Assembly (NCBI GenBank): GCA_003990765.1
Contig: RBNJ01000007.1
Span: 1-64,000 of the forward strand
DNA length: 64,000 nt
Reading direction: 5' to 3'
Source: Jimgerdemannia flammicorona
Taxonomy: Eukaryota
How positions within the stretch are numbered: the stretch's first letter is position 1; each line of letters starts with the position of its first letter. The notes beneath the pieces were generated by a model. That model was not told where the DNA came from, searched no databases, and saw nothing but the letters and a program-made list of their open reading frames with translations. The position numbers were made by a program, and so were the translations under genes. Below are positions 1 through 64,000 of the stretch, piece by piece.

Positions 1-902
1 AAAAAGTATAGAGAATGTGCTACATCTTAAAGAAAGAGCACAGATAGTCTTTTCAAGTAGAGCTGTGAGAAAAGAGGAGTAGGGAAATGGTACATATAAT
101 TGCTAGATATGCTCAATTTCCAGAAGTATCCAATTATCAGAAGTACCTGATTGCTGGATGGATATATCATACTGAATGTACTGAGCCAGATACAGATATA
201 TTAAGCCAGATGCAGATATGTTGAGCCAGATACAGATATACTAGATTACTAGATACACCTTACCAGATATACCTTACTGGATACATCTTATCAGATGTGG
301 ATGCAGCAGATGTACTGAATTGCCAAATGCTCTCAATCACTTTCTATAGTATACCTGACTCTACTAGACAGTAAGTCAAATTTGAGATATATTTATTGAG
401 AAATTAATTCAGTATTATTCTTTAAACTAAATCAACTTCTTCAAACATTCTTCTGCCCAATGTTATGTAGTTACAATAAACTGAAATCAGGATACTGAGC
501 TCCACCAGAATTTCAGATATATATACTTGAATGGTCTCAGCTTTAAGAGAGTATCTCTTTGATATAATAAGCTCTTTATTACTGAAAAACACCCAATCAA
601 CTGGTGTACTTGTTGCAGGAATAGCCAGATAATCTCTAGCCATATTGCTCAAATTAGGAAAGTCTATTTGATGTCTCTACAAATTTAAAATAAAGAGAAT
701 TTTAGAGTCAAAAACTTATAATATTTAATATAAATAATTATGAAAATTCTTACCTTCTACTAATCTAATATACTAATACTCTCCAATAAGACTACTCAAT
801 CAGTAGACAAATACATTATAAGCTCATCTATTGAAGATTTCTTTTTTCTTTTTTTACTATAAAGATGCTATATAATGAAATCATTTATATAGTTATCCAA
901 AC

Positions 903-2391
903 TGTAAGAGGGTTACTTTTTAGGGTAACCATTACATGGTTCTGGAAGGGTTTTCTGAAAGTTCTGGATATTCTGGAAGACTGTTTTCTTATGGTCAAGA
1001 TTAATTTTATATGGAGTATGTCCTCTATGCTTATTGATTTCAAGTTCAGATTGATGTCTCAACCAAAGTCCTTTTTTCAGACTAGTTCTGGATGTTCAGG
1101 ATTTTCCGTATTTCAGGAAGTTCAAGAAACTAAGACCAGCTTAGTTGAATTGGCATATCGCTGCAGACAATACCCAATTAGGAAATTTCATGACGGAGTT
1201 AGGAGTGGGACCTAATGGGAAGCAGATTTACTTAAGAGTGGTTTGTGGGTTATTAAATAGATTTATTTGCTATTCATGATATTACTATATTAGGAGTAGT
1301 TATATGAAGGGATATTGTGGGGAAGTGCTCCGGAGTTGTGTTCGGATTGTTCAGGTCTGAGATTCTGAGGTCTGGGGGAGGGGGTATTTATACTAGTAAG
1401 GGGCTATCTGGACTATACTGGATATAGATATAGCACTAAGTATCTTGCTGAGTTGGAATGCAGTCACATAGTACAAGAGTGATATGTCAAGAGATCATCT
1501 GACTGCTGAGTCAGTTCACAGTCATGTTGTACAAGGCTAAACTAACTATACTATGACTGCTAAGCTATTTATAGGTTTAGGTGCTATCTGGTTAGTCTTT
1601 GATGATATCACTATTGATGACATTATTGCTAGCAAAGTCTGAGCAGTTTTCTGACTTCTGATATCATCAGTTTTAAGGTATCGTCACTTCTATCTCTTGC
1701 AAGATTAAGGCTGTCCTTGGTAGTGGTGGTTGTATAAGGATAACAGATCTTGGTTCTCTTTTTTTTTGGTCTGTTGGCATATTTGCGAGGACTGGCCATT
1801 CTTGTCTAGGGCAAGGGCTCCTAATGTCATGGTTGGGGGTTCGAACCTCTTGGAAATGATATTTTCTATAATCCAAGGCAATTTCTAGTAGTAATATCTG
1901 TCATGTGGATGGCTTGAGATTGGTTTCGACAATGTCGGCTTTCTTGAGTTCAGATGAAGCATCTGTCACTCTCTAATGGAGGTGACACAGATAGAGTGAA
2001 CAGAGTTGTTCAAATGTATTTTACTTCTGCTAAGTAATGAGGTCTTGTATAGTTGCAGTATATCCTGGTCTTGAGTTGATAAGTGCAGTTCATGAACCTT
2101 TTGGTAGATGAGATAGGGTTCTTCTTGTCTCGATTTGAGTTTAGTATTTTTGGTTTCCTTTTGTAATAGTACAGTATACCAAACTAGTTATAGCAGTTCA
2201 GAGTCAGTCTTATGGTTGTAGTACTTCTTCTAGTATTCTTGTATCTTGGTGGTGGATTCTCGTGCTTGCTGGCATATTTCGTGTAACCAGATGATCTCTT
2301 CAGTAACTTGTTTTGTAGTCTCGCATGTGGTTTCCAAATTAGTTTTGAGGATGCCATACAATTTTGGTGGCTTAGAGGTTGTGTGCTTACA
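903..2391 (-). repeat. 3' LTR of family A copy 1
   Basis: TGTAAG...CTTACA termini; direct repeat of 5786-7274; adjacent PPT. Confidence 0.95.
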
Positions 2392-2399
2392 ACTCTCCT

Positions 2400-5300
2400 C
2401 TTCTTAGCTTTCGACGTCCTCATCGGGGCCTTCTAATTTGTTCTGGTGTTGTTGTATCATTTGGATGGTTCTTATAGCTGTATTTGTTGAGAATTTGTTC
2501 AACTTTGTATTCTTCTTGGTCATTAATAATGACAGGTGCAGGTGGTTCTGTGGTTTAGTTCAGAAATGTGTCTCAGACCTTCTGGAGTAGTGGTCTGACA
2601 TGGCTGTCAACTTTGGAAAAGTCTTCTTCAGAGTTCTCGGGTTCTCCTTTGGATGGACAGATAGAGATAGTGAAGAGAGGGCATTTATTGGCTAATTTCT
2701 TGAGTTGTAGCTTGTTGATGTGGGTGATCTTTGGTCCAGGGTCACTAGAGTTAAGTAGGTCCTTTTTGCCTTGCAGTTTGAAGTTATGGCATCCTTTCTT
2801 AATGGTCAGAGAATGGTTTACCCAATCAATCATAGGGTTCTCTTATTTCAACCATGGAGTCCCAAGAATGATTTCATTATCAGGGAGTGGTACGATCTGG
2901 AGGGTGACATGTACTTGATAGTCACCAATTCAGAAGGGCAGATTGTGGACTTCCTTGCTAATAACATGGGAGGTTCCATCAGCTGTGACAACTGCTTGAG
3001 TTTGTTGTACCAGAGATGTGAAGACCTTGAGCCTGTTGGCTGTTTCTTTATTGATGAAGTTACCTGAGGCACCACTGTCTATCATAATCTTGACAGGTAC
3101 TCAATTGACAAAAGCTTTAAGTGTAAGCAGTTTGTCTGATCCAATGGTGGTGATTTCAGTTGTAGGAGCTTTCCTTCTGTTGATTCTTCTTTGAGCCAGT
3201 TCATTGACACAAGAGAAGCAATCATCAATCATTCGGGAAGAGTACATTCCAATACCATGGGGGTATTGGCCACTTGGTACATATCCATCTTCGATTTTCT
3301 TGTAGAATTGTTCTTCTTTGTTCACAGTAGGTTGGGCTGGGGCTTTATTTGATGAGCTAAATCCTTTGGATCCTCGGATGGTAGATAGTAGTTCAGGGAC
3401 TTCCTTGACTATCAGGGTTGACTCAATTTTCTCAAATAGGATCTGGGCAATGTAGAAACCTACAGGGATCTTGAAGGGTGTCCAACTGTGGTTTCGGATA
3501 AGAACAATAATTTTGCCTGTGTAATCTTCGTCAATGACTCCTCCTTCTACTGAGAGTCCTTTTAATGCTAGGCTGCTGTGACAGCATATTCTTCCAACAT
3601 GTCCTTCAGGGATTTGGATACTAATTCTTATGTAGACTTGCTTGACTTCTCGGTTGGAAACTGTAGCTTCTTCGGCTGCATACAGGTCATATCTAGCTGC
3701 TTTTTGACTTTCTTTAGTTGAGGCCTTGGCTGTTTGTCTTAGCTTGACAAAGTCTAGTATTCTGGTGGTCAGGTTATTGAGATAGTGCAGAGTAGTAACA
3801 GTTGCTCATGTTACTGTTCAGGGTTTTCGATTAGGGCAGGCACTGGTCATGTGTCCTGTCTTTCGGCAGTAGAAACATGCTCTACTTCTTCGAAGTTCAT
3901 TCCTTTCTCCTTCAGTAAGTTTCTTGAAGGTACTTGGCTGGCTGGATTCATGATTTCTGGGTGTCTAAGAGGTGGATGTGGAGGGAGCTCAGGATGCTTC
4001 ATGCTTGGGTTCTTCTTTCTTGGTCCAAGTCTTTTCCTTGTTGTTGAATTATCTTCAGGGCAGCATTGGTCTAGCTGTTAGGATTCGCTTGACTATAGTC
4101 TTGATTCTTGCCAGGCACCATTGTTGGTGATCACAACTGACTGGGCAGCCTTGTTCTCAGATTTTTCTAGTAAGCCATTCAGGTAGTGTATCGAATAAAT
4201 GGTCTGCCCTTGTACTATTTCGTGCTTCATCATTGGCAAATATATCCTAGACCAACAGTGTTCAGGAGTGACTCAAGTTTTGTACAGAAGGTTTCAAATT
4301 CTTCTTTGCTATATACATCGAATTTGAGGTTGCGGAGTTTTACTCGAGATTCAGCAATCATGGTTTCACTGCGGTATTGAGCAATCATGAGTTGTTTGAA
4401 TCCAGGGGCTGCAGGATGGGCTTCATATCCTGGGGCATTGTTTGCTACATTCTGAGCAACTACTGCAGGTCGGGTGTCCCATGTGAGGGGTTTTTCAGAA
4501 AGGGTTCACCACCATTCTTTGGCAGGTCCTTGGAAGAATGTAACAACTCGGCGGACATAGGCTGTAGTAGTAACAAAGAGTTGTTCCAGAGTGTGGTCTT
4601 GATTGTTTTTCAGAATGTGGTCAGCAACTTGCTCATTGGTCCATTGATTGGCTTCGAAGTTGGTATCAACTACACTAATGAAGCTTTGGACTTCTTGTAT
4701 AGTACCATTGAAGATAGGTAGACTCAGATTTTTGATAGGTCGGGTCTGTTCGACTAAGGCAGTAATGGTTGCTGCCATTATTGCTACTTGGGCTGTGAGG
4801 TCTAGAATCTGTTGGTTCACCATGTTGTTTACTGGAGGTGGTTAGACTGCTGGTACTGGTGTTACTGGTACTACTTGAGGTACTGGTGCAGAGTGTGAGG
4901 GTGTTCTTTAAGTCTGTGTAAGTTGCTGGAGTAATAGTTGTGGGTCTGGAGTAAGGGCTTGATAGATAGCTATCTGTTGCTGTGTAGGTGTATTCTGTCC
5001 TGATAGAGGTGCATCTCCTTCGGTGATGTATCCAGGATCAAATTCACTGAGATACTCCTTCTCCTCTTCGGTTTGGTCCCCGTGTAATTGGGTTTGCTCG
5101 GTATCAAAGTAGACAGAATCAGTTGTATATCTGATTTCAGATGGACTTAATTCAAAGTCAAGTTCTGGTTTGGTATTGGTTTCAGATTCAGGTAGAGCCA
5201 TAGCAGGGCCTGCTTCAGGTTCGGGATCAGGTAGTTGATGAAGGGCTTCTCTTGCTTCTTCCTTAAGAATATAGCAGGCCTTGCTGTTCTGGAATCGGTA

Positions 5301-5760
5301 GTATAATGCAGTCTTGGTCCTGGTACGGTGAAAGTTGGTAGAGTTGAGCCACTTGACTACAGAGGCTTGGGCTTCGTGAGGAACTAAGGCTAGAAAGACT
5401 GCTGCTGGTTGTCCTAAGTCGCTCAGATTTGTAGAGCTGACAAAACTCTTATTGAGAAGAGTAAAGAAGGCTTCAATAAGACCTTCTTCATCTTGACCTG
5501 CTGGGTGTAGTGTAAGGAGTTCGGTGAATAGGGTTTCACCTATTTGCTAGTTTAATTGGAGTACTTCTTTCTTTAAATGAAGTTTGTCCCACTTGTTGCA
5601 GATGTGGAGGTCAAATTGTCCTTGTACGTCAGATTCAATTCTCTCTAGATTATCAGATGGTTCAGGATAAATTCCAGTTCAGAGGTTGGGCTTTATATCA
5701 ACTTGTAGGAATTCGCAGAGAGGTTTGTAGTGGGGTGAGGAAGTGTCTTGAAACGGAATT
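2400..5760 (-). pseudogene. Decayed gag-dUTPase-protease polyprotein of A1
   Basis: CFYCRKTGHM zinc knuckle at about 3835-3880. dUTPase at about 3355-3757 (YDLYAA, SSLALKG, GGVIDEDYTG, RGSKGF). Protease MIDSGAS...ILGTPWL at about 2820-3130. EEYKVEQIL stub at about 2470-2520. Many stops. Confidence 0.9.
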
Positions 5761-5770
5761 GAATTGTAAA

Positions 5771-5785
5771 CCACTGCTACCAAGT
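5771..5785 (-). promoter_or_regulatory. Primer-binding site, initiator tRNA-Met-like
   Basis: ACT-TGGTAGCAGTGG follows the 5' LTR in element sense. TGGTAGC is complementary to the ...GCUACCA 3' end typical of initiator tRNA-Met. Confidence 0.65.
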
Positions 5786-7274
5786 TATAAGAGAGTTACT
5801 TTTTAGGGTAACTATTACGTAGTTCTGGAAGGGTTTTCTGGAAGTTCTGGATATTCTGAAAGACTGTTTTCTTATGGTCAAGATCAATTTCATATGGAGT
5901 ATGTCCTCTACGCTTATTGATTTCAAGTTCAGGTTGATGTCTCAACCAAAGTCCTTTTTTTGGACTAGTTCTGGATATTCAGGATTTTCCATATTTCAGG
6001 AAGTTTAAGAAACTAAGACTAGCTTAGTTGAATTGGCATATCACTGCAGACAATACCCAATTAGGAAATTTTATGATGGAGTTAGGAGTGGGACCTAACG
6101 GGGAGCAGATTTACTTAAGAGTGGTTTGTGGGTTATTAAATAGGTTTATTCGCTATTTATAATATTGCTATACTAGGAGTAGTTGTGTGAAGGGATATTG
6201 TGGAGAAGTGCTCCAAAGTTGTGTTCAGATTATTCAGGTCTGAGATTCTGAGGTCTGGGGGAGGGGGTATTTATACTAGTGAGGGGCTATCTGGACTATA
6301 CTGGATATGGATATAGTACTAAATACCTTGCTGAGTTAGAATACAGTCACGTAGTATAAGAGTGATATGTCAAGAGATTGTCTGACTGCTGAGTCAGTTC
6401 ACAGTCACATTATATAAGGCTAAACTAACTATACTATGACTGCTAAGCTATTTATAGATTTAGGTGCTATCTGGTTAGTCTTTGATGACATCACTATTGA
6501 TGACATCATCACTGGCAAAGTCTGAGCAGTTTTTTGACTTCTGACATCATCAGTTTCAAGGTGTCGTTACTTCTATCTCTTGCAAGATTAAGGCTGTCCT
6601 TGGTGGCAGTGGTTGTATAAGGATAACAGGTCTTGGTTCTCTTTTTTTTTGGTCTGCTGGTACATTTGCGAGGACTGGCCATTCTTGTCTAGGGCGAGGG
6701 CTCCCAATGTTGCGGCTGGGGGTTCAAACCTCTCAGAAATGATATTTTTTATAATCTGAGGTAATTTCTAGTAGTAATATCTGTTATGTAGATGGCTTGA
6801 AATTAGTTTCAACGATGTCGGCTTTCTTGAGTTCAGATAAAGCATCCATCACTCTCCAATGGAGGTGATACAGATAGAGTGAACAGAGTTGTTCAAATGT
6901 GTTTTGCTTCTGCTAAGTAATGAGGTCTTATATAGTTGTGGTGTATCCTGGTCTTGAGTTGATAAGTACAGTTCGTGAACCTTTTGGTAGATGAGATAAG
7001 GTTCTTCTTATCTTGATTTGAGTTCAGTATTTTTGGTTTCCTTTTGTAATAGTACAGTATATCAAACTAGTTATAGCGGTTCAGAGTCAGTCTTATGGTT
7101 GTAGTACTTCTTCTAGTATTCTTGTATCTTGGCAGTGGGTTCTCATGCTTGCTGGCATATTTCGTGTAACCAGATGATTTCTTCAGTAACTTGTTTTGTA
7201 GTCTCATATGTGGTTTTCAAATTAGTTCTGAGGATGCCATGCGATTTTGGTGGCTTGGAGGTTGTGTGCTTACA
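5786..7274 (-). repeat. 5' LTR of family A copy 1
   Basis: Direct repeat of 903-2391; terminal TG mutated to TA at 5786-5787. Confidence 0.95.
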
Positions 7275-8310
7275 CAAACTATAGTCAGAACTCAGTAGAG
7301 GTATATAGTTTTTCCAATATATATTAGTAATTGATTGCTCTGTCTTCTCAATAAATTCTTTTTTTCAGCCTTGATCTTTATAATATTGGAGCTTTAATTG
7401 TGGATCTAAAACTGGTCAAATATTGGAATTATATTCAAAATAATAAAATTTCTCATTTTAATTTATAAAAAACAACACTTTACTTACTAATACTGACAGA
7501 AAATATGGAAGCACCTGTTTTTGAATAATATTTTTTAAGCTTCTTCAAAGCTGCTTCAATAGCTTCCTTTTGTCTTAAGAGAGATATATCTTCATTCTCC
7601 AATAAGTCTAACAAATCTTCAAGTTAATCAATCAAATGTGTAAGAGAGTTACTTATTAGGGTAATTATTACATAGTTCTGGAAGGATTTTCTGGAAGTTC
7701 TAGATATTCTGAAAGACTGTTTTCTTAAGGTCAAGATCAATTTTATATAGAGTATATCCTCTATACTTATTGATTTTAAGATTGAATTGATGTCTTAACT
7801 AAAGTCCTTTTTCAGACTAGTTCTGGATATTCAGGATTTTCTATATTTCAGGAAGTTTAGGAAACTAAGATCAGCTTAGTTGAATTGGCATATCACTGTA
7901 GACAATACTCAATTAGGAAATTTCATAATAGGGTTAAGAGTGAGACCTAATAGGGAGCAGATTAACTTAAGAGTAATTTATAAGTTATTAAATAGATTTA
8001 TTCACTATTTATAATATTGCTATATTAGAAGTAGTTTGTATAAAGGGATATTGTGAAAAAGCATTCAGAATTGTTCTTGTGTATTCGAGTCTGAGATTCT
8101 GAGATCTGAAGAGGGGGTATTTATACTAATAAGGGGCTATCTGGACTATACTGAATATGTAGATATAGTACTTAGTGTCTTGCTGAGTCAGAATATAGTC
8201 ATGTAGTATAAGTGTGATCTGATATGTCAAGAGATCATCTGACTACTGAGTCAGTTCACAGTCATATCATATAAGGCTAATCTAACTATACTAATAACTG
8301 CTGAGCTATC

Positions 8311-11300
8311 TGTAAGCGCACAACCTCCAAGCCACCAAAATCACATATCATCCTCAGAACTAATTTAGAAACAATATGCGAGACTACAAAATAAGTTACT
8401 GAAGAAATCACCTGGTTACACAAAATATGCCAGCAAGTATGAGAACCTACTGCCAAGATACAAGAATATCAGAAGAAGTACTATAACTATAAGACTGACT
8501 CTGAACCTCTACAACTAGTTTTGGTATACCATACTATTACAAAAGGAAACTGAAGTACTAAACACAAACCAAGATGAGAAGAACCTCTCTTATCTACCAA
8601 AGGTTCATGAACTATACTTATTAACTCAAGACCAAGATACACTACAACTATATAAGACCTCATTACTTAGTAGAAGCAAAATACATTTGAATAACTCCAT
8701 TTACTCTATCTGTGTCACCTATATTAGAGAATGATGGATACTTCATCTGAACTCAAGAAAGCTGACATTGTCAAAACCAATCTCAAGCCCATCCATGTGA
8801 CAGATATTACTACTAGAAATTGCCTTAGATTATAGAAAATATCATTTCTGAGAAGTTTGAACCCTCAGCTATGACATTGGGAGCCCTCACCCTAGATAAG
8901 GATGACCAGTCCTTGCAAATGTACCAGTAGCTCAAAAAAAAAAGAGAACTAAGACCTGTTATTCTTGTATAACCACCACCACTGAGGATAGCCATAATTT
9001 TGCAAGAGACAGAGGTGATGACACCTTTGAAACTGATGATATCAGAAGTCAGAAAACTACTCAGACTTTGCCAGAGATGATATCATTAATAGTGATGTCA
9101 TCAAAGACTAACCAGACAGTATCTAAATCTATAAATAGATTAGCAGTCATAGTATAGTTAGATTAGTCTTATATGACATGACTGTGAACTGACTCAGCAG
9201 TCAGATGATCTCTTGACATGTCAGATCACACTTGTACTATGTGACTGTATTCTGACTCAGCAAGGTACTAAGTACTATATCTATATTCAGTATAGTCCAG
9301 ATAGCCCCTTACTAGTATAAATACCCCCTCCCCCAGACCTCAGAATCTCAGACTTGAACAGACTTGAACATATAAGAATATTCCTAAACACTTTCTCACA
9401 ATATTTCTTCACATATATAACTACTCCTAGTATAGTAATATCATAAATAGTGAATAAACCTATTTAATAACCCACAAACCACTCTTAAGTAAATCTGCTC
9501 TCTGTTAGATCCCACTTCTAACCCCATTATAAAATTTCCTAATTTGGTATTGTCTGCAGCAATATGCTGATTCAACTAAGCTGGTCTTAGTTTCTTGAAC
9601 TTCCTAAAATATGGAAAATCCTGAACATTCAGAACTAGTTCAAAAAAGAACTTTGGTTAAGACATCAACCCAATTTTGAAATCAATAAGTGTAGAGGATA
9701 TACTCTATATGAAATTGATCTTAATCTTAAGAAAATAGTCTTTCAGAATATCCAGAACTTCCAGAAAACCCTTTCAGAACTACATAACAGTTACTCTAAT
9801 AAGTAACCCTCTTACAACTTAGTAGCAGCAGTTTATAATCCAATTCTGCTTCAAGATGCTTCCTCACTCTACTATAAACCCCTCTGAGAATTTCTACAAG
9901 TTAGTATAAAGCCCAACCTCTAAACTGGAATTTATCCTGAACTATCTGACAATCTGAAGAGAATTGAATCTGACATATAAGGATGATTTGACCTCCACAC
10001 CTGCAACAAGTGGGACAAACTTCATTTAAAGAAAGAAGTACTCCAGTTAAATCAGCAAATAGGTGAAAATCTATACACTGAACTCCTTGTACTATACCCA
10101 GTAAGTCAAGATGAAGAAGGTCTTATAGAAGCTTTCTTTACTCTTTTCAATAAGAGTTTTGTCAGCTCTACAAACCCAAGTGATCTAGGACAACCAGCAG
10201 CAGTCTTTCTAGCCTTAGTCCCTCATAAAGCCCAAGCCTCTATAGCCAAGTGGCTCAACTCTACTGACTTTCACCATACTAGGACCAAGACTGCATTATA
10301 CTATTGCTTTCAAAATTGCAAGGCCCACTATATTCTTAAAGAAGAAGTAAGGGAAACTCTCTATCAATAACCTGACCCTGAACTAAAAGCAGGTCCAGCT
10401 ACAGCCCTACCTGAACCCAAAACCAATACTGAACCAGAACTTGACTTTGAATTAAGTCTATCTGAAATCAGATATACAACTGATTCTGTCTACTTTGACA
10501 CTAAGCAAACTCAATTACACAGAGACCAAACTGAAGAAGAGGAGGAGTATCTCAGTGAATTCGATCTTGAATATACCACTGAAGGAGATACATCTCTATC
10601 AGAACAGAATATACCTATACAGCAACAAATAGCTATCTATTGAGCCCTCACTCTAGACCCACAACTACTACTCTAGCAACTTATACAGACTCAAAGAACA
10701 CCCTCACATTCTGCACCAGTACCTCAAGTAGTACCAGTAACACTACTACCAGTAGTTCAATCACCTCTGATAAACAATATGGTGAACCAACAGATTCTAG
10801 ACCTCACAGCCCAGGTAGCCATAATGGCAGCAACCATTACTGCCTTAGCTGAACAAACCTGACCAACCAAAAATCTGAGCCTACCTACCTTCAATGGTAC
10901 TGTACAAGAAGTCCAAAGCTTCATTAGTGTAGTTGATACCAACTTTGAAGCCAACCAATGGACAAATGAGTGAGTTGCTGACTGCCTTCTGACAAATAAT
11001 CAAGACCACACTCTGGAACAACTCTTTGCTACTACTATAGCCTATATCTGCTGAGTTGTTACATTCTTCCAAGAACCTGCTGAAGAATAGTGGTGAACCC
11101 TTTCTGAAAAACCCCTCATATGGGACACCTGACCTGCAGTAGTTGCCCAGAATGCAGCAAACAATACCCCAGGATATGGAGTCCATCCTGCAGCCCCTGG
11201 ACTGAAACAACTCATGATTGCTCAATACTATAGTGAAACCATGATCACCGAATCTCGAGTTAAACTCTGCAATCTCAAATTTGATATACATAGTAAGGAG

Positions 11301-14300
11301 GAATTTAAAACCTTCTGTACAAAACTTGAGTCACTTCTGAACACCATTGGCCTAGGGTATATTGCCAATGATGAAGCCTGAAATGGTATAAGAGCAGACC
11401 ATCTATTTGATGCACTACCCAAATAGTTTATAAGAAAAATCCGAGAACAAGGCTGCCCAGTTGGCTGTGATCACCAACAATAGTGTCTGGTAAGAATCAA
11501 GACTATGGTTAAGTGAATCCTAACAGCTGGACTAATTCTACTCTAAAGATAATTCAATAACAAGGAAAAGACTTAGATTAAGAAAGAAGAACCCAAGCAT
11601 GAAGCATCCCAAGCTTCCTCCACATCCACCTTATGGACACCCAGAAATCATAAACCCACCCAGCCAAGTATCTTCAAGAAACTCACCAAAGGAGAAAGAA
11701 ATGAACTTTGAAGAAGCAGAGCATGCTTCTATTACCGAAAGACAGGACACATGGCCAGTGTCTGCCCTAATCAAAAACCCCAAACAGCAACATGAGCAAC
11801 TGTTACTACTCTGCACCACCTCAATAATCTGACTATCAGAATACTGGACTTTGTCAAGTTAAGGCAAACTACCAAGGCCCCAACCAAAGGAAGTCAAAAG
11901 GCAGCTGGATATGATCTATATGCAGCCAAAGAAGCTACAGTCTCCAACTGAGAAGTCAAGCAAGTCTATACAGGAATCAGTATCCAAATCCTCAAAGAAC
12001 ATGTTGGAAGAATATACTGTCACAGCAGTCTAGCATTGAAAGGACTCTCAGTAGAAGGAGGAGTCATTAATGAAGATTATACAGGCAAAATTATTATCCT
12101 TATCTGAAACCACAGTTGGACACCATTCAAGATCTCTATTGGATTTTGTATCATATAAATCTTATTCAAGAAAATTGAGTCAACCCTGATAGTCAAGGAA
12201 GTCTCTGAACTACTGCCTACCATCTAAGGATCCAAAGGATTTGGCTCATTGAACAAGGCTCCAGCCCAACTTACCATGAATAAAGAAGAATAATTCTACA
12301 AGAAAATCAAAGATGGATATGTACCAAGTAGCCAATATCCCTATGGCATTAGAATGTACTCTTCTCAAATAATTGATGATTGCTTCTCTTGTGTCAATGA
12401 ACTAGCTTAAAGAAGAACCAATAGAAGGAAAGCTCCAACTAGTAAAATCACCACTATTAGATCAGACAAACTGCTTACACTTCAAGTCTTTGTCAATCGA
12501 GCACCTGTCAAGATTATGATAGACAGTAGTGCCTCAGACAACTTCATCAATGAAGAAACAGCCAACAGACTCAAGGTCTTCACCTCTCCAGTACAACAAA
12601 CTCAAGCAGTTGCTATAGCTGATGAAATCTCTCATATCATTAGCAAGGAAGTCCACAACCTGCCCTTCCAAATTGGTGACTACTGAGTACATGTTACTCT
12701 CCAGATTGTACTACTTCCTAATAATGAAATCATTCTTAGGACTCTATGGTTAAAACAAGAGAACCCCATGATTGATTGGGTAAACCATTCTCTGATCATC
12801 AAGAAAAGACACCACAACTTCAAACTGTAAGGTGAAAAGAACCCACTTAGTTCTAGTGACCCTGGACCAAAGATCACCTATATCAACAAGTTACAACTCA
12901 AGAAATTAGCCAAAAAATGCTCTCTCTTTGCTATCTCCATCTGCCCATCCAAAGAAGAACCTGAGAACTCTGAAGAAGACTTTTCCAAAGTTGACAGCCA
13001 TGTCAGACCACTACTCCAGAAAGTCCAAGACATATTTCTGAACTGAACCACAGAACCACCTGCACCTGTCATTATTAATGACTAAGAAGAATACAAAGTT
13101 GAACAAATCCTCAACAAACACAGCTACAAGAATCATCCAAATGGTACAACAATACTAGATCAAATTAGAAGACCTTGATGAGGACATTGAAAGCTAAGAA
13201 GGGGAGAGTTGTAAGTGTACAACCTCTAAGCCACCAAAATCACATGTCATTCTCAGAACTAATTTTGAAACCACATACAAGACTACAAAACAAGTTACTG
13301 AAGAGATCACCTGGTTACACAAAATACATCAGCAAGTATGAGAACCTACTGCCAAGATACAAGAATATCAGAAGAAGTACTACAACTATAAGACTGATCC
13401 TGAACCTCTATAACTAGTTTTGATGTACCATACTATTATAAAAGAAAACTAAAGTACCAAATACAAACTGAGATAAGAAGAACCTCTCTTATCTACCAAG
13501 GGTTCATGAATTACACTTATCAACTCAAGACCAAGATATACTGCAACTATACAAGACCTCATTACTTAGTAGAAGCAAAATACCTCTGTTCACTCTATCT
13601 GTGTCACCTCCACTGGAGAATGACAGATGCTTCATCTGAACTCAAGAAAGCTGACATTGTCAAAACCAATCTCAAGCCCATCTACATGATAGATATTACT
13701 ACTAGAAATTGCCTTAGATTACAGAAAATATCATTTCTAAGAGATTCAAACCTCCAGCCATAACATTGGGAGCCCTTGTCCTAGACAAGGATGGCCAGTC
13801 CTCACAAATGCACCAGCAGCTCAAAAAAAAAGAGAACTAAGACCTGTTATTCTTGTACAATCACTGCTACTGAGGACAGCCATAATTTTGCAAAAGACAG
13901 AAGTGATGACACCTTTGAAACTGATGATATCAGAAGTCAGAAAACTACTCAGACTTTGTCAGAGATGATATCATCAATAGTGATGTCATCAAAGACTAAC
14001 CAGACAGCATCTAAATCTATAAATAGCTTAGCAGTCATAGTATAGTTAAATTAGCCTTATACGATATGACTGTGAACTGACTCAGCAGTCAGATGATCTC
14101 TTGACATATCAGATCACACTTATACTACATGACTGCATTCTGACTCAGCAAGGTACTAAGTGCTACATCCATATTTAGCATAGTCCAGATAGCCCCTTAC
14201 TAGTATAAATACCCCCTCTCCCAGACCTCAGAATCTCAGACTTGAACAGACTCGAATACACAAGAACATTCCTAAATACTTTCCCACAATATCTCTTTAT

Positions 14301-14700
14301 ACAACTACTCCTAGTATAGCAATATTATGAATAGCAAATAAACCTATTTAATAACTCACAAACCACTTTTAAGTAAATCCACTCCCCATTAGGTCCTATT
14401 CCTAACCTCATCATGAAATTTCCTAATTGGGTATTGTCTGCAGTGATACACTGATTCAACTAAGCTGGTCTTAGTTTTTTGAACTTCCTGAAATATGGAA
14501 AATCCTGAATATCCAGAACTAGTCTGAAAAAGGACTTTGGTTGAGACATCAATCCGATCTTGAAATCAATAAGCATAGAGGACATACTTCATATGAAATT
14601 GATCTTGATCTTAAGAAAACAGTCTTCCAGAATATCCAGAACTTCCAGAAAACCCTTCCAGAACTATGTAATGATTACTCTAATAAGTAACCCTCTTATA
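8311..14700 (+). mobile_element. Non-autonomous LTR retrotransposon, family A copy 2, inserted antisense into the LTR of element C
   Basis: LTRs 8311-9816 and 13210-14700. TSD CTATC at 8306-8310 and 14701-14705. PBS remnant at 9817-9830, PPT at 13196-13209. Internal region colinear with A1. Confidence 0.95.
9840..13180 (+). pseudogene. Decayed gag-dUTPase-protease polyprotein of A2
   Basis: Zinc knuckle at about 11720-11768; dUTPase AAGYDLYAA...at about 11845-12250; protease at about 12470-12790; chromodomain stub at about 13050-13140. Confidence 0.9.
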
Positions 14701-14739
14701 CTATCTATAGATTTAGATACTATCTGGGTAGTCTTCAAT

Positions 14740-15814
14740 GATATATATTACTATTGATGATATCATCTCTGATGAAGTAGTCATCTAGGAAAAGTGGTTC
14801 ATAGATTACTTCTCTCTGTTTGCTGAGATAATAATATATCAGGACTTCATTGCCATCCTACAGAATAGCATCATCTGTTTCATATGCTGGATAAGGAGTT
14901 GGTAGGTGAAAGAGAGGTACATTATCTTCACTTTCATCAGATTCACTATCTGCATATCTTCTATAAGTTATGGTACTATGAGTTACAGAGTTATAGTATG
15001 CTGGTGGTTGTGCTTTATATCACTTATATTCAGGTGATAGAGTTGTTGGTTCAATCTTGAGAGTTGTTTGAAGATATAGATTATATTCTCCAGTCTCTTC
15101 ATTATAGTTGAAGTAATCAGAGGTGAATGTAGGTAGATATTTATACTAGTGGTCATTATCTCAATAGGTCTCATAAGTGGTTATGAACTATTGTAAGTTT
15201 ATTAGTAAGGCTGGCAGAGTAATCAGGGTTGGCAGAGATCCTTGGCTTGAGGTCATGTCAGTATCAGAGGGATTATTATCTTCTGCTTCATTATCATCAA
15301 ACTGAATTATATTATAGACATCCTTCATGGCATATCTAACTTGAGGCATTTGTAGGATGTGATCATTGGAATGTAGGAAGATTCTATCTATAGTTTGAAT
15401 ATACTCAATATACTTATGGTTGAGTTCTTATACCATATTATTGATTTGGCCATAGAACAGGACAGTGACCATTTCAGTAGTAATAACTCAGAGGCAGGGA
15501 ATAAAGGTGCTGTACTCATAGAAGAGTTCTTAGTGTTTGCAGACAATAAGTTTCTAGTGTTGAGACATCTGAGTAATGTCTGTATTATAGTAGTATTTAA
15601 TCATATCTTCTAGGAGATGGCTGATCTGATAGTAGCTTGAGATTTGTCCAATTCAGTGGGCCTTGCTAAGTATGTTCAAGGCATTCTATTGGACTTTTAT
15701 GAAGTAGAGAGATACTAGGCTATAGATATTCATGAGGGATAGAGGGGGCATAGCTCGATTGATAATAATATTCCAAATGTCAGTGTGGATATAGTTATAG
15801 ATCTCAGTGGTCAT
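14740..15814 (-). pseudogene. About 350-codon ORF remnant inside the LTR (U3) of element C
   Basis: One reading frame from ATG 15814 (MTTEIYNYIHTDIW...YYQISHLL...ELFYEYSTFIPCL...), broken by stops that revert with one C>T/G>A change; acidic tail. Confidence 0.65.
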
Positions 15815-18800
15815 ATTTGTATATATGTTCAGGAGCTAGAGTTGTTTGTTTGGTTTGTTGTGGTTCTCTGTTTTGATACATCTAAGTACTCAGTATATAT
15901 ACATTCAGTCTTGATTGATAAGACTCTGTTTGTATAAATCTTGTATTCTGTGACTTCGAGTTAACTCAGCTTTATATACTGTAACTTTGGTTTGACTCAG
16001 CTTCATAATTATACAGATGATTTCCAGATTTTTTCAGAGATTTTATGTGATTTTGGTGGCTTGTTCAAAGGGTGATATGTGATTTCAGTAACTTGGAGGT
16101 TCTATGCTTACAACTCTCTCCTTCTTAGCTTTCAACATTCTCATCAGGGCCTTCTAGTTTTGTTCTAGTGTTTTTACACTATTTGGATGGTCAAAAGTCC
16201 AGTAACGTCCATTTTTTCAGAAAGTGGCATACTTATAGTATAGTTGTCTAATATATTGAATTCATATGTTAAAGGGTTATGTGTTTAATACCATATACCA
16301 GAAGTGATTCTGATGTCATTTACTGCTGGAGAATTTTCTCTAAGGAATCTTCTTAAATATCTATACCTTATTTCCCACCAGTGGTATGGGGAGAATAGAC
16401 TGGCTTTCAGTTTTGCTATTTTTCTAGAGTGTTGGTATTTCTTTGTCTTAACTTGCCGAGTTCTTAATTTTATTCATGATAATTATAAGAATACTTAATA
16501 TTCAGGAGGGGTAATATATAGTATATACTGATAGGTGCAGGAGTGTTCAGGTTTCAGTTGTTTAAAGAATCATATTCCTGAACTAAGTCAGTGGTATTCT
16601 AAAGATTGGTTTTAGGTTCCCATATTGTATCATGGATCAGATATCCTTTCCATTTGACAAGGTACTTAGGATGGTTCTTGTGACTATATTTGTTGAGGAT
16701 TTGTTCAACTTCATATTCTTCTTGGTCAATAATAATGACAGGTACAGGTGGTTCTGTGGTTTAGTTTAGAAATAACTCATCATCATTTTTATTGTATTGC
16801 TTGAGATATTAAACATTGAAGACCAGGTGAATCTTAATAGTATCTGATAGCACCAGTTTGTAGAAAGTTGGAGAAACTTGTGTAATAACTTTGAATGGTT
16901 CAATAAATTTACTGTTCAGCTTTGTAGATAGTCTATATTTGAGGTTATCAACCTGGTATCCTCAGATGTCCAGTAGAACTTTTTCTCCAATATCAAAGGT
17001 TTCTTCTCAGCAGTACTAATTGATATACTGTGACTGTTGTTCTTGAGCTTGTGATAAATTCTTGATAGCAATCTGGTTTAAGTTGTATATTCAGAGTAGG
17101 AATTTTTCAATGGCTTTGACTATGGAGAATTCATCAATAGTTCTGATAAGGATTAGAAGAGTATTTGGATTTTGTCCTATATTGGTGAAGAATGGGATCA
17201 TTCTAAGAGAGGCTTGCTTGCTGTTATTATAGGCAAACTCGACTATAGTGAGGTATTCATACCAATCATCTTGTCTGTAGGAAATATAGTTCCTTAGCAT
17301 TTATTTCAGAGTTCAGTTCATTCTTTCAGTTTGGCCATCAGTTTTGGAGTGAAAGGCTATGAATAGTGCAAGTTTTATTTCAAGGTGAGCATGGAGGGTT
17401 TTCCAAAAGTGGCTGGTAAATTTTGGGTCTCAATTACTAATAATAATTTTGGGAAGACCATGATAGTAGAAGATATTATCAAATAAGAGTGTAGTGATGT
17501 CTGGTGCTGTTGCAGTATAGCAGTTAGTACAAAGTGGGCTTATTTGCTAAGATAGTCTATGAAGACAATAATTGCATTTTTCTCATTCTTGGTTTGGGGT
17601 AGTTATACAATGAAGTCTATAGAGATTTGTTTCCAATTAGCAGATGATCCTATAGTCAGATATTTAGGATTTAACAAATACTATAAAGTTATTTTCCAAA
17701 ACTTCTATTAGCTCTATATAGCAGATTAGCTAAAGACCTATATTACTTCCTGTGATACCTGTTAATATAACAAGTTCTCAACACTAGCAAAACCTAGCCT
17801 ACTCCACCCCATCCTAGTTGGTCTATATATACAATCCAGTGAATGAGTCAATTTTGAAATTCTGCCAAAGAGTATGGCTAAATATTTTTGATTAAATAGA
17901 GTTATTAGTATAGAAATGGTTAGGCAATTAGATAAACATACCCACTATAGCTTGGATATTGATTTTATTTGTCTTTGTGTTCTTTTTGATTTTGTCAGAG
18001 TACTTGTCTTTTATGTGTTGATATATATTCAAAGTTAAACCACTAAGTATTTTGAACTTCTGGCTGTATAGTTTATGGAGATGGATGAAATAGTATTATA
18101 TATATATATATTAAACAAAGTATCAGTCATATCATAGATACATTTTTTTTTTTTTAATTTTTTATCTGTAATAGTTATAAATAACATCATCTCCTGTCTT
18201 AGTACAATATTGCCAGATTTTTGAGTGAGGATTGCATAGAAGGTATGAAACTATCAGAGATATTTAACTTAAAGTATCATTGGTACTGTGAACTGTTGAA
18301 GACTGATCTGTCAACAGATGTGTTTGTATGTTTGCATATGTGTTTTTTGCATATATATGTTTATACATATATATATGTATATATATTGTATATATATATA
18401 GATATATTCATATAGAGGATTTAGATTAGAGGATTCAGATTGGAGAATTTAGATTAGAGAATTCAGTTGAAGGATTCAGATGAGGATTCAGATTAAAGGA
18501 TTTAAATTGGAGGATTCAAATTAGATGATTCAGATTGAATGATTTGGATTGAGTGATTCAGATTAAATGATTCAGATTGAGTGATTTAGATTGAGTGGTT
18601 TGAATTAAGTAGTTCAGATGAGGTGATTTAGATTAATCCAAGTTGATTTGGATTGCTTTGGATTTGAGATTTGGATCAAACTATCATGTAATAAATCAAA
18701 TTCAGATTTAATTTAAATTGACTCATTTGAAGCACTATACCTTATACAGTATGCTAAATTGTGCCAAAAATGTATATATAGCTATACTGAGAGCACTACT

Positions 18801-20199
18801 AAGCTGGTCTGCTGTTCATTTCAGCAATCTGCTCAAAGAATCTCAGATCATAGCTGCTATTGCTATATAGACTGTATCATACTTACATATAGCTTATTTT
18901 TTGACAATACTTCTAAAGTTCTAATAAGGGTACAGAATCCTGTGCATCTTTGGAAATTTAATAAGAATAGGTTAATAAAGAAAATCTTGAAAAAAAGGAG
19001 ACAAATGTAGAGGATTTTGAAAAAAAAACTTTGAGAAATCCACTCTTTGCCAATGTTATAGTATATCTAATTCTTATCCAAACTTCTCCTCTCTACTTTT
19101 TACTTGGTAATGATTTATATGTTATCAAAAGTTAGACAATAGTATCTTTTATTCTCTATGGTAGTCTATTCATATATCATCTTGGGCAGTTCATATATAA
19201 TGTTTTTAATTCTCCATAGTAGTTTATTTATATATTATCTAGAGTAGTTCATATATATATAATATCTTTTAATTCTCTATAGTAGTCTATCTATACAGCT
19301 AGTACTTCAAACAAGTCAGAGAAATTCAAACTTGATTTGAATTTGTCAGTCATATAATTGATTCAAGTTGATTTGAATTCATCTTGTGACAAATTCAAAT
19401 TAATCTGAATTCATCCTGTAATAAATTCAAATTGATCTGAATTTTTCATGTGAGGAATTTGACAGTCATATCAGTCTGATATTGGTTTATATTAGCTCAA
19501 GCAGAACTGCTGGTTGCTAAAATTAATATAAACAATAAATTGAGTCAAACTTGAACCTCTTAGGTTGAAGGGTAGCCTGAATTGACTAGTATGAATTTGC
19601 TGGAATTTTCCAATTTTTTAATAAAAAAAATCTCCCCGTCTCTCTGAACAGTAATACATAAAACTACTAGAGAATATACAAACCTCCCAAAGATACAAAA
19701 AGCTGCTATACTAGATATACAAAATATCTATGAATTTTTTCACTCCTCCTTCAAGTTTCCAAAAAATTTATTATAACAACATACAGTCTCCAAAGTTCTA
19801 TAATAGATACTCAATAATAGACTATTTAAAACTTCCTCATCTCTTATAACTGTAGAACTATATAGTTGATCTGAATGAAATATTATTATTATGTTGGACT
19901 CCAGAGAAACTCCAACACTATAAGCCAAATTGTAAAATAGACCCCCAGATTTTAGAGTATATAGTCTCTTACACTTGACCATATAAAGTAAAACAGATGT
20001 CATATCTTGATCAGTATGGGTAGGAGAACTGATATACTATCCAAAGAATATATTACTAATATTTGCCATATTCTGCTCAAACTAGAATTTTCTAAGTTAA
20101 AAACATACTCTAGATTGACCTTGATTCATTTGATTTCTATCTATTCCAGGTAATTCCAGAGTATTAGCTAGGAACATCATATTAGTAGAGGATATCATA

Positions 20200-20330
20200 T
20201 TGATAGAGAATGCTGAGGTTGAGAATGTTAAGATTGAGGATACCAAAGTTGAGGATGCCAAAGTTGAAGATGCCAAAGTTGAGAATATCAAAGTTGAGAA
20301 TACCAAAGTCAAGGATAAGGATATCACAAT
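20200..20330. repeat. 15-bp tandem repeat GAGGATGCCAAAGTT (about 7-8 copies)
   Basis: Visible directly; in frame in the cargo ORF as STLAS repeats. Confidence 0.85.
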
Positions 20331-20559
20331 GCTTTCAGAAATAGTATCTAGAGATAGACAGTAAGGGATATTAAACTGATCAAAAATTATACAAAGTTGA
20401 GAAATTTGATACCACATTTGGTAGGTAGTGAAGAGAAGTAAAGTAAGCTCTATAATTACTATTTCATATTCCTCTTATTTATCTTATCTAATTTTTAGTT
20501 TGAAATTATTGAGAGATATAATACAGCAATATATTCTACTAGTGTAAGTCAATGTATAG

Positions 20560-22596
20560 TATCACATAGTGGTTGCTGAGTCCTTCAAATATATCAGATT
20601 CTCTCCAAGGTATATCTCTTAGACTAACTACAAGTTTGTTATAAGCAAGATCTTATTGGAGTGCCTTTCCAAGATCTTATAGTCCTCAAATGTCTTATCT
20701 TTAAACTGTCTTGTTATCTTTAGATTATTTGCATAAAATTGAGGATAAGTGAACTAGAACTGAGAGAACTATATTATACATATTGTCATATGGTAGATAC
20801 TGAGTCCTTCAAATATATCAGATTCTCTCCAAGGTGTATCTCTTAGACTAACTACAAGTTTGTTATAAGCAAGTTCTTATTGAAGTGCCTTCCCAAGGTC
20901 TTATAGTTCTCAAAATTCTTATCTTTAAACTGTCTTATTATCTCTTAGATTGCTTATATAGAATTGAGTGTAAATGAACTGGAACTGAGGGGACTATATT
21001 ATATATATTGTCATATAATAGACACTGAGTCCTTCAAATACATCAGATTCTCTTCAAGGTATATCTCTTAGACTAACTACAAGTTTATTATAAGCAAGTT
21101 CTTATTAGAGTACCTTTCTAAGGTCTTATAGTTCTCAAACTTCTTATCTTTAAACTATCTTGTTATCTCTTATATTGCTTGTGTAGAATTGAGTATAAGT
21201 GAACTAGAACTGACTTTATTTCAAAGGAAATAAGAGGGGTATTTATATAAAATATAATTTGATAGTTACTAAGTTATAAAGCTAAATATAAATTTCAATA
21301 ATCAAATAAAATACTAAAACACAAAAAACTATAGTTGTCTGAATAAATGGTTATACAAGTTTAGGATGTCAGTAGAATTTCAGTGGTACAGAAAAAGGAT
21401 ACCAGAAGAATTTTGAGTTATACAAGATCAGAATGCCAGAAAAATGACAGTTATACAAGAAAAGAATACTGGTAGAATCTGGTGTTACTAAGAACTTAGA
21501 GCAGAAAGTTCAGGACTATGGGGGCTTCATCTTCATTACTATCAAGGCCAGAGGTCAGAGACAGGATGTCTTCAAAGGAGATGAGGTCCATGAATATTTC
21601 ATCCATCTCATCATATAGATTGTATGTTTTGTATATATCATATGAGATAACATCATTGCTGATGATATCATCATGTTTAGTGGCAGAAAGAACAAGGAGG
21701 TCCAGGGCTCTCTAATCTATAACATTCTCTTCTACAAAATTAGAAACAAATATGGGGTCTTGGGGAGGTCTAATCTGGATGCTAGGGCCTTAGAATACTA
21801 AGATCAATTGTTGCAGGAATTGATCAGAATTGTCCTTGAGGATAGGGTTCCAGAACTCTTCTATCCTATCACTGTTGAGAGTAATAGTAGACTGGGCTTC
21901 TGTAGCCACAATAACCTCTAGTACATTGGTATGGTGGGCTGATAGTTCCTTGAAGTCTGAGATCTTAGTGTACTCCAAGTTGGAAATCAACCATGATGCA
22001 TGTCTGAAGACTTGGTAAATCTTCTTTGCTTTCCTTATTTCATATATATCTATAGAGTGGCATCTTGTATTTCTTGGTGACTGGCCTGAGGGAATTCCTA
22101 GCAGAGGAGATTTCCTATTTCATACTCCTGCCATATCCAGAGGTATTCAGTAGTGATAGTGATCTTTGTTTCCATTTCATAGCAGTAGAGAATATAATAA
22201 TAGGGGTCACCAGTACCCAGGTTGATGCTAGGAGTCCTTCTTATATGAGTCCTCATAGCTCTTCTGATGTCTTGGAACATCCTATCTTGGACTAAGGGGC
22301 CTTGGTGGTTCCTGAACCTTGAGGTTTAGTGAGCAGCAGGTATTTTATTTGTAGTAAGTCTTTAGAACTATTTCTGTAAGCTTTGTTTAGATTGCTGCTA
22401 CTGTGGTTTCTTAATTCTTCTTTTATATTCCTCGAGATGTCTATCTTGTAGTCACAATGACTCACAGTTGGTCATCATTACTCATCTTATAGCCTGAATG
22501 AGTCATATCATATAATCTTCCTATGCTCTGATCTGGTGGCTTATAAGAAAAGACTGTCTCCTGTGCTGATGTCATTATTTTGAGGTTATCATTACA
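20560..22596 (-). mobile_element. Solo LTR of family B with triplicated terminal (U5) unit
   Basis: Reverse complement of LTR 38431-39997. TSD ATAG at 20556-20559 and 22597-22600. Units of about 224 bp start at 20560, 20784 and 21009. Confidence 0.92.
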
Positions 22597-23529
22597 ATAG
22601 CCAGCTGATATATAAGACCCAGTTCTTGCTTAAGCCTTGTCATATAATCCAGCTTATCAAACTTTGAATACTTCCTCACAAATATCTATTAAGACCTGAC
22701 TTGTCTGATCTCTTAATATTCTCCTCTAAATTACTAAAACAACTTCCTTAGTATCAGCATCTAGGACAATATAATTGTGATTTGAATCCAGAATATTAGC
22801 TGGCAAATCAGAGGACTTCAAAAATATCATAGTTTGAAAGAGACCTGATGGGATATTGATGCTCAACTTTCTCAGAATCCTGTATGTAGAGTATGGTAGT
22901 TTGTTCTGCTGTGAGATCAAGTCTTGAAATTCTCAATATTTTGAAATCTATTAAACTTAGAATCTAAAACAGAGTTTGAATAAATTTAGCTTTAAGATCC
23001 TGTTAATTTTGCCAGTATTACTGCTGTAGATTCAAAAAATCCATCAATTGTACTTTATACTAGTTCTTCTTAGCTTTCTGGAAAATTAAATAAAAATAGA
23101 ATAATCTTATCAACAACTTACAATTAATGGACATGCCCAGCTCTCCCTGAAATCATACCTAGAAATTACCTAATCTTACCTTGATAGTTAGAAGATATTG
23201 AAAAATTCAGTTATATATCTTCAGACCCATTAAGAGAGAGCTCTCAGGAAAGTAGAAATACCACAGCTCAGATAATCTCTCATGATAAGGGCTCTGGAAT
23301 ATCTCCTGAAGTATATCAATCCTATACTTCATATTGATAACATAAATCAGGCAGCCTAAAAACTTTTCCAAGATATTGTATTTCAGCAGTTTTCTAAAAT
23401 CTAGTCTAAAAGTAGCCCTATTAGGTGAAAGAGTAGTGGGCATTGACAGAACAGCCTCCAACTCCAGCCTTGAAGTAGTCAGGAATTCACTCAGATCAAA
23501 GTCAATAGGGATGAAATCATCTTTTATTC

Positions 23530-23735
23530 TGGGAAACTAGTAGGTGGAAAACTGGCAGGTAAGAAACTAGTAGGCAAGAAACCAGTAGGTAAGAAACCAG
23601 TAGGTGAGAAATCAGCAGATGAGAAACTGATAGGCAAGAAACTGATAGGCAAGAAACTGATAGGTGAGAAATCAGCAGGTAAGAAACTAGTAGGCAAGAA
23701 ACTAGTAGGTGAGAAACTGACAAATGAGAAACTGG
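23530..23735. repeat. 15-bp tandem repeat (GGYRAGAAACYRGYA, about 14 copies)
   Basis: Visible directly; variants are nearly all transitions. Confidence 0.9.
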
Positions 23736-23787
23736 TAAGACAGGAGTATGGTCAATTATGGTAAAAAAAATAAAGAAACTGCCTAAA

Positions 23788-24110
23788 ACAGGATATCAGA
23801 GACTGACCACAAGAGATCCTCCTTGGGAGAGAGAGTACTCTATCAGTATAGATTAGGAGACACCCCCCCAACCAGCCTTCTCTGGGGCTGATAGTCTGAG
23901 ATAGGATGATAGAGACTAGCTGCAAGAGGTTCTCCTCAAGAGAGAGAGTACTTTATCAGTATAGATCAGAAGACACCCCTCTGACTGGCCTCTACTAAAG
24001 CTGACACCATCCAGAATAAGATACCAGAGACTGGCCATGAGAGATTCTCCTTGAGTGAGAGAGTACATTATCAGTATAGATCATAGGACACCTCTATAAT
24101 TAGCCTCCAA
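23788..24110. repeat. About 115-bp unit, 3 tandem copies
   Basis: GAGAGAGTAC.YTATCAGTATAGAT recurs at about 23830, 23943 and 24058. Confidence 0.85.
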
Positions 24111-24299
24111 GTCACCCCTGCCCCCTACTCTTATGAGTGAGCCACTATTATAGCTGAGTCACTACCATAGTAGAAAGCAAGTACACAATACAGAATAAAT
24201 ATCACACACCTGGAATAAGCATCAAGATGTACCCAGGAATAAAGAAAAGAGTAGCAAGATAGTGTGTCTAGATAATATACTGATGTGAGTAGTGAGATG

Positions 24300-24835
24300 C
24301 AATTAGTGGTAAGAACAGGGTGGTGAGAATGAGGTGGTAAAAATGAGATAGTGAGAATGGAGTGGTAAGAATGAGGTGGTGAGATGGGTTGGTGAGACAG
24401 CAAGCCAGAATACTAAAATGGATAGTGAGATGAGGTGAGACAGAGTGATAAAGTAGAGTGAGACAGAGTGAGGAGATGAGGTAGAGTGAAAAGATAAGGC
24501 AGAGTGAGGGGATGAGACAGAGTGAGAGAATGAGGCAGAGTGGGGAGATATGTAAGACAAAGTGGGGGGATGAGGCAGAGTGGGGGGATGAGGCAGAGTG
24601 AGAAGATGAGGTAGAGTAACAAAAGAGTGAGAGAATAAGATAGAGTGAGAGGATGAGACAGAGTGAGAGGATGAGGTAGAGTGAGAGGATGAGGCAGAGT
24701 GAGAGGATGAGGCAGAGTGAGAGAATGAGGCAGAGTGAGGGGATGAGGTAGAGTGAGGGGATAAGGCAGAGTGAGGGGACAAGGTAGAGTAAGAGAAATG
24801 AGATGAAGTAAGAGAAATGAGACAGAGCAAGGTAT
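24300..24835. repeat. Purine-rich 18-bp minisatellite (GAGGCAGAGTGAGRGGAT)
   Basis: Visible directly. Confidence 0.9.
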
Positions 24836-25149
24836 GATAAAAATGAGCCTCAAAAAAAGCAGATATCTATACTGCAAACTGGTATGAACTGGCTGACATG
24901 AACCAATATAAACCAACCTGAACTAACCTGAGGTGATTTGGAGTTTTTTTCAAGCTGTGAGATTCAGAGCTTTTTTTATATTATAAAATTTAGAGCTTTT
25001 TTTGAGCTGCAAGATTCAGAGGTTTTTTGAGCTGCTTTCAGTAGAGAGAAATAGACAGCAGATTTGTTGGAGCCTTTTTTAAAGTAGTAAGAAATAAGAC
25101 AAGCTATCTTAAAAAGATTTCTTTAAGTACCTGATAAGATTTTACAGAA

Positions 25150-25472
25150 GTAAGAATAAGTGAGCATAAATGAGAGAGTGTGAACAAGAGAGAGAGTACA
25201 AACAAGAAAACACAAATAAGGAAGCATAAATGAGGAAATATGAATAAGAGAGTGTGAATAAGAAAGTGCAAATAAGGAAGTATAAATGAGAGAGTACAAA
25301 TAGAGGAATACAAATAGAGAAATATAAATAGGAGAGTATAAATAAGAGAGTATGAACAAGAGAGTATAAATAAAAGAGTATAAACAAGAGAGTATGAATA
25401 AGAGAGTATAAATAAGAGAGCATGAACAAAGGAGCACAAACAAGAGAGTATAAATAAGAGAGTGTGAACAAG
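25150..25472. repeat. Purine-rich 15-bp minisatellite (AAATAAGAGAGTRTR)
   Basis: Visible directly. Confidence 0.9.
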
Positions 25473-26544
25473 GGGGAGGGGGGTGGTGGAAAAAAAAAAG
25501 CAATACTGTACTGCAATAGCTAGACCAGGTATGTGATTGCCAAATGGGTCAATATTGCTAGATATATATTCTCACAATTGTCTGGCAGACAGATATACCT
25601 CTGTAATTACTTTTGCAATTGCTGTCAGGCTGCAGTAAAAATCTGGGACTTTTAACTAGTTATGTAAAAATAATCATTTATTTCCTGTTAATTCTCCAGC
25701 AAAACTTCTTATTCAAATTGCTGCTTAGCTATCTATAAAGGCTATTGAATTCAGCTCCTTCACATCAATATTACTCTAAACTCTACCAAATGCTTATAAC
25801 TTTATATATGATTAAAAATATTTTTTCACTAAACCTTAGGATAGAGATATAGTAAATACCAAAACTAGTTTTATAAGCTATATTCTGTGAGATAGCTCAG
25901 ATAATACTAGATTATCCTAACTAGGCAGAATTTAGAAATATCACCACTATTACTACTATCACTACTGTTACCACCTCATCACAGATATCATACAATCTAC
26001 ACTAATCTCAGCTATTCTTCTTTTTGATAATTTCAAATTATTTGAGCTATCAATTTAAGTCTTTTTTAATTACTATGAAATTACAACCTCTATTCTTCAT
26101 TTTCTTACTGAATTTCAAAGTTTTTCTTTGATATATATTATCATTATTCTATACTCCTATATTACTAAGAAAGAGTAATTTTAGTAACTGATAAATTCTC
26201 TAATCTTCTTAGTAAACTAAGCTCAAGATATATTTATTTCAGTACTAACTTACCAACTTCTTCAAATGATCCTCTACTAGATGCTATATAGTGAAATGGT
26301 GACCTCAGAATGATGACATCAGCATAAGAGACAGCCTTTCCTTGCAAGCTACCAGATTGGAATACAAGAAGATTATATGGCATGACTCAGGCTATGAGAT
26401 GAGTAATAATGACCAACTGTAAGTCATTGTGATCACAGTTCAGGCATCTTGAGGAATATAAAAGAAGGATCAAGGAACAGCAGTAGCAGTAACTCAATAA
26501 GACCCACCAATTCCAAAATAGCTCAAAGACTTACCACAAATGAA

Positions 26545-27099
26545 ATGTCTGCTGCTCACCAAACCTCAAGGTCAAGAAACCACCAAGATACCTCAGTTGA
26601 AGAAAGGATGTTTCAAGACATCAGAAGAGCCATGAGGACCCATACAAGAAGGACTCCTAGCCTCAACCTGGGTACTGCAGATTCTTATCACTTTATTCTC
26701 TACTGTCATAAAATGGAAATAAGGATCACCATTGCTACTGAATGCCTCTAAATGTAGCAGGAGTACAAAATAGGAAACCTTCTTTGCTGGGAGTTCCCAC
26801 AGGCCAGCCCTCAAGAGTTACAAGATACCACTTCCATAGATATATATAAAACAAGGACAGCTAAGAAGATTCATCAGATCTTCAGACATGCACTATGGTC
26901 GATCCCCAACTTGGAGTATATTAGAGTCTCAGATTTCAGAGATCTGTCAGCCTGCTATATCAATGTACTAGAAGTCAGGGTAGCTACAGAAGCCCAGTCC
27001 ACCATCACTCTCAATAGTAATGAAGTAGAAGACTTCTGGCATTCTATCCTTCAGGATAACCTAGATCAATTCCTGCAAGGATTGATCTCAGTATTCTAA
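26545..27099 (+). pseudogene. 184-codon ORF inside family B 5' LTR, unknown function
   Basis: MSAAHQTSRS...MFQDIRRAMR...EYKIGNLL...LISVF*. Same length at 38684-39238, and at 22343-21790 with a 1-nt deletion. Confidence 0.8.
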
Positions 27100-27707
27100 G
27101 GCCCAAGCATCCAGATTAGACCTCCCTAAGACCCCACATTTATTCCCTATTTTGTGGAAGAGAATCTCATAGACTGGAGAGCCCCGACCTCCTTGTTCCC
27201 ACTACTGCTAAATGTGATGACATCATTGGCAATGATGTCATCTCACATGATATGCATGAAGCATATGAAATACGTGACCTATGTGATGAGACCAAAATGT
27301 TCATGGATCTCATCTCCTTTGAGAACAGTGATGATGAGGATGAAGTTCCTATGATCCTGAACATTCTGCTCTAAGTCCCTTAGTTATACTGAATTATGCC
27401 AGCATCTTTTTCCTATGTAACAGCTATTCCTCCACCAGTATTCTGACCTTATGACTCAGAGTTATTCTAGCACTATTTTCCTGTATCACTGAAATTATAC
27501 CAGTATTCTGAATCTGTGTAACCATCTATACCAACCCTGGAACTTGGCAGTTTTCTATATTTCAGCATTTTATTTAGTTATTGGAATTTATATTTAGCTT
27601 TATATCTTAATTATATTTTGTATAAATATCCTTTTTTTTTTTTTTTATAGTCTCTTGGACTCCATCTTTATTACCAGTCTATGAATAAGTATACAATAAC
27701 ACCCCCT

Positions 27708-30700
27708 CTACCCTATCCCCCTCGGGGGACCTCTCCCCTCCTCTACACATATAAAGACCACCCTCTCACCAACAACTCCAACTCTCCCACCACTCTGACC
27801 ACAGATTTTCACCACCAAGTGGTACCTCTGACCCCCCTGCAGCCCCCAACCAAGCCACCAGCCTGTCAAGGTATCCTCCATAAGGTACTGCCACCGTGAT
27901 AACCGGCTCCCCAAGCTCTGCCACCTCTCCTCCTCAAATATAAATAGCCAGTGACTGGCCAGCCCCACCCAAATAGCCAATGCCCAGCCTAGAGTAATCC
28001 ACTCCTCCCCTACCCCTCCTATCAATCGATCCCTCAGGTCCTCCCACCTCCCCCGTACATCATCACCCCTACGCCTTACCCCCAAGCGGTCCCCAATGGT
28101 CTGCCAAAAGTCTCCCAACACCTCACACTCCCCAAGCCAATGTTCTGGCGTCTGTACAAATCCCCCTTCCTGCCCTACATTATGGCACTCCTCGCAGTCA
28201 AAGCAGCCCCCTACAACGAGATGTCCTGAGCGGAAGTTAAGCATCACATTCCTCCTCAGCATATGCCACCAGACCACCCAGTACTTCGGCAGCATCCAAT
28301 TTTTCACCATGGCACTCCAGGTCCAAACCCCCTGCCAGTCCCACTCCTCGCCAATTCTGACTCCTTGCCAATCACTAGGCCACAGATCCTGGCCTGGTCC
28401 CCTTTGGCATTCGATTCCATCACCAATGTTGAACTCCAGCAAAGGCATGCCTCCCAGAAGAATGCCATCCCATCTCCACATCGCCGGGCCCCAAGCCCTC
28501 TCCCCCTCATCCCCTTGCCAGCAGATACCAATGCGGTGTGCCCCCTCAGCTATCCCCCACCAGAAACCTTTATAACGCAGTTGCCCAGTGTTCTGAAGCC
28601 CAACTAATGAAAGAAGATCACCCGTCAAGCCTCTTGGTGATGTCTGCCTCTCCCACACCTTCTGCAGCAAGGGAACCCAGCCCCCTCCACACAACTCCAC
28701 TGCCCTCCTGAGCCACCATGCCCTCAAGCAGTGTAGTCTTTTGGGGAAGTCCACCAGCCCAAGACCACCTCTCGCCACTGGTAGGGACAGTGTTTCCCAA
28801 CCAATCTGACTCCGTCTGCCAGCCCAAATCCATCCCTTGGCCACCTTCATCAATCGCTTCACCACCCAGGCTGGGAAGTCCAGATAATAAGTCAAATACC
28901 ACAGTTTCGGCATCCAGTATACATTCAAAATCAAGATCCTTCCTGCCAGAGAGAAGTGTCTTCCCCCCCAACCCCACAGGACCTCCTCCCAAATTCCAAT
29001 CCTCTGCTCCCACCATGGCCTGGGCAGAACAGATCCATAGACTGACAAATATATGCCCAAGTACCGCACTGCCTCTCCGGTGGGGACAATTGTTCCAATA
29101 ACCTCTCTGCCCACCAGTCTGTTACCCAGCACCATCGTTTCGCACTTGTGCCAATTCAGCTTTGCCCCAGAGTTCTCCTCATACCACTCCACTGTCTTCT
29201 TGAGCTCCTCGACATCCGCAGGTACTCCCAAACCAACCACCATGTCATCTGCAAAGGCTCCAACTTTCCAGCCAATTCCATAGATAGAGAGCCCCACAAT
29301 CCTCCGCCGAATTCAGTCCATTAGAGGCTCTAAGGAAAGTGCATACAAAATGGGGGACAGTGGGTCCCCCTGGGGCACTCCCCTACCCAGAGGGAATACT
29401 ACCCCTCTATGTCCATTATACACGAGCGCAGCCCTACTCCTTTCCAGTAGGCTGACTATCACCGCCCAAAATGGGACCGGAACCCCAATCCTATCCAACA
29501 CTTTCGCCAGCCAGACTCGCTGCACCCGGTCATAGGCCTTCTCCTGGTCCAAGAAGACAAGACGCCCATCCAGTCCACAGGCTCGAGCACCTTCAATAAC
29601 TCCATGTACTCAGGCCATGCCATCTCGAATAAGCCGACCCCCTATGAAGCCCCTCTGCTCAACACCTATAATTTGCTGGGCCACCTTCTGCAGCCTTGCG
29701 ACCACCACCTTAGTCACCAACTTTCTGTCCATATCTAGCAACATTATCGGCTGCCAGTTCTTCCAATCCTCTCACCTTCCCTTGTTCTTATAAAGCAGTG
29801 TCACCAGCCCAAGATCCTGCTCCCCCACCCATCTCCCTGACTGCAATATGGAGTCACACAGTGCTGTCAACTCTCCCAGTATGCCTGGGACTCCAACCAT
29901 TTGCTTCCAGAAGTCCCAGGGGAGGCCATCCTCCCCTGGCACCATACCTGAGGCTGTCGCGGCAAGAACCTGGTGGATCTCGTCCTCCTTTACAGGCATC
30001 ACCAGGTCACCTAATCCCTCAGCTCGTGGAGGGTGCCAATCTTCTAATGTATGGTCAATGGCTATAGCATCTGCCCCACTCTCCTCCTCACTCCACAATG
30101 CACTCCATCATGCCTTCAGCATTCCAAGGATATTCTGTACACTATGCACTAGTCTACCATCCAAGTCCAGTATCCCTTCTCACCGCTGCTGTACCCTCCT
30201 CACTTGAAGCGTCCTCATAAGAAACTTGGAAGGCCTCTCCCCTTCCTCCAGCCCCTGCCAACGAAGCTGTGCCACCAGGCCTTGCACCCTTGACTCTTCC
30301 TCTTCCCTCAGCACCTGTTGTAGTTCCCCAACCTCTATCTTCACTCTTATTATTCTCCAATCCTCTTCTCCCTCCACTATTGCCAGACTCACCCACTCCT
30401 CCAGAAGCCCAGCCAATCTAGTAGAAGCCCAATGCACTCTCTGCCTTCGCTGCCTCCCAACCACTCTGCCAGCCTCACTCCAATACATCCTGGCCATCTC
30501 TTTCATCCTCCTCCACCGAATCCCAATTATAGCCCCTTCCTGCTGCCACTTCGCCACCTTCATCTGAATGTCTTTTGCCCACTCCTCCCACCAGGACTCG
30601 TCATCCAACAAGGAGGAATTCAGGCGCCAATGTCCAGGCCCATCACCACTACTCCCAAAACACCCCTGTCCCAAAAGGCCCCAGTGATCTGACCACGGAC

Positions 30701-31364
30701 ACCACTCTACCTCCAGCCCCTTCCAGACATCACGGCCCCAACAGTCGGCCATCAGAATCCAGTCAATCCTTGTCCCCAGACCTCCAGCCCAATGCGTATA
30801 CACCCTCTGATCCTCCCAGTACTTCCTACCAGCATCCAACATCGCTCCTAGCCTTTCGACCTCCTCCCACATCGCCAGCCCCCCACTCCTACTCTCAGCA
30901 CCCCGTCCTCCATCAGTTCTATCCAGCCGTATATCCCGAACCATATTGAAATCTCCTCCAAGTATATCCAACCCAGCTTCAGCAAGGGTCCCACTCTCCA
31001 GGAGACCTTTCACCCAATCCACATGCTCCCCCTGCACAGCAGGGCAGTAACAGGAGCCAACTGTAACTGGCTCCCATCCTGCACGAATCCACTCACCCCA
31101 GACCAGTCTCTCCCCCCAGCTCCTCACATCCTGTATCTCCCCTCTGCCTTTCCGAACCAGAATTCTGACCTTGCTGTTCCAAATCGCCATGCCACCCCAT
31201 TCCTTAGTCCATTCCATCCTATCAGAATCATCCTCGCACCTGACATCCTGCAGGAGGAAGAGATCGGCCTCTAATCTCTTCAACCAAATAAAAATGTTCC
31301 TGCGTCTAACTGCACCCCTAAGCCCATTCATGTTCAAAGAAAAAATATTGGTTGTACTGTTCAT
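27708..31364 (-). pseudogene. LINE ORF2: AP endonuclease + reverse transcriptase + C-terminal Cys/His finger
   Basis: SLNMNGL, LQD, GGDFN, RIDW and SDH (APE). LDQEKAYDRV, GVPQGDPLSP, FADD and YLGI (RT). CEEC...HWLGEC. One frame with five internal TGA stops. Confidence 0.93.
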
Positions 31365-31397
31365 AATGATGAAATATGGTTTGTTTGCAATCAATCC

Positions 31398-33428
31398 CTA
31401 CTGCTCCATGCCCATCTCCTCCTGTGCCATGTCCAGATTACGTTCAGCCATCACCTCCTCCTCTTCAGCCCTCTGAGCCTCCAGTCCAGCCAACAGCTCA
31501 TTCATCTCCTCATCAGCCTTCTCCTCAAACTCCTCTCTGTACTCGATGCAAGCCTTCTGCCAAAGCTGCAACCCATGACATCTGTTCCAACAGTATTCAG
31601 CCTTCTCCCCAGCGACAACTGCCAACTCTGCCTCCCTCTCCTTGTCCACCTCATACCCTTCCTCCTCCAGATATACCGTGAGAATTTCCGCCTTCAGTGC
31701 CATCGCCACTCCTTCCCCCTGCAAAATTCTTGCCCAGTGCTCGTCACCCATCCCATGCAAGTCCACCTCCCCCAGCTCTTCTGCTGCCAGGTTGTTCATC
31801 ATCTGGCACATCCAAAGTAGGTTCCCCACCTCCTTCCCACCAGGGGTCGCCGGCCGCCCTCCATCCAGCATTGTAGTGTCAGCTCCAGCACTCACATCCT
31901 CATCCCATACCTCCGGGACATCCACCAGTTCCTCCTCCCCAGCCACCACTACCTGGTCCCCATCCATTACTTCCGGAATGCTGAATTTCACCTGCTGGGT
32001 CCCCAGCATCGTCATGTCCTCCCCAGATTTGTTCCTGGAAGCCGAGCCATGCCTGATAAGAGGGGAAGGGGTGGGGGAGTTTTCCAAGACTTCCTCCCAA
32101 ACCTCGAAGGTGCCATCCACATAAGGGTCGCTAATTGTCCCCTCTTTTGCCTTCCCTGTCTTTGCCCCATCCTCCCCACTCCACTCACTAGCCCAGACAC
32201 TCGCTCCAGCCCCTTCTGCACTCATCTTCATGCTCACATCCTTCTGTGGTCCACCCCCCAGTTTAGCCAGCAGCTCCTTCTACCTCTTCCGCCCCTGAGC
32301 CCTTTCTCACTGCACCTTGTCCACTCAAATCCTCTTTCCATCCACCACCTCCAGGTGTGTCGACTCCTCGAAAGTCTTCCAGGCCTTGGCACACCGTTCC
32401 ACAGCCCCATCCAGCTCCTCCAGCGCTTCCAATAAATCCTCCTCCTCTTCTTCACTTCCTTTCACCCGCATCACCTTGCACAGGAATGTACCCCAAACCA
32501 TCGCCGAAGGCCAGTCCCTCGTCTTCCCAGTACCCTCCTTTCCGGCCAGCCGAATCCTCACATCCACGTCCCCAGTCCTGAGCATGGTCCCTTCAAAGAC
32601 CCTGAATCTGATATCCACTACCTCGCCGTACTCCGCCATGACATCCTCCACTCTCTTCCGCGTCTCCATCACCATCACCGTGGGGACTCCTTTCACCAGC
32701 AGTTGGACCACCCTTGGATCTCATTTCAAACATCTCGCCATCAGAACACATACCTCTCCAACCACCAACTCAATCCTCAGTGCCTCCTCCAGTGGTTCGA
32801 CCTCCTCAAAACCCACCTCTACCCCTTCCAGTCCCTTCAGGAACTTTACCGAAGCCACTCCAGCCACCTACTTAGCGATAAGCCCCAACACCATTTTCGC
32901 TGTCACTGCTAAGCCCCGGAAACACAGCATGACTGCAAACGCTGAGATCGACTTCTTGAGTAACGGAGCCACCGCCAGTCCCATTACACCATCCACCAGA
33001 TCTCCGGGCCTCATGCCCTTCCCATCACTCGGCTCACCATCAGCAGTCCCATCTAGATTTTTTTCCAGATCACCCGTCACACCCCCATCAGCAGTCCCCG
33101 CCCCAGCCGCTACCCCCTCAGCTCCACTCCTATGGCCCTCCAGAGAGGTACCCCCAAGAGGTTGCTACCTGGTAGCCTTCACTGGTACCTTCCCCCCTTG
33201 GAGCCAGCTCTCCAGTCCAGCCCCTTGCTGACCCCCCTTCACCTTCTCCGCAAAGCTCACCCTGCCTGACCCTTGACCTCCAGCTCCACCCCCTCCTCCA
33301 CTGCAGCCTCCCACCAGCAGGCCCCTCATACTTCCCCCCAAGCCGGGGCCTCTCCCCACTTGCTGCCATTCAAACGCTCTAGGGCCACCCTGCCCAGTAC
33401 GCACCTCCGGATGCTCGTTGGTCACCAT
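31398..33428 (-). pseudogene. LINE ORF1 (RRM-like region, acidic coiled-coil tail)
   Basis: ORF-track fragments 33428, 33080, 32711 and 32237 share one frame, with six internal stops. VKGVP...YGEVVDIRF...LRTG segment resembles Tx1-type ORF1 RRM. Confidence 0.8.
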
Positions 33429-33799
33429 AATACTAGTAGCTTTTCTCCAGAAACTGTATCAAAAGTATTGCCAAAGCTTGTGTAACCTGAATGTTACTGG
33501 AGAAAGGATGTATAAATATCCTTCTTATTTCCTCTGAAATAAAGTCAGTCAAGTTCACTTATACACAATTTCTTGCAAGCAATCTAGAAGATAATAAGAC
33601 AGTTTAAAGATAAGAAGTTTGAGGACTATAAAATCTTGAGAAGGCACCCCAATAAGAACTTGTTTATAACAAACTTGAGTTAGTCTAAGAGATATATCTT
33701 GAAGAGAATCTGATATATTTGAAGGACTCAGCAAACACTATGTGACAACTTGGTACCTATTGGCTGGTAATTCAAGATGAATCTCTCACTTTCAAGCTG

Positions 33800-36700
33800 A
33801 AAAATGAACAACCACCACAACAACTACTCTGACTACAAGAGTCACCCCTATAAGAATTCAAGATAAGATGGAAATGTATTCCCCCACATTCTATAGATAT
33901 ACTACTAAAGAGTCAATTCTGACCTCCATTGAAGACTTTGAACAATTTGCCACTATATGAGCCCTTAGTATGGATGCACAATTGGCTCTTCTACCAGTCA
34001 ACCTCAGAGGACCTGCCAGAGACAAGTTTAATATAGCCACTATCACTGATAATGGTGCAGCCAAACTTGCCAACATAAAGGCCTTCCTCAGAACAATATA
34101 CTATACTGAAGAGATCAAATAAGCTCTCAAGGATCAACTCAATACTATCTGCCAGGGACTCAGTGAAGATCCCAACTCATTCTATACCTGGATCTGCCAC
34201 CAGATTGTCTTGGCTGGCTATAATGATCACCTCAAGGAACAAATAGCAGATTCAACCTTCCTCAAAAAAGTTCACCCTGAAATTGCCCTAGCAATCTGGT
34301 CTATCCCAGCTGTACTGACTCTTGATCAGAAAGTGGTCTTTGTACAGAGATATTGGACTATCAGACACCCTGCCAAACACTCAATGGAAAAAATAACTAG
34401 CATCAAGATAGAGCCATCAAAGCCAACTAGTATCATACCCACCACAGTTGTAAACAGACAACTATCCTCACTTACCCCCAAGGCAATCAAAGTTGACCTA
34501 GTGAAGGAACTTGCCAAGCAGTTTACCGAGATGACTGCATATATTGGTGATGTTGTTAGAGAAGTCTGAAGTACCAACAGGAGACCAGTGCAGAGATTTG
34601 CAGCTGCTACAGAAGAATACAATATCACATATTTCAAATGTGGAGAAGAAGGCCACTATGAAAAGAGTTGTAGGACTGAAACAAGATGCAAAGCCCAACC
34701 AAGCAATGCTAGCAGAACCAGAGAACAAACCAATATAGTAGTCATCAAGAAGATTGGTGACACTGATAATAAATAATACTATAAGGAGCTTGAATTCTAC
34801 CCTGCTACTGAAGGTACCAGAACCCAGTCCAAGCCCTATGATAAGAAGAGCAACTGTAAGCCAGTTGGAAGACCAAAGAAGACCCCAGCTATCACTATCC
34901 AAAGCAAGACGCAACCTAAGGAGATTGATCAAGACATAGAGTTAGAGGAAGCTACCCACCAAATCATTGAAGACACTACTTCAGTCTTAGGAGAAAGTGA
35001 AAGCAAGAAGGAACAGAAGCTGCATAAGACTAAGATCTACTAGTATAATATCTACAAGGACCTTAAGGAACAGAAGGTCAATGCTACTTTTGGACAGCTA
35101 GCCAAAGTCCCTGCCTTCAGACAGTAGTTAAGAGTAGGACTTACAACTATTGCCAAGAATCAAGAGTACAAGATTGTAGAAACTCATGATGTATAAGAAG
35201 ATGATCAAGAAGACTCAGGTGAAGAATCTGAAGACTAGCACAAGACATCAGCCTATACCCCATGTCAGATCAAAGATTGTATCTTTAATACCATCATTAA
35301 TATCAGTACTGGAGGATACCTCATGAGCAAGAAGGCAATTGACCATTTAGGCTGGAACATTGAAGAGTCCACCAAGATGGTCTATATCACAGCAGATGGT
35401 ACATAAGCTACCCCTCTTAGCAAAATCTGAGAAGTCTCCATCAAGATAGGAGGAGCTACCATTCCAGTAGATGTGATTATTACAAGTGCCACCAACTATG
35501 ACATTCTCATTGGCAACCAATGGCTTCACAAGGCCAAGGCCATCATTGACCTCAATGCCCAGAAGATACAGATCAATTATAGAGAAAGAAAGGTACAAGT
35601 CTCTATCAATATCCACAAAGGAGTTCTATCAGACATGGAGAAAGGAGATGAAGAGGACACAGAAGTCTTCATACACTCAGTGAACAAGAATAAGAACAAG
35701 ACACCCAAGCTCACAGATAAGCAGTGGTACAATAAGATCATTGATAGCTATGCTCCTTAAGGAAGATGCCCCCATGGTACTAAGATGTACTGCTCTGAAT
35801 ACTTGAATAACTGCTGGTTCTGTATCAGTAAAGTCAGAAAAATCTGCCAACAGAAGCATGAGCAAGAAGCTGCTGAAGCAAAAAGGAAAGCTAAAGAAAA
35901 TGACCAGCCTCTAGAGCTGCAAGCTGACAGTGATGATGAGGAGGAATAAGAACCAGATATCACCCTCAAGGTCAAGAAGTTTCACCCTGAAGCCAAGATC
36001 CCAGAATACAAGACTGAAGGAGCCATAGAAATAGACCTTGCTAGCATTTAAGATGCTACTCTTGAACTATAGGCCACTACCCTACTTGGCACTGGAATTA
36101 GAGTCAAGTTGCCAGAGAACTATGCTGGAATTATCAAGACCAGGAGCAGTCTGGCCAAAAGAAAAATCTCAGTTAAAGGAGGAGTAATTGACCCTGATTA
36201 CACTGGTGAGATCTTTCTCATAGTTAGAAATCACAACCCCACTACTCCATTTGAAGTCAAGAAGTATGAAAGGATTGGCCAGATGCTGATCCACGAAATC
36301 AAGAAGTCCAAGATCACTGAAGCCATCAAACTCATCAAGACCAAGAGAGGAGAACAAGGCTTTGGATTTACTGGAAGAGGAGCCTATACTGCTACCAAGA
36401 TTACCGAACTTGAACACAAGAAAGACAGGGACCAGAACAAGCACACATATACCATTGGAGAAAACTTTCCCCTAGAAGAACAACTTCTCAAGATCCTGCA
36501 CCAGAACAAAGAAATACTTGCTACAGACTTCAGAGATATCCACAATCAAGAACCCAAGCACTATCATGAAGTTAATACTAGTGATACCAAGCCCATCTAC
36601 CAGAAAGCCAGACCTATACCACCTGCCTATAGAGAATGGCTGCAAGCAGAACTCAAGGAAATGGAAGAAGCTGGAATTATCAAGCAAGCTATCAGTCCCT

Positions 36701-38075
36701 GGGCTTCACCCATTGTCCTTGCCCTGAAGAAAGGAAGTAAGTCTGGAGAGTTTGCCCTAAGACTCTGTATTGACTACAGGAAGCTCAATACAATTACCAA
36801 GAAGGATAGACAGCCCTTGCCAAATATTCAAGAAATTCTTACCACTCTTGGAAACAAAGCCAAATACTACACCACCTTAGATCTATTCTCAGGTTTCTAT
36901 CAGATTAGTCTCACTCAAGATGCCAGTGAGAAATCAGCCTTCATCATACCTGATGCTACCTATATCTACCTGTGAATGCCATTTAAAATGTGCAATACCC
37001 CAGCAAGTTTTCAATGAATGATGAATAGAGTCTTCAGCAATGAGATTGGAAAATGGCTCTTTGTCTATGTTGATGATGTGATCATCTTCAGCAATACTGC
37101 ACAGGAATATATCAACTATATATAGCTAGCTCTCAAGAAGCTCAAGGAGTATGGCCTCTACATCAAGCCCAAGAAGTGCAAGTTTATAGCTTAGGAAATC
37201 ACCTACCTAGGACACCTCATCAATCAGACCAGAATCCATACAAATCCTATGAAGATTGAGGCTGTTGCAGCCTACCTGAGACCCAGAACAACTACAGAAG
37301 TCCATGCCTTCTTTGAACTGGCCTCCTACTACAGAAGATTCATCAAAGGATACTCCAATATTGCAGCACCTATCTACAAGCTACTGAATAAGGAAACCAA
37401 ATCTGCCACTACAAGACACCAAGGCAAATTATCACAGACTGTAGCACAGAATTTGTCAATGGATTCCATGAGATAATATATCAGAAATACAAGATTCAGT
37501 ACATCAAGACCACTGTGTACTACCCTCAAGAAAATGGACAGACAGAGAGAACCAATAAGACTCTCAAGAACATCCTAGTGAAGATCTCAGAGACATATGA
37601 GAATTGGGATAACTACCACCCAACTGCTCTCTCTGTCCTATGAGACATATAGTTACAGAGTACACACTTTACCCCAAGAGCACTGCTCTTTGGAGAAGAA
37701 GATTCTGATGGAACCTCAGCCACAAATCTAGACCTAACTTGGAGATAGGTTGATGCAGAAATCCAGAGGCTATACCAAATTAGGAAGAAGGCTGAAGATT
37801 ATATCATCAAGTCATAAGCACTGATAAGGAAGAATGCAGAAAAGAATCACAAGACCCTAGAACCCATCCAAATCAGAGAAAAGGTCCCACTATATTGAAA
37901 TATGGTAGAAGCCTCATGGTCATGAAAACTGGAGCCCAAATAGGAAGGACTCTTCTATATATAAGATATTAAGGGAACTACCTTCTGGCTTAGAAAAATC
38001 TCAGGAACCATACTGCCTACCATGGTATATAGGAATAGACTCAAGAAGTACCATGAACCTATACAAGAGAAGTAA
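33800..38075 (+). pseudogene. Family B gag-pol remnant
   Basis: Knuckle [C]FKCGEEGHYEKSC at about 34630-34670. Protease at about 35250-35610. dUTPase RSSLA, GGVIDPDYTG, RGEQGFG at about 35960-36375. RT SPWASP, CIDYRKLN, LDLFSGFYQI, YVDD (about 37067-37078). Jumps at about 37400 to the integrase core (NGQTERTN). Confidence 0.92.
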
Positions 38076-38430
38076 AACGTGATAACTGCTTGTAAGGTTC
38101 TAGTCTGCAAATTGTAACAGCATGTCCTGTAACCAGCAGGCTATCTGTCTGGACTATTCTCTAAGGGATATGATACCAGCAACTACTCATCTGTGAGACT
38201 TTTGAAGCCAGAGGAGTTCAAACCATCAACTGATTGGTCAAGATCAGAATCAGGCCCTTGCTCTATATGAAGGGAGCAACTCTTCACCATTACACCAAAA
38301 TACAAAGAGAAGACACTAGTCCATAAATACCACTTTTTGACCCCTTGCCAGAGGTTATGGGATTAGCAAATTTTTCAGGACTGGACTAATGAATAAGGAT
38401 ATTCAAGAAGATCCTTATTCAGAAGAAAGA

Positions 38431-39997
38431 TGTAATAGTGACCTCAAAATGATGACATCAGCACAAGAGATAGCCTTTCTTTGCAAGCCACCAGATCAGA
38501 ATACAAGAAGATCATATAGTATGACTCAGACTATGAGATGAGTAATGATGACCAACTGTGAGTCATTATGATTATAGTTCAGGTATCTTGAGGAATATAA
38601 AAGAAGAATCAAGAAACTGCAGTAACAGCAACTCAATAAGACCCACCAATCCCAAAATAGCTCAAAGACTTATCACAAACTAAATGTCTGCTGCTCGCCA
38701 AATCTCAAGGTCAAGGAATTACTAAGGCACCTCAGTTGAAGAAAGAATGTTCTAAGACATCAGAAGAGCCATGAGGACCTATATAAGAAGGACTCCTAGC
38801 CTCAACCTGGATACTGCAGATCCTTATCACTTTATTCTCTACTGCTGTAAAATGGAAACAAGGATCACTATTGCTACTGAATGCCTCCAAATGTGGCAGG
38901 AGTATGAAATAGAAAACCTTCTCTACTGGGAGTTCCCACAGGCCAGCCCTCAAGAGTTACAAGATGCCACTCCCATGGATATATACAAAACAAGAACAGC
39001 TAAGAAGATTCATCAGATCTTCAGGCATGCATCATGGTTGATCTCCAACTTAGAGTATGTTAGAGTCTCAGATTTCAGAGATCTGTCAGTCCACTGTATC
39101 AATGCACTAGAAGCCAGGGTAGCTACAGAAGCTTAGTCCACCATCATCCTCAATAGTGATGAAGTAGAAGACTTCTGGCATCCCATCCTCCAGGACAACT
39201 CAGATCAATTTCTATAAGGATTGATCTCAGTATTCTAAGGCCCAAGCATCTAGGTTAGACCTCCCCAAGACCCCACATTTGTTCTCTATTTTGTAGAAGA
39301 GAACCTCATAGACTGGAGAGCCCCAGACCTCCTTATTCTTACTACTGCCAAATGTGATAATGTCATCAGCAATAATGTCATCCTGTGTGACATATATGAA
39401 GTATGTGAAATGTGCAATCTATGCAATAAGACTGAAACATTCATGGACCTCATCTTCTTTGAGGATAGCAATGATAAGGATGAAGTCTCCATGATCCTGA
39501 ACATTCTGCTCTAAGTTCCTTAGTTATACTGAATTATGTTGGCATCCTTTTCTTGTGTAACAGCTGTTCCTTTACTGGCATTCTAACCTTGTGACTCAGA
39601 GTTATTTCAGTACTATTTTTCTATATCACTGAAATTCTGAACCTATGTAACCATTTGTGCTAATCCTGAAACTTGGTAGTTTTCTGTATTCCAGCATTTT
39701 ATTTGATTATTAGAATTTATATTTAGCTTTATATCTTAGCAATCATTGAATTATATTTTATATAAATACCTTTCTTATTTCCTCTGAAATAAAGTCAGTC
39801 AAGTTCACTTATACACACTTCCTCACAAACAATCTAAGAGATAACAAGACAGTTTAAAGATAAGAAGTTTGAGGACTATAAGATCTTAGAAAGACACTCC
39901 AATAAGAACTTGTTTATAACAAACTTGAGTTAGTCTAAAAGATACACCTTGAAGAGAATCTGACATATTTGAAGGACTCAGTGACTATTATATGATA
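38431..39997 (+). repeat. 3' LTR of family B (1567 bp, contains ORF 38684-39238)
   Basis: Direct repeat of the split 5' LTR. Confidence 0.95.
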
Positions 39998-40001
39998 ATA
40001 G

Positions 40002-42600
40002 CAATAATAAGCTAAAATCAAGATGCTGAGCTCCACTAAGATTTAAGATACATATATTTGAATAGTCTCAGCTTTAAGAGAACATCTCCTTAGTGTAATA
40101 AGCTCTTTACTGCCAGAAAATACTCTTTCAACTAGTACACTTATTGCAGGAATAGCTAAATAATCTTAAGTCATATTTCTCAAATTGGAAAAGTCTATTT
40201 GGCATGTCTGTAAATTTAAAATACAGAGAATTTTAGAGTTAAAAACTTGAAAAGATTCAATAATATTTAGTAGAGATAATTATAGAAATTCTCATATTCT
40301 ATCAATCTAATGTACTAGTACTCTCTAATAAAACTACCTAATCAGTAGATAGATATATTATAGGCTTATCTATTAAAAATTCTCTTTTTCTTTTTCTACT
40401 ATAAAAATGCTGAATAAGAGAATTATTGGTATAGTTATTCAAACTATAGTCTAAGCCTAGTAGAGGTACATAGTTTTTCTGATATATATTAATAATTACT
40501 TGCTCTGCTTTCTCAATAAATTACCTTTTCCAGCCTTGATCTTTATGATATTGAAGCTTTAATTATAGATCTAAAACTGATCAGATATCTAAATTATAAT
40601 TAGAATGATGAAACTTCTTATTTTAATTTATAGAAAGCAATACTTGACTTACTAGTGCTTATAAAAAATATAGAAGTACTAGTTTTTGAGTAATATTTTT
40701 TAAACTTCTTCAGAGCTATATCAATGGCTTCCTTTTGTCTCAAGAGAGATATATGATTATTTTCTAATAAGTCTAATAGGTTCTCAAGTTGATCAATCAA
40801 GAGATTATATACTGAAATTGCAGAATATATTATTGGAAACTTTTGCTGAACAACTTCTTTTATATATTCATTAAAATACTAGAGTAAAATAAATAAAAAG
40901 AGATGAGCAAAATAATACTAAATCAGCAAAAATACTAATAAGTACTCTTCTACTTACTTACAAAACTTTAATAACTTCTCTTAATTTCTTCTACTCACTC
41001 TTCTCAATTATCATATCTCACATTTCTCTATCTACAGAAGTAGTAGAATCTAGTGCCTGAATTATATTTAAATAAGTTAATAAGTCTAATACTATTCTCT
41101 AATATTATTATTAGTAATCTACTATAGTAAATATTAATACATATTTAATTATTATAAATATCAAGTTCCAATATATACTAATATCTAAAATAAGTTCTTT
41201 TGGAGTAAGATTGATTACTTTATATTATTCAGTAAGTTTTTTTTACTGTAGTAGTAATGATCAGATTATAATGATCAATTTGTACAACTTTGAAATAGTA
41301 TTAGAGCTTATACCAATTTTACTCCAATTACTAAAGAGTTGTGTAAGATAATCTTAAGCAGTAAGTTTCAAAACATAGATCTGATATCATATATAGTTAT
41401 TGTCTACATTAAAGATTACATTTTCTTATTGAAGTTTGATTGCCAAAATATAGAGAAATATAATATTATTGGAAGTATTGTCTATTATAATAGCTAATAT
41501 CTGCATTTTAAAATTTTGAAATATAAAATTATACAGAAAGCAGTTAATAATTAAAAGTAAAAACTTTTTTTTTTTCTTTTCATCCTCTTTTAACATCAGT
41601 TTAAAAATAAAAACTCCTGTATTTTAGTTGTAACTCCAAGCTCTTGAATATGGTTTATAAATACTTCTATAATATTTTCTCTAGAATGAGAACTCTCAAG
41701 CTTCATAAAGTCAAGAGTGAGAGTTTGAAGCTGCTAATTGGTATCAATCCAATATCTAGTAATACTAAGAAATGAAATGATATTTGGAAATATCTAGATA
41801 TTAATTATAAATAAAATTTTATCTACCATACTCTATAGTAAAATTTGAAATACAGTTAGCAACTATATTTGATTCAATAATATCTCTAATATTACTAATA
41901 ATAATCTAAATACTTTTATCTAAAGTTTTTAATGGAGATTATTATACTCTTTTTTATAGGTCTCTATGATATCATTATGAATAATATCAGTACTTAGAGT
42001 ATATAAATCAGGCTTGATAAGACTAAAGAGACTTTATAATAAAGTACTCTCAATAGTTATAAATGATTGGTCTTTATATATAATCTAATGAATAAGTCAA
42101 TTTTGAAACTCTGATATAGAATATGATTAAATTATTTTTCAGAAAAAAAGAAAAAAAACTTAAGAGGTGTAAAAGATATATTTTTGAATCTATACTAAAA
42201 TAAGAGAGAGATCATCTATTTACTATAGTTGGAATATCAATTTTACTTAATATACATATACTATATTCAATTCTATTTTATCTGAATATTGAGCTTTTAT
42301 ATACTTTATTATATTTATAGTAGAGCCACCATATATCTTGTACTTCTGCCTATATTTTAAAAATTTTATACATATATCAAACAAACTATGAATATATCTA
42401 AAGTATTATAAGTTTTACTTTTTTTTTTTAAAAAAAAAAAAAATTACTCATAATACTTGCAAGTGATTTCATTTTTACCAATCTTGGTACAATGTTATCA
42501 GACTTCAGAATAAGGAGTATAGTATGGAATATTATTCAAAAAAGATTGAATATTGTTTAAAGAAGTCTGACTTAAAGTATCATTAGTACTTAAAATATTG
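40002..42600 (-). pseudogene. hAT2 transposase remnant (intron-containing, heavily mutated)
   Basis: BED-finger-like HCTKIGKNEITCKY at about 42450-42495; FMKL catalytic-region motif at about 41700; DYLAIPAISVLVERVFSG...SLKAETI at about 40060-40170. Confidence 0.8.
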
Positions 42601-43044
42601 ATGACTGGTCTGTTAATATTGACATAATATATATACATATGTATTTGTATATATTTTGCTCATATATTTTTTTATTTATATATACTAGTAAATTATATGA
42701 TAAGTTCAAATTTGAGATTTGAATCAGATGGTTTGAATTTGAGATTCAAATTAAGTAGTTTGAGTCAAGTAATTTGAATTCAATAATTTGAATCTGAATC
42801 TAGAGATTTAAATCTAGTAATTTGAATCTGATAATTTGAATCTAGTAATTCAAATTTAGTAATTTAAATTAGTAATTCAAAGATTCAAATCAGAGCAGTC
42901 ACAATTCAAACTGATTCAAATTAATTATATGATAAATTTAAATTAATTTGAATTAATCATGTGATGAATTCAGATCAGTTCTAATTAGGAATAGTTACAA
43001 TTCAAATCAATTTAAACTAACTTATTTAGAGTACTACATATAAC

Positions 43045-44430
43045 AGTTTGTTTGTCTTCTTCAAAATCAGGTAGCAATGATCTATACAGTAGTCTATATA
43101 TTGTTTTCTTTGGGTAGTAGTCTATACAGCAGTCCATTTGATATGGTGGTTTATTCAGCATTCTTCAGCAATTAATTCTTATAATATTATCTCTCAAACT
43201 AAGAAGCAACCCAGTTATTAACTCAATAATTTATTCTGCCAGAGTATCTATTGTTCAATACTAACAGTTTATAGAGAGATGAATACTATGTATAATAGAT
43301 GGTATTCTTCAAATAATTAACTCAAGTAGTTTATATATAATATCTTTTAATTCTGCAATCAAAAATAGGGCAGTTTGGTATATATTAGATGATGTTCTTA
43401 TCTTCAAAAGTTAGATGACAACAGTCTATATAGTAGTCTTATCTAATATAGTAGTTCATTCAGTGTTTTTTAACAATTAATTCTTATAATATTATCTCTT
43501 GAACTAAGAAGTGATCTGGCTATTAACTCAATAATGCAGTCCTTTGCAGAGCATTTATTGTTCAATACTGACAGTTCACAGAAATAAGGCTGACAACTGG
43601 AATAACTAATTAATAGCAGATGGTACAGAGATGAACAATATCTTCAAAAATCAGATAATGATTTATATAGTAGTCTATATATTATTTACTTTAAGTAGTG
43701 GTCCATATAGTAGTCTATTTGTTTTTCAGCTTAAAAGTGAGAATTTATCTTAAATTATCAGCTAATGAGCACTAAGTTATAATGTAGCAGGTATGTAATC
43801 AGAAAAATGCAGCAGATTTCTATAACTCTTCTTAACTTCTCAGAGTTATAAGTGGTATCTATCTGATCTCATCAAACTACCAGGGTGAGGCTCAAATTCT
43901 TTTGACCTGAGGTTTATTCACTCTAGATACTGGGGATATGTATACAAGTTTGCTAGCTATAAGGTAGCTAAGTTATGACTATATTTCTTATAAGTCATTC
44001 TTCCCAAGTATTAATCCTTGACATCTGTTAAATCTTTGATAATCATCAAAACTTTAACATCTGTAAAATCTTTGACATTTGTAAATACTTTAACATTTGT
44101 TAAAGTTTCTACATTTGTTATTTGTAAGGCTATACTATAATAAATCAGGAAATCAGATTCATGAACCACAATTTCATACCATACGTCACACTAAATAGAT
44201 CTTAAGCTTAATAGAAAAAAAGTCTTTAGATATAAGCAATATAGTCTATATATTAACAGAGATATGAATAAGACTCAGAACATCTTTCTTAGATGTTAAA
44301 TAGTTTTCTAAAGTTATCTGAATAAGATAAACAGTAGCAGCAGTAGTAGCAGTAGCAGTATAGATGTGATGGGTAGTGTGGATATGTATGACAAAAATGA
44401 TATTAATAGCAATATCTTAAAGAACAATGC
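43045..44430. repeat. Unclassified decayed repeat (host of hAT2; continues 19080-19299)
   Basis: Recurrent AGTAGTCTATA units, an internal duplication (about 43140-43280 vs 43450-43580), and AAATCTTTGACATCTGT tandem units at 44010-44120. Confidence 0.55.
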
Positions 44431-44434
44431 TAAC

Positions 44435-44437
<3 letters not shown>

Positions 44438-44477
<40 letters not shown>
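44438..44477. repeat. T40 homopolymer at the repeat/gene boundary
   Basis: Visible directly. Confidence 0.95.
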
Positions 44478-44478
<1 letters not shown>

Positions 44479-44903
44479 AATCATATTAGGTGTTGGCTAG
44501 CAATGGCCAATGTTGTCTATCAATGTCCGACTCAATCCATCCGCAGTTTCGGTTTGCCACGTAATTCTCTGCAGTTGCGACACATCCTCCAAAAATGTAA
44601 TGTAGATATTCGATGCAATCATAGCAGTCGACCCCTTTTTTATGTGCTTTAAGATTACATTAGTCTAATTGACGCGATAAATTATGTAACAGATACTATC
44701 TCGAATGCCAACTTCTAGTAAGCGTCCAATTTATGCCTATTTGTGCTTTTTGGAAACGGTATTGCTAAAGGTCATCGCCACTTTAATGATATTCATGTGT
44801 GGGTAAAATGTAACATTGTAAAAGCAAAAATACCTGGACATAATTATTTATGAATTACTTAGTCCCAAGATACTGCTGGGGCTGCATGTCACCGCGCTCC
44901 ATC

Positions 44904-50540
<5,637 letters not shown>

Positions 50541-51008
50541 AGAATTCTTTATTTGGGGTAGAAGTAAACCAATTGGTGTGGCATGGGAAGCGAAAAAGTA
50601 CGTATGTTGCGTAAAAAAGTCAATAATGTTTAACATGTTGATAGATCGAAATTATTGGCCTAGATGGCAATACAACGAATACGACCAAACTTTGGCTGAG
50701 ACCATAATATTTCGCCAAAACGCGCTTTTGGCGTGTACGGAGTTTAAGTTTGAGGAGAGGGAGGTGATGGTGAATAGAGAGGGGGGGGAGCGATATGATT
50801 TTCTGTTGGGCGCCGATGGTATTTATTTTGGGGTTGGAATTTTGCATTATTATATGAGCACTAGTCTTCAAATCCGGTCGTTCCAGACAATAATTCATAT
50901 ATGCCAGTCACAGTCACGTTTTGTGACGGATGACGCAACAGCCCACGTATGTCTCTTACGTCTTTGCTCCGCCTCTCTCAGCTGCCTCCCACATCCAAAC
51001 CTCCAACA

Positions 51009-53157
51009 ATGGTAACCACATCACACCCCCCCACACTTCTCTGCTTGATACCACTTGTTGACATGACTGACCCTCCCCCACGCCCCCAAACTCACACAGT
51101 TCCACGGCGCCTACGACGATGACGATGACGATGCATTCAACCAGCTCGGCCCGTTCGGCACCCACATGCCAACCCTCTTGAATCCGAATAGGAATTTTGT
51201 CGAGACGTACCGATGCTTCTCCGTCGCCATGATGCAGGGCAATGAGAGGGAGAATGTCAACTTTGGCGGCAAAAGTGAGTACGGCCCTTGATCCGAGCCA
51301 CTCTGACGATGCTCTCCGGTGGCAGTTTCGGTGATTTGATTGGGTGCTCCTACTTGGAAGCTGAAACAGATCTTGCTGATTGAGACTCACTATCCACCTA
51401 TTTTACCTTGTTTCCCGACAGTCATTCTTCCTCAGTCTGCACTGGTAAAATTAGGTATGATGCTTTTACCGTCACCACATGCACGGCAGTCGTATTCGTC
51501 GCCGAAATATGCTGATCCAATTCTTTCCCGATTCTATTGCGCTTCGATGCTCTACATTACAGCGAGTCTCAACATCGAATACCCCATGCTCTTCAAGCTC
51601 GAAAACCTCGAAAAGGACCTCCACACGCACGCTGGTGTGCTCGAGTTCATTGCCGAGGAGGGACGATGCTATCTGCCGCATTGGGTTCGTTCTAACTGCA
51701 TCCTATGGGGTTCTTGCCAAATTTATACTCGCGTTATTGACAATCAAAATCTAAGCCGTTTACGATTCTCCCTGTACACTTAGATGATGCAAACCCTGCT
51801 GCTCGAACCCGGTGAAATCATTGAGATCCGCAACACCACCCTGCCGCTCGGCACCTTCGTCAAGATTGAGCCACAGAGTGTCGACTTCTTGGATATCACC
51901 AACCCGAAGGCTGTGTAAGCATTTTGCCCCCTCACATTTCCAATTCCGAAATGCTTCCTCAGATTTTGATTTAGGGACGATTACTCATCAAAATTTTTGT
52001 ATCCGATCAGGCTTGAGCAAGCGCTTCGCAACTTCTCCACCCTGACCCGCGGCGACATCATCCAGATCAATTACAACAGCAAGGTCTACGAGATCCGTGT
52101 GCTTGAGATCCGGCCTGAAATGCTGCACGGGGGCTTGTCCATTGTCGAGACGGACTTGGAGGTCGATTTTGCCCCGCCCGTGGGTTACGTCGAGCCCCCC
52201 CGATCCAAGCAGCAGCCTAAATTGGATGGACCGCGCATGGTATGAGGACGAACTTTTCGGTTCGGGGTATCTTCTACTGCAGATCGTGCCCGTCTACCTT
52301 TGAATCTCGGATAGCTGACTTAATCCTAGTAATCGTTTGTTTAATGCGCAGGCTACGGAGATGGCCATCTCTCAGCAGGTGCAGCAGCAGAAAACATCGT
52401 TTGCGGGTGTAGGTGTGCGGTTGAACGGCAAGCCGCTTTCGGCGGGAAATGAGTAAGTACTGAATGTGGGAAGGAGGCTGAGGGATAATGTTGATCTGCG
52501 GGATATCGTGGAATTGGAATGGAACTTTGGGGAGGTGTACTAATTCATCTCTTCTACACTTCCGAACCCGCGGTGTTGTGCTCGCTCCACAGGTCTGCGC
52601 AATCTACATCGGAACCTACAAAACCGGTGGAGGACGAAGACGGCGTGCCCGCGGCGCTCAATTTGCCATTTGGCCAGCTATTCTTTGGATATCCGATCGT
52701 TCCGTTCAAACCTAAGGATGGAAATGAAGAGGAAGCGGCTGGGGCGATTAGTGCTCAGGTGTGTTTATTTATCGAAGTTGTCTAGTTATTCTGGGTTAAT
52801 TTTTTAGGCAGGAGAAGCCCGCAATTGCGCCGTGTCCATCCATAATTCACCTCCCTCAATTTTGACTTGGTATAATTGCTGTCCCTACAGAGAACTTTCG
52901 TGGGCCAGGGACAGACGCTACGTCCGCGGCGCAACCCCACCAGTGCAACCGCCTCGCGGACCGCGTCGCCGACTCCCGGATCTCCCGCATTGGCTCCGAG
53001 CCCGAGCCCGCGCGTGACTGGGGGAGACGTGGATCCGTTTAAGGGGAAGGGTGAGTTGCATGACACATGGGACGAGTAGTGGTTACCTGTCTTGAAATCG
53101 ATTGGACCTGGCGTATCTAACCTCTCAATCACTTTCGTAGGTAACACGCTGAAGTGA
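51009..53157 (+). CDS. UFD1: Ubiquitin fusion degradation protein 1 (multi-exon; first coding exon is ATG only)
   Basis: [72 protein letters not shown], terminal FKGKGNTLK*. Confidence 0.95.
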
Positions 53158-53283
53158 ACGCAATGATCAGAAGTCGTCTTTCATACATCAATGTATCCTA
53201 TCCTTTTCGACTCTCTTGAGAATCTATAATACGATACTTACATCAGTTGTTTGTGCTTTGGTGGTGATTCGCGGTTGATGGTA

Positions 53284-53285
<2 letters not shown>

Positions 53286-53364
<79 letters not shown>
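53286..53364. repeat. T79 homopolymer
   Basis: Visible directly. Confidence 0.9.
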
Positions 53365-53365
<1 letters not shown>

Positions 53366-54370
53366 TTGATGGGCCCTGAGCGATGGGTACAGTTGTTTGC
53401 TTTTCTCTCCCCTGATTTTTCTTGTATATAGTGATATAGTGCGTTTGGTTTATCAGTGACACCGATATCGTTGTGTAATGTCAAATTCGCGGTTTATAAA
53501 GCCAGGTTAGTAATGCAATATTATGTTGTCAAGATGGTTAAAATGGTGTGCGTGTGATGGTAGTTGAGACTGGAGGAAGATTTCTTGAGTATAGATAAAA
53601 TACACCTATTTTTAATAATATTTATGTTTGGTTAATTATACTTCTATATTACGAATACTGCCGTTATCACCTATCATTGCTGTTGTCCTGATCACTGCAC
53701 AACTTGAGAAGACGCACTCCAGAAAATATCCTAGTTGGAACATGACTTTGATGACAGAGAAGCCAAACGAGAAGCAAGAGGGTATTCACGCCAATATTAT
53801 TGAATATAATAAGTTTTGGAGATGAGCGAAATTGTTATACCGAGATGAAATCTCCCTCGAGACTCACAAATGACATCAAGGTCATAGGTCACGGTCCCCA
53901 TGAAGACCGGGCAGGATCCGGTGCTTTGGGAGAGGCCGCAACATATCCTGCAGCAGACGCCGAGCATATCTTCTGAAAAAAAGGTCCCAGAACAATTGAA
54001 GACATTGACGGCGATGAATCGATCCTCGGCTTTTAAGCTGAGCCAGGCGATCATCCCCACTCTGATTTATTTGGGGTTATCGCTGTTGATAAGGATATTT
54101 GCTATAAATAATGGGTTTGGAAATATGATAGCAGGAGTGTACGTATCTTGATTATTACCAAATAACACTATTGCCAGCTAATAACTCCTGCGCCAAAAAA
54201 CAGTCCGGTATATCAAGGACATTTCAAGATGAGTGCTCGGCCTCGTTTTCAACTATGCTGAGACATGTAGGTCATCCAAACGTTATCACGGATGCTGCGG
54301 ACAAATATCATCTTCGGATGAAAGATGTCTATAATTGGGACTTTTGGGCAGTCGCGGAAAGTATTTGATA

Positions 54371-54372
<2 letters not shown>

Positions 54373-54462
<90 letters not shown>
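54373..54462. repeat. About 90-nt poly(T) with one A
   Basis: Visible directly. Confidence 0.9.
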
Positions 54463-54463
<1 letters not shown>

Positions 54464-56543
54464 ATACACTCCCGCGGCTGAAGAGGGCAATGGACGTATT
54501 TTCCCTTTCATTATTTATATCTATGGTTTCTATCAAATAGCAATCATTCTCTAAAATGATTTATGGTCATCATCTCAGTCGATGGGCAGATCGTCAGAAT
54601 GCGAGTGCTTATCCGCAACATCCATTGCTAATGCACATATGGGAGCTAGACTCTATCTGGATCGTAAAATCGCACAATGTCCATAATGTCGGTGGTTGAA
54701 TAGACCTTGATGACGAGCAACTGGGCAAATGATGAAGGATGCCACCAATAAAGACATAAGGCTTTTGAAATGGGCTATTATGAAGAGTATGTAAGAGTTG
54801 TTTAAGTATAGTCAAACCTAAAATAAATGGCTCCCTTTTTATATATTTACTAACATAATAGGGGCTATTTTTATTCTAGGCTGGCAGGATGATCTCCAGG
54901 ACAAACCATAATCCGTAGAGCTGAAACAATATTATTTACACAATATCATGCATTGGAGTGGGAATGACCGCTGCCGTCGGCCATTCAATCTGAAGATCAC
55001 GTCGCGCCTAGTTTTCTTGCCTTCGCCCTCAATTTATAGTTGACTGGATCAATACACACACACAACACGACCCTCGAGATCCATTTGCTTGTCAACGTAG
55101 TATGAATCGGTTAAACGCGTCCATCAGATATGGCCTGTCAACCGACGCGAAGAGATATCGGCAACCCCACCAATGCTGAGTTTGAAATCATCACTGCATC
55201 CCACCTCAATCGTTCCGTATTCCGCGAGTAACCCAAGTTGGTCCCAAGGGTGTGGAGCTTCGCACTTTCCAGTTAAGCTTCCAGGCGTAATTTCTCTATA
55301 TTCATAATCACCTTGCGACCCCCTCTCTTGTGGCATACGTAGATCTACAATGCAATGGGTGACGACTCCTAAAAAAAACTTCGTCGGGATAACGACAATC
55401 TCTTCCACCAGCTTTCTTGCAAGATATTAATCGCAACTGAAAACTGGAACAACGATAAAGTTTTTTGCATGTATCGAGTATATGTGGAGAGCGAATCATA
55501 CTCAATTGCAAAGAATAGTCGGTGCAGAATATAATTAGTAAGTATTTTATTGTTATCTTTCGAGTGACTGGGACATTTTAATTCACATTTGTTTGAAACG
55601 CCTGATATTACAGCTTCACTACAGCCATTGGAAAGCTTGCATGGCTATTTCGGTGCTCGTACGAGACAGGAATGGCGAGATCCCCTTGTTCAGTTCACAG
55701 CTACGTTTCTTGGACAATGTATGGCTCGTATGGCCGGGTTGGATTGCGAAAAAATGTATATATGAACATAGTCTCTGGTTCAGTGACAGCAACATTTCTT
55801 GCACAGTGTATGGCTCGTTGGCCGGGTTGGAAAGTGTGTAAATGAATATAGCATCAAGGCAATATAACGAGAAGAGGAGGAATGGGATGAGTTGGTATGG
55901 GCTCTTTGCTGATCATAATGTAGAAGCCGAACAACTCACTGAAGTTGAATATGAGAAAAACACAGCATGGAATTAAAAGAAGCGAATGAGCTACGGAAAA
56001 AATCAAACCCCATCAATGGCTAAGCTTACCACAGCCTATGTAAGGAAGCGAGACATGCATGGGCTGTCATTCTTCCTTCGACTAAGCAATCTCATTTGTT
56101 TCGTCGACAAGTGCTTCGGGATCGACCGCCACAGGTGCTCAAGCGCGTTTCACTGTGTGTGCTGGACGTCATGAATCAAGCGGAAAGCTTGACGGATGCT
56201 GTTGACAATTATATCAACCAGAAGTCGGGGAGGTGTCGAGGTTCTCATGTAAGGACAAAGCATCTGTAAGGGGTGGTTGATGGCTCATTGTATCAGGGCA
56301 AGCGTTGAAGATATGAAATAAGACAAATAAAAACACACATATATTAATCACACCACTTGAAAGCAAAGAATACAGCCTTTCCGAAAGAAAGCAATATTGT
56401 AAGGGCCAGTTGAATTTTATTCGCCAGGATGATAAATAGTATCGTCAATTAAAAGATGACCAATATAATGAGGATCAATGGCGAAAGTGAATTTCGCTTC
56501 AAAAGCGATGTCATTCTCCCCAGCACTCTACTCACGCCCTCCC

Positions 56544-57792
56544 CTACTCATTCCCCAGCAGATCCACCACCTTCCTCACCAAACTCTGCAACTGCTCGGC
56601 CCTCATCGCGCTCGTCGCCAATACCTCTTCATGGCTCGCCACTATCGTATCGGTATCTTCCTCAAAATCCTCCACATGCTCACCAGCCTCCCTCAGAACC
56701 TCCTTGAACGCGTCCTTGCCCCTCTTCGTCACCACCGCATTTGTTACAAGGCTCAAACCCAGCACCTTGATCCCGCAATGGCGCGCCACCACCACCTCCG
56801 GCGCGGTTGACATGCCCACGGCGTCGCCGCCCAGGGAGCGCAAGTACCTGGCCTCGGCGCGCGTCTCGTAGCTGGGTCCGGAGACGAAGGTGTAGACGCC
56901 CTCGCGGATCGAGTCCCGCGGAAAGCCCGTGGCCAGGGCCGCGCGGAAGGCGAGTTTGCGTAGGCTATAGGTATATGCATCAGAAGTCGGCGGGAAGCGC
57001 GGACCGAACTTGTCCAAATTGGGACCAACGAGGGGACTATTGCCCGCGAGGCCAGGAAGGGAGATGTGGTCGTTGATCACCATAATATCCCCCACCTTGA
57101 AAACCGGGTTAAGGCCGCCGGCGGCGTTGGTGACTGGTGGAAGTATGAGATAAATCAATCAGAACGATGGCCCCGTTACCCCACCCTCAACTACTTTCCT
57201 GAATTTTATTCCCAAAAGACAAGATGGTTGCTTACCAATCAGATTCTGCACCCCAAGCAATTTCATAATCCGCACAGGGAGCGTCACCTGCGACAAGTTA
57301 TGACCCTCGTAAAAGTGGAAACGACCCACCATGCACACAGTTGGAGTCCGGTGCTCGCCAAGGAGGCCAAAGACGAGTTTACCGGTGTGACCGACGACTG
57401 GGAAGGTGTGAATCAACAAATGAATATGATCAGGGCATTGCAGTACGCTTTAGGTGGGGTTTTTCGACTTTGTCTATTATTATTAATTTTTTTTTTTTTT
57501 TCCATCAAACGAGTCAGAATGCCGCTCTGAACGGCACGACCGAGGCCTACAAATCACATCATTGAAAGAGCAACCCGATTTCCCAAAACTCACCAGTGCT
57601 CACAGCGAAACCCGGAATTTTCTCATATGGGAATTCCACCTTTGTCGCCACATCGATAGTATCCACAATCCCTCCCAGCCCGGAGCCGCAAATAATGCCG
57701 ACCTTGACGTTCGGCGGATGGAAGTGGGCGGGAAGGTTGAGCAGGAAAAACTCGAGGGCTTTCTCGAAGACGACGTTGGATTGAGCTGACAT
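56544..57792 (-). CDS. PNP1: Purine nucleoside phosphorylase (exons 57792-57594, 57397-57236, 57133-56544)
   Basis: GIICGSGLG, VVGHTGKLVFG, GRFHFYEG, VTNAAGG, GPSYETRAE, AVGMSTAPEV, SLVTN, HEEVL. Confidence 0.96.
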
Positions 57793-58115
57793 TCTTATGC
57801 AGGTGAGTATACAAGGTGGGGAGAGGAAGGTGAAGAAAGTTCGGCGAAGGAATTTTATACCGTTTGTGGCTTGGTTCCTTATGAGCCTATCTCCATATTG
57901 TGGATAATTATGTATCAGTCCTCCGTCCCTCCCATCCGCGCAGAAGTTTCTACTCAAAATTTGTAAAGTTCTTCACTTTTTGACGCATATCTCATCTCAG
58001 TCAATGGACTAACCAACCGAGTGTGTAGTATCTCGATGACGTCAACCCCAAGTCAAGCCACCAGCGAAATTTCCTGCTCAACGCGCGCTCCATACTTCTT
58101 TCGCGTCACATCACC
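57793..58115. promoter_or_regulatory. Divergent promoter PNP1/TFC1 with perfect CRE palindrome TGACGTCA (58037-58044)
   Basis: Head-to-head ATGs 323 bp apart; extra TGACG/CGTCA half-sites at about 57981 and 58104. Confidence 0.6.
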
Positions 58116-61024
58116 ATGTCCGCAGAATATCAACAGGCTGCCATCCTTCCACTACCAACAAATCAGTTCTTCGTGATAGAGTACCCAGGCTATGTCAAGA
58201 ACATTGACAAGGTCATGCGCACCCTGGGTGGCCAACATGCTCTTAATAAGGTAACATACCAGTCCAATCAATTCACCCCACCATCGGTCTTGAGATATGG
58301 ATCCTCACGAATGCACTTTGGATGAAAGGCTATTAATGAAGATCGAGGTCTTCTAGAGCTTAGTTACCGGCCGGGAGACCCATTCTCGCACCCCATTAGC
58401 GGTGACGTTGTCTCAACCTCGAACCTACTACTCAAGGTGACCCGGCGACGGAAAAAGAACACGACAAACATGGAGATGGATCAACCGGGGAACGATTTGG
58501 ACATGGAAGAGGAAGACGAGGAGGATTCTGGAAATTTTAAGGCCGAGATCATTGGTCTCATTACGAAGACATGCAGGTTTCGAGGTGTGTTCTCGGAGTA
58601 TTTTTACTGGCCTTGCCCTCTGCTACATTTTCGCCTTGCGTTCGGCAATATTCCTCATTCAATGACTGACTAATGAACCCCATTCGCGTTCCTGATTCAT
58701 AGGAATGGCTGATTATCAATACATCGTTAACCCTACCGATTCAATTCCCAAACTGCGCCGCGCCATGCAAACTGGCGATAGTACGTCCCTAGCTCCTTTC
58801 ATTCTTTAGATTATCGCCCATGATACCATGGATGTCTTATTCGGGCCATTACACTCTGTCGTCCACCAGTCGAAACTATTACATCCTTCCGTCTCTCCAA
58901 CGACGACGAGGACCACGATAACCCACGCAACATTCCGCCTCCTTCGTTCTCCAGGATCGAAACCCCTATGAACTACAGGTTCGTTTTGCAACTTAAACAG
59001 TATTGTTAATTAAAAAAAAAGTACCGTTATTTAGGCTTCATTATCTTTCTCTCTCTCTCTCTCTTCCTAGCTATCGCCAGAACACCGCCGTCGTCAAAGT
59101 CAAGATTCAGAGAGGCGACGGGCAGGTGCGTGGTTCAAAGTCTGATCAAGTCATTAATGCAAGTTGAATAGTGGCTGATTGCACAATCACTCTCTGATTT
59201 ATCCGTGACCTCCTTGGGCCGCTTTTCTTTCAATTTCCCGAATACAGCCCCCTGTAATCAAGCTTATCAACCGTAGCAGAGGAGCGAAATTCTTGGTAGT
59301 GTCCATCGACCACAACACAAAAGATATCCTTTCTTTAGTCTTATGTGTTCCGGTGAGAGTGAATCTGAAGGTTCTGCCCACCTTCACCTCGGTTTTCCTT
59401 GACGAATGTGAACACATGTCCCCACCGCTCCGCCGACAGATATATCGAAGCCTCGGGAGGGCTTACTGCCCACGATTCTACAGCATTTCAAAGACGTGAG
59501 TGATTGTAGTGATGAAACCTGACAGTCACGCGTTTTTAATGACCTTCAAGATTGAGGTATCTTTTCGCCTTTGACGCAATCCTCAGCTGTTTGAGAGGCG
59601 GCCCATCTGGACCAGGCTTGCGCTGCATAATAATTTGCCTCCAGAAGCTCGGCCACACATTAAGAGGTGAGATGGTGATCCTTGCTGACATCTAGATTAT
59701 GTTTGTTTACATTCTTCCCTTTTTGTTTATGTGCTTAACATTTCCATTCGCCTAGGCTTCTCCCTCTGGTGGCTTATCTGATGGTGAGCGGTGCCTGGCG
59801 TGATTGCTGGATCAAGTACGGCGTCGACCCAAGGAAAGATCGCGAATTGCGGTTGTATGTAGAATTCTCACGTTTTCGTTGTCGCCATCACATCTGTCAT
59901 GCCGTAGTATGTGAGGTTCTTGTTCAGAGGTACAATATATCTCAAGATCACATATTGATCCTTTCACCCCATCTGGCCTAGCTACCAACTTCTTGACGTC
60001 CGCAGCACAGCCAAACCGCGTTCTTTTGCTCGTGCGAAACGTACGACCCACGTGCGACCCGACCCACTGATTGGGCAAGAGGTGGCTGCGATGGAAGGTG
60101 ATAGCGAGGAGGAATCGTCCGTCAAACGGTTCGTTTCTCTTACCATCTGTTCTTCTCCCTGAAGGTTTTAGTTGCTCACAACTGTTGTATTAAACAGATT
60201 TCCGCCCGACCTGTCGCACATGTTCGATGGCAAGACAAAGCCTCGCGATACAGGCATTTTTCAGATGTGCGATGTCACCGATCCGCAATTGCGGCCGTTA
60301 ATTGAGACGAAGGACTATTTGAGGCCGATATGTAATGTGAGTTTCTGTCCAGGTTTGACTCAGGTACTAGGATCATCTCTCTCTCATGCCAGATTCTTGC
60401 GTTGGGTTCTGACTTCCTTTCTTTCTATCGTTTCGTAGAAAGAGGACGGCTGGTACGACCACTCGATCGTGCACCGCCTCCGGCGCGTCATCCGCCGTAA
60501 GTTCACCGAGCTCCACAACGGTCATGTACCCCAGGAACAGGATTATCACAAACTCGTGGAGGGTTTGGATGCCGGAGAGAACGAGGAAGAGGAGGAAAAT
60601 GCCCCGGGCTTGGAAGAGACGGCCGGGACTACGGCAAAAGCAGGCAAGGAAAAGGATGGGGTTTCTGGGAAGGTGAGCAGGTTGATCTGGTATTGCGGTA
60701 TCTATAATGCTACGTTTTGGTTGTGGCTCCCTTTTGATATTTTCTTTCCCGAATTTAATCTGCGGTATCCTTTTATAACCAGGTCGAAGAGCTCATGCGT
60801 AACCTACAACACGCCCAACAACAGGCGAAGGACTTCGATGGTATAGCTGGCTTTGTGTGTGTGTGTGTGTTGCTTTAGTGGTGTTCATTGTTATCTGATG
60901 CTCGGATTTCATTCCTTTGAATGGTTTAGGAGAATTTGAGCAAGAGTTTCCGATTGAGGAGGTGGAGGAATACGAGGATGTATTCGGCGAAGACGAAGAC
61001 GAAGACGAAGAAGCGGAAGAATGA
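58116..61024 (+). CDS. TFC1: TFIIIC subunit Tfc1/tau95 (GTF3C5), multi-exon
   Basis: IEYPGYVKNIDKVMRTLGG, RPGDPFSHPI, NLLLKV, FRGMADYQY, PPPSFS, LFERRPIWTR, GAWRDCWIKYGVDPR, QMCDVTDP, DGWY and an acidic tail. Confidence 0.9.
59324..59415 (+). other. U12-type AT-AC intron in TFC1
   Basis: 5' ATATCCTTT, branch TTTTCCTTGAC (59393-59403), 3' CAC. Removal restores the frame HNTK-D-VPTAPP...FKD-LFERRPIW. Confidence 0.9.
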
Positions 61025-61253
61025 GCGCGTTGGACGACATATAGTATTGCGAACTCGGTATTCCGAGGACTAATGTAGAGAGTACGTGTACATAGATCAC
61101 ATGTGAATAGGAAATGAAAAGATTGCTGTTCCTTGGATTGAAGGAATCTGTTATTGTAAACGATTGAATGTTGAAAGCTCTTACATATATTGGATAAAAT
61201 ACAATTACAGAAAACCGAGCAAAGAACATAAAAATCTCTTTTTATTTTCATAA

Positions 61254-62246
61254 TTACATTCCACCGATAATCCTCCTGCTGCCTTCCTCTCTAACTGTCC
61301 TTACCATCTTTTCCACTGTCTCGAGATCGCCCTCGCCGCCTCGATAATCCAACCAGAACCTCGTCTGGCCGATCCGATCCTGTCCCTCCTTCTCGAAGGC
61401 CTTACGCTTCACGCGCCATGTGAGGAACATATCCTTGCTGGTTGGCCTGAGGTCCCTCAGCTGCAATGTCGTGTGCACCGGCCGCGCGAGCAGATTAAGC
61501 GTCTCGAGCGTGACGGTCGTGCTGGGCGTGATAGCCGTAGGGCGTGGGGTGGTAGTGGAAAGTGGCGTGTCGCTGCGAGCGGCCGGCGAGGTGTCGGTGT
61601 GGAGGTACAGGTGGGTGATGTAAGGAGAAACAAAGTACTGCAGGAAAGCGGTAGAGCACGAGCTAGCGACCAGGGCTGCAACAAGATGGAGTAAGATGAC
61701 GTGGCGAATGATGGATTCTGGAGATTGAGATCATGTTGCATAAGGAGCGATTGCTACGATTGAAACAGGCGGGACATCGAAGAGGTGGCGAGAGGTAATG
61801 AAATGGATCAGGCTTACCACCAAGGAACATATATCCACCGATGTCCGTGGCCTGAACTACGCAAAAGAATGCCGAATGTCGAGAGAAAATGTGAATGGAG
61901 GCGAACACGGCTGCGTAGCAAATGTATGTCTTTCTGCCCATGTGGATACGTACTAGCTGGGGACTCCCATAAGTACCATAACACAGGAGATGAAGTCAAT
62001 GACACCTAGAAAACGGATTCAGCGATCAAAATAATGACATGGCCGAGAACAAGCGATCCAAACATAATCGAGGCATATGCGACCGAGTACCCCCAAAGTG
62101 CTGATCGAGAACGCCTTCAGTATGCGAACGGTGATGGCATTTGGTGCGGTATATATTAGGCGAGGCTCTCCTGATTTCGAAACGGCACGATGAAGGTAGC
62201 GGAAGTGAAGTGGCGGGTGGTTTGTCAGGGTTCGAAGTAGCAGCAT
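61254..62246 (-). CDS. TMEM70-family mitochondrial membrane protein (multi-exon; internal boundaries approximate)
   Basis: Basic presequence-like N-terminus, RLIYTAPNAITVRILKAFSIST, two hydrophobic segments, FLQYFVSPYITHLY, TLETLNLL, MFLTW. Confidence 0.7.
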
Positions 62247-62314
62247 CCTGAAGAGAACAAGCGTCGAAAGCTTCAGCCACGTGATGATAATTTTGGGGGC
62301 TTTTCTCACGTGTA

Positions 62315-62738
62315 CAGTCTGGCGAATCTATAAACCACACCACGCGACTAAATAGTGTGGCTGCCGCCAAAATCCTGGGTCATGGATACGTCATCAAAAT
62401 AGTCATGTGCTTGTCAATGATTGGGTAAAATAATACTTATGTCACTAAAATCATTGGTTTATATAATTCGATACTTATTAAGGCAAATCCAGTACACTAA
62501 AGAATATTAAATTTGGATGAATTAATTCAATTCGTTTGGGAGCACTAGTGCCAAATTTTGACTCAACATAATAAAAATTCTTTTTTTTAACCTTATACAT
62601 AGAGAGACATAAATAATGATTCTAACTCTGTCAAGTTGTAGTAAAATCAAGCAGAGAATCATTCTACAGAATTAGTATTTTTAATATATTTTTCAAAGTT
62701 CACCAAAATTTATTGAGGTTTATAGATTCGCCGGACTG
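62315..62738. mobile_element. MITE, Tc1/mariner-pogo type
   Basis: 22-bp TIRs CAGTCTGGCGAATCTATAAACC (62315-62336) and GGTTTATAGATTCGCCGGACTG (62717-62738), one mismatch. TA on both flanks. AT-rich non-coding interior. Confidence 0.85.
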
Positions 62739-63228
62739 TACTCTACATCCAGTCGCTATACTTCCAAGTTCGAGGGACCATGACACCCTCGGACTCGCTA
62801 AGCTGACGGCCCTTATAATCCAAGCCCATGAAATCGAGGCCTTGATTGAGGCAGGAAATGAGAAGGTTATGTCCGAGTTCGTGGCTGATATGTGATAAGT
62901 GAAGCCGAGAATGAGGAAGGAGATTGAGCAGCATGGGTCATATGAGATGGTAATCGCGACTGGCGCAGGACGGGCTTTAATTGATGCGTACTGTCTTTCG
63001 GAATTGAATATCATCGGATGATCGTGATAGATTCGGCTTCACCCGAAATCACGAAAGAAATATATCCGTGCCGAAGAAACGGCCACTGAAGAAACCTTTA
63101 CACATTCACACTTGCAAGGCAAATGAATATTGCTACATTGAAAGTGATAAAGCTCTTCGACGCATGTATTATTAAATCTATGTTCACTTATGACATTGCA
63201 GATGCAGATATTCATAAGAATATAAAAC

Positions 63229-64000
63229 ATGGGGTTTTTCAGTAAGACAAAAACCAGCTTGACGTCTTCTTCCTACAAAATATTGAATCCAATCATGCCT
63301 TCCTCTTCCTCCATTCAAAAATTGTTCAACACAAGCGGGGTCTCTCTCTCGGGCCCCCCATGGCTTCGCTTTCCTTATCTTCTCTTCTTCTTGATCCTGC
63401 TCTCCTCTTATCAATCCTTCGTCGAGGCCACCCTAGCAGAAACTCATATTGTGCAAATCCACCCACGCTACTATGAACCCCATCTCCAGTGGCTGATAGA
63501 CGATGATTCCTTCTCCCTCTCGTCCGAAGATCATCACTACGCCATCGGTGATGACTTTCGCGCCTACAGCACCGCCTTGACTGGAGATCAAATCGAGATG
63601 CTCAAGAAGAGGCCGGATGTGGTCGAGGTGTGGGAGGATGGGGAATTTACGGTTCACTTTGAGGAGGATACCGAAATGGATAAGGCAACAGGGAATGCGC
63701 ATTGGAAACGAAGAAAAAATGACGATGACTATGAAATGCAAAGCGGTGCATCATGGGTAAGTTTTGATATTGGTAGTGTCGTCATTATCTCTGCCCTGCA
63801 AACAACAATGCCACTCACAATCCGTCCGCCCGCAGAATCTTGTTCGCATCGCGCAAAGATACCTTCCCCTATCTGAGTTCTACACACTGCCGAAATCGGC
63901 CGGAAGAGGAGTAGATGTGTATGTGTTAGACAGGTGCGTTTTTGGCATGTCTCTGTTCCTCTTGATCAATTCATGCGACATATGGTCGTTCGCGGGACAA
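63229..64000 (+). CDS. Subtilisin-like S8 protease (proteinase K/cerevisin type), 5' part; start could be 63229 or 63295
   Basis: Hydrophobic signal/anchor and I9 propeptide (FRAYS...LKKRPDVVEVWED). QSGASW is spliced to NLVRIAQ...AGRGVDVYVLD (catalytic Asp motif). Runs off the window. Confidence 0.85.

Follow-up and report, generated by a model that had tools for sequence, protein, structure and literature searches.

Iyer et al. are said to have found, in 2014, that TET/JBP genes are associated with Kyakuja-Dileera-Zisupton transposons in Basidiomycota. TET-encoding transposons of the hAT, EnSpm, Harbinger and other groups have been documented in rust fungi, and that survey lists 20 families of TET-encoding hAT7 elements in Puccinia (Kojima 2025, Biology 14:1741, PMC12730594). 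According to the same source, hAT7 elements are flanked by a 7-bp TSD and have termini beginning with CAACGGTGGG, the types of transposon-borne TET are denoted PU, AG and PE, and the role proposed for the hAT7 TET is escape from methylation or from C-to-T hypermutation; CcTET of Coprinopsis cinerea is given there as oxidising both 5mC and 6mA (PMC12730594).

Here we describe a hAT element contained in a 64,000-nucleotide stretch of a Jimgerdemannia flammicorona contig (the whole stretch analysed, hereafter the window). With a probability of roughly 60%, we consider it to be a defunct copy of an ~8-kb autonomous hAT that carried, downstream of the transposase, a second gene (ORF2), whose family most likely consists of very divergent Tet-like Fe(II)/2-oxoglutarate (2OG) dioxygenases. 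With hAT7 of the basidiomycete Puccinia, as presented in PMC12730594, the window element shares the hAT superfamily and would share a Tet-type dioxygenase gene beside the transposase and the proposed role, whereas the two differ in the TSD (8 bp versus 7 bp), in the termini (TAGTGCTTCAAAC versus CAACGGTGGG) and in the much greater divergence of ORF2 compared with the hAT7 TET genes. The association of a hAT with a TET/JBP gene, of which the earlier note knew no case, was already in print (Kojima 2025, PMC12730594); judged from sequence, the window element would add a second hAT lineage to it. The Kyakuja-Dileera-Zisupton TET/JBP genes and CcTET are multi-copy fungal Tet genes that are transposon-borne, as is ORF2; the former, however, accompany a transposase of a different superfamily, and the latter showed no detectable sequence match to the ORF2 family in a PDB profile search.

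The whole element occupies positions 19300..43036 on the minus strand, its orientation being that of the transposase, and is recognised by its TIRs, its TSD and a match to PF05699. When compared with each other, the 20-nt left TIR (19300..19319, plus strand; TAGTACTTCAAACAAGTCAG) and right TIR (43017..43036, minus strand) are identical at 16 of 20 positions and differ by transitions at the remaining four, and a third terminus, from a second copy of the element considered below, agrees. Comparison of the flanks revealed an 8-bp TSD, TATACAGC on the left (19292..19299) and CATATAAC on the right (43037-43044), with five identical positions and three transitions (chance probability 0.002, estimated from 200,000 random pairs); since hypermutation has degraded the TSD, the support that it provides is moderate. 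In a 7-bp reading 0/7 positions match, and with CAACGGTGGG-type termini occurring at chance level the identification of the window element as a hAT7 was rejected. Inside the left TIR lie 32-bp subterminal repeats (19361..19456), which have inverted counterparts in the subterminal region on the right (42903-43016). The transposase is a very degraded remnant on the minus strand (40040..42400, outer limits approximate), identified by its similarity to the second copy and by the C-terminal dimerisation domain Dimer_Tnp_hAT (PF05699) at 40058-40198 on the same strand (E 5.5e-6, 26.5 bits, cut-off 21.4). Pfam searches with the three minus-strand frames of 39990-42700, a stop-rich region with a GC content of 0.21-0.26, yielded PF05699 only, without a match to the RNase-H-like DDE core. 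The claim of the earlier note that a hAT is bounded here by TIRs and an 8-bp TSD is thus borne out.

The hAT's own sequence amounts to ~7.98 kb (19300-20559, 22601-26287 and 40002-43036), the remainder being nested retroelements. A solo LTR (20560..22596, minus strand) is inserted into ORF2 and is flanked by a 4-bp TSD, ATAG, at 20556-20559 and 22597-22600. Two more copies of its sequence are the LTRs of a full-length LTR retrotransposon encoding a protease, dUTPase and RT (26292..39997, plus strand; ATAG TSD at 26288-26291 and 39998-40001), which entered the element ~50 bp downstream of where the transposase ends and whose 5' LTR is itself split by a GC-rich LINE with an APE endonuclease and RT (~27650-33510, minus strand). 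The interval 19300-43036 is one hAT element, later split by the solo LTR and the full LTR retrotransposon. The family has a second, fragmented copy in the same orientation (minus strand) at 475..18737; its pieces are 475-906, 7275-7635, 17818-17889 and 18267-18737, its right TIR occupies 18725-18737, and it ends 562 bp before the first copy. It is 79-82% identical to the first copy over 40006-40800 and shows the insertion site of the LTR retrotransposon empty. The window contains no further copy, and the portion of the second one able to hold ORF2 falls beyond the window start. The genome hypermutates cytosines in a CpG-directed manner, in agreement with what had been noted for its repeats: the two LTRs of the one retrotransposon are 171 transitions and 4 transversions apart, and the hAT's own sequence has a GC content of 0.30 and a CpG observed/expected ratio of 0.01.

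Deletion of 20560-22600 brings both halves of ORF2 into one frame, giving a single minus-strand gene (~23053-19743). An intact 374-aa database protein, P0001, is collinear with the LTR-excised minus strand over residues 3-374 (tblastn E 4e-77), and the alignment spans the excision junction without a gap, as expected from the earlier proposal that removal of the solo LTR joins the gene. The 5' half (22601..23053, minus strand) corresponds in tblastn to P0001 residues 3 to ~160 and contains a frameshift near 22845; the 3' half (19743..20559, minus strand) is defined by its phmmer match to P0001 (E 2.2e-48) and by alignments. Homology begins near 23053 and not at 23461, the start assumed previously, and the stretch upstream lacks homologue support. 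An open frame of 109 codons (23536-23207, minus strand), in the N-terminal phase of ORF2 and with no homologue found, may be an N-terminal extension of the gene or may be non-coding. The motifs DADTKEVVLVI, GSYISAGY, HTD (20018-20010) and GGLFYNLAYSVGV can all be read from the minus strand where the earlier note had placed them, and, as also stated there, 440 bp separate the stop codon (19740-19742) from the left TIR (19300). At the former distal His site the window copy now reads YSST (19862-19851), with Tyr in place of His, whereas the homologues have HGST or HGTT, the anticipated reversion to HGST being exactly the sequence of intact relatives. Besides the LTR insertion and the single frameshift, the gene has accumulated 12 stops and a 15-bp tandem-repeat expansion (20202-20291); seven of the ten stops that could be aligned to a P0001 residue sit opposite W, R or Q, as C>T/G>A changes would be expected to produce. 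The window copy of ORF2 is a dead pseudogene, and any present activity of it is unsupported. A tblastn search with P0001 found no second ORF2 copy in the window.

As described, ORF2 lies downstream of the transposase, inside the TIR- and TSD-bounded hAT, but it could have been a separate, older nested element with eroded ends, or a fragment captured once, in the first copy only. Between the transposase and ORF2 there are ~3.2 kb of tandem repeats, including arrays with units of 15, 113, 14, 18 and 14 bp (23503..25498), the second hAT copy diverges from the first ~100 bp past the transposase end, and the gene lies between the arms of an 18-nt inverted repeat (89% complementary; 19482-19499 and 24899-24916). 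In 7 kb of AT-rich DNA, however, 48 such pairs of similar size occur, this repeat among them, and neither PHISTA-type termini (29 matches, 24 expected) nor hAT7-type termini (16 matches, 17.8 expected) exceeded chance when an element nested around ORF2, the presence of which would have gone against the earlier note, was looked for. Moreover, the subterminal repeats of the hAT reach 19462, just 280 bp from the ORF2 stop, and gene and transposase share one orientation, so that we regard a non-integral origin as unlikely.

In order to characterise the family to which ORF2 belongs, 1.84 billion representative protein sequences were searched with phmmer; seven matches had E<=1e-3, the strongest of them E 2.2e-48. 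With the two window halves of ORF2, word-index protein searches ('longer' setting) gave no match, the same kind of search with P0001 added a single protein, P0008, and tblastn of P0001 against phage genomes gave no match. Members of the family are 27-47% identical, and HxD and the distal His, which together correspond to the iron triad, are among the best-kept positions. Of the 12 sequences that cover the respective column, 10 have HxD and 10 have the distal His, the exceptions being single transitions; retention of the distal His in homologues had been set beforehand as a test of the dioxygenase reading. The window copy itself keeps HTD and has lost the distal His. The two motifs are separated by 52 residues and surrounded by the pattern GG.FYN..YG.GV...N....F....HG.T, a combination of spacing and pattern that we take to be typical of the double-stranded beta-helix fold. 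After the distal His, the candidate column for the 2OG-anchoring Arg contains H, N or T; on the alignment, the basic residue that usually anchors 2OG thus appears not to be conserved.

The nearest language-model neighbours of the family are PF20515 (2OG-FeII_Oxy_6) and PF12851 (Tet_JBP), with which it has HxD...H in common. The best ESM Atlas match (0.96, 211 of 256 features shared) was to a Basidiomycota cluster with PF20515, and for residues 120-374 all 30 named matches were to PF20515 (8) or PF12851 (22), the PF20515 matches having shares of 15%, 72% and 100% and one PF20515 cluster being automatically named 'Tet-like 2OG-Fe(II) oxygenase superfamily'. The Atlas 'recognition' value is 2137, under the 2300 named by the tool, so these high scores count only weakly; according to the tool, one third of shuffled proteins receive 10/10 matches from the same clan. 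Against the HMMs of PF20515 and PF12851 no family member reached even E<=1. Pfam returned no family for the window pieces of ORF2, none for P0001-P0007 (E<=1) and none, PF12851 and PF20515 included, for alignment A1, whose nine rows include P0008 (E<=10). A PDB profile search found 0 chains at E<=10, although structures of CcTET, NgTET, CMD1 and TET2 have been solved, and nothing meaningful was obtained with PHROGs and NCBIfam HMMs. The one match in a PDB sequence search, a chitinase fragment (E 0.43), was rejected as chance. AlphaFold2 models from 9- and 14-row alignments (pLDDT 36.6 and 38.8) were too poor to read; Foldseek against the PDB with the latter gave 0 matches at E<=0.001, and its top matches, viral glycoproteins, were discarded.

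Inspection by eye, without computation, revealed five collinear motif blocks, for instance FF..PH.D..DL, common to the ORF2 family and the PU-type TET domains of Table S1 (PMC12730594). When six exact motif words of the family were compared with the text of the table, five were absent from it and the sixth, FYNL, was met a single time, in a PU-type protein that is unrelated. The likeness to the PU type is one seen by eye only; again by eye, several PU-type sequences also have H at the 2OG-anchor column (PMC12730594, Table S1 text). Taken together, the ORF2 family probably represents very divergent Tet-like Fe(II)/2OG dioxygenases, although this part of the earlier note is only partly shown, because it rests on the language-model neighbours and the motif pattern, with profile, structure and model searches failing to corroborate it.

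A protein with a different fold, serving as an accessory of the transposon and resembling a dioxygenase by a coincidental H..D...H pattern, would account for the lack of HMM, PDB and structural support and for Atlas evidence that the tool itself marks as weak. Such coincidence is difficult to reconcile with the preservation of HxD and the distal His in sequences so dissimilar elsewhere, with the spacing and surrounding pattern, presumably typical of the beta-helix as stated above, and with the agreement of all 30 named neighbours on Tet-like or Tet_JBP families, and we judge it about as unlikely as a non-integral gene. Similarly unlikely is a dioxygenase of the same Fe(II)/2OG type that, rather than oxidising 5mC, acts on thymine or 6mA, repairs alkylated bases as AlkB does, resembles CMD1 in attaching a group to 5mC, or modifies proteins: HxD...H by itself defines the superfamily without specifying a substrate, the column of the usual 2OG-anchoring Arg appears not to be conserved, membership of PF12851 or PF20515 is supported by no HMM, and other activities are left open for the PU and PE types by Kojima (PMC12730594), but none of the 30 named neighbours belongs to another 2OG family, and a DNA transposon within a CpG-eroding genome fits an enzyme acting on DNA bases.

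If ORF2 encoded a Tet-like dioxygenase, the enzyme from intact copies would act on 5-methylcytosine in or near the element, oxidising it and thereby opposing CpG methylation, which might in turn reduce both transcriptional silencing and the deamination of methyl-CpG that erodes repeats. In the window copy such a system would have failed, the gene having lost the distal His and suffered the LTR insertion, the stops, the frameshift and the repeat expansion. Likewise, the evidence given above only suggests which substrate the enzyme would have, that it would counter silencing and that it would fold as a double-stranded beta-helix. More tentatively, the family could add a fourth type, so far unlisted, to the PU, AG and PE types of Tet-like dioxygenase carried by transposons, captured independently by a canonical hAT lineage with an 8-bp TSD and too divergent for the curated HMMs; with the usual 2OG-anchoring Arg apparently missing, its way of binding the co-substrate or its choice of substrate may be different.

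Among candidates for a counter-defence against the methylation-based defence of fungal genomes, Tet enzymes borne by transposons stand out most clearly, and the window locus adds to them a sequence family invisible to standard annotation. Therefore, surveys starting from known Tet profiles probably undercount such passengers, and an alignment of P0001, P0008 and their relatives has practical value as a seed for finding intact copies. The locus also shows the outcome where counter-defence is lost or insufficient: an element with virtually no CpG remaining and riddled by retroelements.

Between 15 and 45 kb, nested repeats are stacked in AT-rich DNA (GC 0.21–0.43). The 13-nt terminus TAGT[G/A]CTTCAAA[C/T] is present there at 19300 (plus strand) and at 18737 (minus strand), and a more eroded copy, with one mismatch to the IUPAC form, ends on the minus strand at 43036. 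The termini at 19300 and 43036 are identical at 16 of 20 positions, the remaining four being transitions. The eight bases flanking this pair on the outside, TATACAGC / CATATAAC, differ by three transitions and are otherwise identical (5 positions), corresponding to an 8-bp TSD; the chance of a pair this good, estimated from 200,000 random 8-mer pairs drawn from the region, is 0.002. Subterminal repeats at the two ends match one another in inverted orientation, and the minus strand encodes, at 40058–40198, a dimerisation domain of the hAT type (PF05699; E 5.5e-6; 26.5 bits, cut-off 21.4). Taken together, the termini, the 8-bp flanks, the subterminal repeats and the domain establish 19300–43036 as a single hAT element, whose transposase is encoded on the minus strand at its right end. 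Past the transposon pile, at 44900–63900, lie ordinary genes (GC ~0.5), namely those for AMP deaminase, delta-aminolevulinate dehydratase, UFD1, a PNP/UDP phosphorylase, TFIIIC Tau95 and a peptidase-inhibitor-I9 protein.

The hAT element has received several guests. A ~2-kb repeat at 20560–22596 was found twice more in the opposite orientation, from 26292 and from 38431, a pair that forms the LTRs of a complete retrotransposon (26292–39997) encoding protease, dUTPase and reverse transcriptase between them and with a polypurine tract ahead of its 3' LTR. The repeat at 20560–22596 is a solo LTR. Both insertions are flanked by the same 4-bp duplication, ATAG (26288–26291 and 39998–40001; 20556–20559 and 22597–22600), which may reflect a target preference. 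All three LTR copies retain an open frame of 109–126 codons in the same place (21793–22119, minus; 26758–27096 and 38756–39133, plus) although the copies are ~20% diverged; these frames matched no Pfam family, and an LTR with a coding frame would be unusual. The dUTPase domain (PF00692) adjoins protease and reverse transcriptase at 3104–3805 (minus; E 4e-29) as well as at 36073–36972 (plus; E 8e-20), which is noteworthy in LTR retrotransposons of a genome whose repeats decay through cytosine deamination. The 5' LTR of the full retrotransposon, itself heavily eroded, is split by a GC-rich (0.53–0.56) LINE at ~27650–33510 on the minus strand, with APE endonuclease and reverse transcriptase domains and long open frames of 534, 405 and 293 codons. 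The LINE looks young and has been largely spared hypermutation.

The only other hAT copy in the window, truncated by the window start, belongs to the same family, has the same orientation and survives in pieces interrupted by nested retroelements (475–906, 7275–7635, 17818–17889 and 18267–18737). At ~465–475 it preserves, uninterrupted, the site where the first copy took in the LTR retrotransposon, confirming that 26287 and 40002 were formerly adjacent. It ends 562 bp from the left terminal inverted repeat of the first copy, a closeness that suggests local transposition.

Downstream of the transposase, and separated from it by ~2 kb of tandem arrays (23503–25498; units of 15, 113, 14, 18 and 14 bp), lies the remnant of a second gene, ORF2. 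The repeats at the matching place in the second hAT copy are not the same. The earlier note had joined ORF2 by removing 20560–22600, and this holds: 22932–22601 and 20558–19743 fall in one frame, and the alignment to a homologue is gapless across the junction. When the 3' half (272 residues, stops entered as X) was compared with 1.84 billion representative proteins using phmmer, seven matches were obtained at E<=1e-3, the best being an intact protein of 374 aa (P0001; E 2.2e-48, 50% identity). A word-index search with P0001 added one of 259 aa (P0008). On the LTR-excised minus strand, tblastn placed residues 3–73 of P0001 at 23053–22841 and residues 76–374 at 22851–19743 (E 4e-77). Homology thus starts near 23053 and not at 23461, as had been proposed; four stops lie between. 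Position 23461 falls within an open frame of 109 codons just upstream of ORF2 (23536–23207, minus strand, same phase), which has neither homologue nor Pfam match and could be a lineage-specific N-terminal extension. The window copy carries 12 in-frame stops, a frameshift near 22845 and a ~60-codon expansion of 15-bp tandem repeats (20202–20291). Seven of the ten stops opposite a P0001 residue face W, R or Q, whose codons are one C>T or G>A step away from a stop. The gene and its protein family are certainly real.

Members of the ORF2 family keep the pattern P-T-H-x-D-x-D...G-G-x-F-Y-N-x-x-Y-G-x-G-V...N...F...H-G-[ST]-T, with 52 residues between the two histidines. HxD is retained in 10 of the 12 sequences covering the column (HVN in P0002 and P0005) and the distal His likewise in 10 of 12 (Tyr in the window copy and P0018), each exception being a single transition; the reversion of YSST to HGST suggested earlier is borne out by P0001, P0008 and P0006. 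In the ESM Atlas feature search the nearest cluster to P0001 was from Basidiomycota (0.96; 211 of 256 features in common), with PF20515 in 15% of its members. For residues 120–374, all 30 matches to named clusters were PF20515 (8, with shares of 15%, 72% and 100%) or PF12851 Tet_JBP (22), bearing in mind that the recognition value of P0001 (2137) is under the tool's threshold and that such clan unanimity is also seen in a third of shuffled proteins. One PF20515 cluster is auto-named 'Tet-like 2OG-Fe(II) oxygenase superfamily domain-containing protein'. Profile searches gave no such assignment: no Pfam family matched the ORF2 pieces, P0001–P0007 (E<=1) or the nine rows of the family alignment including P0008 (E<=10), no PDB chain was retrieved with a family profile at E<=10, and PHROGs and NCBIfam yielded nothing meaningful. 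Two AlphaFold2 models had pLDDT values too low to read (36.6 and 38.8), and Foldseek returned only noise for the second. The column expected to carry the 2-oxoglutarate-anchoring Arg holds H, N or T. The TET/JBP-like assignment made from the sequence is partly supported, by the HxD...H motif and the language-model neighbours and not by profile matches, and ORF2 is best read, short of proof, as a Tet-like Fe(II)/2OG dioxygenase. Homologues P0002, P0005 and P0018 are damaged in the manner of the window copy (HVD to HVN; distal His to Tyr), and the P0002 cluster has 28 members, spread over many short contigs; outside the window, too, the family has the character of a decaying multi-copy repeat.

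Were ORF2 part of a separate nested element, termini might be sought around it; searches there for inverted repeats and for PHISTA and hAT7 patterns gave none that convinced, eroded ones being conceivable. The earlier note knew of no link between TET/JBP genes and hAT elements. Such families have, however, been published: Kojima (2025) describes TET/JBP genes in 11 DNA-transposon lineages, among them 20 TET+ hAT families in six Puccinia species, named hAT7 for their 7-bp TSDs and with termini starting CAACGGTGGG (PMC12730594). The kind of system was therefore known before. The element of J. flammicorona differs in its 8-bp TSD, and matches to the hAT7 terminus pattern are no commoner in the window than expected (16 against 17.8). 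For Austropuccinia psidii, Table S1 of that study contains 11 TET+ families, five EnSpm and six Harbinger/PHISTA, and no hAT (PMC12730594). Judged by eye, P0001 has five collinear blocks in common with the PU-type TET domains of the table, for example FF..PH.D..DL, G.G..F.......F....G.......H.T and.H...S..; of six motif words of the ORF2 family looked for in the text of Table S1, five were absent, and the one occurrence of the sixth, FYNL, was in an unrelated PU-type protein (PMC12730594). Among the papers searched, none mentioned PF20515 or 2OG-FeII_Oxy_6, and one, a stripe-rust pan-genome preprint, named a 'Tet-like 2OG-Fe' domain, in a list. The J. flammicorona locus is a new hAT lineage, and its probable passenger family is new and more divergent.

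The two LTRs of a retrotransposon are identical when inserted. Those of 26292–39997 now differ (26292–27640 versus 38431–39790) by 171 transitions and 4 transversions, at 86.9% identity. Without its guest insertions the hAT element comprises 7,982 bp (GC 0.30), with a CpG observed/expected ratio of 0.01 compared to 0.36 in the LINE. The excess of transitions and the loss of CpG are the signature of methyl-CpG deamination aimed at repeats, and the 13% LTR divergence would be grossly misleading as an insertion date. A transposon-borne 5mC oxidase would counter silencing and CpG erosion alike, the role put forward by Kojima for the TET+ transposons of rusts (PMC12730594). Since ORF2 is dead and the element fully eroded, the locus would testify to a counter-defence that has been lost, not to one still at work.

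Follow-up and report, generated by a model that had tools for sequence, protein, structure and literature searches.

Retrotransposon long terminal repeats (LTRs) are normally treated as non-coding control regions, and annotation pipelines for transposable elements mask them. Can such a repeat contain a protein-coding gene of its own? The question is raised by 64,000 nt of Jimgerdemannia flammicorona DNA (GCA_003990765.1, contig RBNJ01000007.1, positions 1-64,000, forward strand; the window), in which a preliminary description recorded a 184-codon open reading frame (ORF) in three LTRs of one gypsy family, B, and a similar pattern in the LTR of a second element, C. Analysis of these copies and of their public relatives makes a genuine, selected, LTR-borne gene highly probable. 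The overall explanation that fits best, and that is probably correct, is an accessory gene that Ty3/gypsy retrotransposons carry entirely within the LTR, as a U3 unit with a trans-acting product.

Elements B, C and A are Ty3/gypsy LTR retrotransposons by LTR structure and domain content, and all copies are degraded or deleted (Table 1). The family B LTR alignments (26292-27641 and 38431-39780 on the plus strand, 22599-21228 on the minus strand) show identities of 85.5% and 75.6% by self-BLAST and alignment, and the full LTR length is ~1579 bp. A non-LTR retrotransposon inserted at 27642-33510 splits the 5' LTR of element B, the remainder of which resumes at 33511-33748. Pfam searches, run on ORF pieces and on frames with X at stops at E up to 0.01, identify zf-CCHC, RVP_2, RVT_1 (8.6e-27) and, downstream of the reverse transcriptase (RT), an rve_3 remnant. 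The polypurine tract AGAAGAAAGA at 38421-38430 precedes the 3' LTR, and the element has TG...CA ends with a 4-bp ATAG duplication, the flank being repeated after 40009. The third family B LTR is solo; separately, its final ~225 bp are tandemly repeated at 20496-21213.

Element C has a single LTR, whose ends are defined by homology to family A LTR ends. Insertion of element A2 (8311-14700; 5-bp duplication CTATC) severed this LTR, leaving the remainder at 8309-7631. Its domains comprise integrase remnants, SH3_Tf2-1 and Chromo. Family A, a relative of C, has the order dUTPase, protease and 5-bp duplications (CAAAC for A1, CTATC for A2); in element B, protease is followed by dUTPase and RT, and the duplication is 4 bp long. 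The LTRs of B and C are unrelated at the DNA level, and the two elements belong to different dUTPase-bearing gypsy lineages. A reading of the family A LTR as beginning with an integrase C-terminus was dropped, being without Pfam support.

Table 1. Coordinates of the LTRs, gene copies and associated features in the window.
Feature	Position	Strand	Details
Element C LTR, first 1406 bp	14701..16106	-	TGTAAGC start at 16106 after purine tract
Element C gene copy	15188..15814	-	ATG at 15814, 292 nt into LTR
B3, solo family B LTR	20997..22599	-	self-BLAST/alignment
B3 gene copy	21496..22343	-	ATG->ATA; stops at codons 6, 82, 185, 211; 1-bp deletion at codon 97
B1, family B 5' LTR, first 1350 bp	26292..27641	+	self-BLAST/alignment; TG start
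TATA box TATAAAAG	26457..26464	+	88 nt upstream of ATG; conserved in all three B LTRs
B1 gene copy, pseudogene	26545..27374	+	stops at codons 69, 71, 185, 195; 1-bp deletion after codon 214
B 5' LTR, final 238 bp	33511..33748	+	ends ...TGACA, then ACTTGGTACC, putative primer-binding site
Element B internal part, degraded Ty3/gypsy	33749..38430	+	gag CCHC, protease, dUTPase, RT, integrase remnant (Pfam)
B2, family B 3' LTR, uninterrupted, 1579 bp	38431..40009	+	
B2 gene copy	38684..39514	+	276 codons, single frame; stops at codons 14, 24, 151, 178, 185, 190

One ATG-started frame is present in all three family B LTRs, with starts at 26545 (B1), 38684 (B2) and 22343 (B3). Compared with B1 and B2, the B3 copy has gained 24 nt and lost 6 nt, in each case without a frame shift; the B2 copy scores 405.8-409.6 bits against B-family profiles. 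Transition mutations with a bias towards CpA, resembling RIP (the repeat-induced point mutation of fungi), have turned all four window copies (three B, one C) into pseudogenes. No stop within codons 1-184 is common to B1, B2 and B3, and the frame is open in nine intact public sequences, in agreement with the preliminary proposal that most internal stops differ between copies and that the ancestor was open.

The length of the frame required revision. A TAA at 27097-27099 (codon 185) occurs in all three window B copies. The four closest intact relatives have Q at this site, and P0010, P0011, P0012 and L001 have E. Because the relatives read Q or E here and the frame continues into an acidic tail, the B gene spans ~276 codons rather than 184. 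The shared frame of the preliminary description thus stands, but the interval 26545-27099 covers only its first 184 of ~276 codons; in intact form the gene has about 270-290 codons. The lineage of this genome may itself yield a 184-residue product without the tail, since the TAA is common to the three copies and the tail, in the comparison of B3 with the B1/B2 state, has no frame-specific constraint (0.60 versus 0.70 and 0.76).

The nine intact sequences with the frame open are eight database proteins (138-342 aa, 29-83% identity) and the ORF of contig L001 (291 aa), whose protein is ~41-46% identical to B. The same motifs recur across all nine, and the N-terminus is MPA or MPP in each of the four relatives that reach it (P0005, P0010, P0011, P0015). 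Only 5 clusters were found among 1.84 billion representatives. A metagenome contig scan confirmed 1 of 183 pattern matches, namely L001, and a scan with another alignment of relatives confirmed none of 243. Viral contig scans confirmed 0/125 and 0/58 pattern matches, and P0014 as query recovered only itself.

Do these sequences bear the marks of selection for a protein? Between B1 and B2, codons 1-184 contain 59 changes, all transitions, distributed 19/19/21 by codon position, and this pair has no frame-specific dN/dS signal. Changes between B3 and B1 fall 29/27/53. Because transition-only decay gives the neutral pair B1-B2 a value of 0.37 already, Nei-Gojobori dN/dS was rejected as an absolute measure, and the values for B3 versus the B1/B2 state are used solely for comparison between frames: 0.25 in frame (CI 0.15-0.40) as against 1.43 and 1.16 in the other frames. 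A ratio near 1 had been named at the outset as evidence against a gene; the in-frame value falls well short of those in both control frames. Inside the ORF the lineages are separated by indels of 24 and 6 nt, while outside it such indels measure 1-11 nt and two of ten are multiples of three (both 3 nt).

Taken in aggregate, the frame-specific constraint, the in-frame lineage indels and the nine intact public sequences support coding. The opposing view, a chance or relic ORF in a repeat with no functional gene, would suit the broken state of all four window copies and the lack of known domain matches. It is extremely improbable given nine intact sequences at 29-83% identity, the frame constraint, the in-frame indels and matching RNA contigs. 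A gene-calling artefact on one recent repeat family is excluded because the relatives are too divergent.

In all four window copies the gene lies inside the LTR on the sense strand, a count that covers these window copies only. If the gene is real, it might still be a captured or host-derived cellular gene that sits in LTRs by chance, its relatives being ordinary host genes. The LTR location is indeed known from the window copies and not from the eight database proteins. In L001, a purine run and TGTAAT begin 11 nt after the stop and resemble a polypurine tract and LTR start, so that this ORF would fall just outside the LTR. Yet the opening 100 nt of L001 are similar to the central part of family A LTRs, and the window copies are in LTRs in four cases of four. 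Ordinary host genes also sit poorly with a family of so few clusters, found on contigs of 0.8-1.6 kb where recorded (P0005-P0008, P0014, L001). Moreover, the ORF is without introns, whereas flanking host genes contain many introns of ~80-150 nt. A host origin of this kind is very unlikely.

The second question is whether element C encodes the same protein. The C frame has 6 in-frame stops in 203 codons and is placed between the LTR start, by homology to family A, and the LTR tail, restored via the CTATC duplication of A2. YQISHLL, LFYEYSTFIPCL and INNM, the strings on which the likeness had been proposed, all occur in one minus-strand frame from the ATG at 15814. This copy matches intact P0014 (E 1e-46, 66-67% identity). 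On its own, the window C copy is not significant against the B profile (1.1 bits, reached by 5.2% of shuffles). With intact P0014, on the other hand, the B-family profile gives 17.1 bits (single-comparison P 1.7e-7; profile positions 18-141), a score reached by 0 of 1000 shuffles (maximum 7.1). The best of 189 window decoys reaches 4.0 bits against the same profile, and reversed P0014 0.0.

Other comparisons between the two groups are of mixed strength. MAFFT independently gives the same B-C register, and Smith-Waterman z-scores for P0014 versus three B members are 3.4-4.5. Profile-to-profile comparison of B with C by hhalign is weak (P 0.027, probability 1.8%), and P0012 and P0014 have no pairwise similarity. 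Narrow and broad B profiles searched against the six-frame window recovered the B copies and nothing beyond them, leaving C and the family A LTRs unmatched; tblastn with five relatives likewise gave no match in the family A LTRs. The two top decoys (4.0 and 3.0 bits) both lie within A LTRs, an observation not counted as evidence. The proposed resemblance of C to B is therefore significant through the intact relative and not through the window copy itself, and an absence of B-C similarity is no longer what is seen once that relative is used. The B and C proteins are homologous, and the gene is present in two gypsy lineages whose LTR DNA is unrelated.

What kind of protein would this be? Its conserved core includes the FRHAPWSIPNLEY region, and low-confidence AF2 models (pLDDT 35.7 with 4 sequences, 55.8 with 9) predict a helical core of ~200 residues. 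The acidic tail has a net charge of -10 to -19 over the last 75 residues; among the 8 tail-bearing public members, DLIxF is found in seven and an LNFL-like motif in seven. The protein has no hydrophobic run of at least 6 residues and no signal peptide or membrane segment.

Searches for known relatives were negative. Pfam returned no match at E up to 0.01 for P0005, P0010, P0011, P0012, P0014 or P0015, and gag, rve, RVT, RNase H and chromo profiles matched neither these six intact proteins nor the X-read copies P0002-P0004. The suspicion that the ORF might be an ordinary gag or integrase fragment thus finds nothing in Pfam. One candidate, the ATG5 helical bundle region (PF20637), was rejected: only the mutated copy P0001 matched it, over 27 residues and at 18.5 bits where Pfam's gathering cut-off is 21.3, and P0002 and all intact relatives lack the match. 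A sequence profile search of the PDB gave 0 matches at E up to 1, and Foldseek with the predicted model gave 0 PDB matches at E up to 0.001. A wide VIA-align search reached a best Z of 4.5, far below the chance level for helical models, and the best ESM Atlas feature score was 0.83, with TM <=0.33. Together, these data indicate a genuine, non-gag, non-pol protein family without a Pfam, PDB or fold match.

Is the gene transcribed? None of the listed sequencing runs is catalogued as RNA; contigs from X1 and X2, however, lack the GT..AG and CT..AC introns of the flanking genes and, being spliced there, represent RNA. Both runs consist of contigs, so depth cannot rank genes and contigs cannot show transcript ends; read in this way, X1 bins are 517-1204 over the LTR, 0-1.1 over gag-pol and 0-3.6 over the AT-rich flank, and X2 gives 19-129 over the LTR. 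A 4601-nt X2 contig matches the 3' end of pol. LTR-matching contigs are <90% identical to the window copy and, among the differences listed, mostly have C or G at window T or A. The LTR gene sequence is thus present in RNA contigs, at high depth over the LTR in X1.

Two sets of signals bracket the ORF. By LTR position in B2, TATAAAAG lies at 166, the ATG at 254, the stop codon at 1082-1084, TATATAAATA at 1329 and AATAAA at 1358. In L001, TATAAAAG is found 80 nt upstream of the ATG, and a 16-nt leader, AAAGACTTACCACAAA, situated after the TATA and before the ATG, is common to B and L001. The second module, TATATAAATA followed 22 nt later by AATAAA (LTR positions 1329-1363), is conserved in all three B LTRs.

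This arrangement suggests that the LTR gene would form a separate transcription unit of ~1.1-1.2 kb: TATAAAAG 80-88 nt upstream of the ATG, the leader, and the LTR's own AATAAA ~275 nt past the stop. The ORF would lie in U3, a plausible placement because the main TATA/poly(A) module of the element (TATA plus AATAAA) is downstream of it. That the gene has its own transcription unit in U3 is somewhat favoured.

A different assignment would place the ORF in R/U5, with the TATAAAAG at 166 as the main promoter. The full-length genomic RNA would then have the protein as its first cistron, encoded by a leader ORF before gag like that of the plant element Ogre. Consistent with this arrangement, the TATA and 16-nt leader before the ATG are the best-conserved non-coding features and are common to a distant relative, and in B and C alike the ORF begins just 254-292 nt from the LTR start. 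Several features point the other way. The module at 1329-1363, conserved among the three B LTRs, is arranged like a U3/R boundary, and an R starting at ~200 would be >1.1 kb long. In X1, gag-pol is at 0-1.1 against 517-1204 for the LTR. In addition, one X1 contig spans LTR positions ~36-57, which precede the TATA of the ORF; some LTR RNA must therefore start elsewhere. An R/U5 location is accordingly doubtful.

With the gene in U3, expression could come from either LTR of an element and from any solo LTR. The solo LTR B3 does carry the gene, as anticipated when dispersal by solo LTRs was first suggested. The protein might then work in trans on behalf of the element, as an adaptor whose acidic tail engages a host factor; composition and motifs hint at this. 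The likeliest role would be a transactivator-like regulator of LTR expression, although as a specific assignment this is quite uncertain and improbable on its own.

The same gene and unit could instead encode a product that restrains the element, in a form of copy-number control with a dose rising with LTR number, like Ty1 p22. Each solo LTR keeps the whole cassette, as B3 does, so dose would track LTR number, and LTR RNA is abundant in X1 where gag-pol RNA is nearly absent. Ty1 p22, which exerts copy-number control, is a gag fragment, whereas the LTR protein has no similarity to gag. Nothing in the sequence separates an inhibitor from a helper, and restraint is rather unlikely.

A broader proposal, offered tentatively, is that fungal chromoviruses include 'complex' retrotransposons, in which the LTR holds a self-contained accessory gene with its own TATA, leader and LTR poly(A) signal. 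The dose of the factor would scale with LTR count, and the product might serve as a transactivator, regulate copy number or counter genome defences such as RIP or RNA silencing. While the LTR DNA around it was replaced, as between B, C and L001, the cassette would have been kept.

Some parallels are retroviral. The sag gene of MMTV lies in U3 and encodes a membrane glycoprotein of a vertebrate retrovirus; as here, a protein gene within the LTR is present in both LTRs. Unlike Sag, the LTR protein has no hydrophobic run, Pfam family, sequence match or fold match, and its host is a fungal element without env. Complex retroviruses have accessory genes overlapping the 3' LTR, such as HIV nef and foamy virus bel/tas; foamy Tas, a transactivator, has an acidic activation region and is expressed from an internal promoter of its own. 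On the reading proposed, the LTR gene would likewise be a small regulator located in U3, and Tas serves as the working model. No sequence relationship is known, and here the whole ORF and its TATA box are inside the LTR. With acidic transcriptional activators, a working analogy, the LTR protein has in common only the acidic tail with DLIxF and LNFL.

Other comparisons come from retrotransposons. The host elements are dUTPase-bearing Ty3/gypsy fungal chromoviruses (protease/dUTPase/RT in B, dUTPase/protease in A, Tf2-type SH3 and chromo in C), and we know of no LTR-borne gene for this group. Plant aORFs sit between the LTRs, upstream of gag or downstream of pol. An additional antisense gene of Boty-like gypsy elements in Botrytis cinerea, brtn, was reportedly described by Zhao et al. 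in 2011. In the part of the source available, brtn is treated alongside the internal gag-pol gene and separately from both LTRs (PMC4227169). Like the LTR gene, it is an extra gene of a fungal Ty3/gypsy element with no function assigned; the LTR gene is sense and inside the LTR, a distinction from brtn that is one of description and not of sequence. The plant aORFs are conserved extra ORFs besides gag-pol, mostly of unassigned function, and in the available part of that text the phrases 'in the LTR', 'within LTR' and 'inside the LTR' are all absent (PMC7264820). The LTR gene is likewise a conserved extra ORF besides gag-pol, but in the window it is sense and inside the LTR in 4/4 copies, not between the LTRs.

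A full-text literature search on LTR-borne ORFs returned, among the matches listed, almost only MMTV sag, and in the portions of text available described no sense-strand gene inside a fungal LTR. Genes inside LTRs are otherwise known mainly from a few animal retroviruses, and the LTR protein is previously undescribed.

For annotation, the locus carries a practical warning: in RIP-affected genomes, a shared CAA->TAA change can make a truncated frame pass for a whole gene. For the elements themselves, a gene of this kind would give some fungal gypsy retrotransposons a retrovirus-like, 'complex' gene content, and protein may still come from solo LTRs, which are generally regarded as dead remnants. 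The LTR protein represents a new family whose sole known home is a mobile element, and as such it is a candidate for regulating transposition or the genome defence of fungi.

The three copies of the family B LTR (B1 and B2, the 5' and 3' LTRs of element B, and B3, a solo LTR) share one reading frame, now interrupted by stops at codons 69 and 71 in B1, 14, 24, 151 and 178 in B2, and 6 and 82 in B3, which also carries a 1-bp deletion at codon 97. No stop within codons 1-184 is common to the copies. Over these codons B1 and B2 differ at 59 sites, all transitions and evenly spread over codon positions (19/19/21), which fits neutral decay after insertion. Of the C-to-T changes that could be polarised, most are at CpA (27/42 in B1, 30/51 in B2), and CpG is almost absent.

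Translated with X at its stops, B1 retrieved four intact database proteins at 72-83% identity. An exhaustive profile search added four more, with identity down to 29%; in total, 5 clusters matched among 1.84 billion representatives. The preliminary description had proposed a 184-codon ORF common to the three LTRs, open in the ancestor. The shared frame and the unshared stops stand; the length does not. The TAA at 27097-27099, present in all three copies, is Q or E in the intact relatives, which run about 90 residues further into an acidic tail ending ...DLISFED...DEAP.ILNFLL. Since a change from CAA to TAA is itself a transition at CpA, parallel hits are plausible. The tail is also encoded by the window copies: in one frame to 39514 in B2, past a 1-bp deletion to 27374 in B1, and to 21496 in B3. 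Judged from its relatives, the gene is longer than first described.

Changes between B3 and B1 at codon positions 1/2/3 number 29/27/53. Nei-Gojobori dN/dS ratios are biased low under transition-only decay, as the value of 0.37 for the neutral pair B1-B2 shows, and frames were therefore compared instead of absolute ratios. Over codons 1-184, the in-frame ratio for B3 compared with the B1/B2 state is 0.25 (bootstrap 0.15-0.40), far below the 1.43 and 1.16 obtained out of frame, a contrast that speaks for selection on the protein. This frame effect is absent between B1 and B2 (0.37 vs 0.64 and 0.38) and from the tail of B3 against the B1/B2 state (0.60 vs 0.70 and 0.76). Within the ORF, lineage-separating indels measure 24 and 6 nt, and two 1-nt deletions are each private to one copy; outside the ORF, indels measure 1-11 nt and 2/10 are multiples of three, both 3 nt.

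A similar pattern had been reported in the LTR of element C, and the strings quoted for it are present in the frame from ATG 15814. This frame has 6 stops. Used as a query, it retrieved a single intact protein of 128 aa, P0014 (E 1e-46 at 66% identity), which matches from the same ATG, so the C frame is also a decayed real gene. Direct comparison of B with C gave an hhalign P of 0.027 (probability 1.8%, 102 columns) and, by Smith-Waterman against 500 shuffles, z scores of 4.45, 3.7, 3.4, 2.3 and -0.45 for the intact B-type proteins P0010, P0006, P0011, P0005 and P0012. The B-family profile (A3) scores P0014 at 17.1 bits (P 1.7e-7), aligning profile positions 18-141 with residues 5-126; 0/1000 shuffled P0014 sequences reach this score (maximum 7.1). 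On a decoy set of 189 stop-to-stop ORFs of at least 80 aa from the window, the six B pieces score 43-225 bits, the best decoy 4.0, and reversed P0014 0.0. The similarity therefore holds through intact P0014 but not for the window's own mutated C copy, which reaches 1.1 bits, a score matched by 5.2% of shuffles. The register proposed earlier is that of MAFFT, with YQIGRLL (P0014) under YEIGNLL and FYEYSTFIPRL under FRHAPWSIPNL. On the evidence of P0014, the single intact C-type sequence, we accept the B and C proteins as homologues.

Self-comparison and Pfam scans resolve the left part of the window into nested retroelements with RIP-like mutations.

Features of the retroelement nest and the flanking sequence
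Feature	Coordinates	Strand	Remarks
Element A1	903-7274	minus	duplication CAAAC; host site a copy of a repeat found intact at 40006-40800
Element A2	8311-14700	plus	inserted in C LTR; 5-bp duplication CTATC
Element C LTR	16106-14701, resuming 8309-7631	minus	starts TGTAAGC after purine tract
Element C coding remnants	between 16107 and ~17700	minus	Pfam: integrase remnants, Tf2-type SH3 (1.2e-11), chromodomain (4.7e-11)
Tandem repeats	20496-21213		three ~225-bp copies derived from last part of B LTR, adjoining solo LTR
Solo family B LTR (B3)	22599-20997	minus	
Low-complexity repeats	23790-25472		strong GC and AT skew; every frame gives runs such as LIYTLLF
Element B	26292-40009	plus	LTRs ~1579 bp
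Element B 5' LTR (B1)	26292-27641 plus 33511-33748	plus	split by non-LTR retrotransposon
Non-LTR retrotransposon	27642-33510	minus	RT and AP-endonuclease ORFs/domains; duplication GTATAAATATCC; T15 run at left end
Element B 3' LTR (B2)	38431-40009	plus	
LTR gene frame starts	26545 (B1), 38684 (B2), 22343 (B3)		
AT-rich stretch	40170-43500		21-29% GC; RNA contig cover almost nil; separates nest from gene-rich right half
Host genes	44600-53500		many short introns, ~80-150 nt, confirmed by spliced contigs
delta-Aminolevulinic acid dehydratase gene	49257-50537		ALAD 1.8e-124
Purine/uridine phosphorylase-family ORF	56547-57158		

Element B has TG..CA termini, a repeated ATAG flank and the purine tract AGAAGAAAGA ahead of its 3' LTR; its internal order by Pfam is gag CCHC, protease, dUTPase (6.4e-24), RT (8.6e-27) and an integrase remnant. 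Family A (A1 and A2), whose LTRs measure 1.5 kb, is a non-autonomous deletion derivative that lacks the part from RT to integrase. It runs gag, dUTPase (6.4e-28), protease and a chromodomain remnant close to that of C (Pfam); it also agrees with element C at the LTR ends and on the polypurine side. B and C/A differ in domain order (protease-dUTPase vs dUTPase-protease), duplication length (4 vs 5 bp) and LTR DNA, and are thus different gypsy lineages. With dUTPase after protease in element B (35431-36380) and before it in A1 (~2790-3730), the domain occupies different polyprotein places in two lineages of one genome. By tblastn, the B/C gene is absent from family A LTRs. The non-LTR retrotransposon, whose insertion point falls exactly within the second TATA box in the 5' LTR of element B, is GC-rich (~54%) and apparently unmutated; it is much younger than the surrounding RIP-like decay.

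A second module of the B LTR, kept in 3/3 copies, comprises TATATAAATA (position 1329) and AATAAA (position 1358). This layout fits the U3/R boundary of the element, which would put the ORF (LTR 254-1084) in U3 with its own TATA upstream. The gene would then have its own promoter and terminate at the LTR poly(A) signal. Two sequencing runs stored as contigs, X1 and X2, contain the neighbouring genes and skip their GT..AG and CT..AC introns (~80-150 nt), so both are RNA. Counted at 80% likeness, contig depth, which is unfit for ranking genes, is 517-1204 over LTR bins in X1 (752 over the split LTR end), 0-1.1 over gag-pol, 0-3.6 over the AT-rich flank and 43-252 over genes; in X2 it is 19-129 over LTR bins and 2.5-6.7 over gag-pol, the last gag-pol bin reaching 121 at the match of a 4601-nt contig. 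As the contigs also have no visible ends, these depths are taken only to mean that B-family LTR RNA exists, untied to gag-pol RNA. LTR-matching contigs are less than 90% identical to the window and mostly carry C or G at its T or A, so this RNA comes from less mutated copies.

An intact 291-codon member lies on a 1535-nt metagenome contig, L001. Here, TATAAAAG stands 80 nt upstream of the ATG (88 nt in B), and the 16 nt directly before it, AAAGACTTACCACAAA, are identical to B1, the proteins being only ~41-46% identical. L001 10-103 is similar to the central part of family A LTRs (6609-6701 and 13772-13860; 67%, E 2e-6). Both stretches encode a similar short peptide (RMANSHQCTS in L001, RMASPHKCTS in A); the two top decoys for the B profile (4.0 and 3.0 bits) also lie within family A LTRs. 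The stretch in A may be what is left there of the cassette's upstream region. At L001 1252-1268, 11 nt past the stop, GGAGGGAGGA followed by TGTAAT resembles a polypurine tract and LTR start; its counterpart in B is AGAAGAAAGA, then TGTAAT. If this tract is real, it hints at a cassette placed just ahead of the 3' LTR in the L001 lineage, and at a shift of the polypurine tract that brought it within U3 in elements B and C.

Full-text literature searches returned MMTV sag as a case of an LTR-borne ORF and, from fungi, only brtn of Boty, an antisense extra gene described, in the passages searched, together with the internal gag-pol part. The wording 'in the LTR' did not come up when the plant aORF review was searched by term. 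In the full texts covered by these searches, no description of this gene family or its LTR arrangement in fungi was found.

The intact proteins match no Pfam family and no PDB sequence, have no informative Atlas neighbour and contain no hydrophobic segment. AF2 models predict an all-helical protein at pLDDT 35.7 and 55.8, with no Foldseek match at E up to 0.001 and no fold match by VIA-align (best Z 4.5). The tail has a net charge of -10 to -19, and among public tail-bearing members 7/8 contain DLIxF and 7/8 an LNFL-like motif; NIIQF and LINLQ take their place in the C copy. The acidic tail tentatively points to a trans-acting adaptor or transactivator-like role, and the product could equally be a copy-number inhibitor or defence antagonist. 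The gene itself is conserved, under selection and LTR-borne in two gypsy lineages, and RNA of the LTR is present.
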